The position numbers and the translations under genes are program-made. Below, in pieces: positions 1 through 64,000 of a DNA stretch of 64,000 bases. The notes beneath the pieces were generated by a model. The model searched no databases and was not told the DNA's origin. It worked only from the letters and a program-made list of their open reading frames with translations. How positions within the stretch are numbered: position 1 is the stretch's first letter; each line of letters opens with the position of its first letter. Source of the stretch: a candidate division FCPU426 bacterium (lineage in GTDB: Bacteria; Oederibacteriota; JAAXVQ01; JAUVAV01); NCBI GenBank assembly GCA_040756875.1, contig JBFLYH010000002.1, forward strand, positions 981,246 through 1,045,245. The letters are read 5' to 3'.

Positions 1-480
1 CCGCCGGCCAAGGGCGCCACCCAGCTTTCCCGCATCCTGCGCGACATCCTCTACACCGAACCCGGGCAGCCGGGAACGGACTTCAATCCCGCCCTGGAAT
101 ACCTCAACGAAATCATGAAGCGCAAGAGCATCGTGTTCCTCCTGTCGGATTTCCACGCGCCGGACCATGGCCGCGCCCTGGGCGCGACCAACCGCCGCCA
201 CGACGTGATCGCCGTGGAGATCCGCGATCCCGGCGAGGCTGCCCTGCCCGCGGTGCCTTACCTTGCCCTGCAGGATCTGGAGCAGGGCACGAGCCGCCTG
301 GTGCCCGCCGGTTCGGCCGCTTTCCGGCGCGCCTACGAGGAACACCGGCGGCTGCAGGATGAAGCCCGGCGTTCCACCTGGAAGCGCCTGGGCGTGGACC
401 ACATCGAGGTGAGGACCGACCGCTCCTATGTGGAGCCCTTGATCAACTTTTTCCGTATGCGCGCCCGGCGGTTCCACTGA
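1..480 (+). CDS. DUF58-family protein (vWA-like fold), 5'-truncated at window edge
   Basis: Frame 1 is open from nt 1 to stop at 480; C-terminal sequence ...SIVFLLSDFHAP... typical of DUF58 proteins that follow MoxR ATPases in bat operons. Confidence 0.65.
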   Translation, partial: PPAKGATQLSRILRDILYTEPGQPGTDFNPALEYLNEIMKRKSIVFLLSDFHAPDHGRALGATNRRHDVIAVEIRDPGEAALPAVPYLALQDLEQGTSRLVPAGSAAFRRAYEEHRRLQDEARRSTWKRLGVDHIEVRTDRSYVEPLINFFRMRARRFH

Positions 481-502
481 GCCGGCGCGAAGGCAAGGAC
501 CA

Positions 503-1510
503 ATGACGCGAGCCGCCGTTTTTCACATTTGCCTTCTGGGCCTGGCGCTGGCTTTCAGCCGGCCGGGGCTGGCTTTGGACGTTCGTTTCGGCGATCCGGC
601 GGGCACCACGCCCGCGGCCAGCAGCGCCCTGCTGCCGCCGCTGACCTGCAAACTGCAGACACTGACGCCCAAACCGCGCCAGGGAGAGCCGGTTCAATTC
701 AGCCTCACTTTGCAGCTCCAGCCCGGCGTGGTGGCGGACTCGGGCACGACCCTGACCAGCCTGGGCGAGTGGGAAGTGCTGGGCGTGGAGCGCGGGCCGG
801 CGCAGGACCAGGAAGAAAAGCGCGTGCGCCAGGACCGGCTGACCCTGGTCACCTTTGCCAGCGGCAAAGTGGAAGTTCCGGCCTGGATCCAGACCTTCCG
901 GCTGGCCGACGGCCAGCCCGGCGAATTCCGGACCGCGCCCTTGACCGTGAACGTGGAGCCCGTGCCGCACCACTCCGGAGACCGGCCGGGTGAAATCCGC
1001 GGCTTGAAGCCGCAGCGCGGCCTGTTTGTCGCCTGGCCGTGGCTGTTGGCCGCCGCGCTCGCCTCGCTGGCCGTGGCGGCCGGATGGTGGTGGAGCCAGC
1101 GGCAAAAACCCGGCGCGCTGCCGTTCGCTGCGCCCAGCCGTCCGCCGGCCGAAGTCGCGCGGGAGCAGTTGGAGCGTCTGCGGCAGGCGGATTGGCCCGG
1201 CCAGGGTAACTTTAAAGCTTACTACGTCGAATTGTCGGCCATCTTGCGCTTGTATGTGGAAGGATGCTTTCAAGTGCCGGCGCTCGATCAAACCACGCCC
1301 GAGCTGCTCAAGGCTCTGAAACACGCGCGCGCCAAACTGCCGGACATCAATGCCAGCCGCGAGGTGTTGAACCGCAGCGACCTTGTGAAATTCGCCAAGT
1401 GGCTGCCCACGGCCGCCGAAGCCCAGGCGGACTGGCAGGCGGTCTGGGATATGGTTGAGCGCACGGAACCCAAGCCCGAGCCGGCGGAGGAACCCCATGC
1501 AGCTGGCTAA
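503..1510 (+). CDS. Bat-operon membrane protein: signal peptide, BatD-like N-terminal region, one TM helix, DUF4381-like C-terminal region
   Basis: 335-aa ORF; hydrophobic N-terminus, central TM (WPWLLAAALASLAVAAGWWW); sits between DUF58 and BatA genes. Confidence 0.5.
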   Translation: MTRAAVFHICLLGLALAFSRPGLALDVRFGDPAGTTPAASSALLPPLTCKLQTLTPKPRQGEPVQFSLTLQLQPGVVADSGTTLTSLGEWEVLGVERGPAQDQEEKRVRQDRLTLVTFASGKVEVPAWIQTFRLADGQPGEFRTAPLTVNVEPVPHHSGDRPGEIRGLKPQRGLFVAWPWLLAAALASLAVAAGWWWSQRQKPGALPFAAPSRPPAEVAREQLERLRQADWPGQGNFKAYYVELSAILRLYVEGCFQVPALDQTTPELLKALKHARAKLPDINASREVLNRSDLVKFAKWLPTAAEAQADWQAVWDMVERTEPKPEPAEEPHAAG

Positions 1511-2486
1511 TCCGTGGTGGCTGCTCCTGCTTCTGCCCGTGGCCGGACTAGCCTGGCTGCTGTGGCTGCGCAGCCGGCGGCCCGAGGGCTTCAAGTACGC
1601 GGAGCTGTCCTCCTGGCGAAAACTGGGCCCAGCGCAGGCCTTCGGCCCCGATGAGGCGATCTTCGCGCTTTTTATTCTCGGTTTGTGCCTGCTGGTCATG
1701 GCCCTGGCCAGGCCCCAAGCCGGCGTGAAAACCGAGGAAGTCACGGGCCGGGGCGTGGACATCATGCTTTGCCTGGACACCTCGGGCTCCATGCGGGCCG
1801 TGGATTTCCAGCCGCAGAACCGGCTGGGTGCGGCCAAGGAAACGGCCATCCAGTTCATCCAGGCCCGGCCGCGCGACCGCCTGGGTCTGGTGGTGTTCGG
1901 CGGCGCAGCCCAGACTGTCTGCCCGCTGACCGCGGACAAAAAGGCGCTGCTGGATTTCATGCGGCAGGTGCGGATCGACATGACCGGCGTGGACGGCACG
2001 GCGCTCGGATCGGCCGTGGCCCTGGCTGCGGACCGGCTGCGTTCCTCGAAAGCGGCCAGCAAGGTGATATTGCTTTTGACCGACGGCCGCAACAACACAG
2101 GGTCGGTTTCGCCGCTGACTGCAGCTAAAGCCGCGGCTGCGCTGGGGATCAAGATTTATGCGGTCGGCGCCGGGTCGCCCGGCGGCGGGCTGATTCCGGT
2201 CCAGGACCCGGTTTTCGGCACGCGCTACGCCCGCATGGAGCAGGACTTGGATGAGGACACATTGCGCGCCCTGGCCGCGGAAACCGGAGGCAGTTATTTC
2301 CGGGCCAAGGACAGCGAGGGACTCAAACGGATTTTCGAGCGCATCAATCACATGGAAAAAAGCGATTACCAGATCAAGGCCTTCACCCATTACCGGGACT
2401 TGTATTTCAACTGGCTGGCCGCTGGCTGGTTGCTGCTGGCCGCGGCCCTGGGTCTGCGTTACGCGGTTTTCAGGCGGTTGCCGTAG
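1497..2486 (+). CDS. batA: BatA-like von Willebrand factor A domain membrane protein
   Basis: Start moved to in-frame ATG at 1497 (MQLANPWWLLLL...); N-terminal TM pair then vWA domain with MIDAS-like DTSGSM. Confidence 0.8.
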   Translation: MQLANPWWLLLLLPVAGLAWLLWLRSRRPEGFKYAELSSWRKLGPAQAFGPDEAIFALFILGLCLLVMALARPQAGVKTEEVTGRGVDIMLCLDTSGSMRAVDFQPQNRLGAAKETAIQFIQARPRDRLGLVVFGGAAQTVCPLTADKKALLDFMRQVRIDMTGVDGTALGSAVALAADRLRSSKAASKVILLLTDGRNNTGSVSPLTAAKAAAALGIKIYAVGAGSPGGGLIPVQDPVFGTRYARMEQDLDEDTLRALAAETGGSYFRAKDSEGLKRIFERINHMEKSDYQIKAFTHYRDLYFNWLAAGWLLLAAALGLRYAVFRRLP

Positions 2487-2488
2487 AG

Positions 2489-2615
2489 AAGGGGGGATGG
2501 CGGCCTTTCACCCGCGGGACGGCGGCCATTGGGTAGGCCGCCTCGGCTTGCGAAAAACGATGCCTACCAGTGTTTTTCGCAAACGCCCGCTGGCGAAAGG
2601 CCGCCATCCCCATGA
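2489..2615. repeat. Palindromic intergenic element E1: 17-bp perfect outer inverted repeat enclosing two internal hairpins
   Basis: Arms GGGGATGGCGGCCTTTC (2493-2509) and GAAAGGCCGCCATCCCC (2595-2611); inner hairpins GGCGGCC/GGCCGCC and GCGAAAAAC/GTTTTTCGC; homologous to the element at 23945-24070. Confidence 0.7.
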
Positions 2616-2642
2616 AGATAAGTTGTAAAACACACTAAGGGA

Positions 2643-4436
<1,794 letters not shown>

Positions 4437-4449
4437 GCAAGAGGACAGC

Positions 4450-6330
4450 ATGAGAAGAGGGATAGCCAGACTGGGGTTGGCGGCAGTGGTTTTGGCCCTG
4501 CCGCATGCCGCCCTGGCCCAGGACATTACCATTCAGGCGGATGTGAATCCCAAGCAGGCGGCGGTCGGTCAGCCGCTGCGCTTGGTGGTCTCCATTTCAG
4601 GCCAAGCCAACCTGCAGGGAGGGCCCCAGCTGCCGGATCTTTCGGATTTTCAGGTCTACAACGGCGGGCAGTCCACCAATTTTTCCTGGGTCAATGGCCA
4701 GGTGTCTTCTTCCCTGAATTATACCTATGTGCTGGTTCCAAAACACTCCGGCCAGTTCACCATCGGTCCGGTGCAAATTACGCATGCAGGCCAGACCTAT
4801 GCCACCCAGCCCATGACTGTGAGCGTGGGAGCGGCAGCCAGTGCGCCGCCTGCGGCCAGCGCACCCCCGGCCGGCGCGCCGCAGGCGGCCAATGCGCCCC
4901 AGGCCAGCGCGCCGCCCATCCAGACCGAGCGCAACCGCGGCGCGGCCTTCGTGACCACCAGCGTGGACCGCAAGCACGTTTATGTCAACGAGCCGGTGAT
5001 CCTTTCCTTCCGCTTCTACACCCGCGTGCCGATTTTATCGCAGCCCCAATACCAGCCGGCGGATACCAACGGCTTCTGGGCCGAGGACCTTCCGCCCCAG
5101 CGCCAATACACTCAGATCGTCAATGGCAACGACTACCGGGTCATTGAAATCCGCACCTTGCTGTTTCCGACCACAGCCGGGTCTCTGACCATCGGCCCGG
5201 CCAAATTGATCGTACAGATGGAAAACTTTCAGCGCCGCATGGCCGATCCCTTTGCCGATGATTTTTTCCGCAACTTTTTCTCCCGCGGACAGACCGCGGA
5301 ACTGCAATCCGAGCCGATTACCGTTCAGGTCAAATCCATCCCCCAGGAGGGGCGGCCGTCCAATTTTACGGGTGCGGTCGGGAAGTGGTCCCTGTCCGCC
5401 AAACTGGACCGCAGGGAAGCCAAAGTCAACGACGCCGTGACCCTGGAGGTGCGCATTTTCGGAGAAGGCAACGTCAAGTCCGTGGGCAAGCTCGAGCTCC
5501 CGCCCCTGACCGGATTCAAGGTGTACGAAACCATTTCATCCTCGGAGGTGCAGAAACAGGGAGACCAGGTGCGCGGCGTCAAGATCTACCGAACCCTGCT
5601 GCGGCCTGAAGTCACGGGCGTGCTCGCGATCCCTGAACTCGCCTACAGCTATTTCGATCCCCAGTCCGGCACGTTCGAGCAAATCCGGGTGCCGAGCCTG
5701 AGCCTCAAGGTGCTGCCCGGCGAGCCGGCGGCGGCCGGGCAGGCCGCAGCCGTGTTCGCGCCCGGCGCGTCGGCTGCGCCGGCGGAAGGCGTGAAGCTGA
5801 TGGCGCAGGACATCCGTTATCTGAAAACCAGCCTGCCGCTCGCGCCCCGGGCCCAGCCCCTGGCCGGGTGGTTCTGGCTGCTTGGCTTCGGGCTTCCGCC
5901 CCTGATGCTGGCCGGCTTATGGAGCTGGCATCGCTGGCAGGACCGGCTGGCGGCTGATCCCCGGTTTGCGCGGCGCCTGAGCGCCGACAAAAGCGCGCGC
6001 CAGGCCCTGCGCCAGGCGCATCGCTCGCGCCAGCGCCGCGACGCCAAGACGTTCTATGCGCAGCTTATTCAGGCGGTCAACGGGTATTTGGCCGACCATC
6101 TCGGCCTCTCCCGCGCGGGCGTCACGCAGCGCGAATTGCTGCAGCTCCTGCGCCAGCGCCGGGCCCAGGAAGCGCTTCTGTCCGGACTGACCCGTTTGTG
6201 GGAGGAATGCGATTACGCCCGCTTTGCACCCGGCGCCTCTGACCCTGCCGCCATGGAAGCGCACGAGCGCCAGGCCGAATCCCTGCTGGCACAATTGGGA
6301 CGGATTCTTTCCCGGGAGACAAAAGCATGA
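4450..6330 (+). CDS. batD: BatD-like oxygen-tolerance protein
   Basis: 626-aa ORF with signal peptide, Ala/Pro-rich linker, C-terminal TM segment and TPR-like tail; position after BatB. Confidence 0.7.
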   Translation: MRRGIARLGLAAVVLALPHAALAQDITIQADVNPKQAAVGQPLRLVVSISGQANLQGGPQLPDLSDFQVYNGGQSTNFSWVNGQVSSSLNYTYVLVPKHSGQFTIGPVQITHAGQTYATQPMTVSVGAAASAPPAASAPPAGAPQAANAPQASAPPIQTERNRGAAFVTTSVDRKHVYVNEPVILSFRFYTRVPILSQPQYQPADTNGFWAEDLPPQRQYTQIVNGNDYRVIEIRTLLFPTTAGSLTIGPAKLIVQMENFQRRMADPFADDFFRNFFSRGQTAELQSEPITVQVKSIPQEGRPSNFTGAVGKWSLSAKLDRREAKVNDAVTLEVRIFGEGNVKSVGKLELPPLTGFKVYETISSSEVQKQGDQVRGVKIYRTLLRPEVTGVLAIPELAYSYFDPQSGTFEQIRVPSLSLKVLPGEPAAAGQAAAVFAPGASAAPAEGVKLMAQDIRYLKTSLPLAPRAQPLAGWFWLLGFGLPPLMLAGLWSWHRWQDRLAADPRFARRLSADKSARQALRQAHRSRQRRDAKTFYAQLIQAVNGYLADHLGLSRAGVTQRELLQLLRQRRAQEALLSGLTRLWEECDYARFAPGASDPAAMEAHERQAESLLAQLGRILSRETKA

Positions 6331-7079
6331 AACCCAGCGCCCTGATCTGTTTGTTGTGGCTGGCGCCGGGCCTGGTTTGGGCCGCGGCTGCGACCGATCC
6401 CGCGGCCGCAGCGCGCGCGGCTTATGACGCCGGCAATTACGTTCAGGCGGCGGAAGAATACCGGGCGCTGGAAGGGCGTGGTTTCGGGAGTGCGGCCCTG
6501 TATTACGACTGGGGCAACGCCGAATACAAGGCCGGGCATCTGGGCCGCGCCATTGCCCTTTACCGCCGGGCCGAGAAGCTTGGGCCGTGGGACGAGGATG
6601 TGCGCTTCAATCTGGATTACGCCCGCAAGCAGGTCAAGCGGCCCGAGGATCCCAACGGCCCGCTCACCCGCTGGTTGTTGTCCGTTTACCGGAGTCTGCC
6701 CGGCCCGACCCTGCTGGCCGCAGCCTGGGCCATCTACCTGCTGTTGTCGGCCCTGGCGGCGGTCTTGATCGTGCGCCGCGGCCAGGGCGCGCTCTGGCGC
6801 TGGCTGGCCCTGGCTGCCACTGGTTTATTCCTGATCGCCGCCGGCTGGGCCTCCCTGCGGCTGCTCGATGAGAAACAGGCTGCCATTGGGGTGATTGTCA
6901 CCAACCAGGCCGAGGCCCGCAACGGCCCGGCCGCGGACTTCGACGTGGGCTTCAAGATTCCCGAAGGCCGTGAAGTGCGCGTCTTGGGGCACGAGGCCGG
7001 CTGGGTGGCCGTGGGCCTGGCGCCCGAGGGGTATAAGGGCTGGGTCAAATCCGAAGATATTTGGGAAGACGGGGAATGA
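6327..7079 (+). CDS. batE: BatE-like TPR/SH3b-domain protein
   Basis: ATGA overlap with batD stop; signal peptide, TPR-like repeats (AAYDAGNYVQAAEEY..), TM, C-terminal SH3b-like segment (GWVAVG..GYKGWVKSEDI). Confidence 0.6.
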   Translation: MKPSALICLLWLAPGLVWAAAATDPAAAARAAYDAGNYVQAAEEYRALEGRGFGSAALYYDWGNAEYKAGHLGRAIALYRRAEKLGPWDEDVRFNLDYARKQVKRPEDPNGPLTRWLLSVYRSLPGPTLLAAAWAIYLLLSALAAVLIVRRGQGALWRWLALAATGLFLIAAGWASLRLLDEKQAAIGVIVTNQAEARNGPAADFDVGFKIPEGREVRVLGHEAGWVAVGLAPEGYKGWVKSEDIWEDGE

Positions 7080-7633
7080 ACCGACCAGACTGGCCGAACC
7101 CTTATCGGTTGCTCGCGCATCCTGCTTTCATCCTGGCTTCGGCCGCGCTGATGGTCATTGCTTACAGTTGCATGACCCACGGCTTCGCCCGCCATGCCCT
7201 GGATCACATCCTGGCCTTTCAGCTCTCCTTCACCCCCGCCCGGGCGCTGCGGGCGATTGCGGAGTGGGGCCTGCCGGGCGTCCAGGCGTATATGGCCAGC
7301 ATGTGGCTGGATTTTATTTTTCCGCTGGGCTACGGGCTGTTCATTTCGGGCCTGTTGGCCAGGACGCTGATCCGCGGCGGCGAACAAGCGAATGCCCGCA
7401 CCCTGCGGCTGGCGGCGCTGCCCTGGACGGCCGTGGGCTGCGATTACCTGGAAAACGTGCTGCACCTGTGGATGCTTTCCCGCGGCTGGCCCAGCGAGTG
7501 GCTGCCCCTGCTCGCGGCTTCCATAGCCGCGGCCATCAAGTGGGGGATCATGGCTTTCGTGATCCTGGCCCTGCTCGCCACCTGGGGCCGGCGGCTGATT
7601 GAGCGTTTTTTCCCTATGGCCTCCCGTCCCTGA
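7076..7633 (+). CDS. hypothetical integral membrane protein
   Basis: ATGA-coupled to batE; 185 aa with several hydrophobic helices. Confidence 0.5.
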   Translation: MNRPDWPNPYRLLAHPAFILASAALMVIAYSCMTHGFARHALDHILAFQLSFTPARALRAIAEWGLPGVQAYMASMWLDFIFPLGYGLFISGLLARTLIRGGEQANARTLRLAALPWTAVGCDYLENVLHLWMLSRGWPSEWLPLLAASIAAAIKWGIMAFVILALLATWGRRLIERFFPMASRP

Positions 7634-7750
7634 TTTTTTCCTGGTTATTTCGTTGTTCGTCTGTCCCGGTTGTCCTTGACAGCTCCCCAGCCGCTGCTAT
7701 AATCTGGGCCAACGCGGTTTTCTCATCAAGGGTCCAAAGGAGTCCTGGCC

Positions 7751-7918
7751 ATGAAAGGCAATTCTGCTTGCGGTGGGTGGTACTTCATCGCCATGATCGG
7801 CGCGGCGGTTTATTTCGTCCAGCAATCCGCCACGTTCTGGGGCGGCGTGCTTGGCGTGTTGAAAGCCCTGGTCTGGCCCGCGTTCCTGATTTATCGCCTA
7901 CTGGTCTACCTCGCGTAA
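7751..7918 (+). CDS. hypothetical small hydrophobic protein (55 aa)
   Basis: ATG at 7751 to TAA at 7916-7918, below the ORF-track length cut-off; two predicted TM helices; intergenic location. Confidence 0.3.
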   Translation: MKGNSACGGWYFIAMIGAAVYFVQQSATFWGGVLGVLKALVWPAFLIYRLLVYLA

Positions 7919-7998
7919 CCGGCTGTCTTCCTATTATATAGCGGAAGCCTCCGAACCCCGCGGGCCGGCGTTTTGGCTGGAAACGCGGCTTTCCTTGA

Positions 7999-8027
7999 TT
8001 GACTTTCCCTGGCGCCTTGCGTATATT
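7999..8027 (+). promoter_or_regulatory. sigma70-like promoter TTGACT-17-TATATT upstream of the TCA cluster
   Basis: -35 at 7999-8004, 17-nt spacer, -10 at 8022-8027; about 70 nt upstream of the RBS (GGAGG ~8085) and ATG 8098. Confidence 0.45.
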
Positions 8028-8097
8028 TAACCCCCAAAGCCAGCCGAGTTCTGGTTTGTTTGTCCGGCTGGTATTTGGGAAGAAGGAGGCGCCTGTC

Positions 8098-9489
8098 ATG
8101 ATCAAATACGACCACCACCATCACACTCTCAAGCGGGATGAATTCCGCTATCAGCTGCAGGAAGTCAAGGAACCCAATCTGTACCGCGACATCTATACCT
8201 ATGAAATGCCGCCCCTGCTGTGCTTCAACCACCGCATATCGCCTCTGATGCCGGCCGAGGATATTTGGATCACAGACACGACTTTCCGCGACGGGCAGCA
8301 GGCGCTGCCGCCCTTTACGCCGGACCAGATCGTCCACCTCTACGACCTGCTGCACAAACTGTCCGGGCCGCGGGGCCTGATCCGCCAATCCGAGTTCTTT
8401 TTGTATACCGACAAGGACAAGGAAGCAGTGCGGCGCTGTCTGGAGCGCGGCTACGAGTTTCCCGAAGTCACGGGCTGGATCCGCGCCAAGAAGGAAGACC
8501 TCAGCCTGGTCAAGGAAATCGGCATCAAGGAAACGGGCATTTTGACCTCGGCCTCTGACTATCATATTTTCAACAAACTGAAAATGACCCGGCGCCAGGC
8601 CCTGGACAGCTACCTGGAGATCGTACGCGCCGCGCTGGAGATGGGCGTGATTCCGCGCTGCCACTTGGAGGACATCACCCGGGCGGATTTCTACGGCTTC
8701 GTCATCCCCTTTGCCCAGGAGCTCATGAAGCTTTCGCGGGAAGCCGGCGTGCCGGTCAAGATCCGGGCCTGCGACACCCTGGGGTACGGCGTGAGCATTC
8801 CGGGCGTCATGCTGCCGCGCAACGTGAACGGCATCATCTACGGCCTCAAAGAATATGCCGGCGTGCCTTCGGAGCTGATGGAGTGGCACGGCCACAACGA
8901 TTTCTACCGCGCGCTGAGCAATTCCGTGGCCGCCTGGCTGTACGGCTGCTCGGCTGCGAACGGCACCCTGCTCGGCATCGGCGAACGCACGGGCAACACG
9001 GCCATCGAGGCCCTGATCATCGAATACATCGGCCTGCGCGGGGAATTGGCGGGCGTGGATACGTCCGTGATCACCGAGGTGGCCGAGTACTTCGAAAAGG
9101 AACTCAAATACGTCATACCGCACAACCAGCCGCTGGTGGGCAAGAACTTCAACGTCACCCGGGCCGGGATCCATGCGGACGGGCTGATGAAGGACCAGGA
9201 AATCTATAATATCTTCGACACGGAAAAACTGTTAAAGCGGCCGGTGGACATCGGCATCACGGACAAATCCGGCGCGGCCGGCATCGCCTACTGGCTCAAC
9301 GCGCGCCTCAAGATCCCCGAGGCGCACAAAGTGCAAAAGAACGATCCGGGCGTCATAGCCATCAAGGATTGGGTGGACCTGGAATATAAAAACGGGCGCA
9401 TTACCGGCATTTCCGACGAGGAAATGTGGGAACAGGCCCGCATCCACTTTTCCGAGTGGGTGGGTTACGCCCAGAATGACAGGCGGTAG
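8098..9489 (+). CDS. Re-citrate synthase-like enzyme (homocitrate synthase / 2-isopropylmalate synthase family, DRE-TIM metallolyase)
   Basis: Start moved to ATG 8098 (good RBS); motifs ITDTTFRDGQQ and EWHGHNDF; lies directly upstream of icd and aconitase. Confidence 0.6.
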   Translation: MIKYDHHHHTLKRDEFRYQLQEVKEPNLYRDIYTYEMPPLLCFNHRISPLMPAEDIWITDTTFRDGQQALPPFTPDQIVHLYDLLHKLSGPRGLIRQSEFFLYTDKDKEAVRRCLERGYEFPEVTGWIRAKKEDLSLVKEIGIKETGILTSASDYHIFNKLKMTRRQALDSYLEIVRAALEMGVIPRCHLEDITRADFYGFVIPFAQELMKLSREAGVPVKIRACDTLGYGVSIPGVMLPRNVNGIIYGLKEYAGVPSELMEWHGHNDFYRALSNSVAAWLYGCSAANGTLLGIGERTGNTAIEALIIEYIGLRGELAGVDTSVITEVAEYFEKELKYVIPHNQPLVGKNFNVTRAGIHADGLMKDQEIYNIFDTEKLLKRPVDIGITDKSGAAGIAYWLNARLKIPEAHKVQKNDPGVIAIKDWVDLEYKNGRITGISDEEMWEQARIHFSEWVGYAQNDRR

Positions 9490-9495
9490 CGTCCC

Positions 9496-10743
9496 ATGTC
9501 CAAGCTGACGTACACCCCGCCTGCCTCCGGCGAAACGATCGCCTGGCAGGACGGGCGCCTGCAGGTGCCGGACCGGCCCATCGTCGCTTTCGTCGAGGGC
9601 GACGGCATCGGCCCGGACATCTGGCGCGCCAGCCGGCAGGTGCTGGACGCGGCCGTGGAAGCCGTATACCAGGGCCGGCGGCGGATCCACTGGCTGGAAG
9701 TACTGTGCGGCGAGAAAGCCGTGGCCGCCGGCCATTCCGCGCTGCCCGAGGAAACCCTGGAAGCCATCCGCCGCTACCGCGTGGCCATCAAGGGGCCGCT
9801 GACCACTCCGGTCGGAGGCGGGTTCCGTTCCCTCAACGTCAGCCTGCGCCAGCTGCTCGACCTCTACGCCTGCGTGCGGCCGGTGCGTTACTACGCCGGC
9901 ACCCCGGCGCCGGTGAAACAGCCCGAAAAACTCGACGTGGTGATCTTCCGCGAGAACACCGAGGACGTGTACGCCGGCCTCGAATGGCCCAGCAACAGCC
10001 CCGAGGCGCGCAAGCTCGCGGCCTTTGTCACCGCTGAGCTCAAGCAGCCCGTGGCCGGGGACGCGGGCCTGGGCTTGAAGCCCATGACCCGCGCCAACAC
10101 CCAGCGCCTGGTGCGGGCCGCGATACAATTCGCCCTGGACCACGGCCGGCCTTCGGTCACCCTGGTGCACAAGGGCAACATCATGAAATACACCGAAGGC
10201 GCGTTCCGCGACTGGGGCTACGAAGTGGCGGCCGCGGAATTCGCCGGCCGCGCGGTGACGGAAAAAGACCTGGCCGAAAAACACGGCGGCAAAGCCCCGG
10301 CCGGCTGCGTGGTGATCAAGGACCGGATCGCGGACGCCATGTTCCAGCAGGTGCTGCTGCGGCCGGACGAATACTCGGTGCTCGCCACGCCCAACCTCAA
10401 CGGCGATTACCTCTCCGACGCCTGCGCCGCCCAGGTGGGCGGCCTGGGCATGGCCCCGGGCGCGAATCTCGGCGACGGCCTGGCCGTGTTCGAAGCCACG
10501 CACGGCACGGCGCCCAAGTACGCGGGCCAGGACAAAGTCAACCCCGGTTCGCTGATCCTTTCCGGCGTCATGCTGTTGGAGCATTTGGGGTGGGTGGAGG
10601 CGGCCCGCGCGATTCAACAGGCGCTGGAGCGCACGATCCTCTCGGGCGTGGTAACCTATGATCTGGCCCGGCAGATGCCCAAAAGCCGCGAGGTCAAGTG
10701 CAGCGCCTTTGCGGCCGAGATCGTTTCCCATTTGTCCGCCTGA
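9496..10743 (+). CDS. icd: isocitrate dehydrogenase (NADP-dependent)
   Basis: 415-aa ORF with typical IDH N-terminus and conserved blocks (NLNGDYLSD). Confidence 0.85.
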
Positions 10744-10848
10744 CCACCGCCCCCTCCCCGTTCCGGGAAAAACAGCAAAACCATCCTCCCTTCGCCCCGT
10801 TGGATACCGGCGGAAGACGTCCTTACCAGCCTATCCGTAAAAAGGTTT

Positions 10849-10882
10849 GTTCGGATTCGGATTTGCCCTTCCGAATCCGAAC
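10849..10882. repeat. 13-bp perfect inverted repeat (hairpin) in the icd-mdh intergenic region
   Basis: GTTCGGATTCGGA (10849-10861), 8-nt loop, TCCGAATCCGAAC (10870-10882); flanked by an imperfect outer IR (10801-10813 / 10921-10935). Confidence 0.6.
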
Positions 10883-11023
10883 ATGGAATGCCAGAGGCCT
10901 TAAGGCGGATTCCGACGGTATCCTGCGGAGCGGTGAATGGGCTTTGTTGTTCGAATCTGGTTTTTTTTAGAAAGTATGTTAAGATAGCCCCGGAATTTAT
11001 TCGTTCCTCCGAAGGAGCTCCTT

Positions 11024-11977
11024 ATGGCACGTCGAAAAATCACGGTCATCGGCGCGGGCAACGTGGGCGCGAGCGTGGCGCAGCAGGTGCTGGCCCAGCA
11101 CCTGGGGGACGTGGTGCTGGTGGACGTGCAGGAAGACCTGGCCCAGGGTAAAGCCCTGGATTTGTCGCAGGCCGGCGCGATCCTGGGATATACCGGCAGC
11201 TGCGTGGGCACGGGCAAATACGAAGAGACCATCGATTCCGACGTCATCGTCGTGACCTCGGGTTCGCCGCGCAAGCCGGGCATGAGCCGCGACGACCTGC
11301 TGAAAATCAACTGCGAAATTGTGCACACCGTGGTCGGCCACGCGGCCGCCGCCTCGCCGGACGCCGTGCTGGTGGTGGTGACCAATCCGCTCGACGCCAT
11401 GACCTATGCCGCCCTGAAGGCTTCGGGGTTTCCGGCGCGGCGCGTAACCGGCATGGCCGGGATTCTGGACACGGCCCGCTACCGTTTTTTCCTGTCCCTG
11501 GCGCTGGGCGTGTCGCCGGAGAACGTGGAGGCCATGGTCCTGGGCGGGCACGGCGATGAAATGGTGCCGTGCGTGCCCCTGACCCGCGTGGGCGGTTCGC
11601 CGGTCGCGGACTGGCTGCCTGCCGAGGAGCTGGAGCGGCTGGTGGCCCGGACCCGCGCCGGCGGCGCTGAAATCGTCCAGTTGCTGAAAAGCGGCAGCGC
11701 CTATTACGCGCCGGCCGCGGCCGCGGTGCGGATGGTGGGCGCGATCCTGCGCGACGAGCAGGCGCTCCTGCCCTGCGCCGCCTGGCTGGAGGGGGAATAC
11801 GGACTGCGCGACGTCATGGTGGGCGTGCCCGTGGTCCTGGGGCGCGCGGGCATCCTGAGAATTCCGGAACTCAAGCTCGCAGCCGAAGACCTGGCCGCGC
11901 TCCGGCGTTCCGCCGAGGCGGTGCGCGAGCTGATGCGCCAGGTGGATGAGTGGTGCCTGGGGAACCTGCCCAAATGA
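11024..11977 (+). CDS. mdh: malate dehydrogenase (LDH-like MDH family)
   Basis: N-terminal Rossmann motif ITVIGAGNVGAS; 317 aa. Confidence 0.85.
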   Translation: MARRKITVIGAGNVGASVAQQVLAQHLGDVVLVDVQEDLAQGKALDLSQAGAILGYTGSCVGTGKYEETIDSDVIVVTSGSPRKPGMSRDDLLKINCEIVHTVVGHAAAASPDAVLVVVTNPLDAMTYAALKASGFPARRVTGMAGILDTARYRFFLSLALGVSPENVEAMVLGGHGDEMVPCVPLTRVGGSPVADWLPAEELERLVARTRAGGAEIVQLLKSGSAYYAPAAAAVRMVGAILRDEQALLPCAAWLEGEYGLRDVMVGVPVVLGRAGILRIPELKLAAEDLAALRRSAEAVRELMRQVDEWCLGNLPK

Positions 11978-12081
11978 CGCGGGAGCGGGCGGGCGAAAGC
12001 GGAAAATAGGGAACAGACCGCCGTTCGGGTTGCCGGAGGGTCCGGCGCCGGTTCCGGAGTGGCCAAGAGAGGGGTGGGCGC

Positions 12082-12924
12082 ATGCGGGAAATCACCGTTG
12101 AATCCGTGCAGAAGGCCGTGGTCACGGCCTTGAAAGAGCTCCATTACCAGTTGCGGCCCGATTTACGGACGCGCATCCAATCCGCGATCGAACAGGAAGC
12201 GTCGCCCCTGGGACGTCAGTCCCTGGAGCTGCTTCTGGACAACGCCAAAATGGCTTCGGCCGGCGTGCAGCCCTTGTGCCAGGACACGGGGCTGACCACG
12301 ATCTTCGTGGAACTGGGGCAGGAAGTGCAAATCACCGGGGGCTCCCTCGAAGCCGCGCTGCAGGAAGGCGTGCGCCAGGGGTCCGCGGAACTGCGCCTGC
12401 GGCACTCCGTGGCCGGGCATCCCCTGAAGCGCGTCAACACCGGTGACAACACGCCGGCGTTTATTCATTACGAGATCGTGCCGGGCAAAGGCTGCAAGCT
12501 GCGGGTGCTGGCCAAGGGCGGCGGCAGCGAGAATATGAGCGCCCTGGCCATGCTGCTGCCTTCGGCCGGCATGGAAGGCGTCACGGATTTCGTGCTCAAC
12601 CATGTCCGCCTGCACGGCGCCATGGCCTGCCCGCCCCTGATTGTCGGCGTGGGCGTGGGCGGCAGCTTCGAGACCGCGCCGCTGCTGGCCAAAAAAGCGC
12701 TGCTGCGCCCGGTGGGCCAGCCCTCGTCCGATCCGGAGACCGCGGCGTGGGAGGATAAGTTGCTCGGCTGGATCAACCGCCTGGGCATTGGCCCGCAGGG
12801 GTGGGGCGGCACGACCACCGCCCTGGCCGTGGCCATCGAGACCGCGCCCTGCCACATCGCGTCCCTGCCCGCGGCCGTGAACATCGAATGCCACAGCCAC
12901 CGCATGGCGGAGGTGATGCTATGA
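12082..12924 (+). CDS. fumarate hydratase class I (Fe-S hydro-lyase), alpha/N-terminal catalytic subunit
   Basis: 280-aa ORF with cysteine motifs typical of the two-subunit class I fumarase/tartrate dehydratase family. Confidence 0.75.
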   Translation: MREITVESVQKAVVTALKELHYQLRPDLRTRIQSAIEQEASPLGRQSLELLLDNAKMASAGVQPLCQDTGLTTIFVELGQEVQITGGSLEAALQEGVRQGSAELRLRHSVAGHPLKRVNTGDNTPAFIHYEIVPGKGCKLRVLAKGGGSENMSALAMLLPSAGMEGVTDFVLNHVRLHGAMACPPLIVGVGVGGSFETAPLLAKKALLRPVGQPSSDPETAAWEDKLLGWINRLGIGPQGWGGTTTALAVAIETAPCHIASLPAAVNIECHSHRMAEVML

Positions 12925-13481
12925 GCGGCAAATGGTTGCAGTTGCCCCTGGATCCCAAGGCGGTGGAAGAGCTGGCCGTGGGCCAGTGGGTGAATTTGTC
13001 CGGGCCGCTCATCACGGCGCGCGACGCGGCCTTGAAGCGCATCTATAACCTGCTGCTGGAATACAAAAAGCCGCCGGTGGACCTGCAAAACCAGCTGGTG
13101 TATTTCGTCGGCCCCACGCCCGCGGCGCCGGGCGAGCAGATCGGTTCCGCCGGGCCCACCACCAGCCGCCGCATGGAGCCGTACCTTCCCTCCCTGTTGT
13201 CGGCCGGCGTCAAAGCCGTCATGGGGAAGGGTCCGCTGTCCGAGGGCATGGTCGCCGAGTTCCACCGGCGCGGCGCGATCTATCTGGCCGCGGCCGGCGG
13301 CGCGGGCGCGTACTACGGCTCCAAAGTGCGCGGCGCCATGGTCATGGCCTACGAAGAACTGGGGCCCGAAGCCGTCTACAGCCTGATGGTGGACAATTTT
13401 CCGGCGGTCGTGGCCATTGACCTCAAGGGCGGCAATCTGTTCGAGCAGGGGCCGAAAGCCTATTTCAGGGAGCAAGCATGA
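12921..13481 (+). CDS. fumarate hydratase class I, beta subunit
   Basis: ATGA-coupled to the alpha subunit; 186 aa beginning MSGKWLQLPL. Confidence 0.75.
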   Translation: MSGKWLQLPLDPKAVEELAVGQWVNLSGPLITARDAALKRIYNLLLEYKKPPVDLQNQLVYFVGPTPAAPGEQIGSAGPTTSRRMEPYLPSLLSAGVKAVMGKGPLSEGMVAEFHRRGAIYLAAAGGAGAYYGSKVRGAMVMAYEELGPEAVYSLMVDNFPAVVAIDLKGGNLFEQGPKAYFREQA

Positions 13482-15436
13482 AGCGAAAGACCGTCTCCAG
13501 CCGCGCGCCGCTGACCGCGGCTGAAAAAATCCTGGCCGCCCACGGCATGGCCGCGGGGAGCCGGCCCGGCGATGAAATCGCCCTGCGCATTGACCAGACC
13601 CTGACCCAGGACGCGACCGGTACCCTGGCCTGGCTGCAGTTCGAGGCGCTGGGCCTGCCGCGGGTCAAGACCCGCCTGTCGGTTTCCTACGTGGACCACA
13701 ATACCCTGCAAACCGGATTCGAGAACGCCGACGACCACGCCTATCTGCAGAGCGCCGCCCGAAAATTCGGCGCGGTGTTTTCGCGGCCCGGCAACGGCAT
13801 CTGCCACCAGGTGCACCTGGAACGGTTCGGCAAGCCCTGGGCCACGCTGCTCGGCTCGGATTCCCACACGCCCACGGCCGGCGGCCTGGGCTCGCTTGCC
13901 ATCGGCGCGGGCGGGCTGGATGTGGCCGCGGCCATGGCCGGCGCGCCGTTCTACCTGCTCCATCCGAAGATCCTCAACGTGCTGCTCACCGGCCGGCTGG
14001 CCAGGCGCGTTTCGGCCAAGGACGTGATATTGGAAGTGCTGCGCCGGATTTCCGTCAAGGGCGGGGTGGGCAAGATCCTCGAATACTCCGGTCCGGGCGC
14101 GGCCTCGCTCTCCGTGCCCGAACGGGCCACGATCACGAACATGGGCGCCGAGACCGGCGCCACCACCAGCCTGTTTCCCGCGGACGCCACCACCCGCGCT
14201 TTTCTGGCTTACCAGGGCCGGGCCAGGGAGTACCGGCCTTTGGCCGCGGACCCGGGCGCGGTTTATTCCGGCGGCGAGCTGGCGATCGACCTGTCGCGCC
14301 TGGAGCCGCTGGCCGCCAAACCCCACTCGCCGGACGCGGTCGTGCCGGTCCGCGAGCTGGCCGGGCTCAAACCCCAGCAGGTGGTCATCGGCTCCTGCAC
14401 CAACTCCTCCCTGGCCGACCTGGCGACCGTGGCCGGGCTGCTGGCCGGCCGGCGCGTCCACCCCGACGTGTCGCTGGTGATCACGCCCGGCTCCCAGCAG
14501 GTGCTCAACGCCCTGGCGGAGAACGGCGCGCTCGCGGCCCTGATCACGGCCGGCGCGCGGGTCATGGAGCCCGCCTGCGGCGCCTGCATCGGCATGGGCC
14601 AGGCGCCGGCCACGGGCGCGGTGACCCTGCGCACCTTCAATCGCAATTTCAAGGGCCGGTCCGGCACGCCGGACGCCCAGGTGTACCTGGTTTCAGCCGA
14701 GACCGCGGCCGCGGCCGCGGTCATGGGATCGGTCGTGGATCCGCGCCGCTTTCAGGCCGCCAAGACCTTCCGCCTGCCGAAACGCGCCGAGGCCTCGGAC
14801 AGCCTGCTCATCCGCCCCGCGGCCCGGAAGCAGGCGGTTGAGATCGTGCGGGGGCCCAACATCAAGCCCCTGCCGCAGTTCGCGCCGCTCGCGGACGCGG
14901 ACCAGGGCCAGGTCCTGGCCAAGTTCGGGGACCACGTGACCACGGACGACATCATGCCCGCGGGCGCCAAGCTTCTGCCCCTGCGCTCCAACATCCCGGC
15001 CCTGGCGCAGCACGTCTTCTCGCGTCTGGACGCGGACTTCAGCCGACGCAGCCAGGAGCAGGGGGGCGGCTACGTGGTGGGTGGCGACAACTACGGCCAG
15101 GGCTCCTCGCGGGAGCACGCGGCCCTGGCGCCGCGCTACCTCGGCGTGCGCGCCGTGCTGGTCAAGTCCTTCGCGCGCATCCACCTGGCCAACCTCATCA
15201 ATTTCGGCATCGTGCCCCTGACCTTCCGCGATCCGGCGGATTACGGCCGGGTGGAGGCCGGGCACACGCTGAGCCTGCCGGACCTCAAGGCCGACCTCGC
15301 GGCCGGCCGGGCCGTGCGCGTGAAAAACCTCACCACGGGCGCGGCCTGGGAGATGGAGTGCACCCTGACGCCCCGCCAGCGCGAGCTGGTGCTGGCGGGC
15401 GGGACGCTCAATTATCTGAAACGGCATTTTGCCTGA
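13478..15436 (+). CDS. aconitate hydratase (aconitase family)
   Basis: ATGA-coupled; 652 aa with aconitase blocks (GSDSHT, GSCTNSS, swivel domain). Confidence 0.8.
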   Translation: MKRKTVSSRAPLTAAEKILAAHGMAAGSRPGDEIALRIDQTLTQDATGTLAWLQFEALGLPRVKTRLSVSYVDHNTLQTGFENADDHAYLQSAARKFGAVFSRPGNGICHQVHLERFGKPWATLLGSDSHTPTAGGLGSLAIGAGGLDVAAAMAGAPFYLLHPKILNVLLTGRLARRVSAKDVILEVLRRISVKGGVGKILEYSGPGAASLSVPERATITNMGAETGATTSLFPADATTRAFLAYQGRAREYRPLAADPGAVYSGGELAIDLSRLEPLAAKPHSPDAVVPVRELAGLKPQQVVIGSCTNSSLADLATVAGLLAGRRVHPDVSLVITPGSQQVLNALAENGALAALITAGARVMEPACGACIGMGQAPATGAVTLRTFNRNFKGRSGTPDAQVYLVSAETAAAAAVMGSVVDPRRFQAAKTFRLPKRAEASDSLLIRPAARKQAVEIVRGPNIKPLPQFAPLADADQGQVLAKFGDHVTTDDIMPAGAKLLPLRSNIPALAQHVFSRLDADFSRRSQEQGGGYVVGGDNYGQGSSREHAALAPRYLGVRAVLVKSFARIHLANLINFGIVPLTFRDPADYGRVEAGHTLSLPDLKADLAAGRAVRVKNLTTGAAWEMECTLTPRQRELVLAGGTLNYLKRHFA

Positions 15437-15458
15437 TTCCACCAAGGAGGTTAGGATC

Positions 15459-15998
15459 ATGCGCCAATGGATCGTCCTGGGCACGGCGGCGCTGCTGCTG
15501 GCCGGCGGCTGCGCCAGCGTGCCCGAAATCAAAGGAAAGGAAGCGAAGACCGAAACCATGACCGAAAGCACACCTGCCACCGAAGCTGTTATTCAGACCA
15601 ACAAAGGCGAGATCGTGTTCAAGTTCTACCCTGAAGACGCACCCAAGACCGTGGAGAATTTCGTCAAGCTGGCGCGCAAGGGCTTTTACGACGGGCTGAC
15701 TTTCCACCGCGTGGTGCCGAACTTCGTCATCCAGGGCGGAGATCCCAAGGGCGACGGCACCGGCGGGCCCGGTTACACCGTTCCCGCGGAATTCAACAGC
15801 CGCTCGCACCTGACGGGCACGGTGGCCATGGCGCGGGCCTTGGATCCCAACTCCGCGGGCAGCCAGTTCTACATCTGCCTCGCCCGTCAGCCCGGCCTCG
15901 ACGGACAGTACACGGTCTTCGGCCAGGTCACCTCGGGCATGGACGTGGTGCAATCGATCCGCGTGGGCGACAAAATGCTCAAGGTCACGGTGCGCTGA
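15459..15998 (+). CDS. peptidyl-prolyl cis-trans isomerase, cyclophilin type (probable lipoprotein)
   Basis: Start at ATG 15459 after RBS AGGAGG; signal peptide with lipobox-like LAGGC; cyclophilin motifs FHRVVPNFVIQGGD. Confidence 0.8.
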   Translation: MRQWIVLGTAALLLAGGCASVPEIKGKEAKTETMTESTPATEAVIQTNKGEIVFKFYPEDAPKTVENFVKLARKGFYDGLTFHRVVPNFVIQGGDPKGDGTGGPGYTVPAEFNSRSHLTGTVAMARALDPNSAGSQFYICLARQPGLDGQYTVFGQVTSGMDVVQSIRVGDKMLKVTVR

Positions 15999-16055
15999 AG
16001 CGGATAAAAAAATTTGCGGAACGCAAGAAAACATTTCTCCTTTGACGCGCGAATG

Positions 16056-16064
16056 TGCTATAAA
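16056..16064 (+). promoter_or_regulatory. extended -10-like element TGcTATAAA upstream of the micro-ORF
   Basis: TG at 16056-16057 then TATAAA 16059-16064; no convincing -35. Confidence 0.3.
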
Positions 16065-16102
16065 AGAATTAACACATGCACGTCGAAAAAGGAGGTGACA
16101 GC

Positions 16103-16153
16103 ATGGCGGTGAAGAAGGCGAAGAAAAAGGCCACGAAGAAGAAAAAGAAATAA
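16103..16153 (+). CDS. 16-codon lysine-rich micro-ORF (MAVKKAKKKATKKKKK)
   Basis: Strong SD AAAGGAGGTGA 5-8 nt upstream of ATG 16103; stop TAA 16151-16153; followed by an intrinsic terminator. Confidence 0.3.
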   Translation: MAVKKAKKKATKKKKK

Positions 16154-16194
16154 GTTGATTCGATTTCGTGTGCATTGATACGCTTTGGTTTGCG

Positions 16195-16229
16195 AACCGG
16201 AGGGGGCCCTGCTCCCTCCGGTTTTTTAT
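16195..16229 (+). terminator. Rho-independent terminator (GC stem + T6)
   Basis: CCGGAGGGGG / CCCTCCGG stem then TTTTTTATT at 16221-16229. Confidence 0.7.
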
Positions 16230-16279
16230 TCATCTCCTTTAATCTCCCGCGTCGGCGTTTTTAGCGGCGTCCTTAACGC

Positions 16280-16308
16280 TTGACATTCATGCGGGTCAGG
16301 CGTATCTT
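16280..16308 (+). promoter_or_regulatory. sigma70-like promoter TTGACA-17-TATCTT of the pyr operon
   Basis: -35 at 16280-16285, 17-nt spacer, -10 at 16303-16308. Confidence 0.55.
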
Positions 16309-16344
16309 CTTAAACGGTCGCAATCCTTTAAACTGGTTCCGTGA

Positions 16345-17930
<1,586 letters not shown>

Positions 17931-17947
<17 letters not shown>

Positions 17948-19244
17948 AGGCGGACGCTTGCTCGACCCGGCCAGCCGGCACGACGCGCCGGCGGACCTAT
18001 GGCTGGAAAACGGACGCGTGGCGGAGGTCACTCCGCCGGGCGCCCGCAAACCCCAGGCGCAGGACGAGGTCTGGGAGGCCGGCGGCCTGGCCGTGGCGCC
18101 CGGGCTGGTGGACGCGCACGTGCACCTGCGCGAGCCGGGCGCGGAATACAAGGAAACCATCGCCTCGGGCACGCGCGCAGCCGCCGCGGGCGGCGTGACG
18201 AGCCTAGCCTGCATGCCCAACACCACCCCGCCCATCGACAATCTGGCCATGGTGGAGCTGGTGCTGTCCAAAGCCAAAAGCCAGGGCGCGGTGAACGTCT
18301 TTCCCGTGGCCTGCATCACCCAGCGCCGGGAAGGGAAGCAGCTCACCGAAATGGGCGAACTCAAGGCCGCGGGCGTGGTGGCCGTGTCCGACGACGGCGA
18401 GCCCGTGGAATCGCCGACGCTCATGCGCAGCGCCCTGCAGTACGCCGGCATGCTCGACCTGCTGGTCATCAACCACGCGGAAGACAAGTCCCTCGCCGGC
18501 AAGGGCGTGGCCCACGCCGGGTTCATGGCCTGCAAGCTGGGCCTGGCGGGCGTGCCCCGCTCGGCCCTGGAGGTCATGATCAGCCGCGACCTGCTTCTGG
18601 CCGAGGAGACGGGCAGCCGCATCCACATCCCGCACGTGTCCACGGCCGGGGCCGTGCGCCTGATCCGCGAAGCCAAGGCGCGCGGCGTGCGCGTGACGGC
18701 CGAGACCGCTCCCCACTACCTCGCGCTCACGGACGAGTGCCTCGCGGGCTACGACACCAACGTGCGCGTCAACCCGCCGATCGCCGAGGCCGCGGACCAG
18801 GCGGCGCTTATCGACGGGCTGGTCGACGGCACCCTGGACGCGATCGCCACGGACCATGCCCCGCACTCGCGCCGCGAAAAGGAAATGGAGTTCGCCCTGG
18901 CCGCGCCGGGCATCTGCGGCCTGGAAACTTCGCTCTCCCTCTGTCTCACGGTCCTCGTGGCCTCGGGCCGGATGCCGCTGCTCGAATTGATCGACCGCAT
19001 GTCGCTGCGGCCGGCCCGCCTGCTGGGCGTGCCCAAGGGCACGCTCGCGGCCGGAGCGGACGCGGACCTGGTGCTGTTCGACCCGGACGCGGACCGCACG
19101 GTCCAGGCGTCGGAGTTCCACAGCCAGTCGGACAACACGCCCTTCGACCAGTGGCGCGTGAAAGGCCGCGTGGCCGCCACCTTCGTGGCCGGAGAACCGG
19201 TGTATATCGCTCCTCAAGACCAAGCCAGGCGGAAGCCATCGTGA
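17931..19244 (+). CDS. pyrC: dihydroorotase
   Basis: Start at ATG 17931 (RBS AGGAGG); metal ligands [10 protein letters not shown] and DHAPH. Confidence 0.85.
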
Positions 19245-20005
19245 ACTGCCGCGTGCTGCGCGTCCGGCGGGCGGGTTCCTATGCCCGCCTTTGGCTGGAG
19301 GCGCCGGACATCGCCCGCCGGGCCCGGCCCGGGCAGTTCGTCATGGTCCGGCCCCGGGGCGCGGACGCGCCGTTTTGGCGCCGGCCGTTTTCCCTGTGCT
19401 CGGCCGACGGCCGGCGCAGCGTGGAACTGCTGATCAAAGCCGTGGGTCCGGGCTCCCGCCTGCTCGCCGCCTCGCGTCCGGGGGACCTCCTCGACGTCAC
19501 GGGCCCCTTGGGCACGGGGTTCAGCCTGGACGTCACGGGGCCTGTGCTCCTGGTGGGCGGAGGCTTCGGCATCGCGCCTCTGCGATTTTTAGCCGAGTGC
19601 CTGCGCCGCCGCCGCATTCCCTGCGAGGTGTTCCTGGGCGGTCGATGCCGCGAAGATCTGCTGCTGCAAAGCGAGCTTAAACTCGCGGCCGCGGGCGTGG
19701 CCTGCACCACCGAAGACGGCAGTTTTGGCCGGCGCGGCCGCGTGACCTTGCTTCTGGCCGAGCGCCTGGCCGGCAGCCGGAAACCGGCGCGCATCGCGGC
19801 CGCCGGGCCCGAAGCCATGCTCGCGGTCGTGGCGGACCTGGCGGAAAAGCACGGCGTGGCAGCCGAAGTTTCGCTGGAGACGGTCATGGCCTGCGGCCTG
19901 GGCGTGTGCAACGGCTGCGTGCGCCGCGTCAACGGGCAATACCAGCGCGTGTGCGCCGACGGCCCGGTCTTCGACGCCGCGGCCGTGGATTGGAGCCAAG
20001 CATGA
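19241..20005 (+). CDS. pyrK: dihydroorotate dehydrogenase electron-transfer subunit
   Basis: GTG start overlapping pyrC stop (GTGA); FAD/NAD-binding fold and C-terminal Cys cluster CGLGVCNGC. Confidence 0.75.
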   Translation: MNCRVLRVRRAGSYARLWLEAPDIARRARPGQFVMVRPRGADAPFWRRPFSLCSADGRRSVELLIKAVGPGSRLLAASRPGDLLDVTGPLGTGFSLDVTGPVLLVGGGFGIAPLRFLAECLRRRRIPCEVFLGGRCREDLLLQSELKLAAAGVACTTEDGSFGRRGRVTLLLAERLAGSRKPARIAAAGPEAMLAVVADLAEKHGVAAEVSLETVMACGLGVCNGCVRRVNGQYQRVCADGPVFDAAAVDWSQA

Positions 20006-20931
20006 GCCCGCGTGCCGCAGCACCTTCCCTGTCCTGCACGGTGGGCCGCGTGCGCCTGGCCGCGCCGGTCCTGCTCGCTTCTGGCACCTGCGGCTACGGC
20101 CTGGAGCTGGCCGGGCACGTGGATTTCCCGGCTCTGGGCGGCGTGGTCCTGAAAAGCCTGACCCAGGAGCCGCGCGCTGGCAATCCCATGCCCCGCGTGG
20201 CCGAATGCAGCCAGGGCATGCTCAATGCGATCGGCCTGGCCAATGTGGGCGTGGAGGCGTTTTGCCGCGAGAAGTGGCCCAAGGTCAAAGCGTTGCCTTG
20301 CGCCGTGCTGGCCAACGTGGCTGGCGCTTCGCAGGCCGAGTACGTGGCCGTGGCGCGGCGCCTGGACCGGCTGGACGGGCTCGCGGGCCTGGAGCTGAAC
20401 GTGTCCTGCCCCAATGTCAGCCACGGCGGGATGGAATTCGGCCGCGAGCCCCGCGTGCTGGAACGGCTGGTGGCCGCGGTGCGCAAAGCGACGAAGCGTC
20501 CGCTGTGGGTGAAGCTCACGCCCAACGTGGCGGACATCGCGCCCCTGGCCCGGGCGGCCGAAGCCGCAGGCGCGGACGCAATCACGGTCATCAACACCCT
20601 GCGCGGCCTGCGCATGGACCTCAAGCAACAGCGGCCTGTGCTGGGCAATGTGACGGGCGGGCTCTCGGGCCCGGCCATCATGCCCGTGGCCCTTTTTCAC
20701 GTCTACCGCGCGGCCGGAGCGGTGAAGATCCCCGTGGTGGGCTGCGGCGGCATCGAGACCGCGGAGGACGCGCTCGAATTCATCCTGGCCGGCGCCAGCG
20801 CGGTGCAGGTCGGGACCGCGACCTTCCGCCGGCCGCGGGCCGCGGAGCTGATCGCGGCCGGGCTGCGGCGCCAGCTGCAGGCCCGGGGCCTGCGCAGCCT
20901 CAAGCCCCTGATCGGAGCCGGAAGGATATGA
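20002..20931 (+). CDS. pyrD: dihydroorotate dehydrogenase catalytic subunit (class 1B)
   Basis: ATGA-coupled; TIM-barrel DHODH motifs (NAIGLANVG, LELNVSCPN, GGI). Confidence 0.85.
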   Translation: MSPRAAAPSLSCTVGRVRLAAPVLLASGTCGYGLELAGHVDFPALGGVVLKSLTQEPRAGNPMPRVAECSQGMLNAIGLANVGVEAFCREKWPKVKALPCAVLANVAGASQAEYVAVARRLDRLDGLAGLELNVSCPNVSHGGMEFGREPRVLERLVAAVRKATKRPLWVKLTPNVADIAPLARAAEAAGADAITVINTLRGLRMDLKQQRPVLGNVTGGLSGPAIMPVALFHVYRAAGAVKIPVVGCGGIETAEDALEFILAGASAVQVGTATFRRPRAAELIAAGLRRQLQARGLRSLKPLIGAGRI

Positions 20932-21527
20932 ACTGGCAGGCAGCGGTGATCCAGGCGGTGTCGTGGGACGCGGCCGGGCTCCGCCTGATCAACCAGGGCG
21001 CCTATTGGCGTCCGCTCGCGGATCTGACTTACTGGGTGGCGCGCGACCAGGTCATTCTGGGCGTGCTCGGCGGCGCGGTCGCGGCCTACATCCTGTACGC
21101 GGGCCTGCGCCGCGCGTTGTGGGTGTCCGCCTGGAGCGCCGCGGCCGTAATGCTCACGCAATTGATCCACAACAGCTGGTTCAAGCTTTTTTTCAACCGC
21201 CCCCGGCCGTTTCTCCGCCAGGAGGGCGTGCGGCTGTGCGTGGCTTTGAACGATTTATCGCAGGTTTCGCTGTCCTTCCCGTCCACTCATTCGGCCAGCG
21301 CCGCGGCCCTGGCCGTGGTAATCGCCGGTTTGGATCCGGCGCTCAAGTGGCCGGCCATCGGGTTCGCCCTGCTGATCGGCCTGGGCACCGTGTATTCCGG
21401 CGGGCATTATCCGGCGGACGTGCTCGCGGGGTATGCGGCCGGTGGCGGCGTGGGCTGGCTGTTGCTGCGTCTACGGCCGTTCCTGTCCTGGGCGGACCCT
21501 TGCAGCGCAGGCCAGGGCAGGCCATGA
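20928..21527 (+). CDS. PAP2-family phosphatase (membrane)
   Basis: ATGA-coupled to pyrD; PAP2 motifs SFPSTHS and SGGHYPADV; multiple TM helices. Confidence 0.7.
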   Translation: MNWQAAVIQAVSWDAAGLRLINQGAYWRPLADLTYWVARDQVILGVLGGAVAAYILYAGLRRALWVSAWSAAAVMLTQLIHNSWFKLFFNRPRPFLRQEGVRLCVALNDLSQVSLSFPSTHSASAAALAVVIAGLDPALKWPAIGFALLIGLGTVYSGGHYPADVLAGYAAGGGVGWLLLRLRPFLSWADPCSAGQGRP

Positions 21528-22624
21528 GCAGGGGAGCGGGCATCCGGATGCTGCTGGCCGCGGCCGCGTTTCTGGCCGCAGGCCCGGCGGCAAGGGCGCA
21601 GGACGGGAACACTCTGTCCGCGGCCTCCATACCCGTGCTGTGCTATCATCGCTTCGGCGGGCACAACGCCCAGGACGCTTATTCGGTCACGCCCGAGGAA
21701 TTCGCGGCGCAACTGGAAATGATCCAGGCCGAAGGCATGACCCCCGTTTCCCTGAGCAGCCTGGCCGCAGGGCTCAAGGGCGCGAGCCGACTGCCGGCCA
21801 AACCCGTGGTGATCACGGTGGACGACGGGTACCGGGACTTCAACAAACACGCCCGGCCCCTGCTCGCGGCCAAGGGCTATGCGGCCGCCTTGTTCGTCTA
21901 CCCCGCGTTCGTGGGCACCAAGCACGGCTTTTCGCGGCAGGACCTGGCCGAGCTGCAGGCCGCGGGCTTCGAGATCGGCTCGCACTCCGCGACGCACGCC
22001 TATCTGACGCGCCGTCCCGCGGGAGAAACGCCGGAAGCCCGGCAGGCGCGCCTGCAGGCCGAACTGGCGGGTTCGCGGGAAAAACTCAGGGAGTGGTCAG
22101 GCGGCGAAGTGCTGGCCCTGTCCTATCCCTACGGCCTGTGGGACCAGGAAACGGCGGAGGCGGCGCAGGCCGCGGGGCATGAGTTGATGTTCACCGTGGA
22201 TCCCGGGCCGAACGACGCGGCGACGCCCCGCTATGCCTTGAAGCGCACCATGATCCTGCGCGGCCTCACGCCCGGCATTTTCCTCAGCATCCTGCGGGAG
22301 GCGCCCCTGCGCGTCGGCGGCTGGGAGCCGGCGCTCGGCGCGCGGGTGGCCGGGCCGCTCCTCAGGCTGACCTTCAGCCTGGACCCGGAGCAGAGCCAAC
22401 GCCTTAAGCCGAACACCCTGGCCGTGACGCGCCAGAACCAGGCGCTGCCCCTGCGCTTCGACGCAGCGCGCGGCCGCTACGAAATCACGCTGCCCAAACC
22501 GTGGCAGCGCGGCACGGATTTGCTGATCCTGACCGCGCGGGACCAAGGCAACCGCCGCCTGCGCGACAGCCGCCTGGTCATCGTGGACCCGGCAATGGAA
22601 GCGAAAGGACTCACAACCCCATGA
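21524..22624 (+). CDS. polysaccharide deacetylase family protein (NodB-homology domain), secreted
   Basis: ATGA-coupled; signal peptide; NodB motifs ITVDDGYRD and GSHSATHAYL. Confidence 0.7.
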   Translation: MSRGAGIRMLLAAAAFLAAGPAARAQDGNTLSAASIPVLCYHRFGGHNAQDAYSVTPEEFAAQLEMIQAEGMTPVSLSSLAAGLKGASRLPAKPVVITVDDGYRDFNKHARPLLAAKGYAAALFVYPAFVGTKHGFSRQDLAELQAAGFEIGSHSATHAYLTRRPAGETPEARQARLQAELAGSREKLREWSGGEVLALSYPYGLWDQETAEAAQAAGHELMFTVDPGPNDAATPRYALKRTMILRGLTPGIFLSILREAPLRVGGWEPALGARVAGPLLRLTFSLDPEQSQRLKPNTLAVTRQNQALPLRFDAARGRYEITLPKPWQRGTDLLILTARDQGNRRLRDSRLVIVDPAMEAKGLTTP

Positions 22625-23352
22625 CCGTCAAACCCAAAGACCGCCTGTTCATCGCCCTGGATGTGGATGATTTGAAGGCCGCGGACCATCTTATGAGCCG
22701 CATGCAGGGCGTGGTGTCACAGTACAAGCTGGGCGCGCAGCTGCTCACGGCCGCCGGACCGGAGGCCGTGATGCACGTGCGCCGCCGCGGCTTCGGCGTC
22801 TTTTACGACGCCAAGTTCCACGACATCCCGCGCACGGTCGGCGCGTCCGTGGCCGCGGCCTGCCGCATCGGCGCCACCATCGTCAACGTGCACGCCGGCG
22901 GCGGCAAGGACATGATGGCCGCCGCAGCCCAGGCGGCCCGCGACGTGGCGCACAAACTGCGCCAGCCCCGCACCCTGGTGCTGGGCGTGACCGTGCTGAC
23001 GTCGCTCACCCAGGCCAACCTGACCCGGGAGCTGGGCGTGCGGCGCCGCCTGCAGTCGCAGGTGGTGCAGCTCGCGCGCCTGGCGAAAGCCTCGGGATTG
23101 GACGGCGTGGTCGCCAGCCCGCAGGAGATCGCGGCCGTGCGCCGGGCCTGCGGCCGGGATTTCGTGATCCTCACACCGGGCATCCGGCCGGCCGGGGCCA
23201 GCCTCAATGACCAGAAACGCACCCTGACCCCGGGCCAGGCCATGGCCGCGGGCGCCGATTACCTGGTGGTCGGCCGTCCGGTGTACGAGGCGCGCGACCC
23301 GCTGGCCGTGGTGCGGTCCATTTTCAGCGAAATGGAGGAGTTCATGCGATGA
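22621..23352 (+). CDS. pyrF: orotidine-5'-phosphate decarboxylase
   Basis: ATGA-coupled; FIALDVDD and DAKFHDIP motifs. Confidence 0.85.
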   Translation: MTVKPKDRLFIALDVDDLKAADHLMSRMQGVVSQYKLGAQLLTAAGPEAVMHVRRRGFGVFYDAKFHDIPRTVGASVAAACRIGATIVNVHAGGGKDMMAAAAQAARDVAHKLRQPRTLVLGVTVLTSLTQANLTRELGVRRRLQSQVVQLARLAKASGLDGVVASPQEIAAVRRACGRDFVILTPGIRPAGASLNDQKRTLTPGQAMAAGADYLVVGRPVYEARDPLAVVRSIFSEMEEFMR

Positions 23353-23942
23353 CACCCGCGCAAGTGCAAACCCTGTTCGAAGAGTCCGGCGCCCTGCTCA
23401 GCGGGCACTTCCAGCTGACCTCGGGCAACCATTCCAACCGCTACCTGCAGTGCGCCCTGGTCACCCAGCATCCGGGGCATGCCGCGAGCCTGGCCGACGC
23501 CCTGGCCGGACGGTTCAAGGACCAGGACGTGGACGTGGTCCTGGGCCCGGCCGTGGGCGGCATCGTGCTGGCCCAGGAAGTGGCGCAAGCCCTGTACCGC
23601 CAGGGTCGCCGGCAGGTGCGCGCCATTTTTTGCGAACGCGTGGACGGCCGCATGGCCCTGCGCCGCGGGTTTTCGCTCTCGTCCGGGGAACGGGTGCTGG
23701 CCGTGGAGGACGTGGTGACCACCGGCGGTTCGGTGCAGGAAGCCGTGGCCCTGGCCCAGGCCGCGGGCTGCACGGTGGTCGGCGTGGGCTGCCTGGTGGA
23801 CCGCAGCTCCGCGCCGCCGCAACTCGGCGCGCCCCTGGTCTCGCTGCTCAAGGTGAACGCCGATTTGTTTCCGCCGGACAACTGCCCCTTGTGCCGACAG
23901 GGCCTGCCGGCCATCAAGCCCGGCAGCCGGGGATTAAAATGA
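23349..23942 (+). CDS. pyrE: orotate phosphoribosyltransferase
   Basis: ATGA-coupled; PRPP-binding motif VLAVEDVVTTGGS. Confidence 0.85.
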   Translation: MTPAQVQTLFEESGALLSGHFQLTSGNHSNRYLQCALVTQHPGHAASLADALAGRFKDQDVDVVLGPAVGGIVLAQEVAQALYRQGRRQVRAIFCERVDGRMALRRGFSLSSGERVLAVEDVVTTGGSVQEAVALAQAAGCTVVGVGCLVDRSSAPPQLGAPLVSLLKVNADLFPPDNCPLCRQGLPAIKPGSRGLK

Positions 23943-23944
23943 AA

Positions 23945-24070
23945 GGGATGGGTCGAAGATTCACCCTAGGGCGGACGGCGGTTTGCTCTGCAAACCGCCT
24001 CGGATCGAAAAATCCCCTTGCCAATGCGGTTTTTCTCAACGCCGCCTGCGGGTGAATCTTCGACCCGTGT
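23945..24070. repeat. Palindromic intergenic element E2, homologous to E1
   Basis: 17-bp perfect IR GGGTCGAAGATTCACCC (23950-23966) / GGGTGAATCTTCGACCC (24050-24066); inner hairpin GGCGGTTTG/CAAACCGCC (23977-23999); shares blocks GGGATGG, TTCACCC, GACGGCGG, CCGCCTCGG, CGAAAAA, GTTTTTC, CAACGCC with E1. Confidence 0.7.
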
Positions 24071-24116
24071 TGGGTGTGATGAGAAGGATGTTACACAAAC
24101 CGCAAGGAGCAATGAC

Positions 24117-25034
24117 ATGCCTTCCCGCATGAAGAGCGCGCTCTGGTACCTGGCGCTCACGTTCATCCTCAGCTGGAGCTTGGTGGGCGTTGCGTTCTAC
24201 GGGCTCAAACTCCACCTCAACCAAGGCGCCGGGCTGGCGGTCGCGGTCCTTTATATGTTCATGCCCCTGTGCGCGGTTGTCCTCGTGCGCAAATTCATCC
24301 TGCGCCAGCCTGTCCGGGAAGCGCTGGGCCTGTCCTTCAAGCTCAATGCCTGGTGGCTTGTGGCCTGGCTGCTGCCGCTGGTTTTAAGCGTGGGCGCCTT
24401 GTTCGCTTCACTCCTGGTCCCGGGCGTGGAATGGTCCTGGTCCATGGAGGGGATGATCCAGCGCTTTGGCAGCCAGTTGACGCCGGCCCAGATCGAAGCT
24501 ATGCGCCAGCAAACCGCGGCTTTGCCCTTGCATCCCTTGTGGCTGGGGATGATCCAGGGGCTCCTGGCCGGCGTAACGGTCAATGCCGTGGCCGGGTTCG
24601 GCGAGGAAGCCGGGTGGCGGGGCCTCCTGCAGCGCGACCTGCAATTCTTGGGATTCTGGCGCTCATCCATCTTCATCGGGCTGGTTTGGGGCATCTGGCA
24701 CGTGCCGATCATTCTGCTGGGCCACAATTATCCCCAGCATCCTCGCGAAGGCGCTTTTTACATGGCGTATTTCACCATTTTAATGGCCCCCTTGTTCGCT
24801 TATATCCGCGCCCGCACCCGCTCCGTGGTGGCCGCGGCCGTCATGCACGGCACGCTCAATGCCGTGGCAGGCATTTCCTTCATGACCCTGGCGGGCGGGA
24901 GCGATTTGTCCGTGGGCCTGACCGGCCTGGCCGGCCTGGCGGTGCTGGCCGGCGCCAACGGCCTGCTGTGGGTGTACGACCGGTGGTTGAGCAAAGACCC
25001 GCTGATTCCGAATTACAGAACCTGGGTTTTCTAG
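24117..25034 (+). CDS. CPBP-family intramembrane metalloprotease (CAAX protease-like)
   Basis: Start at ATG 24117 (RBS AAGGAG); motifs EEAGWRG, FxxxH (WGIWHVP), HxxxN (MHGTLNA). Confidence 0.7.
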   Translation: MPSRMKSALWYLALTFILSWSLVGVAFYGLKLHLNQGAGLAVAVLYMFMPLCAVVLVRKFILRQPVREALGLSFKLNAWWLVAWLLPLVLSVGALFASLLVPGVEWSWSMEGMIQRFGSQLTPAQIEAMRQQTAALPLHPLWLGMIQGLLAGVTVNAVAGFGEEAGWRGLLQRDLQFLGFWRSSIFIGLVWGIWHVPIILLGHNYPQHPREGAFYMAYFTILMAPLFAYIRARTRSVVAAAVMHGTLNAVAGISFMTLAGGSDLSVGLTGLAGLAVLAGANGLLWVYDRWLSKDPLIPNYRTWVF

Positions 25035-25042
25035 GGGAGAAA

Positions 25043-25564
25043 ATGGAACCTTGGTTGTACGCTGCTTTGTTGGCTGTGCACAATCTCGTGCTGGTGATTT
25101 TCGGCGGCGGGATGTTCAGCGTCTGGCTCTTGAACCGGAAGCGTTCGGATTACGACCGGACGTCCCTGCACCCGGGCGACCATTTGCTCGAAGCATCAAT
25201 GATCGCCCATCCGGACGGCTACTTGCGTGGCCTGATCATGCTCGCGCTCACGGGCGGCGGCATGCCCCTGGTCCACTTTCTTTATCACGGCCACATCAAG
25301 CCGCAGACCGCGGTCTCCTGGTCCGCTTTCGGGTTTAAAGGCGTGCTGGTGACCGTGCTTTTTGTCGTGCTGATCCGGTGGCTGAAGCAGGTCGAACTCC
25401 CGCTGGGCCGGGCTTACGCCGAAGCCAAGGCTGCGCCCACGCCCGCGAACTGCCAGCGCTACTTCGAGCTCTCGGCCCGGCGCACGCGCTGGTGCCTATG
25501 GGGCTGGGTGGTGGCCCTGCTGGTGCTGCTGGTCACGCCGCTGGTGACTTTTTTCCAGGGCTGA
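25043..25564 (+). CDS. hypothetical membrane protein
   Basis: 173-aa hydrophobic ORF (4 predicted TM helices), ATG 25043. Confidence 0.45.
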   Translation: MEPWLYAALLAVHNLVLVIFGGGMFSVWLLNRKRSDYDRTSLHPGDHLLEASMIAHPDGYLRGLIMLALTGGGMPLVHFLYHGHIKPQTAVSWSAFGFKGVLVTVLFVVLIRWLKQVELPLGRAYAEAKAAPTPANCQRYFELSARRTRWCLWGWVVALLVLLVTPLVTFFQG

Positions 25565-25587
25565 GCGTGACGGCAATCTATAAATGA

Positions 25588-25616
25588 TTGAGTTTGGCCC
25601 GGACCCGGTGTAAAAT
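25588..25616 (+). promoter_or_regulatory. sigma70-like promoter TTGAGT-17-TAAAAT
   Basis: -35 at 25588-25593, -10 at 25611-25616, ~30 nt upstream of ATG 25647. Confidence 0.35.
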
Positions 25617-25646
25617 AAGCTCAACTTCACGACGCCGGGGGGACTT

Positions 25647-26054
25647 ATGCGACGCTATCTCAACATTCTGGAAGAGAAAAACGATCCCCGCCACATCGAG
25701 GAATACCTCGGCGCCTTCAGCGAGAGCCTCAAACTCATCCTGCAGCAAAATCCGGTGGAGCGCATGGGGCACGCCGTGCTCCTGGCCGCGAAAACCGCCA
25801 TGCGGCTCAAGGCCGCGGAACCCCGCTTGCGCGAACATGAAATCGCCAACCGCCTGCAGTTCATCGCCCGCAACATCCGCCTGACCACTATTCTCAAGGA
25901 CCTGACTCCCGAGGAGAAACGCATTCTCAAGCTGCATCCGAGCAATCACAACGCTCCGGTCTCCAAACCGCGGCGCAAGCCGGCGGCTTCCTCCGGTGTG
26001 ATTCCCCGCGGCGTCCGCAAGAGATCACAAAGGAGTAAGCCGCGGGGACGCTGA
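25647..26054 (+). CDS. hypothetical protein with highly basic C-terminal tail
   Basis: 135-aa ORF; C-terminus rich in R/K (RRKPAASSGVIPRGVRKRSQRSKPRGR). Confidence 0.45.
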   Translation: MRRYLNILEEKNDPRHIEEYLGAFSESLKLILQQNPVERMGHAVLLAAKTAMRLKAAEPRLREHEIANRLQFIARNIRLTTILKDLTPEEKRILKLHPSNHNAPVSKPRRKPAASSGVIPRGVRKRSQRSKPRGR

Positions 26055-26130
26055 ATGTCACACCCCGAACCTGTCATCCTCCCTCCGAATCCCCGATGCA
26101 TACTGCGAGGCGCTGGTGAAGGGGTGAAAC

Positions 26131-27456
26131 GTGCCTGAATCTTTCTCCGCCAGACAATTAATCGGTTGCGCCCTGGCTATCGGGCTGCTGCTTACAGGCT
26201 GCCGCGGCGCCACCCAGGCCCCGGCCTGGTCCCAGCGCTCCCTGATCGCCGGCCCTGAAATCCTCGTCCGTCTCTGGCGCAAAACCCCCTTCACGCAAGT
26301 GCAGCTCTCCTGGGACGGCACGCCGCTGCTGGCGGTGGATGCCAACGGAGAAATCATCCCCCTGCCGCAGGTCAACCGGCTCTATTTCTACCAGCGCGGC
26401 GAGCAGGTGGCCCTGGCATTCAAAGCCGGCCGCAAGGCGGCCCGCGAAGCCCAGGCGTACTCCTCGCTGGTGCTGCGGGTCCCGGGATCCGAGGTCAAGG
26501 CGTTCACGGTGTTGATCCCGGAATACGGCCGGCGGCGCAACTACGGCGCCCAAGCCGTGAGCCTGTCCGTGAAATACGGGCACTTGGCGCTGATCAACCA
26601 TCTGCCGCTGGAAATGTACCTGGCGCGCGTGCTGCCCGAGGAAATGGATCCGGAGCATTTCACGCTGGAGGCGCTCAAAGCCCAGGCCGTGGTGGCGCGC
26701 ACCTGGTCCCTGACCAATCTCAACCGGCACGCCCGCTATGGGTATCATTTTTGCGACGGGCCCCACTGCCAGGCCTACCGCGGCCGCAAGCGGGTGTCCG
26801 GCCGGGCCGAGGACGCGGTGAAGATGACCCTGGGCGAAGTGGTGCTCTCCGGCGGCGAGCCGGCCGAGGCGTTTTACCACAGCACCTGCGGGGGCAACAC
26901 GGCGTTCGTGGAAGACGTATGGCCCGGGGCCCGGCTTCCGTATCTGAGGCGCGTCGAGGACCGCTTCCGCCCCGGTCAGCGCGCCTACTGCGCCCATTCC
27001 CCCTATTCACGCTGGACGCTGTGGACTTCGCTCCGGCACGTGGAGCGGGTATTGAAACGCCGCCAGGCGATCGCCGCCGAAACCAATCTGCTGGACGTCA
27101 AAGTGGACGCGGTCAACCGTTCCGGCCGCGTGCTCAGGATTTGGCTGGCCACAGACCGCGGCGAATTGACACTGGGCGGGGAGTCCTTTCGCGCGTGGCT
27201 GAACGAGGAGTTCGGGCGAAAGCTCCTGAGCACGTTTTATTCCATCAGGGTGGAGGACGGGCAGTTTAAGCTGGAGGGGAAAGGCCTGGGACACGGGGTC
27301 GGCATGTGCCAATGGGGCGCCCGGGGCATGGCCCAGCTCGGTTTTTCCTACCAGGACATCCTACAGCATTACTTTCCGGGGACCACGATCGGCCGGTTCG
27401 AGGGGGCGGCCGTGGAACCCGGGGCGACCACGGTGAATTCGCACGCCGGGAAGTAG
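26131..27456 (+). CDS. SpoIID/LytB-domain protein (putative peptidoglycan-acting lipoprotein)
   Basis: GTG start at 26131; lipobox LLTGC; SpoIID/LytB blocks HSTCGGNTAFVEDVW and GHGVGMCQWGARGMA. Confidence 0.7.
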   Translation: MPESFSARQLIGCALAIGLLLTGCRGATQAPAWSQRSLIAGPEILVRLWRKTPFTQVQLSWDGTPLLAVDANGEIIPLPQVNRLYFYQRGEQVALAFKAGRKAAREAQAYSSLVLRVPGSEVKAFTVLIPEYGRRRNYGAQAVSLSVKYGHLALINHLPLEMYLARVLPEEMDPEHFTLEALKAQAVVARTWSLTNLNRHARYGYHFCDGPHCQAYRGRKRVSGRAEDAVKMTLGEVVLSGGEPAEAFYHSTCGGNTAFVEDVWPGARLPYLRRVEDRFRPGQRAYCAHSPYSRWTLWTSLRHVERVLKRRQAIAAETNLLDVKVDAVNRSGRVLRIWLATDRGELTLGGESFRAWLNEEFGRKLLSTFYSIRVEDGQFKLEGKGLGHGVGMCQWGARGMAQLGFSYQDILQHYFPGTTIGRFEGAAVEPGATTVNSHAGK

Positions 27457-29621
27457 CGGGGCGTGCGGGTTACCTGCAGGGGCGAACGCGAACGGCGGGC
27501 CGATCCCATGGGCGCCACTTTCAGGTTCACCTGATACCGGCCGGCCGGAAGGCCCGGCGGCACTGCCAGCTGATAAATTTCCTCCAGATTGCCGGGCGCG
27601 TAGGCCCACGAGGGCGGGGGCCAGTAACCCAGGCGCCGGACCGCTTTCCAGGGCCGGCGCAGGGTTCCGGAAACGGACGGCTGGATCCAAAAATACACCA
27701 CCCATTGTTCGCCGTTGGGCGCGGGCAGAAATTGCCAGCGCAAGGAAACAGTCAGCACGGAATCCAAACCCTCCGAAGCGGCCGGCGGCTGCACGCCGGC
27801 TGCCACCAGGCGCATGGGTCCTGCCGTCTCCAGCGGAGACGGGGTTTTGGCCGGGCCCAGGCCTGATTCGCCCCAGACCGGGCCGCGGGCCACGGGAAAC
27901 GGTTCAACGTGATAGGCTGAAAACCGCCGGTTGGTTCCGTCCGGGCCGTTCACTAAATAGCCTCCATCCTCCATTGCCAATAATCTGAAGCTTTGCAGAA
28001 AGTATTCCCAAGCCGGAGAGGACAGTTTGGGCCTGGCCAAGACCACCACCGGTTTTCCCGCCGACACCTGTTGGCCGAGTTCCCGGTTCCAGGCGGCCCA
28101 TTTGCGCCAGGCCTTGCCTTTTTCCGCAGCGCGGGCGCCGGCGGCAGCCGGCCAGGGTTTGGACAGAGGTTGCAGCAGCAAATCCGGACGCACGCCTTTG
28201 CGGGTTTGCAGCAACAAAGGCAGCAGCCCCTGCTGCATGTCCGGAAAAACCACGATGGCGGATTCGGGCAGGCTTTTCATCCCGCGGCCGACTTCGTCCA
28301 CGTCGGAAATCCGGGGGCCGGATGCCGCTTCCGGCCATCCCTGCAGCAACATCAGCACCGGGGCCAGGGCCACCAGGCTCATGCCGATCCAGGTGGGCTT
28401 GAGACGCATGCCCAGGCTCAAGCGGTGGTCGCCCTGCCCCAGCACGGTCAGGACATACTGCAGGGCTTCCAAACCCAGCCAGGGGCCGGCCATGGCCAGC
28501 CCCAGCATCACGTCCTCGCTTTGCCGCAGGGGCAGCAGCAGCAAACCCGCCAGGGAACAGACGATCAGAAGCGCCAGGAACTGGCGTCCCGGCAGGTTGA
28601 TTTCCTCGGTTACGCGCAGCGGGGTTTTGAGAAACAACCGGCGCAGGTTGGCGGCCAGCCCCAGGCCGGCCAAGGCCCAGGAAAAAACGGGAAAATGCCG
28701 CAGCCAGACGGACCAGACCGTCGACCAAGGTCCCTGCGGGGCAGCAGGGGGGGACCCGTGCGACTGGAGCTGGGTCAGGAAGCCCTGCCAGGCGTGAAGG
28801 TTCAGGGCCGGGCCGAGCGGCTGGAAATGATCCGTGTTGATGAAGACGTGATCCGCAGTCAAGCGCAGGGGCAGGTACAGATAGGGCAGCAAGGCGCCAA
28901 CCAGGGCCGCGGCCACGGCCTGGCCGTACATCCAGGCCTGCACGCGTTGGCGGGGGAGCCCCAGCACCAACCCCAGGAGCAGGGCCGAGGCTGCCCAAGG
29001 AAGCAAGCCCAGGGATTGGGAAGCCGTGGCGCCCAATAAAGCGGCCCAGGCCGTGAGGCGCCAGACGGACACCGGGTGACGGCCGGGCGTGAGCAGACCC
29101 AGCGTTAAGTACACGCCAACAGCCAACAGCCAAAGGTGGAAGGACATCGGGCCGATGCGCAAGCCGGCCTGCCAGACCGGAAAAAACCAAAAACAGGACA
29201 AAGCCGTGGCCAGGGAGACGAAGGGCGGAAACAACAGGCGGCGCGCGATCAAATAAACGAACAGGCAGGTTCCGGAGCCGAACAGCAGGCTGAGCAGGCG
29301 GTACCGCCACAGCTCTTCGCCCAAGGGCAGCACGACGGACAGGAACTTGGCGCTGAGCAGATACAACGGATAGCCCGGAAAACGGACCACGCCCAGCGTG
29401 CTCGCGCCCAGCACCCATTCGGCCTGGCCGCCGGCCCACGAGCTTGTGGCCAGCCAGGGCCAGGAAGTCAGCAAGGGCAGGAAAAAAGCCAGCAGGCCGA
29501 ACCAGCCGTCGGGTTTAAGGAAGAAAATCGTCTGATCCACCCGTTCCGGGCGAGAGGGTGCGTACACGAGCAGCAAGCCTCCGCGGAGCCTGAGCCGGTG
29601 ACGGCGTACGCTCCAGAGCAT
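27369..29621 (-). CDS. DUF2723-like polytopic membrane protein (GT-C-fold glycosyltransferase-like)
   Basis: Only supported minus-strand gene; 750 aa, N-terminal half strongly hydrophobic with LGVVRFPGYPL motif; start uncertain (alternative GTG at 29567 with GGAGG SD). Confidence 0.6.
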   Translation of the reverse strand: MLWSVRRHRLRLRGGLLLVYAPSRPERVDQTIFFLKPDGWFGLLAFFLPLLTSWPWLATSSWAGGQAEWVLGASTLGVVRFPGYPLYLLSAKFLSVVLPLGEELWRYRLLSLLFGSGTCLFVYLIARRLLFPPFVSLATALSCFWFFPVWQAGLRIGPMSFHLWLLAVGVYLTLGLLTPGRHPVSVWRLTAWAALLGATASQSLGLLPWAASALLLGLVLGLPRQRVQAWMYGQAVAAALVGALLPYLYLPLRLTADHVFINTDHFQPLGPALNLHAWQGFLTQLQSHGSPPAAPQGPWSTVWSVWLRHFPVFSWALAGLGLAANLRRLFLKTPLRVTEEINLPGRQFLALLIVCSLAGLLLLPLRQSEDVMLGLAMAGPWLGLEALQYVLTVLGQGDHRLSLGMRLKPTWIGMSLVALAPVLMLLQGWPEAASGPRISDVDEVGRGMKSLPESAIVVFPDMQQGLLPLLLQTRKGVRPDLLLQPLSKPWPAAAGARAAEKGKAWRKWAAWNRELGQQVSAGKPVVVLARPKLSSPAWEYFLQSFRLLAMEDGGYLVNGPDGTNRRFSAYHVEPFPVARGPVWGESGLGPAKTPSPLETAGPMRLVAAGVQPPAASEGLDSVLTVSLRWQFLPAPNGEQWVVYFWIQPSVSGTLRRPWKAVRRLGYWPPPSWAYAPGNLEEIYQLAVPPGLPAGRYQVNLKVAPMGSARRSRSPLQVTRTPRYFPACEFTVVAPGSTAAPSNRPIVVPGK

Positions 29622-29645
29622 TTAAAGCAGACAGGGTGATTCGAG

Positions 29646-29702
29646 AGCAGACAGCAGCAAGGTGAAAGGGCAGCCACTGCGTTCACCTTGCTGCTGTCTG
29701 CT
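29646..29702. repeat. 21-bp perfect inverted repeat with 15-nt loop
   Basis: AGCAGACAGCAGCAAGGTGAA (29646-29666) / TTCACCTTGCTGCTGTCTGCT (29682-29702); direct repeat AGCAGACAG also at 29625. Confidence 0.8.
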
Positions 29703-29904
29703 TATATTGTATCTGATTCACTGTCCGAGTGCCGGATGGCGCTCAGTCCGATTATACCCGCCCGGCGCCTTGAGCCAAGCATTAAGTTGCTGGACGCCCA
29801 TTTTTCTTCTCTATCTCGCCGCAAGCCGGAGGCAGGGCAGGGACGGGAGCCGGGTCTGACGAAAATCATTCATTTAAGCTGGTCGGCGTCAAAGGCTTTA
29901 AAAG

Positions 29905-29933
29905 TTGACAAGGCCATGACCCCCGACTATAAT
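29905..29933 (+). promoter_or_regulatory. consensus sigma70-type promoter TTGACA-17-TATAAT
   Basis: Perfect -35 (29905-29910), 17-nt spacer, perfect -10 (29928-29933); about 280 nt upstream of the YYY gene. Confidence 0.55.
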
Positions 29934-30212
29934 TGCACCAATTGTATTAAATTTTAGGCTTTTTCTGACCCTCGGTCTGTTCCGCCCTACCCGAACGAAC
30001 GGGTTCCCGCAAGTTATCCCGCAACGCCGAAGACCTTGGGTATGCCAGGGTATAAAGGCGTCATCAAGCGTTGCGGGATGTCGCCTGCCACTTGGCCGAC
30101 GACGCGAGGATGTTTAGTTATACCCCGGGCTTCGCCCGGGGGCTCTATATATATAATGTAGGCGTGGGCTTGGCACGGGAATGGCTTTGACACAGGAAGG
30201 GGATTCGCGCTG

Positions 30213-32618
30213 GTGACCGGTATTTTCGTGTGGTGGTTGTTGATCACAATCATGGGGCTGGCTGTTGTCCCGATCGCGTTCCGGGTTTTTCCGTTTCTTC
30301 CTGACCGGGGATATGCGTTTTCCAAACCCTTGGGGCTGGTGCTGGTCGGGCTGCTGACCTGGTGGATCGGGCAGGTGCATTTTTCAGTCCTTACCATTCT
30401 CCTGGCATTCGGGCTGATCGCCGGCCTGTCGTATTGGCTGTGGGTCCGCTCGGCCGCGGAGTTCCGTTCCCTGCTGTCCGAGCGGCTCGGGTTGATCGTG
30501 GCGGTGGAACTGTTTTTCGCGGTTCTCTTCCTCCTTTTCTGCTGGTTCCGCATGTACAACCCGGACATCATCGGCACCGAAAAATTCATGGACCTGGCGT
30601 TTCTCAATTCGCTCTCCCGCGCCACGTCGTTTCCGCCGCCGGACCCGTGGATGGCCGGCTCGAAATTTTTCATCAGCTACTATTATTTCGGCTACCTGCT
30701 CATGGCCATTCTGCTCCGCCTGTCGGCCGTGGCGCCGGCCGTGGGCTTCAATCTTTCCCTGGGCATGCTGTTCGCGCTCGCCGGGATCAGCACGTTCGGC
30801 GTGCTGTACAACCTCACGCGGCGCCTGAGCGCGGGCTTTGGCGGCTGGGCGCTGATCTACCTGATCGGCAATCTCGACGGGTTCAGGCAGGTGCTCGCCA
30901 CCAAAAGCATCGCCAGCTTCAACTGGTGGACGCCGTCGCGCGTCATCCCCGACACCATCAACGAGTTTCCGTTTTTCTCCTTTCTCCTCGGGGACATGCA
31001 TCCGCACATGCTGTCCATCCCCGTGGTCATGCTGACCCTGGGGTTCACGCTGAACCAGCTCAAATCCATGAACCGCGAGCCGAACTTCCGCGAGCCGGAG
31101 CAGCTTGCGACTACGCTGCTCTGGGGCCTGCTGATCGGGGCGCTGGGGTTCGCCAACAGCTGGGACCTGCCCACCACCTTCGGGCTGGCAGGGGCGGCGT
31201 TTCTGCTGCAGCAGTTGCGTTTCAAGCCGCGCCTGGCTGACCTGCCCTGGCGGCAGTGGGGGCTGGGCCTGGCGCTGATGCTGGGCGCCATGTTCGTGCC
31301 GTACCTGCCCTTTTATTTCCACTTCCACAGCCAGGCCAAAGGCCTTGCCTGGACCACGCAGAACACCCGGTTGGGGGATTTTCTGCTCCTCTTCGGCGTG
31401 TTCGCCTATCTCGGCCTGACCTTTCTCCTGGCCCGATACCATGCCTGGTTTTTGGCCGTGCTGTCCCGTCCGCAGGCCGCCTCCGGGGAAGGCAAGGCCG
31501 CCAAAGCCAAAGCCAGCCGTTTCTGCCCGCAGTGCGGGCATACGCTGCGCGAAGGCAAGCGCATTTGCGGCCAATGCGGGTACCAGACGGCGGGCGGAGG
31601 GTCTGAACAGGAATCTTCGCTCCTGTTGCGGCCCGTGGAAGAAACGCCGGAATGGCTGCGCGGGCTGTTCCTGTTCCTGCTGCAGCCCGTGGCGCGCTGG
31701 CGCCAGGGCCGGGGCGCGGCCCTGATCACAGCCGGCGTGCTCGCGGCGGCGGTCGGCGGCGCGCTGGTGAAAGGCCTCTTTTTCTCCACGCCGGGCAATC
31801 CCGCGCCCGTGTTCCTCGGCATCATGATTTTCGCGCTGGCGGCCGCCACCCTGCTGCTGTTCGCCCGCGTGGACAAGCCGGAGACAGTGTTCGCCCTGCT
31901 GCTGCTGGCCACGGCCCTGGCGCTGTTCATGGGCTGTGAAGTGCTGCATATCAACGACACCTTCAATCCGCCGCTGGACAGGATGAACACGGTTTTCAAG
32001 TTTTACTACCAGGCCTGGTTCCTGCTGGGCATCGCCGGCGTCTACGGCGTTTTCTGGACCTGGAAGTATTCGCTGCGCCACGCGAACCTCAAGGTGGTCT
32101 GGCTGTCGGGCCTGGCCCTGCTGCTGGCCGCGAGCCTGGTTTATCCTTACGCGGCCGCGGGCGTCAAGACCAACCGGTTTGCCACCCTCCCGACCCTGGA
32201 CGGCTCGGCATACCTGAATCAGGCGTACCCGGCCGACCGCGCGGGCATCGAATGGCTGCGCCGTTCGGTGGCCGGCAATCCCGTGGTGCTGGAAGCCACG
32301 GGCGGCGAATATACGGATTTTGCCCGCGTGTCCACGTTCACGGGCCTGCCCACGGTCCTGGGCTGGGCCGGCCACGAACTGCAGTGGCGCGGGAACTACG
32401 ACGAACCCGGCCGGCGGATTCCGGACATCGACACGCTCTACGGCTCTTCGGACGTGGCGGCCACTCAGGCCCTGCTGGACAAATACCAGATTACTTACGT
32501 TTTTGTCGGCACCCTGGAGCGGCAAAAATACCCGGAAGAAGCGCTGGCGAAATTCACCCAGTTGATGGACGTGGCGTTCGAACACCCCGGCGGCGTGCGG
32601 ATCTACCGCCGGCGGTGA
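30213..32618 (+). CDS. YYY-motif polytopic membrane protein (DUF2298 / TIGR03662-like) with inserted zinc ribbon
   Basis: GTG start; 801 aa; FISYYYFGYLL motif; CPQCG...CGQCG insertion; many TM helices. Confidence 0.65.
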   Translation: MTGIFVWWLLITIMGLAVVPIAFRVFPFLPDRGYAFSKPLGLVLVGLLTWWIGQVHFSVLTILLAFGLIAGLSYWLWVRSAAEFRSLLSERLGLIVAVELFFAVLFLLFCWFRMYNPDIIGTEKFMDLAFLNSLSRATSFPPPDPWMAGSKFFISYYYFGYLLMAILLRLSAVAPAVGFNLSLGMLFALAGISTFGVLYNLTRRLSAGFGGWALIYLIGNLDGFRQVLATKSIASFNWWTPSRVIPDTINEFPFFSFLLGDMHPHMLSIPVVMLTLGFTLNQLKSMNREPNFREPEQLATTLLWGLLIGALGFANSWDLPTTFGLAGAAFLLQQLRFKPRLADLPWRQWGLGLALMLGAMFVPYLPFYFHFHSQAKGLAWTTQNTRLGDFLLLFGVFAYLGLTFLLARYHAWFLAVLSRPQAASGEGKAAKAKASRFCPQCGHTLREGKRICGQCGYQTAGGGSEQESSLLLRPVEETPEWLRGLFLFLLQPVARWRQGRGAALITAGVLAAAVGGALVKGLFFSTPGNPAPVFLGIMIFALAAATLLLFARVDKPETVFALLLLATALALFMGCEVLHINDTFNPPLDRMNTVFKFYYQAWFLLGIAGVYGVFWTWKYSLRHANLKVVWLSGLALLLAASLVYPYAAAGVKTNRFATLPTLDGSAYLNQAYPADRAGIEWLRRSVAGNPVVLEATGGEYTDFARVSTFTGLPTVLGWAGHELQWRGNYDEPGRRIPDIDTLYGSSDVAATQALLDKYQITYVFVGTLERQKYPEEALAKFTQLMDVAFEHPGGVRIYRRR

Positions 32619-32702
32619 TCGCTGTGTATTGCCCCGGTGAGGAGCTCTCCGGGGTGACGTTGCCGGAACGACAAATTGAGTGAATATCGAAGGAGGCTCG
32701 GC

Positions 32703-34691
32703 GTGAACTGCCCGAACTGCGGCGCGGAAAACCCCGCCACCAACCTGTTCTGCGACTCGTGCGGGACCAAGCTGGTCAAACGAGACGCAGAAAAGCAGAA
32801 GAAAAAGCACATTCCCGAAGGGAGGGGCGTTCAGGTGAACACCCCTGCTCAAACCAAATCCTACCTGCCGGCCGAACCCGTAAAGCCGGCGTTGTCCCTG
32901 ACCGCCGTTCCGCTCGAAACCCTGGCCTGGGCCGTGGTCTTCGCGGTGGGCGCCTGGCTGCTGTTTTTCCAACTGGGCATGAAGCCCCTCCACCACGACG
33001 AGAGCCTGCACGCCTATTACGCCTGGGAGCTGTTCAAGGGCATGGGCTACAAGTACAACCCCATGATGCACGGCCCCTTCCTGTTCCACGCCAATGCCCT
33101 CATGTATTTCCTGTTCGGCGCCTCGGATTACACCTGCCGCATCATGCCCGCGCTCGCGGGCCTGACGGTGCTGGTGGTCACGTACTTCCTGCGCCCCTAT
33201 CTGGGCCGGACCGGCGCCCTGTTCACGGCGGCCATCATCGCCCTGTCGCCGTCCTTTACGTACTTCGGCCGGTTCATCCGCAACGACATTTACATTGCCG
33301 CGGATTCCATGCTCATGATTTACGGTTTTTTCCGCTATCTGGACACGCGCAAGCCCCGCTTTCTCTACCTGGCCGCCGTCGGCCTGGGCCTGGCGTTTTG
33401 CACCAAGGAAGTCACCTACATCAACGGCGCGATTTTCGTGACGTTCATGTTTTTCCGCTGGCTGTGGGAGTACACCATGCGCCCCGGCGCGGGCGAGAGC
33501 CGCTTCCTGCCGGCGCTGCAGGACCTGCTTAAACAGAGGAAGCCGCTGTGGGTTTCAGCCGGCATATTCTTCGGCCTGGTGCTCGTGCTCTACACCACCG
33601 TGTTCACCAACCCCAAGGGCTTCCTGGACGCGTTCACCGCTTCGCTGACCTATTGGCTGGGGCAGCACGAGGTGCAGCGCGGCAGCCAGCCGGTCTACTT
33701 CTACGCCGGGTTGATCCCCCTGTACGAAACCCTGACCACCCTGGGCGCGATCGGCGCCCTGGTTTACTACAGCTTCCTCAAGGACCGGGCCCACCGCGTC
33801 TGGCGCCTGTCCGCCTACCTGATCCTGGCCGCGGCCTGGTGGCTGTTCGCCTCGCAGGGCAACGAGACCTTCGGCCTGATATTCTCGCTGCTGCTCGTCA
33901 CGCTGGGCGTGGGTATGCTGGCGTATTTTTCGTTCGCCGAGGGCAATACGTTCGTCACGTTCCTGCAGTTGTGGACCCTGGCGGCTTTTTCGGATTATTC
34001 CTTCGCGGGCGAGCGCATGCCCTGGCTGATCCTCCACCCCCTGCTGCCCATGACGCTTTTGACCGGGTTTTGGCTGGGGGAACTGTGGAACCGCTTCCAG
34101 CGCCAGCGGGCCTGGCTGCTCGCCGTCTTTACCGCGGGCGCCGTGCTCATGCTGCACAACGCCAGCCTGGTGAACTTCTACGGCGGCGGGGCGAACCCCG
34201 CGGAGCTCCTGGTGTACGTGCAGTCCTCGACCGACGTCAAGCAGGTGGTGCGGCAGCTCACCAATATGTCCAAGCGCCTGACCGGCGGGCTGGAGATGAA
34301 GATCACCTGCGAGGATTACTGCTCCTGGCCTTTCGCCTGGTACCTGCGCGATTTCAAGTTCGTGGGGTATCCCAAGTTTACGGCCACCCAGTCGCCGGGC
34401 TCGATCGAGGAAAACCCCGTGATCATCACCGGCGTGGAAATGGCCGCGCCCGGGCACGATGACCGCGTGGCCGAGCTCCTGGCGGAGAAGTACGTGGCCC
34501 AGCGCTACAAATTGCGCGTGTGGTGGGCCCCGGACAGCCGCGCGTTTTTTGACGACACCTTCGGCGGAAAACTGAAGAAGATCTGGAAATTGGTGGTGTA
34601 CAAGGAGCCGTGGAGCGGGCTCGGGTCCTACGACATGATCGTGTACGTGCGCAAGGACCTGGCCCATTTGTACTGGAGCCACGCGGAGTAA
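32703..34691 (+). CDS. TIGR03663-like membrane protein (PMT/ArnT-like GT-C N-terminus) with N-terminal zinc ribbon
   Basis: Start moved to GTG 32703 (AGGAGG SD 6 nt upstream); CPNCG...CDSCG; DE dipeptide (HHDESLH) and HGP tripeptide (MMHGPFLFH). Confidence 0.6.
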   Translation: MNCPNCGAENPATNLFCDSCGTKLVKRDAEKQKKKHIPEGRGVQVNTPAQTKSYLPAEPVKPALSLTAVPLETLAWAVVFAVGAWLLFFQLGMKPLHHDESLHAYYAWELFKGMGYKYNPMMHGPFLFHANALMYFLFGASDYTCRIMPALAGLTVLVVTYFLRPYLGRTGALFTAAIIALSPSFTYFGRFIRNDIYIAADSMLMIYGFFRYLDTRKPRFLYLAAVGLGLAFCTKEVTYINGAIFVTFMFFRWLWEYTMRPGAGESRFLPALQDLLKQRKPLWVSAGIFFGLVLVLYTTVFTNPKGFLDAFTASLTYWLGQHEVQRGSQPVYFYAGLIPLYETLTTLGAIGALVYYSFLKDRAHRVWRLSAYLILAAAWWLFASQGNETFGLIFSLLLVTLGVGMLAYFSFAEGNTFVTFLQLWTLAAFSDYSFAGERMPWLILHPLLPMTLLTGFWLGELWNRFQRQRAWLLAVFTAGAVLMLHNASLVNFYGGGANPAELLVYVQSSTDVKQVVRQLTNMSKRLTGGLEMKITCEDYCSWPFAWYLRDFKFVGYPKFTATQSPGSIEENPVIITGVEMAAPGHDDRVAELLAEKYVAQRYKLRVWWAPDSRAFFDDTFGGKLKKIWKLVVYKEPWSGLGSYDMIVYVRKDLAHLYWSHAE

Positions 34692-34698
34692 AACGACA

Positions 34699-34722
34699 CC
34701 CTCCCCTTTGAGGGGGAGGGGG
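34699..34722. repeat. CCCTCCCC/GGGGAGGG palindrome
   Basis: CCCTCCCC-TTTGA-GGGGGAGGGGG directly after the stop at 34691. Confidence 0.6.
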
Positions 34723-34747
34723 AAAAATAAAGACGGAGGAAAGAAAC

Positions 34748-35704
34748 ATGCGTCAGCAGGAAAAAGTTGCGGCGATTGTGTTGGGTGCCAGCGTCGTGGT
34801 TTTGGCGGTCGCCATTTTCTTCGGTTTGCAGCGCGGCCGCGACGGCAACGCCAAACCCGGCGGCCAGGCCAACCCCATGGCCGGCGGCGACCGGGGCAAG
34901 GCGTCCGGGCAGTTGTGGGACCCGCGCGGTGTGGCCGTGGACGCCAAGGGCTTCGTGTACGTGGTGGATTCGAGCAACCACCGCATCCAGAAGTTCGACG
35001 CCGAAGGCAAGTTCGTGGCCAAGTGGGGGCAGGAAGGGCAGGGCGACGGCGAGTTCAAGACGCCGGGCGGCATCGACGTGGGGCCGGACGGGAACGTGTA
35101 CGTGGCGGACACCTGGAACCACCGGATACAAAAGTTCGACAACCGGGGCAAGTTCCTCAAGCAGTGGCCGGGCGAGGGCGGGTTCTGGGGGCCGCGTGAC
35201 GTAGCCGTGGATTCCAAAGGCTTCGTGTACGTGACGGACACGGGCAACCGCCGCATCCAGAAGTTCACCGGCGACGGCCAGTTCGTCAAGATGTGGGGGC
35301 AGAAAGGCTCGGGCCCCAACGACTACGACGAGCCCTTCGGCATTAAAGCCGACGACAAGGATTTGCTGTATATCTGCGACCGCCTCAATTTCCGCATTCA
35401 GGTCTGCGACACCGAGGGGCGCCTGGTCCGTTCCTGGCCCGTGGACGGCTGGCAGAAGGAACAGTTCTTCATGGAGCCCTACCTCTCCATCGACAACCGC
35501 CGCGACCGGGTGTACGTGACCGACCCGACCAAGCACCGCGTGCTGGTGTACGACCGCCAGGGCGGATTCAAGCAGCACCTGCTGCAGGACCCGGCCACCC
35601 AGCAGGCGTTTTCCACGCCCCTGGGCGTGGCGGTGAACGAGGAAACCGGCATGATTTATATCACGGATATGACGGCCAACCGGCTGTATAAAATCCAGCC
35701 TTAG
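34748..35704 (+). CDS. NHL-repeat beta-propeller protein, N-terminal membrane anchor
   Basis: Repeated blocks GVAVDxxGxVYVxDxxNHRIQKF; N-terminal TM helix. Confidence 0.75.
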   Translation: MRQQEKVAAIVLGASVVVLAVAIFFGLQRGRDGNAKPGGQANPMAGGDRGKASGQLWDPRGVAVDAKGFVYVVDSSNHRIQKFDAEGKFVAKWGQEGQGDGEFKTPGGIDVGPDGNVYVADTWNHRIQKFDNRGKFLKQWPGEGGFWGPRDVAVDSKGFVYVTDTGNRRIQKFTGDGQFVKMWGQKGSGPNDYDEPFGIKADDKDLLYICDRLNFRIQVCDTEGRLVRSWPVDGWQKEQFFMEPYLSIDNRRDRVYVTDPTKHRVLVYDRQGGFKQHLLQDPATQQAFSTPLGVAVNEETGMIYITDMTANRLYKIQP

Positions 35705-35715
35705 GAGGGATGAAC

Positions 35716-36828
35716 ATGGCCACCAAACGCAAACCAAGCCGGACGCAAACCAAGCCGGCGGCGCGCAAATCCGCGGCGGCGCGCAAGCCTGCTGGCGCCG
35801 CACTCAAAACCAGCGCGGCCAAAGCCGCCGCCGGACGCAAACCCGCCCACCGCGAAAGCCATAAAACCGCCTCCGGCGGCAACCGCGGCCTGGTGTTTTT
35901 CGGCGCGATCGCCGTGCTGGTCGTGGCCATGGCCGTGGTCGCAAAACTCAGGCAGGGGCCGCCGGTGAAGCTCCTGCCCGCGGAGGTGCTGGGCACTTAC
36001 ACCGCGGCGGACAACGCCGCCGGCGCCCTGTCGTCGCCGCGCGGGATCGCCGTGACGCGTGAAGGGGAAGTGGTGGTGGCTGATCTGGGCAACCACCGGA
36101 TCGTGGCTTTTGCGCCGGACGGCAGCGTGGCCGACACCTGGGGCCGCAAGGGCACGGCCGCCGGCGAGTTCAACGAGCCGTCGGGCGTGGCCGTGGACAG
36201 CCGAGGCGACTTCTACGTGGCCGACACCTGGAACGGACGCATCCAAAAATTCTCCCCCCGCGGCGAGTACTTCGGCGAAATCACCTCGAAAACCGGGAAC
36301 TTCTATTCGCCGCGCAACGTGGCCGTGGACAGCCATGGGTTCGTGTACGTGGCGGACACGGGCAATTCCTGCGTGAAGAAATTCGACACGGACGCCAACC
36401 TGGTGAAACGCTGGGGCGAATACGGCTCCGGGCACGACCGGTTCCAGGAAACCTTCGGCCTGGCCGTGGACGCGGCCGGCCAGGTGTACGTGGGCGACGC
36501 GGGCAACCGCCGCATCAAAATTTACACCAGCGACGGCAAGTTCCTGCGCGACCTGCGGGTCAAGGGCTGGCAGAGCGGGGTGGGCTGGCCCATGCTGGCG
36601 CTGGACGCGCAGGGCCGGGTTTACGCCACGGACGTGCAGCACAACATGGTATGGATTTACAGCCGCGAGGGCAAGTACCTGGGGAGCTTCGGCAACCAGC
36701 CGGGCAAGGAGCTGTTCTCCTCGCCGCTGGGGATCGCCATCGGGCCGGACGGCAGCGTGTACGTGTCGAACATGAACCGCGGCGAGATTCTGAAACTCAA
36801 AGGCTTGGCCCCGGAGCCGCCGAAATAG
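35716..36828 (+). CDS. NHL-repeat beta-propeller protein, basic N-terminus and membrane anchor
   Basis: Start at ATG 35716 (SD spacing); NHL blocks (GIAVTREGEVVVADLGNHRIVAF...). Confidence 0.75.
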   Translation: MATKRKPSRTQTKPAARKSAAARKPAGAALKTSAAKAAAGRKPAHRESHKTASGGNRGLVFFGAIAVLVVAMAVVAKLRQGPPVKLLPAEVLGTYTAADNAAGALSSPRGIAVTREGEVVVADLGNHRIVAFAPDGSVADTWGRKGTAAGEFNEPSGVAVDSRGDFYVADTWNGRIQKFSPRGEYFGEITSKTGNFYSPRNVAVDSHGFVYVADTGNSCVKKFDTDANLVKRWGEYGSGHDRFQETFGLAVDAAGQVYVGDAGNRRIKIYTSDGKFLRDLRVKGWQSGVGWPMLALDAQGRVYATDVQHNMVWIYSREGKYLGSFGNQPGKELFSSPLGIAIGPDGSVYVSNMNRGEILKLKGLAPEPPK

Positions 36829-36876
36829 GGCGCGCCCGGGCATCGTGGTCATCCCCGAGGGATGAGGAGGGACGGC

Positions 36877-37923
36877 ATGGCAACAGCAAGCGACAAACGG
36901 AAGCCGAAAAAGACAGCGGCCCAGGGAAGCAAAGCGGCCACCCGGGCCAGACAGGCCAAAAGCCAGGCGGCGATTCCCGCCCCGGTTGCGGCCTCCGCGC
37001 CCGCGGCGCCGCCCCGGGCTGCCAAACCGGGCTTGCCGCACGGAATCATTCTGGGCGTTTTGCTGGCCCTGGTGGTTTTGGTCAGCGTGGAGGTCGTGAT
37101 CCTCATGAAGGACAAGGCGGACCGGAAGCGCATTCTGCGCGTGGTGGAAGTGGTGCCGGAACGCGGCGGGCCGCCGGACATGCCGGGCAAGTTCTGGGGG
37201 CCGTACCAGGTCAAGGTCAACGAACAGGCGGGCCGCTTGGCCCTGGTCGACCACGCGTTCAACAAGGTCGTGCTGTGGGACCTGGCCACCAAGAAGCACG
37301 TGGTCGACGTCAACGCCGCCTTGCTGGGACGGGAGCAGTTCGTTCCAAAGGACGTCGATGTGGCCGATGACGGCGACTATTACATCCTCGACCACTCTGA
37401 CATGACGGTCAAACGGTTCTCGGCCCAGAACCAGCTGGTCCAGCAGTGGAAGATTCCGGAGAGCGTCAGCCTGACGGCCGGCAAGGACCGCGATGTGTAC
37501 GTGCTGGACGGCAGGGCCCAGGAGATCGTCCATTATCAAAACGACGGCACCGAACTCGGGCGTTTCGGCAAGGGTAAGTTGAAAAACGGCCTGTTGATGG
37601 ACACGGATGAGGCCGGCAACATCTACGTGGTGGATTCCGGCTACAACGGCATGGTGGTTTTCTCGAAGGCGGGCAAGCACCTGTATTCCTGGCCGATCAA
37701 GGAAGTGAAGCCCTTGCAGATGTCGCGCATGGCGGCGGTCAACAACCAAGTGTATTTCTACGACCTGGTCAACAACAACGGGATCATCAGAGTGTACACC
37801 CCCAAAGGCCGCCTGGCGTGGGATATCGGCCCGCAGCGCACAGAATCATTTGACGTCGGCCGCTCGGGGACGGTGTACATGTCCGGCAACGACGGCATCG
37901 TCATTCAGCAAATCGAGAAGTGA
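36877..37923 (+). CDS. membrane-anchored beta-propeller-like protein (divergent NHL-like paralog)
   Basis: Start at ATG 36877 (RBS GAGGAGGGA); N-terminal basic region and TM; repeated YVLD/YVVD blocks. Confidence 0.5.
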   Translation: MATASDKRKPKKTAAQGSKAATRARQAKSQAAIPAPVAASAPAAPPRAAKPGLPHGIILGVLLALVVLVSVEVVILMKDKADRKRILRVVEVVPERGGPPDMPGKFWGPYQVKVNEQAGRLALVDHAFNKVVLWDLATKKHVVDVNAALLGREQFVPKDVDVADDGDYYILDHSDMTVKRFSAQNQLVQQWKIPESVSLTAGKDRDVYVLDGRAQEIVHYQNDGTELGRFGKGKLKNGLLMDTDEAGNIYVVDSGYNGMVVFSKAGKHLYSWPIKEVKPLQMSRMAAVNNQVYFYDLVNNNGIIRVYTPKGRLAWDIGPQRTESFDVGRSGTVYMSGNDGIVIQQIEK

Positions 37924-37937
37924 GGCCCAGGTAGCCA

Positions 37938-40900
37938 GTGGCGGATAAAATCAAAGCGGCCTTCGAGGCCTTGAAAAAAAGCGGAATCAATGTTTCTTTG
38001 CGGTTCGTGTGGCTGGCGCTGGCCGTCGGGCTGATTGGCCTGGGCCAGGTCAATTTCTTCTCGCGCAATCTGGCCGCGGGCATGGGTCTGACCCTGCTGG
38101 GCGCCGTCGTGCTCCTGCTGGCGGCGGGCGAGAGCGGCAAACAGGCCGCCCTCCTGCAGCGGGCGGGGAAGTGGTTTGGCCGGGCGGCTGAGCGCTTTTC
38201 CGCGTTCGCCCGCGCGCGCCAAAAGGCCGAGGATCTCGCCACCGGAACCGCCGGCCAGCCGGCCGCCAAGACGAATTGGAAACCGCTGAAAACCCAGTTC
38301 GAGGAAACCCGGCGCTCCTGGCTGGCCTTTGCCGAGGAAACCACGTTCACGGCGCCGAAGAACCTGGTCATGATCCTCGGCATTCTCTTGATTCTGGCCG
38401 GCCAGCCCTTCCTCGTCGCCGAGAAGTTCGTCCTGGCCCTGATCCTCATCATTCCCGGCTTGTACCTGCTGGTCAACGTCATTTTCGCCCCCCAGGAACG
38501 GTACGTCATCGGCCGGCTCGACCACATCATCCGGACCGTTTTATTCCTGATTCCGGGCGTGGGCTTGATCATCCTGGGATGCATGATTCATTTCCAGGCG
38601 GTCAGCCTGAGCCTCCCCCGCGAAGCCCTGGGCTTGGGGCTGAACGCGCTCGGCATTTTCATCATCTTCTCCCTGTTTCCGAGGATCATCCCCGATTCGT
38701 TCCCTGAGTCAGGCGATCCGGTGGATCAGGTGACCGGCCGGGCCGCGAACCGGACGCAGGTATTCATGAAAATCGGACTGGTGGCCCTGGCCCTGGTGTT
38801 TTTCCTGGCTTCCAAGCATTATGCCAACCCGGCTACCCTGAACCTTTCCGCGCTGATGGCCCTTCTGTTTCTCACGGCGATGAGCCTGTCTTTTCCCTGG
38901 AGCGCCGAACCTCGCGACCAAACCAGCGGCGAAAACATCGTCCTGAAATGGCTGGTGAAATACCTGCGCCTGGCGGCTTTCGGCCTGGGCCTGTATTGGG
39001 CCTACCGCGGGCAGGTGCTGATCTCGCACGAACAGCTTTATCCGGGGCTGTACCGGTTCCTGGCCGCGGCCATCGCCATGTGGATCGCCCTGCGCGAACC
39101 GGACCCCAAGTACGTGGATGAATTGAAGGAAAAGCCCCTGGCCTGGTACTGGGAGGCGCTGGCCCTGGTGGCCATCCTGTCGGCCGCCACCTGGGTCCGT
39201 GTCCATCTCCTGAAGGACATACCTTACGGGATCGAGTGCGACGAGGCGGGCGCCGGCGCGCACGCCGTCGATGTTTTGCAGAACCACTTCAGTTCGCTGA
39301 CGATCCATCCCAGCGGACGCCCGCTGTTCATGCTGCTGGACAAAGTGGTCACCATCCGCTTCTTCGGCATCGACAACATCGGGATGAAGCTGGGCGCAGC
39401 CATCTGGGGGACCGCGGGCGTTTTCTGCGTTTATCTCATGACCCGGTTTTTGTTCGGCACGCGCGCGGCCCTGGCCACGGCAGCCCTGATGGCCTGCTCG
39501 CGCTGGCACATCCATTTTTCGCGCTACGGCTGGGCGAACACCCTGATGCTGGTGCTCCAGATCACGGGATTCTATTTCATCGCCAAGGGCATCCAGACGC
39601 GGAACAAATGGTTCTTTTTTCTCGCGGGCGTGGGCCTGACCCTGTCCATCCACACCGAGACCGCGGCGCGCATGGTGCCCTTCATGTGCCTGGGCCTGCT
39701 GGTGTACTTCGTCCTGTTTTACAAGCGGTTTTTCCGGCGCAATTGGCAGACCCTGCTGGTGTTCCTGCTCGGGGTGTGGCTGGCCGGCGCCAGCCTGTTC
39801 CTGTTTTGGGTGAAGCAGCCGCGCTACCTGTTCAACCGCGTGTACGAAGTGTCGGTGTTTTCCGGCGACGCCAACGCGCCTCGGAACCTGGTCAAGGGGC
39901 TGGTCGAAAGCACCAAGCTCAGCCTCACGCAGATGAACTGGCACGGGGACACCCGGACCCGCCACAACGGCGGCCTTTCGGGCGAGCCGGTGCTCGATTT
40001 CTGGTCGGCCATCCTCTTCGCCCTGGGGTTCGGCTTTTCGCTGTATTACTGGAGGCGGTTCCGATACACCATACTGCTAATGTGGTTTTTCGGGTCCATG
40101 GCCGCCTCGATCTTCGCCCTGGAGGCGCCGCAATCCCACCGGGCCTTTGGCGCGCTTCCGCCGATTTTCATGCTGATGGGCGCGTTCATCGACCGCTCCC
40201 GCAGGCTGCTGCGGGAGACGCTGGGCAAGCCCGGCACCCTGGCCGGCGGCCTGGTGCTCCTGCTGCTCCTGGTTCCCATCGCCAAGATCAATTACAAAAA
40301 ATACTTCGACGCGTATCCGGGGTTCGACACGGCCTGCACGGCCGCGGCCAAGTACATGGGGCGCGTCTGGCCGAAGGCGGAGCAGGTCATCATGTCCGCT
40401 TATTTGTGGATCGGCCATCCGCCCTTCGAGCTGTACGCCCGCGGGATATCCGGCCACTTTTACTTTGCGGCCTCCGAAGCGGTTCCGTTCCGCCAGCAGA
40501 CCGACCGGGATGTGAATTACACCCTGATCCTGGAATATCCGGAGATCATGCCGACCATCCAATGGTACTATCCGGAAGGCGAATATTCCGAGGAGACGCA
40601 CGTCCGCTACGGGCTGCAGTACCGCGGCTGGGGCGTGAAACACGAGATCATCCAAAAATACCGCGGCCTGAACGCTTCGTACTGGTCGAATCCCTATTGG
40701 GCCGGGGAGCCGAAACTGCGGCGCAAGGACGCGGATTTGAACCTGACCTTCGACCAGACCACCTGGCCCTGGAACGGCCCGGGGTCGGTGAAATGGGAAG
40801 GGACCGTGTTCATCCCCCGCGAAGGGAAGTACGTTTTCTACCTGTACGGCACCAATGAGGTCGAAGTCAAGGTCGGCTCCCAGGTGCACCTCCGCGCCGG

Positions 40901-41537
40901 CAACAAGCAGGAACAAACCTACGAAACGTATATGGCCGGCGGCTTGCACCGGCTGGACGCCCGGGCGGTTCACAGCGCCCCGGGCGAAAGGATCCTGTTC
41001 GCCTGGAGCTGCAGCCAGGATGTGCCGTACTACCTCTATGACGAAGCGCACCAGAACCGGTTTGCCAAGGAGCCTGTCCCGAACACGCACCTGTTCACCT
41101 ACCCCGAACCCAAAGGGCTCCTGGCCACTTTTTATTACAAACCGGACTGGACCGGCGGGATCGCCCGGCAAGTGGTGGAACCCGCCCTGTTCTACTTGTG
41201 GATGGGGCCGCCGTACGGCCTTAACATGCCCTTCTCAGCGGATTGGAAAGGCTGGATCGACATCGAAAAACCCGGCACGTACCAGTTCGGCGTGGACTGC
41301 AGCGGGTACTCGGATGTCACGATCGACGGCATCCCGGTCGTCGTCCAGGGCGAGCCGCCTTTTTCCGGCGTTCCCCGCCTGCAGGGCCGCAATTCAGTCC
41401 AGCTGGCGGCCGGGCGCCATCCGGTGACTGTCCGCTGGTCGCAGCAGTACGGGCTGTTGTTCAGGTTCTGGTGGGTTCCGCCCGGCCAAAAGAAGGAAAT
41501 CGTTCCCGTTTGGGTTCTGACGCCTCAGGACAAGTAA
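37938..41537 (+). CDS. large GT-C-like membrane protein with two C-terminal PA14-like domains
   Basis: 1199 aa; polytopic N-terminal two-thirds with acidic loop motif GIECDEAG; C-terminal PA14-like beta-sandwich patterns. Confidence 0.55.
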   Translation: MADKIKAAFEALKKSGINVSLRFVWLALAVGLIGLGQVNFFSRNLAAGMGLTLLGAVVLLLAAGESGKQAALLQRAGKWFGRAAERFSAFARARQKAEDLATGTAGQPAAKTNWKPLKTQFEETRRSWLAFAEETTFTAPKNLVMILGILLILAGQPFLVAEKFVLALILIIPGLYLLVNVIFAPQERYVIGRLDHIIRTVLFLIPGVGLIILGCMIHFQAVSLSLPREALGLGLNALGIFIIFSLFPRIIPDSFPESGDPVDQVTGRAANRTQVFMKIGLVALALVFFLASKHYANPATLNLSALMALLFLTAMSLSFPWSAEPRDQTSGENIVLKWLVKYLRLAAFGLGLYWAYRGQVLISHEQLYPGLYRFLAAAIAMWIALREPDPKYVDELKEKPLAWYWEALALVAILSAATWVRVHLLKDIPYGIECDEAGAGAHAVDVLQNHFSSLTIHPSGRPLFMLLDKVVTIRFFGIDNIGMKLGAAIWGTAGVFCVYLMTRFLFGTRAALATAALMACSRWHIHFSRYGWANTLMLVLQITGFYFIAKGIQTRNKWFFFLAGVGLTLSIHTETAARMVPFMCLGLLVYFVLFYKRFFRRNWQTLLVFLLGVWLAGASLFLFWVKQPRYLFNRVYEVSVFSGDANAPRNLVKGLVESTKLSLTQMNWHGDTRTRHNGGLSGEPVLDFWSAILFALGFGFSLYYWRRFRYTILLMWFFGSMAASIFALEAPQSHRAFGALPPIFMLMGAFIDRSRRLLRETLGKPGTLAGGLVLLLLLVPIAKINYKKYFDAYPGFDTACTAAAKYMGRVWPKAEQVIMSAYLWIGHPPFELYARGISGHFYFAASEAVPFRQQTDRDVNYTLILEYPEIMPTIQWYYPEGEYSEETHVRYGLQYRGWGVKHEIIQKYRGLNASYWSNPYWAGEPKLRRKDADLNLTFDQTTWPWNGPGSVKWEGTVFIPREGKYVFYLYGTNEVEVKVGSQVHLRAGNKQEQTYETYMAGGLHRLDARAVHSAPGERILFAWSCSQDVPYYLYDEAHQNRFAKEPVPNTHLFTYPEPKGLLATFYYKPDWTGGIARQVVEPALFYLWMGPPYGLNMPFSADWKGWIDIEKPGTYQFGVDCSGYSDVTIDGIPVVVQGEPPFSGVPRLQGRNSVQLAAGRHPVTVRWSQQYGLLFRFWWVPPGQKKEIVPVWVLTPQDK

Positions 41538-41539
41538 GC

Positions 41540-42817
41540 ATGGCCGCGGAACGGAAGGAAGGCTTGGTCGGCGTCTCCCTGCTGCTGTTCCTGCTGACCA
41601 TGGGGAACAGCGTCTGCGGCTTTGCGCTCCACGCCGTGGCCAGCCGCGTGCTGGGCCCGGAGGACTATGGCGCCTTCGTAAGCCTGCTGGCCCTGCTGAT
41701 GATCCTGGCCGTGCCCAGCCAGGCGGTGCAAATGATCGTCGCCAAACAGATCACGCTCGAGTTGATCCAGAACCAGCTGCGCCGCGCCGTCGTCCTGACC
41801 TGGCAGGCGGTGCGCTGGTCGGCGGCCGCCGGAATGCTGTTGTGGCTGGCCGTGACGCTCGCCCTGCCGGTCCTGAAATCCTTCCTGCACCTGCCTTCCG
41901 CGTCCCCCCTCCTGGCGGTCGGCGCCGCGATCGTCCTGACGCTGATCACCCCGGTGCTGCGCGGTTTTCTGCAAGGCACTCAGCGTTTCCAGGCTTTGGG
42001 CTGGAACTTCTTTTTAGAGGGCGTGGGGCGTCTGGCCTGGGGCGCACTGTTTCTGCTGGTGGGGTGGGGCGTCCTGGGCGCGGTCCTGGCCAGCGCCGCC
42101 GGCGCCTTGACGGCCGCGCTGATCGCCGTCTGGCTGCTGGGCGCCGCAGCCAAGGGCCTGGACCGGAACGGCCCGGAGCAGCCGGCCGCCCGGACGTCGC
42201 TGGGGCTGCAGGATTACGGCTGGCTGGTGCTGGTCACCATGGCCGCGTTTTTCGCCCTGTCCAACCTGGACGTGCTGATCGTCAAACACCTCTTTCCGCA
42301 GGCCGACGCCGGATATTATTCGGCCGGTTCTCTGATCGGCAAGGCGTTTCTGTTCCTGCCCTACACCTTTGCCCAGGTCCTGTTTCCGAAAGCCAGCCGC
42401 CACCATGCCCTGGGCGAGAGCACCCTCTCCCTGTTGAACCGCAGCCTGCTGTACACGGCCGCGGCCCTGCTGCTGGGGATGATTGCGGTCTACGCGCTGG
42501 CGCCGGTCCTGCTGTCGGTGCTGTTCGGGCCGGAATACAACAATCCCACCACCCTGCGCATGATCCGCTATTTCGGCGCGGCCATGACGCCGCTGGCCCT
42601 GGTATACGTGATGATGCAGTACAGCCTGGCGCTTAAAAACGCCGAGTTGTCCCTGCTGATGCTGGCGGATCTTCCGGTCTTCATTATCCTGCTCATGACT
42701 CTGCCCCGCAGCCTGGAAGGCGTACTCCTGGCCATGGGCTTGAATTTCCTGATCCTGGCGGCGGCCGGCTACGCGGCCATCCGGGCCAAGGCGCAGCCCC
42801 TGGCCGCGAAAGCCTAG
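41540..42817 (+). CDS. polysaccharide/oligosaccharide flippase-like membrane protein (Wzx/MOP-like)
   Basis: ATG 41540, 3 nt after the previous stop; 425 aa, ~12 predicted TM helices. Confidence 0.5.
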   Translation: MAAERKEGLVGVSLLLFLLTMGNSVCGFALHAVASRVLGPEDYGAFVSLLALLMILAVPSQAVQMIVAKQITLELIQNQLRRAVVLTWQAVRWSAAAGMLLWLAVTLALPVLKSFLHLPSASPLLAVGAAIVLTLITPVLRGFLQGTQRFQALGWNFFLEGVGRLAWGALFLLVGWGVLGAVLASAAGALTAALIAVWLLGAAAKGLDRNGPEQPAARTSLGLQDYGWLVLVTMAAFFALSNLDVLIVKHLFPQADAGYYSAGSLIGKAFLFLPYTFAQVLFPKASRHHALGESTLSLLNRSLLYTAAALLLGMIAVYALAPVLLSVLFGPEYNNPTTLRMIRYFGAAMTPLALVYVMMQYSLALKNAELSLLMLADLPVFIILLMTLPRSLEGVLLAMGLNFLILAAAGYAAIRAKAQPLAAKA

Positions 42818-42830
42818 AGGGAGGCGGCGC

Positions 42831-43685
42831 ATGGACCCCCTTCGCCCGCAGGATGCCGGCGTGGACGTCACCCTGGTCATTCCGGCTTATAATGTGGAAA
42901 CCCGCATCGTGCCCCTGCTCCAGTCGGCCCGGGACCAGCAGGGAGCGAAGGTTGAGACCCTGGTGGTCGACGATGCGTCGACCGACCGCACGGCCGAGGT
43001 GGCCGAGCACTGGGGCGCGCGGGTCGTGCGCAACGAGGTCAACCTGGACCGCTCGGAGGCCCGCAACGTGGGGGCCCGGGCGGCGCGGGGCAAATACATC
43101 TGGTTCATCGATTCGGACATGGAACTGACCCCGGGCATCGCGCAGGCGGCTTGGGAGGCCTGCGAACGCGAACAGCTGGACGGGCTGGTCATTCCGGAGC
43201 GCATCCGGCCGGCGAACCTGTGGGCCAAGAGCCGCAACCTGGAATTTATCATCAACGACAGCGACGAGGAGCGCTTTGTCCTGCGCTTCGTCCGCCGGGA
43301 CTTCTTCCTGCAAACCAAGGGGTTCGACGCCAGCCTGATCGCGGCCGAGGATTACGACTACCACCGCCGCATGCTGGACCATGGCGCCCGTTACCGGCTG
43401 CTGACAGGCTGGCACGTCTGGCACCACGAGCTGACCTCCATGCGGCGGGTGCTGAAAAAGTACTATTACTACGGGCTGACCATGTCGCTGTACATCCGGC
43501 GGCACAAGCAGCTGGCCGTGCGGCAGTTCTCGTTTCCCCGGCGCGGCTACCTTAAGCGGCTGGACCTGCTGCTGGGCCATCCCTGGCTGACGGCGAGCCT
43601 TTTTTTCTTCAAGACCCTCCAGTACGCGGCCGGCTTGGCGGGCATTGTGATGGCCTGGCTGGGATGGGACCGGGCGAAAAAATGA
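42831..43685 (+). CDS. glycosyltransferase family 2
   Basis: VTLVIPAYNVE...LVVDDASTDRT...DSD motifs. Confidence 0.75.
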   Translation: MDPLRPQDAGVDVTLVIPAYNVETRIVPLLQSARDQQGAKVETLVVDDASTDRTAEVAEHWGARVVRNEVNLDRSEARNVGARAARGKYIWFIDSDMELTPGIAQAAWEACEREQLDGLVIPERIRPANLWAKSRNLEFIINDSDEERFVLRFVRRDFFLQTKGFDASLIAAEDYDYHRRMLDHGARYRLLTGWHVWHHELTSMRRVLKKYYYYGLTMSLYIRRHKQLAVRQFSFPRRGYLKRLDLLLGHPWLTASLFFFKTLQYAAGLAGIVMAWLGWDRAKK

Positions 43686-44827
43686 GGCCCGCGCCCGCGT
43701 ATTTCATCGCCTGCCATATCGGAGACGACTACGGACCGCAGTTCGCCCTGCGCAACCACCTGGTCAAGCGGCGGGCGTCGTTCGTGTTTGTCACCTGCCC
43801 GTTCGATTTCGCCCGGGTTCCGGCCGCGCGGCTCGAACGGTACGAACAGGGGCAGTGCGTGGAAACCGTCGTCGGGCACGCCAACCGGAGCAAAGGGGTG
43901 GTCAGCTGGGTCAAGGACGTGCTGTTCGTGCTGGCCGCGGGCTTGCGCTGGTGCGGGCGCCGGACCCAGTTCATCGGCATCAACAACCTGCACGCCTCGG
44001 TGGGGGTGTTGCTCCGCTGGCTGAAGCGCTGCCAAAGCGTGGTGTACTACATCGTGGACTACACGCCGCGGCGCTTTCCCTCGCGGGTGCTGAACCTGGT
44101 CTACCAGCGGCTGGCCCGGTTCGCGGGCCGGCACGCGGATTGCCTGTGGGCCGTGTCGGAGCGGATCAAGCGGGTCTATACGGCCTGGGGGGCCGCGGAG
44201 CCGGCCAGCCTGGTGGTTCCCATCGGCCTGGACCCCGAGGACATCAGCGTGGCCGAACCCGGCCAGGTGGAGCGCAACACGCTGGTGGTCGTCAGCACGC
44301 TCTTCGAGAACAAGGGGGTCCAGCTGGCCATCGAGGCGCTGCCGGCCCTGCCCGGGGCGCGGCTGAAAATCATCGGCGTGGGCCCGTACGCCGACGCCCT
44401 GCGCGGCCTGGCCCGGTCCCGGGAAGTGGAAGACCGGGTGGCGTTCCTCGGGCATCTGGACCGCAAGGCGCTGTTCGCGGAGGTGGCGCGCAGCCGTATC
44501 GCCCTGGCGACGTACGTGGCCGACGCGGCCAACTATTCCTACTACGCGGATTCAGCCAAGCCGAAGGAGTATCTGGCCTGCGGCGTGCCGACGGTCATTA
44601 CCCGGGTGCCCTGGATCGCCGAACTTATTGCGGAAAAACCCATGGGTCTTGCGATAGAATATCGGGTCGAGGAACTGGTCGCGGCCTGCCGCCGCCTGTT
44701 CGAGGACGACGCCTTGTGGCGGACCTGCCGCGAGAACGCCCTGCGTTTCTCGCAGGGGCAGACCTGGGAGGCCATTTACGACGCGGCCCTGTCCCGGACC
44801 GGGGCCGGGCGCGGGAGGACGGCATGA
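43682..44827 (+). CDS. glycosyltransferase family 4 (GT-B fold)
   Basis: ATGA-coupled; C-terminal GT4 donor-binding block with EYLACGVPTVITRV. Confidence 0.65.
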   Translation: MRPAPAYFIACHIGDDYGPQFALRNHLVKRRASFVFVTCPFDFARVPAARLERYEQGQCVETVVGHANRSKGVVSWVKDVLFVLAAGLRWCGRRTQFIGINNLHASVGVLLRWLKRCQSVVYYIVDYTPRRFPSRVLNLVYQRLARFAGRHADCLWAVSERIKRVYTAWGAAEPASLVVPIGLDPEDISVAEPGQVERNTLVVVSTLFENKGVQLAIEALPALPGARLKIIGVGPYADALRGLARSREVEDRVAFLGHLDRKALFAEVARSRIALATYVADAANYSYYADSAKPKEYLACGVPTVITRVPWIAELIAEKPMGLAIEYRVEELVAACRRLFEDDALWRTCRENALRFSQGQTWEAIYDAALSRTGAGRGRTA

Positions 44828-45597
44828 ACCCGTTTAAACGGCTGCTCAAATGGTACGCGCCCATGGCCTTCGGCGACGGGTTGAACCGCTGCAATCAGCT
44901 GGCCCTGCGGCTGGCGCGGCGGGAGCCGTGGCAGCGGCTGCTGGATGTCGGCTGCGGTGACGGGGAACTGACCGCGAAATTCCTCGCGGGCGCGTCCGGC
45001 CGCCGGGCGGACGGCATCGAATACGTCGCCGCGCTGCACGAGGCGGCCGGACGGCGGGGGATCGCCTGCCGCAGCCTGGACGTCAACCTGCCGTGGACCG
45101 GCGTCGGCGATTCGGCCTACGACCTGGTGCTGTCCAGCCAGAACATCGAGCACGTGCACAACACGCGCCTGTACCTGGAGGAGTGCCGCCGCTGCCTGAA
45201 ACCCGGGGGGAGGCTGCTGGTGCTGACCGAAAACCTGGCCTCCTGGATCAACATCGGCGCGCTGCTGTTCGGGTGGCAGCCCTTCTCGACCACCAACATC
45301 GACGGCTGGAGCGTCGGCAATCCCTGCGTGTGGCACGCCGACGAGCCGAAGGACATGGCTTTCGTCGAGGAGCAGAAAAAGCACGGCGTGACCGGGACCA
45401 CCGGCCACATCCGGGTGTGGACCCGCGCCGGCCTGGCGGATCTCCTGAAACGCGTGGGCTTTGAGGATGTCCGGCTCTACGGACGGGGGTATTTGCCGTT
45501 TTGGGGCTGGCTGTCGGACTGCCTGAGCGCGCTGGACGGCCGGCACAGCCATTTTCTCGTCGCCAGCGCCCGGAAGCCGGGCGGAGCGCCGGCCTAA
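44824..45597 (+). CDS. class I SAM-dependent methyltransferase
   Basis: ATGA-coupled; SAM motif I LLDVGCGDGELT. Confidence 0.7.
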   Translation: MNPFKRLLKWYAPMAFGDGLNRCNQLALRLARREPWQRLLDVGCGDGELTAKFLAGASGRRADGIEYVAALHEAAGRRGIACRSLDVNLPWTGVGDSAYDLVLSSQNIEHVHNTRLYLEECRRCLKPGGRLLVLTENLASWINIGALLFGWQPFSTTNIDGWSVGNPCVWHADEPKDMAFVEEQKKHGVTGTTGHIRVWTRAGLADLLKRVGFEDVRLYGRGYLPFWGWLSDCLSALDGRHSHFLVASARKPGGAPA

Positions 45598-45654
45598 GGC
45601 GGCCGGAAAGGCTCCGCAGCACGTCCATTCTGAAGCAAAGGGGGATGAACCCGC

Positions 45655-46623
45655 ATGCCTTCCCAGCCCCGCTCCGGAACGGCCAAACCCCGCTTGGTGG
45701 TGGTGGCGCCGTTCTACAATGAGCAGGAAGTGCTTCCCGAAACCGCCAAGCGTCTGACGGCGGTGCTTGACCAGTTGAAGCGGAAGGGGCGGATATCGCC
45801 CCAGAGCCACCTGCTGTTCGTGGACGACGGCAGCGAGGACGGCACCTGGAACCGGCTGAAAGAGCTGAAGAAGCGCCAGCCGTCCCTGGCCGCGCTGCGC
45901 CTATCGCGGAACTGCGGGCATCAGAACGCCTTGATGGCCGGATTGATGGCCGCGCGCACGCAAGCGGACTGCGTCATTTCCATCGACGGGGACCTGCAGC
46001 AGGACGAAAACGCGATCCCGGCGTTCGTGGAGAAGTACCGCGAGGGCTATGACCTCGTGTACGGCGTGCGCAAGAACCGGAGCACGGACTCGTTTTTCAA
46101 ACGGGCGACCGCGGAGATATTCTACCGGTTCATGCACATGCTGGGCGTGCGGGTGATCCGCAACCACGCGGATTACCGGCTGGCCAGCCGGCGGGCGCTC
46201 GACGCCCTGGCCGAGCACGGCGAGACCATGCTGTTCCTGCGGGGGATTTTCACCACCCTGGGGTTTAAAAGCACGGTCGTCTACCACGACGTGCGCGAAC
46301 GGTACGCCGGCGCCTCGAAGTACTCGGTGCGCAAAATGATGTCCTTCGCGCTGAACGGCATCACCTCGTTCACGTTCAGCCCCATCCGCTTCGTGAGTTT
46401 TCTGGGGCTGGGAGTGGTCGCGGCCAGCATCGTGGTGGGCATCCTGACCTGGCTGCTGACCAAGCCCGGCCAGGTCATTGATTTTAAAATCATCCTGTTT
46501 TTCGCGATCTACTTCCTGGGCGGCGTGCAGCTGGTCTGCCTGGGCGTGATCGGCGAATACGTGGGCAAGGTGTACGTGGAAGTGAAGAAGCGCCCCAAAT
46601 ACATCGTCGCCGAGGAGTTCTGA
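45655..46623 (+). CDS. polyprenyl-phosphate glycosyltransferase (GT2; DPM1/GtrB/ArnC-like)
   Basis: VVVAPFYNE...FVDDGSEDGT...IDGDLQQD motifs plus two C-terminal TM helices. Confidence 0.75.
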   Translation: MPSQPRSGTAKPRLVVVAPFYNEQEVLPETAKRLTAVLDQLKRKGRISPQSHLLFVDDGSEDGTWNRLKELKKRQPSLAALRLSRNCGHQNALMAGLMAARTQADCVISIDGDLQQDENAIPAFVEKYREGYDLVYGVRKNRSTDSFFKRATAEIFYRFMHMLGVRVIRNHADYRLASRRALDALAEHGETMLFLRGIFTTLGFKSTVVYHDVRERYAGASKYSVRKMMSFALNGITSFTFSPIRFVSFLGLGVVAASIVVGILTWLLTKPGQVIDFKIILFFAIYFLGGVQLVCLGVIGEYVGKVYVEVKKRPKYIVAEEF

Positions 46624-46626
46624 TCC

Positions 46627-47265
46627 GTGCGTCCCATGGAGCGGTTGTACCTGGACCGGCTTTTCCGCCGGGTGGAGGGCTTGCTGGCGGCCGGCGGCCT
46701 GAGGCCGGGCGCCTCGGTGCTGGATATGGGCTGCGGCGTCGGCCTCGACGCGGAATATCTGCTGGAGCGCGGTTTTCAGGTCACGGGCCTGGATGTGGAG
46801 CGGCACGACGGCGACTGGAAGGCCCTGGCCGGCCGCGGCATCCGTTTTGAATGCGCTTCAGCCGAGGACCTGCCGTATCCGGACGACAGTTTCGACGCCG
46901 TGTGGATCAAGGACGCGCTGCACCACATGCAACAGCCGGAACGGGCGCTGGCCGAAGCGCGCCGCGTGGCCAAGCCGGGCGGGCCGGTCATCGTGATCGA
47001 AGCCAACCGGTACAACCCGGTTTTTTACTTCCACCTGACGCTGTTCGGCGGGCACCAGCACTTCTCGCGGCGCCGGTTCAGGCAATTGCTGGGCACGGCT
47101 GCGGGCGACTACGCCCTGGCCCGGGCCGAGAGCCGCTGCCTGCCCTGGGACGCCGCCTGGCTGCGGGCCCTGCTGGGCTGGTTCGAGGACCGGGTGGAAG
47201 GCTGTCCGCTCCTCGCGCCGTGGCTCACGTATCAGATCGCAGTAATAAAAGGCGGGGCAGCATGA
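46627..47265 (+). CDS. class I SAM-dependent methyltransferase
   Basis: GTG start (alternative ATG at 46636); SAM motif VLDMGCGVGLD. Confidence 0.65.
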   Translation: MRPMERLYLDRLFRRVEGLLAAGGLRPGASVLDMGCGVGLDAEYLLERGFQVTGLDVERHDGDWKALAGRGIRFECASAEDLPYPDDSFDAVWIKDALHHMQQPERALAEARRVAKPGGPVIVIEANRYNPVFYFHLTLFGGHQHFSRRRFRQLLGTAAGDYALARAESRCLPWDAAWLRALLGWFEDRVEGCPLLAPWLTYQIAVIKGGAA

Positions 47266-48059
47266 AACATCGATGGCTGCGCGGGCTCTACCATTGGGCC
47301 TACCAGTTTGGCTGGGACGGTTTGCGCTGGCTGCAGGCCTGGCGGGGCCTGCCGGCGTTCCTGCGCAACCGGGCGCGCTTCAAGCGCCAGTGGAAACGAA
47401 CTCCGTCTCCCTTTGCCTGGGGCAAGCTGAGGCCCTGCCCGGCCGACCGCTTTGCCGACGCCGGCCAGGCCCGCGGGCATTACTTCCACCAGGACCTGTG
47501 GGCAGCCCAGCGCCTCTTTGCCAACCAGCCGGACCAGCACGTGGACGCCGGCTCGCGCGTGGACGGCTTCGTGGCGCACGTGGCCTCGTTCCGCGAACTC
47601 GAGGTCTGGGATCTGCGGCCCCAGCCCGGGCCCCTGCCGCGCAATCTCCGTTTCCGGCGGCAGGATCTGACCCAGCGGCCCTGGCCTTTGAACGGATACT
47701 GCGGCTCGCTCTCCTGCCTGAGCGTGCTCGAACACCTGGGGCTGGGGCGCTACGGCGATGCCGTGGACCCGGAGGCTTATCTGGCCGGCTGGGAGAACCT
47801 GCACGCCGCGCTGAAACCTGGGGGGCGGCTGTATTTCTCCGTGCCCATCGGGCCGGGCCGCATCGAGTTCGACGCGCACCGCGTGTTTGATTTGAGTTAT
47901 TTGCTGCCGCTGATCGAGGAAAAATACCTCGTCGAAGCCCTGGCGTATGTGAACGACGAGGGCGATTTGGTGGAGCCGGCGGGCCGGGACCAAGGGGCGG
48001 AACGCGCCAGCTTCGGCTGCTGGTTCGGCTGCGGACTGTTTGTGTTGAAGAAAAAATAG
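47262..48059 (+). CDS. methyltransferase-fold protein, DUF268-like
   Basis: ATGA-coupled; 265 aa; family assignment from motif memory only. Confidence 0.45.
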   Translation: MKHRWLRGLYHWAYQFGWDGLRWLQAWRGLPAFLRNRARFKRQWKRTPSPFAWGKLRPCPADRFADAGQARGHYFHQDLWAAQRLFANQPDQHVDAGSRVDGFVAHVASFRELEVWDLRPQPGPLPRNLRFRRQDLTQRPWPLNGYCGSLSCLSVLEHLGLGRYGDAVDPEAYLAGWENLHAALKPGGRLYFSVPIGPGRIEFDAHRVFDLSYLLPLIEEKYLVEALAYVNDEGDLVEPAGRDQGAERASFGCWFGCGLFVLKKK

Positions 48060-48136
48060 GACTGCCAAGCTCAAGGTAGGGGCGTTCAATTGAACGCCCC
48101 TACAAAACGAAAACCCACCGAAAGGAAGAAACATCC

Positions 48137-50878
48137 ATGTCCCGCGTTTCCTGGGGCGCCCTTAGCCTGGGCGCCCTTTTCCTGATCGGCCAGGTGGTGA
48201 TACTGGCCGGAAATCCGCCGCTGGGAGGCGCTGCCAGCCTCCTGGCCGTGGCGCTCAGCCTCGGCTGGTGGCTGAAGCGTTCCGGCAAGCCCATTGCGCC
48301 CTGGGTCGCGGTGGCGGCCCTGGGCTGTGCGGCCTGGGCCCAGGCCCTGGTGAAAGCCGAGCCCAAGGACGCGCTGTGGCTGTTTATTTTGTCCGGCCTG
48401 CTGCTTTTTTTGGCCAAGCCCGCCGGGCTTGGCTGGAAAGAGGACGGCGCCGTGCCGTCCGGGCGAGCGCCCCTGGAAAAATGGGAACCCTGGTTTGTGC
48501 TGGGGTTGCTGGGGCTGGCAATAGTGACGCGCTTCGTACCGATCAACGGTTTTCCCTTTGGGTCCATCGCCGAGGAAGCCCAGCACGTGCCCGTGCTCGA
48601 GGGCGCCATGGCCAGCCAGGTTTACGTGCCGCATTTCACGCACGGCAATATGGGCACACCCACCCTGATGAGCTACCTCGGCGCGGCCGCGTCCCGCGTT
48701 TTTGGCCGGCACATCAACAGCTACCGCATGGGCGTGGAGTTGTTCAGCGTCTTTTCCATCCTGGCCTTCTATTTCACAGCCCGGCGGGCAAGTTCGCCTT
48801 TCACGGCCGCGGTCACCAGCATCCTCTATTCGGTCTCCCTCTTGCACCTCACGCTCTCGCGGCGTTTTTATCCCTACATCGTGATTTTTTTACCCGTGGT
48901 CCTGGGCTGGGGGCTGTGGCTGGAGGGGCTGGCGCGCAGGCGCTGGTACTGGTTTTTCCTGGCCGGCCTGGCCGCGGGATTCAGCCTGCACGGCTATGAA
49001 CCGGGCCGGGGTGTGTTTCTGATCTTTTTAGCCTGGGCTGCCTGGATGTGGCTGGCCCACCGCCCCCGCCGGATGGTGAAGGGACTCACCCCAGGGGACT
49101 CCCTGCAGCCGGCTTCGCCTGGCCCCGCCCTGCCCTCTGGCCGGGACTTCGCCCTGTTTTGGGTGGGGTTCCTCATAGTCGCCGGTCCGATTTTTTATCA
49201 TATGAGCGTGCATTGGGACAATTACTGGCACTATGTGGCCAGCAAGAACCCCAACCGCACGCAAACACTGGCTGCGTATGTCAAGCAGGTGTGGTCCTTG
49301 GTCGGCGTTTATGCGCACTTGTTCCAGGTTAAGAGCGACGGCAATTACACGATGTACACCACCTACCAGCCCCTGCTTGACCCAGTGACCAGCGCCCTGT
49401 TCGGGCTGAGCTTCTTTTTCGTGCTGGCCCGCGCCTGGCAGCCCATGCCTTCCTTTGTCCTGCTGTTCTTTTTCGCCGGCCTGGCGCCTGCGCTGATCGG
49501 CGGCGGGGAGGAGCATCCGACCGCCCGCCGCACCTGCCTGGCCACCCCGGCCATCTATCTCATCATAGCCTTGGGCCTGGAGCGCCTGCGGCTGCTTTTC
49601 CGTCAGGGCCTGCCGTCCTGGGGGCGCAGGATCTTGCTGGCCGCGGCTGTTTTCCTGACCGCGGGCGTGGCCGCCTATTCGCTGCATTACTACTTCTTCG
49701 TGTTCGGCGACTCGCCCGAGGCGCGGACCGGGTATTGCTGGCGCGGCTTGAAGATCGCCCAGGCCCTGGACGCCCATCCCAAGGCGTACAGCCGGCTGCA
49801 ACCCCTGTTGTATCACGAACAGATTTGGGTGCTGGCCAAGCACCCCGGACAACCCGGGCTAGTGCCCACCCAGGAGGACCTGCTGGTGCTGGCGCCTGAC
49901 CAGGACCAGCAGCTCTTTTTGGAAGGCTACATGGAGCCGACCCTGCCGTTTTGGCGCTCCCAATTTCCCAACGCGCAGGTCACCGTTTACCGGGAGAAAT
50001 ATCCGGACCGGCCCTTTTGCGAGACCTGGCCGTACTTCAAACTGGGCACGGATCCCAACAATCCGGCCACGTACTTGATCCAGATCAACATTCCCAGGCA
50101 GGACGTGGCGTTTTTCCAAATGCTGGTGGACGCCACCACCGGACAGCACCTGCCGGTCTGGAATCCCGAGTTCGGAGCCGGACTGGTTCCCGGCCAGCGC
50201 CTGCGCCTGGCCGGCGCGGTGGTCACCCATCCTGGAGCGGTTTATTCCTGGAAACTGGGCTGGCTTGGCTGGCAAATAACCGTGGACAAAAAACCCGCGG
50301 AGTGGAGCCAAGACATCCCTCTGGACCAGGGCGTGCACTATTTCGAAATTTCCGGGCCGGTTCCTGCCGGCTGCGAGGGTCCGCTGCCCCTGGTGGTGCT
50401 GGAAAACGGCCGCAATGTGCAGCGCCTGGGGAGCGTGGTGGGGTTGCCCGCCAGGCAGGGCATGCTGGCCGAATACCGCAACAGTCCCAGCCGCTGGGAC
50501 GGGCCGGCTGAGGTTACCAGCCAAAAGCTATTCGGCCAGGAGCGATTCTACAGCGTACCTCCGGGCTTTGGGCTGCCGTTGTCGGCGATTTACCGCTGCC
50601 GGCTGCAGGTGCCCGAGGACGGCGAGTATTCTTTCGAGACCAAGCATTTTTCGCGCTGCCGGCTGCTGCTCGACGGCCGCGAAGCTTTCAATAACTTCAA
50701 CAATGTACAGGCGCCCGTGATCACGCCCATGGCCCTCGCCGCCGGCAAGCCGGTTGCGCTTGAAGCCCAGTTCATCGTCGAGGGCGAAACCCTGACCATG
50801 ACTTTTCAGCTTTTTTACCGCCGTCCGGGCCAAAAACAGGCGCAATGGGTGCCCATGGAGTGGCTCCGGTTGCCTTGA
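48137..50878 (+). CDS. large GT-C-like membrane protein with C-terminal PA14-like domain
   Basis: 913 aa; polytopic; acidic loop motif SIAEEAQHV; C-terminal beta-sandwich-like region (YRCRLQVPEDGEYSFE...LLLDGREAF). Confidence 0.5.
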   Translation: MSRVSWGALSLGALFLIGQVVILAGNPPLGGAASLLAVALSLGWWLKRSGKPIAPWVAVAALGCAAWAQALVKAEPKDALWLFILSGLLLFLAKPAGLGWKEDGAVPSGRAPLEKWEPWFVLGLLGLAIVTRFVPINGFPFGSIAEEAQHVPVLEGAMASQVYVPHFTHGNMGTPTLMSYLGAAASRVFGRHINSYRMGVELFSVFSILAFYFTARRASSPFTAAVTSILYSVSLLHLTLSRRFYPYIVIFLPVVLGWGLWLEGLARRRWYWFFLAGLAAGFSLHGYEPGRGVFLIFLAWAAWMWLAHRPRRMVKGLTPGDSLQPASPGPALPSGRDFALFWVGFLIVAGPIFYHMSVHWDNYWHYVASKNPNRTQTLAAYVKQVWSLVGVYAHLFQVKSDGNYTMYTTYQPLLDPVTSALFGLSFFFVLARAWQPMPSFVLLFFFAGLAPALIGGGEEHPTARRTCLATPAIYLIIALGLERLRLLFRQGLPSWGRRILLAAAVFLTAGVAAYSLHYYFFVFGDSPEARTGYCWRGLKIAQALDAHPKAYSRLQPLLYHEQIWVLAKHPGQPGLVPTQEDLLVLAPDQDQQLFLEGYMEPTLPFWRSQFPNAQVTVYREKYPDRPFCETWPYFKLGTDPNNPATYLIQINIPRQDVAFFQMLVDATTGQHLPVWNPEFGAGLVPGQRLRLAGAVVTHPGAVYSWKLGWLGWQITVDKKPAEWSQDIPLDQGVHYFEISGPVPAGCEGPLPLVVLENGRNVQRLGSVVGLPARQGMLAEYRNSPSRWDGPAEVTSQKLFGQERFYSVPPGFGLPLSAIYRCRLQVPEDGEYSFETKHFSRCRLLLDGREAFNNFNNVQAPVITPMALAAGKPVALEAQFIVEGETLTMTFQLFYRRPGQKQAQWVPMEWLRLP

Positions 50879-51019
50879 CGATGAAAGACACCCCTCCCCA
50901 GGCATTATGGTGGGAGGGGTTAGAGGAGGAGAGTAACTGATGAAAATGGATATGCTCAAATTTAATTATGCATGGAAAATTTGGGCAACCCGGTCTAAAT
51001 AAGCAGGAAGATAATCATT

Positions 51020-51128
51020 CCCCCTCGCCCCGCGGGAGCGGGGAGAGGGTGGGGTGAGGGGTACAACTAATAAATCTGGGGATGACCCTCACCCTAGCCC
51101 TCTCCCTATTAGTAAGCAGGGAGAGGGG
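51020..51128. repeat. composite G/C palindromic element (CCCTCxCCC / GGGxGAGGG family)
   Basis: Hairpin CCCCGC-GGGA-GCGGGG; GGGAGAGGG (51040-51048) and GGGTGAGGG (51052-51060) mirrored by CCCTCACCC (51086-51094) and CCCTCTCCC (51098-51106); another GGGAGAGGGG at 51119-51128. Confidence 0.7.
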
Positions 51129-51156
51129 AAGCGTTGTCTAAGATCCGGGAGATGGC

Positions 51157-54100
51157 ATGGTACTGCGCAAGCGGCAAAGCTCCATAACCCTGTTGCTTTC
51201 CTTATTATTAGTCATACCGCCCGGTACGCTGCAAGCCAAGAGCCAGCCCGAACCAACCGAGCCTTCCACCCGCCCTGAGCGCCTGACTCCCGAAATCGTC
51301 GTCCTGGTGCCGGATGTGCTGGATTCGGCCAAGACCTTAGCCAATGCCAGGCAGCGGTTGATCAAACGCGGCTTGAAATCCCGGGACGTGGTCGTGACCG
51401 CTGAACAGCCGGGGTTCAGTCGTTCGGGCGGGTTGGACCAGCAGGCGCGGCAGCTGGAAAAAATCCTGATTGATCTGAAAATCCGTCAGCCAAGCGCACG
51501 GTTGCACGTGGTCGGCAAGGGCAGCGGCGGCTTGGTGGTCCGGCAGTACCTGGCGAGGCAGGCGGGCCTCGGGCCACAGGCAGTGACCGTGGAAAGCGCG
51601 GTCGGCTTGGGCGTGCCGCACCACGGCCGCTGGTGGGCGGGCGTGGCCAGCAGCCTGGGCGCCAAGTCGCAGGCCCTGGCTGACCTGGCGCCGGGTTCTG
51701 CGTTTTTAAACCAGCTTAACCAGCCCATTGAAGCGCGCCGGGCCGAGGTCAGGCGCGTGCAGGGTGTGCTGGCCAGCCTGCGCCAGCCGAACCTGCGGGC
51801 CCAGGTCCGGGGCAAACTGTCAGCCATTGAAAGCCAGCAGGCGGACATACGCGAATCCGTGGAGCGGGCTCTGCACTTTCCACAGCGCGCCGCTTTGAGT
51901 CCTGATGACCAGAAACGCCGCCAGGAAGCGGAACGGTTCAAGGCGAAACTCAACCGCCTTCCGGCCGCGGAAGCGCGGCACCAAGCCGCGTCCCTGGCCG
52001 CTGCCAGCCAGCGCCAGGTTCTGGCCGCGGAAAAATTCGCAGGACAATCCCTCCCTTGGCAGGCGCCGGCCCGGCAATCAACCCGTACGGCCGAAGAGGC
52101 CCTGGTTCGCGCCCAACAAACCCTGCTGGAAAAACTGTCCCAGCCCCAGGCCAAGTTGCCGGCCGGATTCCAGCCGCCGAAGACCCAAGCCCAGCCAGGG
52201 CAATGGCTTTCCGTTTTGCAGGCCCTGGAGCACAGCAGCCAGGCTGCGGCTGAAAAAGCCGCCAGCCAGGCTGGCGGCCTGCAAAAACAATTCGCGTCCC
52301 TGGATTTCGAAGGGCTCGAAGCCCGTTTAAAAAACGCCGGCACGGAGGCAGCGGGGCGCCTGCCTGCCGACTTGCTGCAACTCAAGCCCCAGCACATGGC
52401 CAGGGACCTGGAGCGCGCCGCGCGCAAATATGAAACCGCGGCTGCGTTGGAAGCTGCCTGGCGGCAGAGCCAGGCCGGCAAAGAGCAGTGGCTCGATCAA
52501 GTGGAGCGGTTGACCCAGGTCGCGGCCAAACAGCAACTGGCCCGGGACCTGGCGGCGTACGCCGCAAAGGCCGGACTTGCGCCGGCCCGGCTGCGCGCCG
52601 GGGCGGCTGAGGCAGGGGATTTGCCCGAGCGCGCCCAGGCCGCGTACCGCGCGTGGCGCCAGAAGGAAGCCGCCCTGGACCAGGCTTTTGCCGCGGCCAA
52701 GGAACAGGGGTTGGAAACAATCGTCAAACCCGAGTTTTGGAAACTGCGCGAGCGGACGGCCCAGGTGGCTGAGCGCACCCACCAGGCGATTGCGCGCGAC
52801 AGCCTAAAAGCCTGGGAAGGACTGGCAGCCCTGCGCCTGGGGCCCGCGGCCAAGGAACAGGCCATGTTCGCCCAGGCCACTGAGCACCGCCTTAACCGCG
52901 AACTGGCAGCCTGGAAGCAGGAACTGCTGAAGCCGGATTGGGAAGCGCGCTTTTCGCAGGCTGCCTCGGCCCTGAACCGCAGCCTGCCGGCGGCAGAACA
53001 GGCCGGAGCCTTGAAGCAGGCTTTAGTACAGCAGGCAGGCGCTTTGCAGTCGGCTTTGGCCGCTGTTCGTTCCGACCTGGCGGCGCGTGAGCGGCAAAGC
53101 GCCTGGGAGCGGTTGGCAGCTGACAGCCGACAGGCAGCTGCGCAGTTGCTGCAGCAACAAGCGGATCATGGCTTCGTGGCCGACGCCCTGGCTGCCGGCA
53201 ATTTCCTGGCCGCCGGCAGAAAACAGGAACAGCAACGCCTGCTGGACCTGGTCAGGCAGAATGATCCGGCTGCCAGCCGTCAGGTGGCGGTGCTGGCCCA
53301 ATTGGCGCTTCAGCGCCACGGGCTGCAGTCCAGGCTGCTGGAGACCGGCGGCCTGGATGCAGGGCCTGCCCCGCAGTTGCTGGAGCGGATCGCCGGGCAA
53401 GCCAAGGCCCTGGGGCTGAAGACCGCCCTGCCACCCAAAGCAATGGAGCACCTGGCCCAGGCCCAGGAGGAGCGGCAAAACCGCTGGAAACAACTGAACA
53501 CCAGCTGGAAGCGGCAGTGGTCGCAGGCTGTCCAGGAGGACCGCGAACGCAACCAGCCGGCCAAAGCCTGGTCAGCCTGCCAGGAGACAGTTGCCGTCAG
53601 CCGCAGCCTGGCTGTGCTGGAAGACTGCTCGGCCGCGCTTTCGCAAATGAAATCCTGGCGGGATATGGGAACCCAAGCCTCGGGCCAGCAAGGCCGCTGC
53701 CAGGTCCTGGAGCAGCAGTTGTCCGCTTGGCTGCAAACGTCCGGACTTGGCAGCCGGATCCCGGCCGTGCAATCAGCCGCAGCCGCGGCCCAGGAAAAAT
53801 TTGCGCCCGCGGCCTGGCAAGCCATTCTCAGCCAGTGCGGCCAGAAGCAGGAACAGGCAAGCGCCAGACTGCAAAACTTGAGGCGCGAACTGGCCAGGCA
53901 GCCTGAATGGATTTTGCCGCAAGTCGCCGGAGTGTCGGAACAGCTGGCTCAGGCAGCCCAGGACCCCAGCCGGATCAAGGGCTTGTTGCTCGAAATTTCC
54001 GGCTTGCGCGAGCAAACCCAAAAACACCTGACACAGGCGCGGGAACAAACCCTGGAGGCGCTCTGGCCCGGACAGGGCAAGGGGAAAGCTTCGGCCCTGG

Positions 54101-57100
54101 GCCAGGAGTTGAATCAAGTTTTATCCAGCCTGCAGGACTACCGCCAGTTGAGCCGGATGAATGCCCAGGCTGATACCCTGCAAGACCTGCTGTCAGCGAA
54201 AGCGCTGTTGTGGCAGCAACAGAATCTGCAAGCCCAAGGGCTCGGAGCGGTCAAGACCCTCGAATCCCTGCTCGCCCAAACAGCCGGAATCCCGGGCAAA
54301 CCCTCCGGGCAAGTCTTCAGCCAGATCACCGCCACCCTGAGCCTGATGCAAAAGCTGACTGCCAACCAGATGCAATCCGCGGGATTGCTGCCAGGCCTTA
54401 TGGATCGGGAGTGCGGGATGCCGGCCAAAGCCGCGCTCCAAAAAGAATGGAGAGCCTGGCTGGACGGGCAGTTTTCCGCCCAGCAAGGCTTGGATTGGGC
54501 CGGCGGGCAGCTTCAATTAAGCACAGTGCTGTCAAACCCAGGGGCAGGCTGGCGGCAACAGACCAACGCCCTGGCCACTGGCATGCTGGAGAATCTGGTG
54601 GACCAGGCGGCTGAGCGCCAGATCAGCCTGGGCCTGGCTGAAGTGCAGCGCTTGAGCAACGAGGCGCGGGAACTGCTTTCAGCGCCTGTGCGCCAATTGC
54701 GCGCCGAACTGGGGCAATTGGGGCTGTTGGACCCAAGGCAGGATCAGGGGCCGGGCCTGAGTATCGTGTCCTGGGCGCAGCATTTCGTGCAGCAGGGCGT
54801 GGCCCAGGGCGTGGCGCAGGCCCTGGCCAGCCTGGAGCGGACGCAGGCCCAGTTCAGCAACCGCCTGGAGCGGGGCCTGCTGGAACTCGCGCGCGCCCAG
54901 GCCACCATGGCGATCAATGCCCTGAGCGGCCAATACGCGGGCCTGGCCGTTGAGGTGAAGCGCCTGTGGGAGGGCGTTGGGCCTGAGGCCGGCGAAGCGT
55001 TGAACCTGCAGGGATTGCTGAACGTGGCCCAGGACCAGGAGTTTCTGCAAACCTGGCAGGAAGATATCTTCAGCAAACTGGTGGCGGAGAATCCCTTGCA
55101 GGCTGACCTGGGACGGCTGGGCCAGGTTGCCTCCTCGCTTCAGGCTTTGATCGACCAGCCGGCCAGCCAGCTCGGCGACTGGCTGGTGAGGAGCGGAGTG
55201 AACCTGGGCGTGGAGCGGCTGCAGTCCCTGCAGGCCGAAGCCCAGAAGCTGCTGCACGAGGCTATGACCACGGGCGCGGTCAACGAGCTGCGGACGCGCC
55301 TGAATGCCGTTCTGCTCAAGTTGGACCAGGAAGCAGGCCGCTTGAGCCGTTATCTGGACCAGACCCTGGCCAAGCTTCCGTCCGGAGTGGTTCCCGCGGG
55401 CTTGCGGGACGCGCTGCGGGAATTGCGCGACCTGCCCGGCACCCTGGCTGCCGGGATCGACGGCCTCATGCAGGACGTGGAGAGTTACCTTGCCAACCAG
55501 GTGCTGCAGTCCGGATTTGACCGCCTGAACGCCATGCTCAACCAGTACGGCGGACAGGCGTCCTTGTGGGCCGTGGGCGCCAGGCTGCAATTGTCGCTGA
55601 CCGAGATTTCCAGCCTGGGCCAAACCGCGGTGGCGCAGTTGGAAGTGTCCCTCGCGGATCTGGGGACCGGAAATCTGACCGGTTTGTGGGAAAACGTGGC
55701 AGCCGGGCTCTCGGATTTCGGCGGGAACCTTCTGAACCTGCTGCAGGATTTCGTGGCTAGCGCGAGCCCGGTGGATTTGGGCGGGTTTCTCAACATCACG
55801 GGCCTGGCTGATTCGCTGTGGGCCTCGGCCGGCGAAGTGCTGGGGCAATTCACGGGCCTGTTCGAGCTACAGGTGCCAATGGCCGGCGATTGGTGGCAGG
55901 CAGACGAGCTGTGGCAGCAGTTGTCCGGCATTTTCAATGCGGAGAACTGGCAGCTTGATTTCTATCAGGCTGCGGACGGGTTCCTGCGCAATATCAGCGA
56001 AAACCTGGAAAACCTGCTCAACTCGGGTCTGGCCTGGGTGAACGACCGCTGGACAGAATACATGAACCAGGCGCGGGAATACTGGGACATCCTGGCCGGC
56101 GGGCCTGGCCGGTGGTGGGATGAACTGGCCAGCGGCCGCTGGGACCAGAGCCTGGGCAACCTGATGACGCAATACCTGCCGCCTGAATACCAGCCTGCTG
56201 TGAGCGCCCTGCAGCAGGTGCGCCTGGCGTTCAACGCGGACTTTCAGCTGAGCGCGGAGTGGATTACGAACATTTTGGACAACTTAAGCGCCTACCTGAG
56301 CGAGGACGCGCGGGCCGTGTACCAGCAGGTGCGCGAGTTATATGATACGGGCAGCGAATATTATTCCGCTGGCAGCGACATCCTCAACGCCATTTCGAGC
56401 GGGGATGTCACCAGCGTGCTGACCAACATCAGCCGCCTGGGCAGGTTTCATTTCAACACCGGCGGACAGATGTACCAGTGGGGCAAAGGCCGGGCCAATA
56501 AAAAAGGGAAGTACGACGGCCAGGCCCTGTCGGCTGCCAGCGAGGAAGAAGTGCTGGCAGCGTACGTCAATGCCCTCCCAGCCAGCATGCGCGAACAGGC
56601 CCTGCGGATGCTGGAAAACGGAACCCTGCCCGGCAGTAATCCCGAACGCGAAATCGACGTCGCGGACTACGACCCGGACGTGGACGGCCAGCCAGCTGGC
56701 CCGGCAGCCTATGAAGCCGCCCAGGAAGCTGACGCGTCTGCCACTTTGCCAGATGTAGCAGCCGCATCCGCTTCGGATCGTCACCCCGGCGTGCCTGAAG
56801 CCGGGGTCCAGGAGCAAACTCCCCCCCGCAGGTCCCCCTCTTTGCCAAAGAGGGGGCGGGGGGAGTTGGATAGTGGCTTAGGCGGGAACGACAGTCAAGG
56901 CTCAACAACCGATGAGGGTGATGCTTCTGCTGCCGGCACCCAGCCAGGCGGTGAAGGCGAATCCGGCCCCCCAGACCTCGGCCCGCCGCGCATGTCCGGC
57001 GTGCCCACCCCGCCGCCTGTAAAGCAGAGCTTGTTGGATAAGATGAAAAATGTATACACCAACCTAAATCCAGTTGGATTATCCAAGAACGCCGCCCAGG

Positions 57101-64000: not shown

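Follow-up and report, generated by a model that had tools for sequence, protein, structure and literature searches.

Three consecutive genes that encode membrane-anchored NHL β-propellers (N1, N2 and N3) lie within a glycosylation cluster on one strand of a 64-kb stretch of DNA (hereafter, the window) from a candidate division FCPU426 bacterium. We propose, with a probability of roughly 60%, that all three are extracytoplasmic subunits of the neighbouring GT-C enzymes; these propellers are encoded here as separate anchored proteins, whereas in other lineages the enzymes carry them as fused C-terminal domains. N1 and N2 most likely serve the Agl23-like enzyme encoded just upstream, and N3 the PMT_2–PA14 enzyme encoded just downstream. 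The fold, membrane anchors, gene order, two domain fusions, selection pattern and conservation boundary are direct results of the analysis; from them we infer a physical association with these enzymes, a role in positioning the acceptor or the glycan, and the identity of that acceptor.

The three membrane-anchored propeller genes described in an earlier note on this DNA are real, and each open reading frame encodes one transmembrane (TM) helix and six blades. N1 (34748..35704, + strand) has a TM anchor at residues 7–25, followed by a six-bladed NHL propeller. N2 (35710..36828, + strand) begins with a basic, Ala/Pro/Lys-rich cytoplasmic tail that precedes a TM anchor at residues 60–78 and a six-bladed NHL propeller, and N3 (36862..37923, + strand) has a basic cytoplasmic tail, a TM helix at residues 60–87 and a divergent six-bladed NHL propeller. 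Judged by the spacing to Shine–Dalgarno-like sequences, the true starts are probably 35716 for N2 (MATKRK...) and 36877 for N3 (MATASDK...); the latter coincides with the start of a 348-aa public protein (P0121). The codon-position GC pattern of all three genes is that expected for coding sequence here, with GC3 of 0.84–0.88. The single hydrophobic helix near each N terminus has a 19-residue Kyte–Doolittle maximum of 2.8–3.1. The cytoplasmic parts of N1, N2 and N3 comprise 6, 59 and 59 residues, in which no recognised domain was found; because the N-terminal tails of N2 and N3 are strongly basic, their propellers are predicted to be placed outside.

Blade motifs occur six times in each protein at a spacing of about 45 residues (for example, GFVYVVDSSNHRIQKF). 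In a search with the Pfam NHL model (PF01436; gathering cut-off, 20 bits), all three proteins scored above the cut-off: N1 with an E value of 4.8e-43 (143.5 bits), N2 with 7.3e-42 (139.8 bits) and N3, marginally, with 1e-4 (22.6 bits). The greater divergence of the third gene is likewise confirmed by pairwise identities of 40% between N1 and N2, over 267 residues, and about 25% between N3 and either of them. A structure model of the propeller was made for N3, and the fold of N1 and N2 was read from sequence. The AlphaFold2 model of N3 (pLDDT 87.3) contains about 24 strands after the TM helix, and its best Foldseek matches in the PDB are the NHL domains of Brat, Thin and TRIM proteins together with Pizza6 designs (E ~1e-15). 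The N1 sequence aligns with Pizza (1e-66) and TRIM71, with E values ranging from 1e-66 to 1e-55. No further NHL open reading frame was found in the 64-kb window. A search of the assembly collection for the exact N1 sequence gave no match, and orthologs were used for comparison.

The GT-C neighbourhood that the earlier note described was borne out by matches to DUF2298/TIGR03662, to TIGR03663 with PMT_2, to PMT_2 plus PA14 (twice) and to a TMEM260-like protein. The TMEM260-like (GT-C type) membrane protein (27369..29621, − strand; 750 aa; Pfam E 8.5e-07) is divergently transcribed, and its gene is kept at the same position in two related loci, L006 and L009. A promoter-like site consisting of TTGACA, a 17-nt spacer and TATAAT (29905..29933, + strand), which is a pattern match only, agrees with the consensus at 12 of 12 positions. 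It is followed by the gene for a polytopic DUF2298/TIGR03662 (Chlor_Arch_YYY) membrane protein with an internal zinc ribbon (30213..32618, + strand; Pfam DUF2298 E 4.5e-109), which scores 569.6 bits against the NCBIfam TIGR03662 cut-off of 300; in a sequence search for homologues of solved structure, only the zinc ribbon was matched.

Next comes the Agl23-family GT-C-fold protein (32676..34691, + strand; PMT_2 E 2e-13), which scores 297.6 bits with TIGR03663 (curated cut-off, 126.25 bits). It has an N-terminal zinc ribbon, an H-D-E-S motif just after TM1 and a C-terminal α/β domain; H107, D108, E109, S110, H132, G133, P134, R155, R199 and R202 are invariant in an alignment of 22 sequences. The family profile matches ArnT (5ezm, 9.9e-09), and the top Foldseek matches of an AlphaFold2 model (pLDDT 86.5) are all GT-C enzymes, the best being ArnT. 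The soluble C-terminal domain faces outward in ArnT and in other GT-C enzymes of solved structure. The intergenic gaps around N1–N3 are 56, 5, 33 and 14 nt, the first separating the Agl23-like stop codon from the N1 start. This gap holds a G+C-rich hairpin with a 9-bp stem (34699..34720, + strand; −19.3 kcal/mol; z −2.6), which is unique in the window and has no U-run on the + strand; no convincing + strand terminator was found between the N1–N3 genes.

Downstream of N3, all on the + strand, the cluster continues with a 1,199-aa PMT_2 + PA14 GT-C protein (37938..41537; Pfam PMT_2 3.3e-09, PA14 1.3e-12), a Polysacc_synt (Wzx-type) flippase (41540..42817; Pfam E 2.1e-14), two cytoplasmic glycosyltransferases (42831..44827) of families GT2 (42831–43685) and GT4 (43664–44827), and a SAM-dependent methyltransferase (44824..45597). 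A PgfS/ArnC-like GT2 resembling polyprenyl-phosphate monosaccharide synthases (45655..46623; NCBIfam PgfS 2.6e-71, ArnC 3.4e-45) is likely, from these matches, to be the maker of the lipid-linked donor for the GT-C enzymes; the PgfS match covers its full length, and the PgfS and ArnC scores are both under their equivalog cut-offs. The remaining genes (46627..48059) encode a methyltransferase (46627–47265) and a DUF268-like protein (47262–48059), followed by a second PMT_2 + PA14 GT-C protein of 913 aa (48137..50878) without an adjoining NHL gene.

The earlier suggestion that the propellers may be partners of the transferases is strongly supported by two domain fusions: in other lineages, both of these GT-C enzymes end in such a propeller as their C-terminal domain. 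Because the same propeller is fused to both GT-C types elsewhere, we read N1/N2 and N3 as probable enzyme subunits. For the first fusion, a search with the Agl23-like protein returned at least 21 homologue clusters of 860–1,014 aa that combine PMT_2 and NHL domains. In all eight fused proteins tested with Pfam, PMT_2 is N-terminal and NHL lies at residues ~660–1,010, and the domains follow one another as the genes do in the window. In the fusions, no TM helix separates the C-terminal soluble domain of the GT-C protein from the NHL domain. Along the whole propeller (~280 residues) to the C terminus, identity to the fused NHL domains is 40–47% for N1 and 35–42% for N2. Because NHL repeats stay near their consensus, similarity is not sufficient to link N1 with these domains: with N1 as the query, 6,729 hits were obtained, mostly generic multi-repeat NHL proteins that outscored the true counterparts, and generic NHL proteins too reach 32–45% identity. 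N1, N2 and the fused domains also share motifs beyond the generic NHL consensus, namely DTWN in blade 2, F.GPR...DTGN in blade 3 and GW....PY.A.D in blade 5, and in a neighbour-joining tree, separate N1 and N2 clades adjoin the clade of fused domains. Judged from its sequence, N1 corresponds to the NHL domain that Agl23-family proteins carry as a fusion in other lineages, and N2 is an old paralog of N1. By comparison, N3 shows about 25% identity to the fused Agl23 NHL domains in partial alignments, with no end-to-end similarity.

The frequency of this arrangement was assessed in 80 metagenome loci that had been retrieved by GT-C motifs only and contained 61 assessable Agl23-like genes. The NHL domain is in the same open reading frame in 42 of these 61 and in an adjacent gene with its own TM anchor in 4; the other 15 have no NHL. 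An Agl23-like region followed by NHL, either in one frame or in an adjoining co-directional gene, is thus seen at 46 of 61 loci, and only seven other NHL hits occur across the 887 kb of metagenome loci. We considered whether the fusions are gene-calling artefacts and rejected this reading: the GT-C and NHL matches share a stop-free open reading frame in 42 independent contigs, and public annotations list fused proteins as well.

The second fusion joins PMT_2, PA14 and NHL in one open reading frame of 1,243–1,365 aa and was found in three loci (L015, L056 and L084), where the gene directly follows a fused Agl23::NHL gene. These proteins are homologous to residues ~405–1,196 of the window PMT_2–PA14 protein (E 3e-86 to 8e-36). 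When an N3 profile was searched against 1.84 billion representatives, giant multi-NHL proteins dominated, about 11 clusters were N3-like from end to end and no fusion involving N3 was seen. The position of N3 counts against the subunit reading, as it lies upstream of its proposed partner, yet the fused NHL domains are C-terminal.

The order DUF2298, Agl23-like, N1, N2, N3, PMT_2–PA14 recurs in FCPU426, Firestonebacteria and further relatives; a contig scan with a single protein covered the close clade only and gave eight loci. In the loci compared, no insertion was ever found between the Agl23-like gene, N1 and N2, whereas the N2–N3 interval carries insertions in about half of the distinct loci. 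An N1-type gene followed by an N2-type gene is retained even where Agl23-like identity is only 34–42%. DNA similarity to the closest relatives extends as far as the N2 stop codon and no further, and the variable block begins with N3. The trio is therefore a 2 + 1 arrangement, with N1 and N2 in a conserved block and N3 in a different, fast-changing module. Of the tandem duplication that the earlier note had proposed for all three genes, the part that stands is the old duplicate pair N1/N2. Relative to L006, dN/dS is 0.134 for N1, 0.229 for N2, 0.150 for the Agl23-like gene and 0.155 for the DUF2298 gene, with dS of 0.55–0.60 for all four, and purifying selection on N1 and N2 matches that on the enzymes. 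Departures from the common order also occur: in L007, N3 does not adjoin the PMT_2–PA14 gene; in L012, N3 is absent; and in L010 (Goldiibacteriota), the DUF2298 and Agl23-like genes are present with no NHL gene nearby. The arrangements in L007 and L012 speak against the subunit reading, as do the NHL-less L010 and 15 of 61 metagenome loci. So does the need to assign two propellers, N1 and N2, to a single enzyme.

Other roles for the propellers were weighed against that of enzyme subunits. They might themselves be extracytoplasmic six-bladed hydrolases or lyases, of the SMP-30/gluconolactonase, arylesterase, Vgb-lyase or PAL type, that modify the glycan or process a lipid-linked intermediate beside the GT-C enzyme. 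A catalytic domain would fit the fusions as well as a binding domain does, there are secondary Pfam matches to SGL (N1 3e-10, N2 2.5e-16), Arylesterase, Vgb_lyase and Phytase-like models, and N1 matches a peptidylglycine-amidating lyase domain by sequence (3fvz, 1e-13). We nevertheless consider this unlikely. The secondary matches probably reflect a shared fold and either span single blades or miss their cut-offs (Vgb_lyase, 35.7 versus 50 bits); the SGL scores of 40–60 bits (cut-off, 26.3) extend over ~70-residue stretches only. Moreover, conservation shared by N1, N2 and the fused domains falls mostly on the structural NHL motif, no His/Glu/Asp set stands out at the sequence level as a metal site, the His of N-H-R is not kept in the fused domains, and the nearest solved relatives are the binding or sensor propellers of TRIM, Brat and PknD. 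Roles like those of TolB or BamB propellers, as scaffold, chaperone or export-assembly factors that organise several cluster proteins or guide the product through the envelope without contact to the acceptor site, are somewhat poorer candidates still. Propellers are common interaction platforms, and a multi-protein assembly would suit three copies encoded beside several membrane enzymes and a flippase, but one-to-one fusion with particular GT-C enzymes favours a dedicated domain per enzyme.

The earlier note had also raised the possibility that the propellers are acceptor substrates, that is, surface glycoproteins glycosylated by the neighbouring GT-C enzymes, which suits exported, membrane-tethered proteins whose genes lie amid protein-O-mannosyltransferase-like genes. 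This proposal did not hold up well, and we regard it as very improbable. An enzyme does not usually carry its own substrate as a covalently joined domain, so the fusions in 42 of 61 loci and in three PMT_2–PA14 genes argue against it, as do the composition of the proteins (Ser + Thr 0–10% in linkers, with no Ser/Thr-rich linker, and 7–11% overall; no N-x-S/T sequon) and the constraint on N1 and N2, which is as strong as that on the enzymes. Least probable is that the genes encode independent PknD-like surface sensors or receptors, with basic tails that signal inward and a position in the cluster that is incidental. A TM helix with an external NHL propeller is indeed the PknD sensor architecture (1rwi, E 1.8e-25), and N2 and N3 have 59-residue basic tails; however, the three proteins carry neither a kinase nor any other output domain, N1 has no tail, and both the adjacency and the fusion to GT-C enzymes are conserved across phyla.

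If the propellers are enzyme subunits, as we favour, the pathway might proceed as follows. On the cytoplasmic side, the PgfS/ArnC-like GT2 would place a sugar on polyprenyl phosphate, and the lipid-linked sugar would then cross the membrane by flipping. At the outer face, the GT-C enzymes would pass the sugar to an acceptor, and the propellers, situated above the GT-C active sites, would recognise or position that acceptor, either a protein or a growing glycan, by analogy with the accessory domains of other GT-C enzymes, which act likewise. The left block (DUF2298, Agl23-like, N1 and N2) would carry out a conserved core step, and the right block, from N3 onward, a strain-variable elaboration step. 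Several other GT-C enzymes join a polytopic core to a soluble domain that lies on the outer or lumenal side and shares in acceptor recognition, examples of such accessory parts being the periplasmic domain of ArnT, the C-terminal domain of PglB/STT3, the MIR domain of Pmt1/2, the TPRs of TMTC/TMEM260 and the carbohydrate-binding modules of Emb/AftD. The Agl23-like model matches these enzymes structurally; the difference is that the accessory part here would be an NHL propeller, which in this lineage is a separate membrane-anchored polypeptide in three copies. The literature searched gave no description of an NHL domain on a GT-C enzyme, and nothing relevant for DUF2298, TIGR03662 or TIGR03663.

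The cluster can be compared with several known systems. Streptococcal Pgf (PgfS/PgfM1/PgfE/PgfM2) and Gtr (GtrA/GtrB/GtrV) also perform glycosylation from lipid-linked monosaccharides and encode a GT2 polyprenyl-phosphate sugar synthase, a flippase and outward-facing GT-C transferases together, but they have no propeller component, and the window PgfS match reaches 240 bits against an equivalog cut-off of 500. PknD of Mycobacterium tuberculosis (PDB 1rwi) likewise tethers an external six-bladed NHL propeller by a single TM helix, and both PknD (1.8e-25) and the PknD-derived Pizza (1e-66) match N1 strongly; PknD, however, is joined to a cytoplasmic Ser/Thr kinase, whereas the tail of N1–N3 is short and basic where present at all, and their link is to glycosyltransferases. 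ScyF of scytonemin biosynthesis, an exported NHL propeller, is the best NCBIfam match for N1–N3 (NF035926), but this assignment was rejected at scores of 171.5, 149.5 and 45.3 bits for N1, N2 and N3, respectively, against a cut-off of 350; N1–N3 have no PEP-CTERM tail, and no scytonemin genes are present.

PMC11182771, which cites the Agl22/Agl23 study as Lu et al. 2020 Mol Microbiol 114:762, presents Agl23 of Haloarcula hispanica not as a transferase but as a putative flippase for hexose-P-dolichol, with M5GN2-PP-Dol flipped in vitro as well. This Agl23 is the only characterised member of the TIGR03663 family, and neither of the two passages on Agl23 found in the literature mentions an NHL propeller. 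The protein encoded upstream of N1 scores above the TIGR03663 cut-off, the cluster encodes a GT2-type polyprenyl-phosphate sugar synthase analogous to Agl22, and the common theme is the making and use of lipid-phosphate-linked sugars outside the membrane. By contrast with the archaeal protein, described as a putative flippase, the window member has an invariant H-D-E-S in a GT-C fold and NHL partners. If the flippase description applies, an acceptor-binding domain is hard to place, which counts against the subunit reading.

The TIGR03662 and TIGR03663 families are paired and widespread; only one archaeal member has been studied, which may act as a flippase or as a transferase. An outward-facing NHL propeller is present on most bacterial members sampled (46 of 61) and occurs on a second GT-C type, PMT_2–PA14, too. 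As a soluble, easily expressed domain, the propeller could be used as bait for the acceptor, and the natural split in FCPU426 and Firestonebacteria would allow it to be removed with the enzyme left intact. For annotation, 'NHL repeat protein' genes beside these GT-C genes would denote enzyme subunits rather than generic surface proteins. More tentatively, and with considerable doubt, DUF2298, an Agl23-family GT-C protein and NHL, often with PMT_2–PA14–NHL, may together constitute a widespread bacterial surface-glycosylation machine in Chloroflexota-type lineages, FCPU426, Firestonebacteria and others, in which NHL is the acceptor-recognition module and FCPU426 combines a conserved core with an exchangeable N3-led block. 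If so, FCPU426 and its relatives would have a core of DUF2298, Agl23-like, N1 and N2 and an O-antigen-like exchangeable specificity block from N3, and N3 would co-vary with the glycan made by each strain. The abrupt change from conserved to variable DNA at the stop codon of N2 suggests that surface glycans vary at strain level in candidate phyla without cultured representatives.

Three consecutive forward-strand open reading frames, N1 (34748–35704, 318 aa), N2 (35710–36828, 372 aa) and N3 (36862–37923, 353 aa), encode N-terminally anchored NHL proteins, as the earlier note had read them. Their codon-position GC follows the pattern of genuine genes in this ~63% GC sequence, and no further NHL ORF lies within the 64-kb window. 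A Pfam search matched the NHL family strongly in N1 (E = 4.8e-43) and N2 (E = 7.3e-42), and marginally in N3 (E = 1e-4; 22.6 bits versus a cut-off of 20); the structure of N3 was therefore modelled. The AlphaFold2 model (pLDDT 87.3) contains a helix at residues 60–87 followed by ~24 strands, and its top PDB matches are the NHL propellers of Brat, Thin, TRIM2/3/71 and Pizza6 (E ~1e-15). Each of the three proteins has six blade motifs, spaced by ~45 residues, and a single strongly hydrophobic N-terminal helix; the propellers can be delimited at residues 45–318 (N1), 100–372 (N2) and 88–353 (N3). N1 and N2 are 40% identical, whereas N3 is ~25% identical to either, which together with its low Pfam score bears out the greater divergence that had been ascribed to the third paralogue. 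The closest public protein, P0121, is 100% identical to N3. Lys, Arg, Ala and Pro abound in the 59-residue tails that precede the helices of N2 and N3 and that have 16 and 13 basic residues, respectively, versus 1–2 acidic ones; judged from homology and, by the positive-inside rule, from this charge, the N2 and N3 propellers lie outside the cytoplasm. Only six residues precede the hydrophobic segment of N1, which looks like a signal anchor.

All genes from a promoter-like site to ~50.9 kb lie on the forward strand and are separated by short gaps. The site (TTGACA-17-TATAAT, 29905–29933, forward strand) matches the sigma-70 consensus at 12 of 12 positions, an unusual feature in a 63%-GC genome from a candidate phylum, and falls in a divergent promoter-like region (29751–29933) between a reverse-strand TMEM260-like gene and the first cluster gene. 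That gene encodes a DUF2298/TIGR03662 protein (30213–32618) and is followed by one for a TIGR03663 (Agl23-family) protein that combines PMT_2 with a zinc ribbon at its N terminus (32676–34691; hereafter Agl23-like), then by N1, N2 and N3 and by a gene for a 1199-aa PMT_2+PA14 protein (37938–41537). Downstream are genes for a Polysacc_synt flippase, a GT2, a GT4, a methyltransferase, a PgfS/ArnC-like GT2, another methyltransferase, a DUF268-like protein and, last, a second PMT_2+PA14 protein. Co-transcription of N1–N3 is likely, since no convincing forward-strand terminator was found among the three genes. Between the Agl23-like stop and the N1 start, a G+C-rich hairpin with a 9-bp stem (34699–34720; CCCTCCCC TTTGAG GGGGAGGG; −19.3 kcal/mol, z = −2.6) is unique in the window and is followed by an A-rich rather than a U-rich tract; it may act in mRNA processing or stability. 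A blastn comparison suggests that the equivalent intergenic region of the related locus L006 has two copies of a matching segment. Zinc-ribbon motifs occur in the DUF2298 protein (residues 437–457) and in the Agl23-like protein (residues 12–33), both on predicted cytoplasmic segments; N2 and N3 likewise carry their long basic tails on the predicted cytoplasmic side.

The Agl23-like protein has a GT-C fold: its family profile matches ArnT, and its AlphaFold2 model (pLDDT 86.5) gave significant structural matches to GT-C enzymes only (ArnT, STT3, ALG9/12, Pmt4 and PglB). An H-D-E-S motif (H107-D108-E109-S110, on an external loop) just past the first transmembrane helix is invariant across 22 homologues, and its sequence makes the protein a genuine TIGR03663 member. 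To our knowledge, Agl23 of Haloarcula hispanica is the only member of this family to have been studied. PMC11182771 describes that protein as a putative hexose-P-dolichol flippase and reports that it also moves M5GN2-PP-Dol in proteoliposomes. In the literature that we searched, no NHL propeller is linked with TIGR03663 proteins, DUF2298 or GT-C enzymes generally; the fused PMT_2/NHL architecture is already visible in public domain annotations.

A search with the Agl23-like protein returned many homologues of 860–1014 aa, annotated as Chloroflexota or Anaerolineae, whose precomputed domains include PMT_2 and NHL. A Pfam scan of eight such proteins placed PMT_2 at the N terminus and NHL at residues ~660–1010. 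N1 is 40–47% identical to the fused C-terminal domains over its entire propeller, and N2 is 35–42% identical; in the fusions, no hydrophobic helix lies between the GT-C C-terminal soluble domain and the propeller. The frequency of this arrangement was surveyed by scanning metagenome contigs with patterns from two GT-C motifs only, which avoids a bias towards NHL. This retrieved 80 loci, annotated with local HMMs; as top matches to a single query, they probably give a few phyla too much weight. Among the 61 Agl23-like genes with enough downstream sequence, the propeller was in the same stop-free ORF in 42, was the next gene with its own transmembrane anchor in 4 and was absent nearby in 15. Only seven other NHL matches occurred across the surveyed 887 kb, mostly in second copies of the same system, and DUF2298 was usually directly upstream of the Agl23-like gene. 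In three loci (L015, L056 and L084), the gene after the Agl23::NHL fusion encodes PMT_2, PA14 and NHL in a single ORF of 1243–1365 aa, homologous to residues ~405–1196 of the PMT_2-PA14 protein of the window. P0216 and L015 14631–18377 are examples of natural fusions. Thus, both GT-C enzymes that flank N1–N3 bear such a propeller C-terminally elsewhere, a classic Rosetta-stone argument that the partnership is functional and probably also physical. We consider it reasonably probable (about 0.6) that the N1–N3 propellers serve the GT-C enzymes as subunits or partners.

Chloroflexota-type loci often carry two tandem DUF2298 genes and a shorter, NHL-less Agl23-like paralogue before the fusion (L022 at 6880–13030, L016, L024, L025, L037, L039, L056, L071, L085 and L091), and L022 has two tandem fused genes; the system is prone to duplication. 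Eight other loci (L057, L059, L065, L070, L073, L075, L078 and L079) have shorter Agl23-like genes (~500 aa) with no NHL gene, followed by a convergent DUF2298 gene. The characterized Agl23 may belong to this subgroup, which would then be the archaeal type.

The order Agl23-like, N1, N2 is uninterrupted in all 12 loci from FCPU426, Firestonebacteria and other relatives. Among these loci, methyltransferase, epimerase or other genes are inserted between N2 and N3 in about half of the distinct ones, and N3 normally abuts the PMT_2-PA14 gene. Exceptions are L007, where N3 lies away from PMT_2-PA14, L010, which has no NHL gene in the vicinity, and L012, which lacks N3. Relative to the most similar genomes (L003–L006), amino-acid identity drops sharply past N2, from 85–86% (DUF2298), 87% (Agl23-like), 89% (N1) and 79–80% (N2) in a conserved block to 35% (N3), 54–56% (PMT_2-PA14), 49% (flippase) and 51–52% (GT4) in a variable one. 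The DNA of the window and L006 is collinear at 72–85% identity between window positions 22.3 kb and 36817; it ends ~10 nt ahead of the N2 stop codon (36826–36828), and neither N3 nor the initial third of the PMT_2-PA14 gene aligns at all. Against L003, L004 and L006, similarity resumes inside PMT_2-PA14, at 67% versus 83–85%, and the gap (36817–38963) looks like the recombination boundaries that flank O-antigen-type variable regions. At a dS of 0.55–0.60 for DUF2298, Agl23-like, N1 and N2, dN/dS is 0.155, 0.150, 0.134 and 0.229, respectively, so N1 and N2 are constrained as much as the enzymes. The 35% identity of N3 at the same divergence argues for allele replacement rather than gradual drift. 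A tandem duplication within the cluster, as the earlier note had it, is only partly borne out: N1 and N2 form a duplicate pair, and N3 belongs to the variable block. The N1/N2 duplication is old, because distant split loci (L014, L023 and L047; Agl23-like 34–42% identical) retain an N1-type gene followed by an N2-type gene. In L047, an N3-like gene directly precedes PMT_2-PA14, although three genes (for a flippase, GT2 and methyltransferase) part it from N2. N3 might descend from an N2-like gene, given the 'MAT...KRK' basic tail common to both and the position of the L047 N3-like sequence at the base of the N2 clade in a neighbour-joining tree, a crude one in which a coverage rule favouring the model-building family removed most generic NHL proteins.

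These observations bear on what else the propellers might be. Had they been acceptor substrates, as also suggested earlier, their covalent fusion to the enzyme elsewhere and the strong constraint on N1 and N2 would be hard to explain; Ser/Thr-rich linkers are absent, as are N-x-S/T sequons (none in ~1040 residues of N1–N3, where ~3 are expected by chance, so that their absence alone is not significant). We regard this reading as unlikely, and of the earlier proposals that of a partner to the transferases is the one that the fusions favour. A generic scaffold, likewise proposed, or a PknD-like sensor is a poor fit, since the fusions join propellers to particular enzymes one-to-one and an output domain is lacking. 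There is a hint of enzymatic propellers of the lactonase, esterase or lyase type, which would be compatible with the fusions and with weak SGL, Arylesterase and Vgb_lyase matches, but the conserved columns are largely those that build the NHL fold, together with a small number of aromatic or Gly positions, and no metal-ligand set is common to the proteins.

Directly past the glycosylation cluster lies a 2259-aa ORF (51157–57936, forward strand) with a signal-peptide-like N terminus. It is rich in Ala, Leu and Gln, which make up 37% of its residues, and it matched nothing in Pfam or NCBIfam. Its product may be a secreted coiled-coil surface protein and is a possible acceptor of the cluster. Over the last 8 kb (56000–64000), GC drops from ~0.64 to 0.37. 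The ORFs at 58300–59364, 59457–60050 and 60992–62887 have no Pfam match apart from one weak T9SS C-terminal sorting domain (E = 1.5e-4, below cut-off), and this low-GC end may reflect a foreign island or a join made during assembly.

Glycosyltransferases of the PgfS/ArnC-like GT2 type make polyprenyl-phosphate monosaccharides, the donors on which outward-facing GT-C transferases draw in the Gtr, Arn, Pgf and PMT systems. Where GT-C structures have been solved, the soluble domain past the last transmembrane helix is found on the outer or lumenal face, and this domain or an added module (MIR, TPR, CBM or PA14) aids acceptor recognition. By analogy with these enzymes, and in the light of the fusions, N1 and N2 would dock on the Agl23-like enzyme and N3 on the PMT_2-PA14 enzyme, each held at the membrane by its own anchor, and the propellers would present or select the acceptor. 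That N1–N3 position the acceptor for the GT-C enzymes is the more tentative part of this proposal. GT-C enzymes equipped with an accessory domain outside the cytoplasm are a known arrangement; the present case differs in that the domain is an NHL propeller, which is split off, membrane-anchored and duplicated. Variation in N3 accompanies that of the transferases and methyltransferases in the variable block, which fits a ligand that differs among strains, that is, a glycan. The NHL propellers of this organism are thus spread over two modules, one conserved and one variable.

Follow-up and report, generated by a model that had tools for sequence, protein, structure and literature searches.

A PA14-bearing GT-C protein of the PMT_2 superfamily from candidate division FCPU426, representing a clade without the canonical aspartate of the first-loop motif

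Introduction

In all three domains of life (bacteria, archaea, and eukaryotes), outer glycans are made by GT-C enzymes, for which the catalytic model depends on an acidic residue conserved where the first external loop begins. In a 64,000-nucleotide stretch of DNA from a candidate division FCPU426 bacterium (the window), the gene at 48137..50878 on the forward strand encodes a 913-aa membrane protein of this type in which the first-loop motif does not have its usual form, and the question raised by this locus is what such a protein does, and whether it acts as an enzyme or as the partner of one.

Results

The gene and its upstream region

The open reading frame 48137..50878 (+ strand) starts with ATG, encodes exactly 913 aa, is preceded 8-12 nt upstream by a GGAAG-type ribosome-binding site, and displays the codon-position pattern of coding sequence (GC1/2/3 of 0.64/0.47/0.80). 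Pfam identifies PMT_2 (PF13231; 32.9 bits against a gathering cutoff of 26.1, E 8.9e-8) in the membrane part and PA14 at the C-terminus, and the identical NCBI protein is entered as 'MAG: glycosyltransferase family 39 protein [candidate division FCPU426 bacterium]', the 'family 39' of this name being due to the PMT_2 match only. The gene is real, and its product, a large, putative sugar transferase embedded in the membrane and having a well-known fold, is of an ordinary kind in this respect.

A perfect 28-bp palindrome, corresponding to a 12-bp RNA hairpin with fully (100%) complementary arms, lies at 48076..48103 (+), 33 nt 5′ of the start codon, with a folding dG of -25.7 kcal/mol (z -4.4). 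At the same position the hairpin is identical in contig L003 and near-identical in contig L005, the remaining spacer being different. It is not a canonical intrinsic terminator, since no T-run follows it, and no family was matched in an Rfam search.

Domain architecture

Hydropathy and the structure model, of moderate confidence (pLDDT 72), indicate that the core is preceded at the N-terminus by some four additional membrane helices (aa 1-92, 48137..48412; helices 6-23, 27-49, 54-71, and 76-92 in the model), an extension that is variable, as many family members start only at profile position ~110. The GT-C core (aa 113-523, 48473..49705) contains about 11 membrane helices and two long extracytoplasmic loops (aa 138-192 and 359-415), the combination that defines the fold. 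It is followed by a small extracytoplasmic alpha/beta domain recognized from the secondary structure of the model (aa 534-660, 49736..50116), which has no Pfam match even at E 10, by a first beta domain also taken from the model (aa 663-770, 50123..50446), and by the PA14 domain proper (PF07691; aa 776-913, 50462..50875), which scores above its gathering threshold and has the PA14 fold in the model. All these segments are on the + strand. The preliminary description of this DNA, in which a GT-C-like polytopic protein with a beta-rich PA14-like tail was proposed, is therefore borne out by Pfam and the structure model.

For the first beta domain, the alignment of family profiles with PA14 by hhalign (E 3.5e-5, probability 72%, 37 columns of the PA14 core) and the 279-297 columns aligned by Foldseek to the tandem-PA14 structures 6qdi/6qe7 are suggestive, and only suggestive, of a degenerate PA14-like domain, since it has no Pfam match by itself; the same negative result was obtained with the isolated fragments of the alpha/beta domain and the N-terminal extension. 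In the structural search with the complete model, AglB was the top match and ArnT gave the best target-normalized TM-score (0.58). Family profiles searched against the sequences of PDB chains retrieved PA14 proteins and no GT-C membrane domain, so that residues are equated with those of known active sites by motif register, not by structural superposition. Judged from the helix count and the loop charges, E147, R242, Y287/G290/R291, R464/R465, and the whole C-terminal region would be on the same, non-cytoplasmic side of the membrane.

The 913-aa family and the related proteins of the window

An exhaustive HMMER profile search retrieved 193 representatives at E<1e-30, about 55 of them full-length (840-990 aa), a family that had been under-reported by a word-indexed protein search (5, then 17 matches). 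Orthologs were found at 73-75%, 41%, and 30% identity, and a search of GTDB species genomes with a 5-sequence alignment gave one true ortholog and two PA14-only matches. Among 50 family members examined, Pfam detects PMT_2 in 47, PA14 in 20, and PMT in 7. The clade has so far been named only from candidate division FCPU426, its taxonomic spread resting on three named NCBI members.

The closest comparison within the window is a 1199-aa protein (37938..41537, +) with a GT-C domain, two PA14 matches by Pfam, and the canonical D-E motif (CDEAG). The two proteins share a homologous membrane core, linker, and PA14 region, the arginines R242, R291, and R465, and membership of the same conserved module; they differ in the ~400 extra N-terminal residues (~9 helices) of the 1199-aa protein, in its two Pfam-detectable PA14 stretches, and in its D-E pair, invariant in 39/39 members of its clade. 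BLASTP aligns the two membrane domains at E 6e-11 (22% identity over 380 aa), and hhalign aligns the two families with a probability of 98.9% (E 3.1e-17) over 771 colinear columns that extend through the periplasmic and PA14 parts. Homology to the protein at 37938, the absence of which would have removed the ground for calling the two paralogs, is thus clearly detectable by both methods. The term diverged paralog is appropriate if an old split is meant, and not for recent duplicates: in a neighbor-joining tree without bootstrap values the main split lies between the two proteins, which belong to separate clades that each have many members elsewhere, and orthologs of both types co-occur in contigs L001, L003, and L005.

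The relationship with the Agl23-like 671-aa protein (32676/32703), also named for comparison in the preliminary description, is only indirect. No significant alignment of the 913-aa protein with it was obtained (BLASTP E 1.1, hhalign E 0.13); both match Pfam PMT_2, and the 1199-aa protein aligns with the 671-aa protein at E 4e-6.

The first-loop motif and the conserved residues

The first-loop motif of the 913-aa protein, P140-F-G-S-I-A-E146-E147-A-Q (48554..48583, +), is in register with P-x-G-x3-D-E in BLASTP, where it is aligned to PYGIECDEAG of the 1199-aa protein, and the string GSIAEEAQHV occupies aa 142-151. The acidic loop motif SIAEEAQHV of the preliminary description was therefore correctly located, in the loop after the first core helix and in register, but only E147 of its two acidic residues is conserved. 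Position 147 is Glu in 51 and Asp in 1 of the 52 aligned clade members. E146 stands at the position of the canonical Asp, which is unconstrained in the clade (H21, E5, S5, V5, Q4, A4, G3, P3, Y2) and is never Asp. The P-x-G-x3-D-E motif is present in 97 relatives outside the clade, the 1199-aa paralog included, and the loss of Asp maps to one branch of the tree. On the sequences collected here, the 913-aa clade is a small branch, specific to uncultured bacteria, that has lost one of two acidic residues usually thought essential for catalysis. The other signature residues persist, with R242 in 48/53 and both R291 and R465 in 55/55 aligned members, and a nearly invariant Y287-x-x-G-R291 motif. 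As the Asp is missing clade-wide and its replacement is unconstrained, catalysis by this clade may be altered or lost.

The gene module and its conservation

Between the 1199-aa and 913-aa genes lie genes for a flippase, a GT2, a GT4, a methyltransferase, a GtrB/ArnC-type GT2, a methyltransferase, and a DUF268 methyltransferase, so that gene annotation confirms the block of flippase, glycosyltransferase, and methyltransferase genes reported to separate the two PA14 proteins. The flippase candidate (41243..42817, +; Polysacc_synt, PF01943, E 2.1e-14; MOP superfamily) probably has its true start near 41534, and its orthologs, of ~425-429 aa, follow the 1199-type gene in L001, L003, and L005.

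The GtrB/ArnC/PgfS-type GT2 of 322 aa (45655..46623, +), two genes upstream of the 913-aa gene, matches the NCBIfam models PgfS, the closest named one, and ArnC, which describes the undecaprenyl-phosphate Ara4FN transferase (NCBIfam), over its full length (E 2.6e-71 and 3.4e-45, respectively), at scores below both equivalog cutoffs (154 vs 529 bits for ArnC). Its C-terminal pair of TM helices (246-264 and 279-297) is typical of polyprenyl-phosphate glycosyltransferases, which makes it, from its sequence features, a candidate polyprenyl-phosphate-sugar donor synthase. A 65% identical ortholog is in the same position in L003 and L005, and no GtrB-like gene was found in 23 kb around the 41%-identical 913 ortholog of L001. 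Downstream are a SAM-dependent methyltransferase of 212 aa (46627..47265, +; Methyltransf_11, E 1.3e-24), with orthologs 77-79% identical in L003/L005, and, directly upstream of the 913-aa gene, the DUF268-type methyltransferase (47259..48059, +; E 2.8e-10), the listed reading frame of which begins at 46851 and the probable start of which is at MKHRW; its orthologs in L003/L005 (265 aa, 86-87% identical) are likewise directly upstream of the 913 ortholog.

Contigs L003 and L005 repeat the series 1199-type GT-C, flippase, GT4, GT2, GtrB-like GT2, methyltransferase, DUF268, and 913-type GT-C, and a variant of the module recurs in L001. Only two genes of the module are better conserved than the 913 ortholog (74-75% identity; the 1199 ortholog reaches 56%), and from this conservation it can be argued that its function is under selection. 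The 913-type gene closes the cluster, as had been proposed, in the window, L003, and L005, but not in L001, where an aminotransferase, methyltransferases, another GT-C+PA14 gene, and sugar-nucleotide genes follow it. Four contigs extend far enough to be informative on the partner (the window, L001, L003, and L005), and each of them carries a D-E-bearing GT-C+PA14 gene. The conserved pairing and the different catalytic motifs are compatible with non-redundant roles of the 913- and 1199-type proteins, of which two transfer steps or two acceptors, as suggested in the preliminary description, would be conceivable forms.

Discussion

Proposed function and comparison with known systems

The reading that we consider probable, with moderate confidence, is that the 913-aa protein is an extracytoplasmic transferase dependent on a polyprenyl-phosphate sugar, with the PA14 tail holding a glycan acceptor. 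It would be an inner-membrane PMT_2 (ArnT/PMT-like) GT-C enzyme with its active site outside the cytoplasmic membrane. A lipid-linked sugar, most likely a polyprenyl-monophosphate sugar from the 322-aa GT2 and possibly methylated by the adjacent methyltransferases, would be built on the cytoplasmic face and flipped over the membrane, the MOP-family transporter of the cluster being the candidate, and the 913-aa protein would then pass the sugar to an extracytoplasmic acceptor, the glycan of which would be gripped by the degenerate PA14-like and PA14 domains acting as a carbohydrate-binding module. The catalytic carboxylate would be that of Glu147, in the first external loop, and the leaving phosphate would be bound by R242, R291, and R465, which the topology model sets at the outer face. 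A precedent is CeDPY19, a GT-C enzyme with a Glu as general base, in which E71D retains ~80% activity and two Arg stabilize the phosphate (PMC10154233). The protein would act alongside, and non-redundantly with, the Asp-Glu-bearing 1199-aa paralog. Against a monophosphate donor, a Wzx-type MOP flippase fits a polyprenyl-diphosphate-oligosaccharide donor equally well.

Acceptor-binding carbohydrate-binding modules are known on GT-C enzymes within three-component synthase/flippase/GT-C systems, and module-bearing GT-C examples include EmbC, AftD, and the GT136 founder (PMC11127046). As in the GtrA/GtrB/GtrC-type systems and that of GT136 ORF12 from Citrobacter youngae (PMC11127046), the synthase, a MOP-superfamily flippase candidate, and the GT-C protein are encoded together here, the 322-aa GT2 occupying the place of the polyprenyl-phosphate-sugar synthase (conserved in L003/L005, not seen in L001), and the GT-C protein, like ORF12, has a C-terminal beta-rich module, here a putative carbohydrate-binding one. 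This cluster differs from them in its two large GT-C+PA14 enzymes, several methyltransferases, extra soluble glycosyltransferases, and NHL propeller proteins, in the PA14-type rather than Ig-like module, and in the Polysacc_synt/Wzx-type flippase, no GtrA-like gene having been seen. From ArnT (GT83, PMT_2 group), an enzyme with undecaprenyl-phosphate-Ara4N as donor and lipid A as acceptor, the 913-aa protein differs by the missing Asp of P-x-G-x3-D-E, four extra N-terminal helices, and C-terminal alpha/beta and two beta domains, including PA14, in place of the small periplasmic domain of ArnT, and it has no match in NCBIfam at E <= 0.1, the ArnT equivalog included. A further comparison is with RsgI3-type tandem PA14 dyads and with PA14 lectins (MpIBP, Lap, Flo5, Epa), of which the Flo, Epa, and MpIBP types bind sugar through a Ca2+/cis-Asp-Asp site. 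In the 913-aa protein, Pfam does not recognize the degenerate first copy, and the PA14 domain is carried by a membrane enzyme, not by an adhesin, toxin, or anti-sigma factor; the literature search found no paper on PA14 together with GT-C.

Alternative readings

The same PMT_2 membership, together with the NCBI 'GT39' label and the Pfam PMT match in 7/50 family members, would also suit a protein O-glycosyltransferase with a PMT/TMTC/TMEM260-like function, which would take a sugar from a polyprenyl-phosphate donor and attach it to Ser/Thr residues of proteins that are secreted or anchored in the membrane, a reading that we regard as rather unlikely. In it, PA14 would guide the acceptor as the MIR domain does in PMTs, for which there is precedent (PMC12586580), and candidates for the acceptor would be the NHL propeller proteins of the cluster, which are membrane-anchored, or a secreted protein of 2259 aa encoded immediately downstream. 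The latter begins with a signal-peptide-like segment and has stretches richer in S/T/P around aa 1800-2000, and its giant gene is conserved downstream in L003/L005, although in L001 and L008 it does not adjoin the ortholog. Among related GT-C+PA14 proteins, P0006 and P0007 have fused NHL domains, and P0008 has NHL domains encoded next to it. PgfS, the closest named model for the neighboring GT2, is part of a protein-glycosylation system of streptococci, together with two membrane partners. Characterized PA14 domains, however, are known to bind carbohydrates and not peptides. The D-E motif, which in PMTs lies in the loop between helices 1 and 2 and the Asp of which is termed invariant and catalytic there (PMC12705809), is E-E in the 913-aa protein and x-E clade-wide (D in 0/52). 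Moreover, neither Pfam PMT (PF02366) nor MIR nor PMT_4TMC is detected at E <= 0.1, and PA14 is C-terminal, unlike the MIR beta-trefoil that GT39 PMTs (Pmt1/2/4 and bacterial PMT) have between helices 7 and 8. Given that AglB was the top structural match, an oligosaccharyltransferase or ligase was considered as well, which would transfer en bloc a polyprenyl-diphosphate-linked oligosaccharide that the GT4 and GT2 enzymes encoded in the cluster assemble and the Wzx-type transporter flips. The genes of that flippase and of the soluble GT2 and GT4 lie indeed between the two GT-C genes, but the absence of WWDxG makes this identity unlikely: W[WY]D occurs nowhere in the protein, the membrane part has no DxD (the sole one, DQD at aa 588, is in the soluble domain), STT3 is matched neither in Pfam nor in NCBIfam, and no initiating phosphoglycosyltransferase was recognized among the genes scanned (27-51 kb). 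The best normalized structural score belongs to ArnT, and by sequence the protein is PMT_2, a group whose characterized members, to our knowledge, use monophosphate donors. Taken together, we judge this reading to be highly improbable.

The clade-wide loss of the Asp bears on a different type of alternative, in which the 913-aa protein has the GT-C fold but no catalytic activity and, still binding the lipid-linked substrate and, via PA14, the glycan, assists the active 1199-aa enzyme with its D-E motif as a partner, chaperone, or regulator, much as PIG-U/GAB1 is a GT-C-fold lipid-binding subunit of the GPI transamidase. Consistent with this are the freedom of the Asp position, its retention in all 97 outgroup relatives with the loss on one branch, and the company of a D-E-bearing GT-C+PA14 gene in every contig long enough. 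For a passive scaffold, however, such near-invariance of E147, of the outer-face arginines, and of Y287-x-x-G-R291 would be more than one expects, in CeDPY19 one Glu is enough as base, and the 913-aa protein is more conserved than its supposedly active partner. We hold a non-catalytic, substrate-binding role to be quite unlikely, though a serious rival. A broader proposal, doubtful as well, is that the clade, as a monophyletic group that has dispensed with the otherwise universal Asp, has a different chemistry or role, and that the 1199- and 913-aa proteins form an obligate two-subunit machine. If this were true, the clade could employ a single-carboxylate or His/Glu-assisted, metal-independent transfer mechanism or, alternatively, the 913-aa protein could be lectin-like and non-catalytic, a GT-C protein capturing both the glycan and the lipid-linked donor on behalf of the partner with the D-E motif.

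Significance

Should the 913-aa protein be just another active transferase, the finding would amount to a routine annotation. In the 913-aa clade, with its approximately 55 cluster representatives, the fold is retained together with one Glu and the arginines of the donor side, and the Asp position is freed from constraint, so that the clade may serve as a natural experiment on which carboxylate GT-C catalysis really needs. The 913/1199 pair, both members of which carry PA14 tails, would be a compact system for asking whether labor is split by step, by acceptor, or between catalytic and non-catalytic partners, and PA14 would join the carbohydrate-binding modules recruited by GT-C enzymes. For the uncultured FCPU426 bacteria, the pair may offer a first functional handle on the cell envelope.

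Domain Organization of the 913-aa Protein

The open reading frame at 48137..50878 (+) starts with ATG and comprises exactly 913 codons, with a GGAAG-type ribosome-binding site immediately upstream and a codon-position GC pattern that matches the neighboring genes (GC3 0.80); an identical protein, from a 1.13-Mb contig, is recorded in NCBI as [quoted passage not shown], and the gene is thus confirmed as originally delimited. The protein belongs to the GT-C fold and to the Pfam PMT_2 superfamily, with PMT_2 at aa 175-303 (E 8.9e-8) and PA14 at aa 816-900 (E 1.8e-5), both over the gathering score. In an AlphaFold2 model built from a 12-sequence alignment (pLDDT 72, pTM 0.60), four N-terminal helices (aa 6-92) are followed by a core of about 11 helices (aa 113-523) with two long loops (aa 138-192 and 359-415), a small alpha/beta domain (aa 534-660), and two beta domains (aa 663-770 and 776-913). 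A 50-member family profile matched the RsgI3 PA14 domain (E 4.5e-18). Although the first beta domain searched alone against Pfam gave no match, its family profile aligns with the core strands of the PA14 profile (hhalign E 3.5e-5, probability 72%), and the tail is therefore probably a pair of one degenerate and one intact PA14 domain. Helix number and the charges of the loops are consistent with a topology that would place the first-loop motif, the conserved loops further along, and the entire C-terminal region on the non-cytoplasmic side. A bona fide GT39, GT83, or STT3 identity was rejected on the features tested.

Relationship to Other GT-C Proteins

Five GT-C-type proteins are encoded within 24 kb: the 913-aa protein, the PA14-bearing 1199-aa protein (37938..41537, +), and, upstream of the cluster, a TMEM260-like membrane protein of 750 aa (27369..29621, -), a DUF2298/Chlor_Arch_YYY protein of 801 aa with an inserted zinc ribbon (30213-32618), and a 671-aa protein with an N-terminal zinc ribbon (32676-34691), Agl23-type by NCBIfam (E 1.7e-88). 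The 913-aa and 1199-aa proteins are homologous, both by BLASTP (E 6e-11, 22% identity over 380 residues) and by profile comparison (probability 98.9%, E 3.1e-17), with 771 colinear columns reaching through the PA14 region; direct sequence and profile comparison of the 913-aa with the 671-aa protein revealed no similarity, these two being linked only by the common PMT_2 assignment and a transitive path via the 1199-aa protein. The first 400 or so residues of the 1199-aa protein (aa 1-400, window 37938-39150) form an N-terminal extension with some nine additional predicted membrane helices; this extension has no Pfam match and no counterpart in the 913-aa protein.

A word-indexed search with the 913-aa protein returned five relatives only, and an exhaustive HMMER search covering 1.84 billion representatives returned 6804 at E<1e-3 and 193 at E<1e-30, with about 55 whole-length matches of 840-990 aa. 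The three organism-named members are all from FCPU426, and a 75%-identical ortholog occurs in one GTDB species genome labeled only "uncultured bacterium". The 1199-aa protein has a separate, larger set of relatives (24-30% identity over about 800 residues), and a neighbor-joining tree, built without bootstrap from 151 sequences and 392 columns of the membrane core, puts the two proteins on either side of one split. The paralogy is accordingly old, and the "diverged paralog" of the preliminary description holds in that sense only.

The First-Loop Motif

Relatives have the motif P-x-G-x3-D-E immediately behind the first core helix; D-E occurs in 39/39 members of the 1199 clade, in 97 of the fetched relatives overall, and in the other GT-C genes at related loci. 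In the 913 clade, the spacing to the conserved Pro is unchanged and the Asp position is altered (H 21, E 5, S 5, V 5, Q 4, A 4, G 3, P 3, Y 2, D 0), whereas the Glu is retained in 51/52 members. The acidic motif SIAEEAQHV, present here as GSIAEEAQHV at aa 142-151, had thus been assigned to the correct loop, but only its second Glu is evolutionarily important. In the HMM ranking, the switch from D-E to x-E lies exactly where the family ends, and one tree bipartition contains 52/53 x-E and 0/96 D-E sequences. Other nearly invariant residues of the family are R216, A224, G277, Y287, G290, R291, and R465, together with R242 and Y163/Y180; R242, R291, and R465 are common to the 1199-aa paralog. Joining a GT-C to a carbohydrate-binding tail is not new in principle; the variant features are that the tail is of PA14 type and that the Asp has been lost throughout the clade.

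Gene Neighborhood and Flanking Sequences

Between the 1199-aa and 913-aa genes lie, in order, genes for a Polysacc_synt/MOP flippase, a GT2, a GT4, a methyltransferase, a 322-aa GT2, a methyltransferase, and a DUF268 methyltransferase. Full-length matches to PgfS (E 2.6e-71) and ArnC (E 3.4e-45) were obtained for the 322-aa GT2, which carries two membrane helices at its C-terminus. Three NHL beta-propeller proteins are encoded in succession (34748-37923) upstream of the 1199-aa gene, and all have a basic tail and one membrane anchor at the N-terminus. Since NHL repeats are fused to a GT-C+PA14 protein in two distant relatives (P0006, P0007), and a 1061-aa NHL protein adjoins such a gene in contig L009, the propellers are suggested to be functional partners of these enzymes. 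The scanned genes upstream of ~26 kb are all housekeeping (Bat operon, TCA-cycle enzymes, pyrimidine synthesis).

Two related contigs, L003 and L005, keep the order 1199-type, flippase, GT4, GT2, GtrB-like, methyltransferase, DUF268, 913-type, giant ORF, with ortholog identities of 56% (1199), 74-75% (913), and 86-87% (DUF268). In L001 (41% 913 ortholog), the module is rearranged, and its downstream continuation encodes an aminotransferase, methyltransferases, one more GT-C+PA14 protein with D-E, and sugar-nucleotide enzymes; in L008 (30% ortholog) the gene is preceded by those for a methyltransferase, an epimerase, and an MBOAT protein; because these arrangements differ, the 913-aa gene closes the cluster, as had been proposed, in this lineage only.

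A perfect 28-bp palindrome, GTAGGGGCGTTCAATTGAACGCCCCTAC, at 48076-48103, 33 nt 5' of the start codon, folds as a 12-bp RNA hairpin (dG -25.7, z -4.4), with no T-run after it and no Rfam match. It is kept in place, identical in L003 and with two near-loop changes in L005, while the remaining spacer is divergent, and could serve in regulation, in RNA stability, or as a site for protein binding. The longer spacers upstream of the orthologs in these contigs (L003 8900-9030, L005 9860-9940) share a repeated element, …gtggcaatcttggtt…gacggattgcttcgctctc…ggaatcgctcgcaatgaca…, possibly small and mobile or repetitive in nature, that is missing from the 77-bp spacer of the window. On the 3' side, the gene is followed by a 278-bp spacer (50879-51156), in which lie an AT-rich stretch and imperfect inverted repeats rich in G (51047-51060/51086-51099 and 51091-51107/51118-51134). 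The 2259-aa ORF directly downstream (51157-57936) is very A/Q/L/E-rich, with a signal-peptide-like N-terminus, a nucleophile-elbow-like AHSQG motif near the C-terminus, and no Pfam or NCBIfam match; in L003, L004, and L005 the 913 ortholog likewise has this ORF downstream, at 54% identity, whereas in L001 and L008 it does not. Within its 3' end, at ~57 kb, GC drops from ~0.63 to 0.44, reaching 0.37 at 61-64 kb, and GC3 is 0.37 in the ORF at 60992..62887 versus ~0.85 in the glycosylation cluster, which suggests a foreign or swapped module at 57000-64000 (e.g., a variable toxin-like end plus accessory genes) or an assembly join.

Proposed Function

In protein O-mannosyltransferases the D-E motif has been called invariant and catalytic (PMC12705809), whereas in the C-mannosyltransferase CeDPY19 a lone Glu acts as general base, with the phosphate held by two arginines (PMC10154233). 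That the 913-aa protein is itself a protein O-glycosyltransferase appears unlikely, and a role as a non-catalytic partner that binds substrate alongside the 1199-aa enzyme, comparable to PIG-U in the GPI transamidase, is slightly less likely still; an en-bloc oligosaccharide transferase is improbable, as WWDxG is absent from the protein.

The reading with most support, at somewhat better than even probability, is an extracytoplasmic GT-C transferase, in a layout analogous to the synthase/flippase/GT-C-with-CBM systems of Kelly et al. (PMC11127046). The computations establish the fold and domains, the homology, the synteny, and the motif statistics; with the orientation, donor, acceptor, and activity that we infer for this transferase, the 322-aa GtrB/ArnC-type enzyme would make a polyprenyl-phosphate sugar, the PA14 region would hold the acceptor surface glycan, and the 913-aa protein would add the sugar to it.

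Follow-up and report, generated by a model that had tools for sequence, protein, structure and literature searches.

The N-terminal domain of the giant protein encoded in the window (the whole 64-kb stretch of DNA analyzed here) appears to be a dead remnant of a Lipase_2/PGAP1-type hydrolase. It forms the constant head of a family of giant proteins with exchangeable C-terminal effectors and most likely has a non-catalytic docking role, a reading to which we assign a probability of about 0.7. The giant ORF and its parts are as follows:

51157..57936, plus strand: giant ORF of 2259 aa, a polymorphic-toxin-like secreted protein with a full-length ortholog and distant relatives
51157..51237, plus strand: predicted Sec signal peptide, MVLRKRQSS-ITLLLSLLLVIPPG-TLQA/KS, read from the sequence
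51286..51735, plus strand: truncated lipase-like (alpha/beta-hydrolase) domain, predicted to be catalytically dead, aa ~44-193 (the head)
51700..56976, plus strand: non-repetitive Ala/Leu/Gln-rich body, aa ~182-1940, presumed alpha-helical
54757..56556, plus strand: second conserved module within the body, aa ~1201-1800, G/L/N/W-rich, recognized by its identity to the ortholog
56977..57015, plus strand: junction (pre-toxin) motif LGPPRMSGVPTPP, where GC content and related loci place a breakpoint of recombination and composition
57016..57933, plus strand: exchangeable C-terminal effector module, a minimal lipase-like alpha/beta hydrolase according to alignment, model and Foldseek

Scanning contigs with a single-sequence query revealed a full-length ortholog (L003) on the MAG contig CAZVUO010000001.1 (9797..16501), 54.6% identical to the giant ORF, and exhaustive phmmer searches added the more distant full-length relatives P0009 (2278 aa) and P0013 (2258 aa). 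The family carrying this head is small, with approximately 10 members known among billions of proteins, several of them fragments. All are annotated as hypothetical and originate from uncultured, unclassified bacteria. The collections searched contain no record of the window's own giant protein. The signal peptide segment is the sole hydrophobic 19-mer of the giant protein, and the N-termini of family members are comparable. The body, of approximately 1,750 residues, is composed of 16% A, 14% L and 11% Q, and scanning it for internal repeats and transmembrane segments revealed none. Its start (aa 182-239) is helical in the structural model described below, while the helical state of the remainder is presumed. 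The second conserved module stands out with 66-78% identity to L003, compared to 34-59% in the neighboring body, and it reaches up to 48% identity to P0009 in one 100-residue block; Pfam gave no match to this module.

The first-pass annotation had described the region 51247-51760 as an N-terminal domain with a class-2 lipase layout. Read in frame 1, this region corresponds to aa 31-201 of the giant ORF, and all the motifs quoted for it are present:

51298-51315, plus strand: VVLVPD, aa 48-53, from the translation
51310..51315, plus strand: Pro52-Asp53 after strand beta3, replacing the H/P-G motif of the oxyanion loop according to column counts
51514..51531, plus strand: GKGSGG, aa 120-125, within HVVGKGSGGLVVRQYLA in the translation, a degenerate nucleophile elbow with Gly122 (51520-51522, codon GGC) at the serine position
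51613..51627, plus strand: VPHHG (in GLGVPHHG), aa 153-157, the conserved G-T-P-H-x-G loop after strand beta6 in the alignments
51682-51720, plus strand: LAPGSAFLNQLN, within aa 176-188 of the translation
51682..51720, plus strand: DLAPGSAFLNQLN helix motif, where the alignment to true hydrolases ends

Word-indexed homology searches with the N-terminal domain and its family alignment gave no match, and relatives were reached only through exhaustive HMMER searches. Among 1.8 billion representative proteins, phmmer retrieved 75 matches, mostly small canonical alpha/beta hydrolases, and a profile made from 40 of these matches recognized the window protein with E-values of 7e-29 to 2e-30. Profile alignment with lipase families was the check proposed for the layout: hhalign aligned the giant-clade and canonical profiles over 135 columns (probability 99.5%, E 3.5e-22), establishing homology. 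A search of PDB sequences with the giant-clade profile also matched Legionella RavL (7x2p, E 2.4e-4), with akGsGgLV paired with aHSrGGLV. Taken together, the phmmer matches, the profile E-values and the hhalign score argue that the lipase-like layout is not due to chance, and these comparisons bear out the class-2 lipase/PGAP1 assignment as far as homology is concerned. The canonical relatives pass the Pfam cut-offs of Lipase_2, PGAP1, DUF676 and Palm_thioest. None of the giant-clade members reached a Pfam gathering score, the best being 18-19 bits for Palm_thioest against a threshold of 26.8.

The closest known relatives of the head are thus found in the group formed by Lipase_2 (PF01674), PGAP1-like (PF07819), DUF676 and Palm_thioest, with named examples such as Streptomyces MAS1 (5h6g), MAJ1 (7v3k), the Burkholderia family I.2 lipases (1ys1), the N-domain of Legionella PlaB (6zti) and RavL. 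The head and this group have in common the order of the first four strands, a strand-turn-helix elbow whose nucleophile-2 and nucleophile+2/+3 positions hold small residues, the G-T-P-H-x-G loop, a structural motif that the true lipases also possess, and the P-G-S-x-F-L-x-x-L-N helix, in addition to significant profile-profile and structural similarity. Unlike these enzymes, the head has Gly for Ser and P-D for H/P-G, lacks the Asp and His strands, and is fused into a protein of approximately 2,000 residues. Non-catalytic alpha/beta-hydrolase folds also occur in neuroligins and in the lipase-like domains of plant EDS1/PAD4/SAG101, which are complete with eight strands, whereas the head amounts to half of the fold and is part of a putative bacterial toxin. 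We found no specific sequence relationship between the head and any of these proteins.

The first-pass annotation had further placed GKGSGG at the elbow position and considered the serine shifted or missing. GKGSGG lies opposite G-H-S-M-G-G in all alignments, which puts Gly122 at the nucleophile position and Ser123 at nucleophile+1; the serine is missing, not shifted. All eight aligned giant-clade members have Gly in the nucleophile column, compared to Ser in 60 of 61 canonical relatives and Cys in 1 of 61, and with L003 (GKGSGG) and L006 (AKGTGG) included, the count of Gly rises to 10/10 family members. The next column is divided between Ser and Thr, each in four of the eight aligned members. 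Likewise, the oxyanion Gly column, occupied by Gly in 54 of 55 canonical relatives, contains Asp in 8/8 aligned giant-clade members, and the PD motif is also found in L003 and L006, again giving 10/10. Both PD and G-x-G are among the invariant residues of the head.

An AlphaFold model of the head, built from an 8-sequence alignment (pLDDT 82), predicts four strands followed by helices; this structure prediction, also proposed as a check, contains no Asp/His half. Gly122 lies at the strand-turn-helix apex of the model, between strand 115-121 and helix 123-141. Beyond DLAPGSAFLNQLN, the Asp and His strands come next in canonical relatives, while helices are predicted for the giant clade, and the canonical profile matches all nine giants at positions 28-181 of 335 only. 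Because complementation in trans would be possible, we searched for the Asp/His half of the fold in all six frames of the window as well as further along the giants, with no match. With the nucleophile Ser, the oxyanion motif and the acid/His half all lost, the alignments and the model show that the head is incapable of ester hydrolysis by a serine-hydrolase mechanism, a more profound degeneracy than the one proposed initially. The head is nevertheless 57-73% identical to its ortholog, against 34-59% for the adjacent body; by this comparison it is under purifying selection and ranks with the protein's most conserved regions. A lipase scaffold would hence have been cut to half, stripped of catalysis and kept under selection as a structural module, making the head a clean bacterial example of a pseudoenzyme. 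For annotation, this is a warning against assigning the N-terminal domain a function on the strength of the label "lipase-like".

At the other end of the protein, an intact hydrolase-like domain had been noticed, and this observation was upheld. Its candidate catalytic residues are:

57598-57600, plus strand: Ser2148, from the alignment
57748-57750, plus strand: Asp2198, from the alignment
57856-57858, plus strand: His2234, from the alignment

All sequences aligned for this domain keep AHSQGT and the aspartate of DPVP, and 8/9 keep the His. In the AF2 model (pLDDT 77), which has the fold of a minimal lipase, Ser2148 occupies the apex between a strand and a helix and Asp2198 follows the penultimate strand. 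Foldseek searches with this model retrieved cutinases, LipA of B. subtilis and the lipase of A. fulgidus. Alignment and model are thus consistent with an intact-looking Ser-Asp-His hydrolase, which probably attacks envelope lipids of competitors. Only eight homologs of the domain were found among 5.8 billion proteins; searches against Pfam and NCBIfam, as well as tblastn against plasmids, gave no match. It resembles Tox-ABhydrolase-1/2/3 (PMC3482391) and the T6SS Tle effectors in being a lipase-like Ser-Asp-His hydrolase with a putative immunity gene, but none of the Pfam or NCBIfam models recognizes its sequence.

The effector module differs in base composition from the sequence that precedes it, with the GC content falling from 0.65 to 0.51 and then 0.43 across the junction (150-nt windows). 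The junction motif is also present in L003 and L007, and an orphan cassette, P0002, begins with MSGVPTPP. While the N-terminal and central regions are homologous throughout the family, the C-termini differ after the junction and fall into types represented by the window and L003, by P0009, by P0013 and L007, and by P0015. Pfam gave no match to the C-termini of P0009, P0013 and P0015, nor did a search of PDB sequences with the P0013 C-terminal domain, for which a Cys/His papain-like nature is a guess. The pairing of a dead N-terminal with a live C-terminal hydrolase, to which the first-pass annotation had attached meaning, is incidental, since other family members pair the same head with unrelated C-terminal domains. 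L007 illustrates this exchange: it is a close relative with 74% identity up to the junction, yet it carries the P0013-type domain. In this locus the P0013-type giant is followed by an IS200-type (Y1) transposase and then by an orphan cassette starting with MSGVPTPP, which corresponds to the toxin type of the window and its cognate small ORF. An orphan cassette beside a Y1 transposase was seen in L007/L008, and none within the window itself.

Two genes follow the giant ORF:

57933..58433, plus strand: coupled ORF of 166 aa whose N-terminal segment is hydrophobic, a putative immunity protein with homologs after the same toxin domain
58453..59364, plus strand: lipoprotein-like gene, 303 aa, in the low-GC module, with a counterpart in L003

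The start of the 166-aa ORF overlaps the stop of the giant ORF by 4 nt. Its homologs after the same toxin domain are 24% identical in L003, 58% in L007/L010 and 24% in L011, and the AHSQGT domain is followed by such a homolog in four contexts. Unrelated small ORFs come next downstream of other toxin types (L001, L004, L005), and in every locus a small ORF overlaps or abuts the stop codon of the toxin gene. Comparison of the loci shows that the small ORF co-varies with the toxin type, and the 166-aa ORF is a putative immunity gene.

In polymorphic toxins, the N-terminal domains serve secretion or anchorage and the C-terminal domains are toxins, alpha/beta-hydrolase toxins included (PMC3482391). 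We compared the giants with CdiA/CdiI, Rhs, MafB, LXG and the Sec-dependent classes (Zhang et al., 2012, PMC3482391). Like these systems, the giants keep their N-terminal and central part constant, conserve the junction, vary in their C-terminal domains, whose composition deviates, and are followed immediately by a cognate small gene; one related locus also has an orphan toxin-immunity cassette by a transposase. From its gene organization, the giant family therefore looks polymorphic-toxin-like, with both toxicity and immunity putative. Its components are different: a dead half-lipase head instead of TPS, PAAR, LXG or MafB-N, a non-repetitive Ala/Leu/Gln-rich body instead of FHA or RHS repeats, and the junction motifs GPPRMSGVPTPP and K-x-A-x-x-W-A-D-P-R-R instead of VENN or DPxGL. 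Moreover, unlike in the compared systems, no T5SS, T6SS or T7SS genes were found nearby. The surroundings of the family members revealed no gene for a partner, receptor or secretion component, and IMG/VR viral contigs, PADLOC defence models and Rfam gave no match. These data define a rare candidate toxin family whose junction motifs are new, whose C-terminal effectors comprise at least four types unmatched in Pfam, and whose immunity candidates match the effectors.

A binding or targeting role, as first suggested for the N-terminal domain, can reasonably be inferred. The remnant is predicted to retain no more than the opening half of the fold, with its four parallel strands, elbow turn, GTPHxG loop and PGSxFLxxLN helix, and with the acid- and histidine-bearing strands and loops swapped for helices running into the body. 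Comparison of the loci shows it to be the constant head of rare, presumably Sec-exported and largely helical giant proteins in which the junction motif precedes an exchangeable effector of foreign base composition and then a translationally coupled small ORF. Since the head is unchanged whatever the effector and is among the best conserved parts, its role is most likely non-catalytic: docking, anchoring or assembly nucleation. By docking or anchoring, it may fix the N-terminus to the envelope of the producer or to a partner, or it may nucleate assembly; the long body would thereby present the C-terminal effector. A more ambitious proposal, which we advance tentatively, is that the giants represent an undescribed class of antibacterial weapon. 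It would consist of a Sec-exported, non-repetitive helical filament of approximately 2,000 residues with the dead half-lipase head as anchoring or delivery module, GPPRMSGVPTPP and WADPRR as junction motifs for cassette exchange, and the G/L/N/W-rich module (aa ~1200-1800) possibly for target entry. If true, this delivery route would be distinct from those of T5SS/CdiA, Rhs, T6SS and T7SS toxins.

The head could instead face the target cell as a ligand- or receptor-binding module, its residual lipase cleft binding a prey lipid, glycolipid or envelope component. This is rather unlikely. Known polymorphic toxins use their N-terminus on the producer side and bind receptors through central regions (PMC3482391). 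In addition, much of the acyl pocket and lid belongs to the half of the fold that is absent here, and an invariant Asp now stands at the oxyanion loop. Somewhat less probable still is an intramolecular chaperone, export-competence or oligomerization domain that folds first after Sec export and nucleates or bundles the body without anchoring it, perhaps being cleaved. Its position directly after the signal peptide favors this reading, as do the two long helices that, in the model, pack on the half-sheet and run into the body. EDS1/PAD4 and similar lipase-like pseudoenzymes act via protein-protein contacts, which also counts in its favor. Against it, no sign of oligomerization or processing was seen, and neither a protease domain nor a cleavage motif turned up near the head.

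It is highly improbable that the head is still an enzyme with a shifted or non-canonical site, such as one built from a Ser/Thr123 nucleophile, His155 and Asp53. Ser or Thr is indeed kept at 123, His155 is present in 7/8 members and Asp53 is invariant. However, a register shift of one residue would put Lys, Arg or His at nucleophile-2, where a small residue is required, and the apex of the model is Gly122, with Ser123 beginning the helix. Furthermore, His155 belongs to the GTPHxG loop, where it is equally conserved but non-catalytic in true lipases, and P0014 lacks it. No alpha/beta hydrolase is known to have such a site, and the column statistics and the model led us to reject Ser123 as a nucleophile in a shifted register. 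Finally, a phosphoribosyltransferase-like nucleotide-binding segment, evoked by the resemblance of VVLVPDVLDSAKT to a PRPP loop, by a Pfam Pribosyltran match over aa 36-84 (E 8.5e-4, 19 bits, below the 26.3 cut-off) and by weak NCBIfam ribose-phosphate diphosphokinase matches, is refuted by the hhalign result with canonical hydrolases, by structural matches that include no PRTase, and by the restriction of the sub-threshold match (PF00156) to 1/8 members.

Beside the head and its docking role, the lipoprotein-like gene at the end of the low-GC module deserves mention. Pfam gave no match to its product, and its place in the toxin system is uncertain. It is 80% identical to its counterpart in L003 (16993..17928) and thus far better conserved than the immunity-like ORF.

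The interval 51247-51760 lies in frame within a single long ORF (51157..57936, + strand) coding for a giant protein of 2259 aa, and its translation contains all the motifs quoted in the first-pass annotation. The segments are:
N-terminus, + strand: predicted Sec signal peptide of typical build, read from the sequence (MVLRKRQSS / ITLLLSLLLVIPPG / TLQA-KS)
aa 48-53, + strand: VVLVPD
aa 120-125, + strand: GKGSGG
aa 153-157, + strand: VPHHG
aa 176-188, + strand: DLAPGSAFLNQLN
According to a hydrophobicity scan, the signal-peptide segment is the sole strongly hydrophobic stretch of the whole giant.

Taken alone, library searches gave weak evidence that the N-terminal domain (the head, aa ~44-193) is lipase-like. 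The head stayed below every Pfam threshold, the giant having only sub-threshold matches (Palm_thioest, Hydrolase_4, DUF7379 and, at aa 36-84, Pribosyltran). Searches with the head returned no useful match in NCBIfam, none in a word-indexed protein search, and lipases at E 0.15-1.6 among PDB sequences. An exhaustive HMMER search of 1.8 billion cluster representatives recovered 75 proteins. The best seven of these 75 (P0009 to P0015) are the same kind of protein as the giant, two being full length (2278 and 2258 aa). From the remaining 68, 61 were aligned as canonical relatives, small proteins of about 150-350 aa with a classical hydrolase layout (in order, VLVHG or LVPGY, GHSMGG, GTPHHGT, MRPGSxFLxxLN, Asp, His); the ten scanned were above the Pfam cut-offs of Lipase_2, PGAP1, DUF676, Palm_thioest or Abhydrolase_1. 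A profile of eight heads from the giant clade aligned with one of 40 canonical relatives over 135 columns (probability 99.5%, E 3.5e-22), and the canonical profile matched the giant at E 7e-29 and the window at E 2e-30 in a six-frame scan. Searched against PDB sequences, the giant-clade profile found the Legionella effector RavL (7x2p, E 2.4e-4), then Burkholderia and Pseudomonas family I lipases. At the sequence level, homology of the giant-clade head to canonical lipase-type enzymes is solid, which bears out the lipase class 2/PGAP1-like layout proposed at first reading. An AlphaFold2 model of aa 31-240 (pLDDT 82, pTM 0.69) supported the same assignment, with Foldseek matches to Streptomyces lipase MAS1, MAJ1, the PlaB N-domain, Burkholderia lipases, RavL, CalB and B. 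subtilis LipA; the structure models used here are predictions resting on shallow alignments of 8-9 sequences. A phosphoribosyltransferase reading of aa 36-84 was rejected, the Pribosyltran match occurring in only one of eight family members and in none of the structural match lists.

The head is nevertheless tied to the Lipase_2/PGAP1 group by homology and not by function: it lacks the serine, acid, histidine, oxyanion motif and full fold. Its catalytic degeneracy, already suspected in the first-pass annotation, was confirmed on four independent counts: nucleophile, register, oxyanion loop, and acid plus histidine. G-K-G-S-G-G was paired with G-H-S-M-G-G in every alignment, and the nucleophile column held Gly in all eight giant-clade members, compared with Ser in 60 and Cys in one of the 61 canonical relatives. 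The elbows of the full-length ortholog (locus L003, GKGSGG) and of a tenth member (L006, AKGTGG) agree with Gly at this position. The small residues of the tight turn are retained in the giant clade (Gly/Ala at nucleophile-2, Gly at +2, Gly/Ala at +3), and the model placed the strand end at Lys121, the apex at Gly122 and the helix start at Ser123. Ser123 occupies nucleophile+1, where Ser and Thr alternate in the clade, four each; as a register-shifted nucleophile it would place Lys/Arg/His where the residue must be small. Therefore, of the shifted or missing serine initially considered at GKGSGG, the missing serine stands and the shifted one does not. In all giant-clade members, P-D replaces the oxyanion H/P-G that follows the first strand, with Asp in the Gly column in 8/8, versus Gly in 54 of 55 canonical relatives. 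The model contains only four strands (aa 46-51, 78-80, 115-121 and 147-151), then helices through aa 239. Likewise, all nine giants matched the canonical profile (335 positions) over ~28-181 only, and the segment beyond, in which Asp and His are nearly invariant, had no match in any of the nine giants nor in any frame of the 64-kb window. The head is thus half an alpha/beta-hydrolase fold without the catalytic apparatus, and the intact Ser-Asp-His triad that we looked for is not there. It cannot be a serine hydrolase; residual non-canonical catalysis is a rival reading.

Judging by its conservation, the head is under selection despite catalytic loss. It is 57-73% identical to its ortholog, compared with 34-59% for the adjacent body, and every member of the giant clade retains P-D, G-x-G, W-A, D-L, S and F. 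The body (aa ~182-1940) is Ala/Leu/Gln-rich, with no repeats and no transmembrane segments, and it includes a second conserved module:
window 54757-56556 (aa ~1201-1800): G/L/N/W-rich, 66-78% identity to the ortholog
This module, which matched no Pfam family, reached up to 48% identity within one 100-residue block with the distant P0009; it may serve in translocation or in interaction with a membrane. In locus L012 (8001-12498, GCA_023139775.1), a stop codon divides the giant gene into a 383-aa product (head and first helices) and one of at least 1106 aa that restarts 27 nt later, which could reflect a pseudogene, a sequencing error or programmed read-through.

Comparative evidence was decisive for the nature of the whole protein. 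P0009, P0013 and P0015 have the head and body in common with the giant, and their C-terminal domains are unrelated. At every locus (window, L001, L003, L004 and L005), a small ORF either adjoins the stop codon of the giant or has a 4-8 nt overlap with it, and these ORFs are related to one another only where the toxin domains are. Across the final ~900 nt of the gene, GC drops sharply, from 0.66 to 0.44 in the window, 0.63 to 0.39 in L003, 0.57 to 0.36 in L001 and 0.58 to 0.50 in L004. Two junction motifs were found:
window 56977-57015, + strand: LGPPRMSGVPTPP, at the exact site of the GC break
P0009 aa 2021-2100, P0013 aa ~1993, P0015 aa ~900, P0002 aa ~35-45: K-x-A-x-x-W-A-D-P-R-R (also K-E-[AG]-A-x-T-W-A-D-P-R-R), ahead of the variable domains
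The second motif has two to three copies in P0009 and is absent from the window protein, where only LGPPRMSGVPTPP remains. The gene at L007/L008 is 74% identical to the window protein up to LGPPRMSGVPTPP, and thereafter carries a P0013-type domain and its own small ORF. L007 (1-4265) and L008-L010 contain, in order, the giant gene 3' end, the small ORF, an IS200-type Y1 transposase, an orphan toxin cassette and another small ORF. The cassette protein (P0002, start MSGVPTPP) is of the window's toxin type (56% identity), and the small ORF that goes with it shares 58% identity with window 57933..58433. This locus catches cassette exchange in the act. These sequence comparisons establish that the head stays constant across the family, in which the C-terminal domain is exchangeable and the ORF downstream co-varies with it.

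In the window, the last ~230 aa of the giant form a minimal lipase-like alpha/beta hydrolase with eight homologs among 5.8 billion proteins. The AHSQGT motif and the aspartate of DPVP are invariant; the histidine occurs in 8/9 sequences. The model (pLDDT 77) put Ser2148 at a strand-helix apex and matched A. fulgidus lipase, B. subtilis LipA and cutinases. A pseudo-hydrolase at one end and an intact hydrolase-like domain at the other, as first described, are therefore both present, but their pairing is incidental, because the head also occurs with non-hydrolase C-termini.

We propose that, after Sec export, the non-catalytic head would anchor or dock at the producer's envelope, bind a partner or nucleate assembly, and the helical body would present the effector. 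In the window the effector would be a lipase/esterase attacking competitors' envelope lipids, and the 166-aa protein encoded directly downstream, with its N-terminal hydrophobic segment, would protect the producer. Alternatively, the head could be a target-side receptor or lipid-binding module, or a chaperone or oligomerisation domain.

Polymorphic toxins are well known, as are non-catalytic alpha/beta-fold proteins (neuroligins, EDS1 family), which keep the full fold, unlike the half fold of the giant's head. The giant family has the architecture of polymorphic toxin systems, which comprise an N-terminal secretion/anchorage domain, a central presentation region, a pre-toxin junction, a variable C-terminal toxin, an immunity gene and orphan cassettes, and alpha/beta-hydrolase toxins are among the known types (Zhang et al., 2012; PMC3482391). 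In a limited literature search, we found no description of a dead half-lipase head combined with a helical body free of repeats, these particular junction motifs and a lack of T5SS, T6SS or T7SS genes near the giant gene. The family is small and partly fragmentary, its members on record are "hypothetical protein" entries or metagenome sequences, and viral and plasmid collections contained no relative.

Several genes surround the giant gene:
window 37938-50878, L003 6556-9504, L012 1-7821: glycan-synthesis cluster, upstream
window 58453-59364, L003 16993-17928: lipoprotein-like gene (303 aa), after the immunity-like ORF
window 60149-60982: 277-aa secreted protein, start I-N-Y-Q-G-R-L-T-D
window 60992-62887: multi-pass membrane protein
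In the window, this cluster encodes two large glycosyltransferase-like membrane proteins with PMT_2 + PA14 (1199 and 913 aa), together with methyltransferases, a flippase and enzymes of the GT2 and GT4 families. Upstream of the giant gene, L003 and L012 also have genes for PMT_2(+PA14), GT2 and methyltransferase proteins, and L004 and L005 have methyltransferases. This may reflect a functional link, such as glycosylation of the giant's Pro/Thr/Ser-rich linker past the signal peptide, or just lineage background. Downstream, after dropping from about 0.65 to 0.43 at the toxin junction, GC remains at 0.37-0.47 as far as the window end (56977-64000), so this block is not limited to the toxin-immunity pair; the corresponding low-GC stretch of L003 is short (15000-17900), with GC back at 0.58-0.69 after about 3 kb. 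The lipoprotein-like gene, with no Pfam match, is 80% identical between window and L003, against just 24% for the immunity-like ORFs. The 277-aa protein shares homology over about 140 aa with two proteins of L001, and each of the three is followed by a multi-pass membrane protein (L001 15272-17717 and 20047-22486); the gene pair recurs downstream of the giant in two distant members of the family. A 197-aa ORF (59457-60050) had a weak sub-threshold match to Por_Secre_tail, a T9SS C-terminal sorting domain (E 1.5e-4, 22.5 bits, cut-off 27), possibly hinting at the organism's envelope and secretion type. Unrelated to the giant, a Bat-like operon at 2643-7079 encodes a VWA and TPR protein and a BatD protein.
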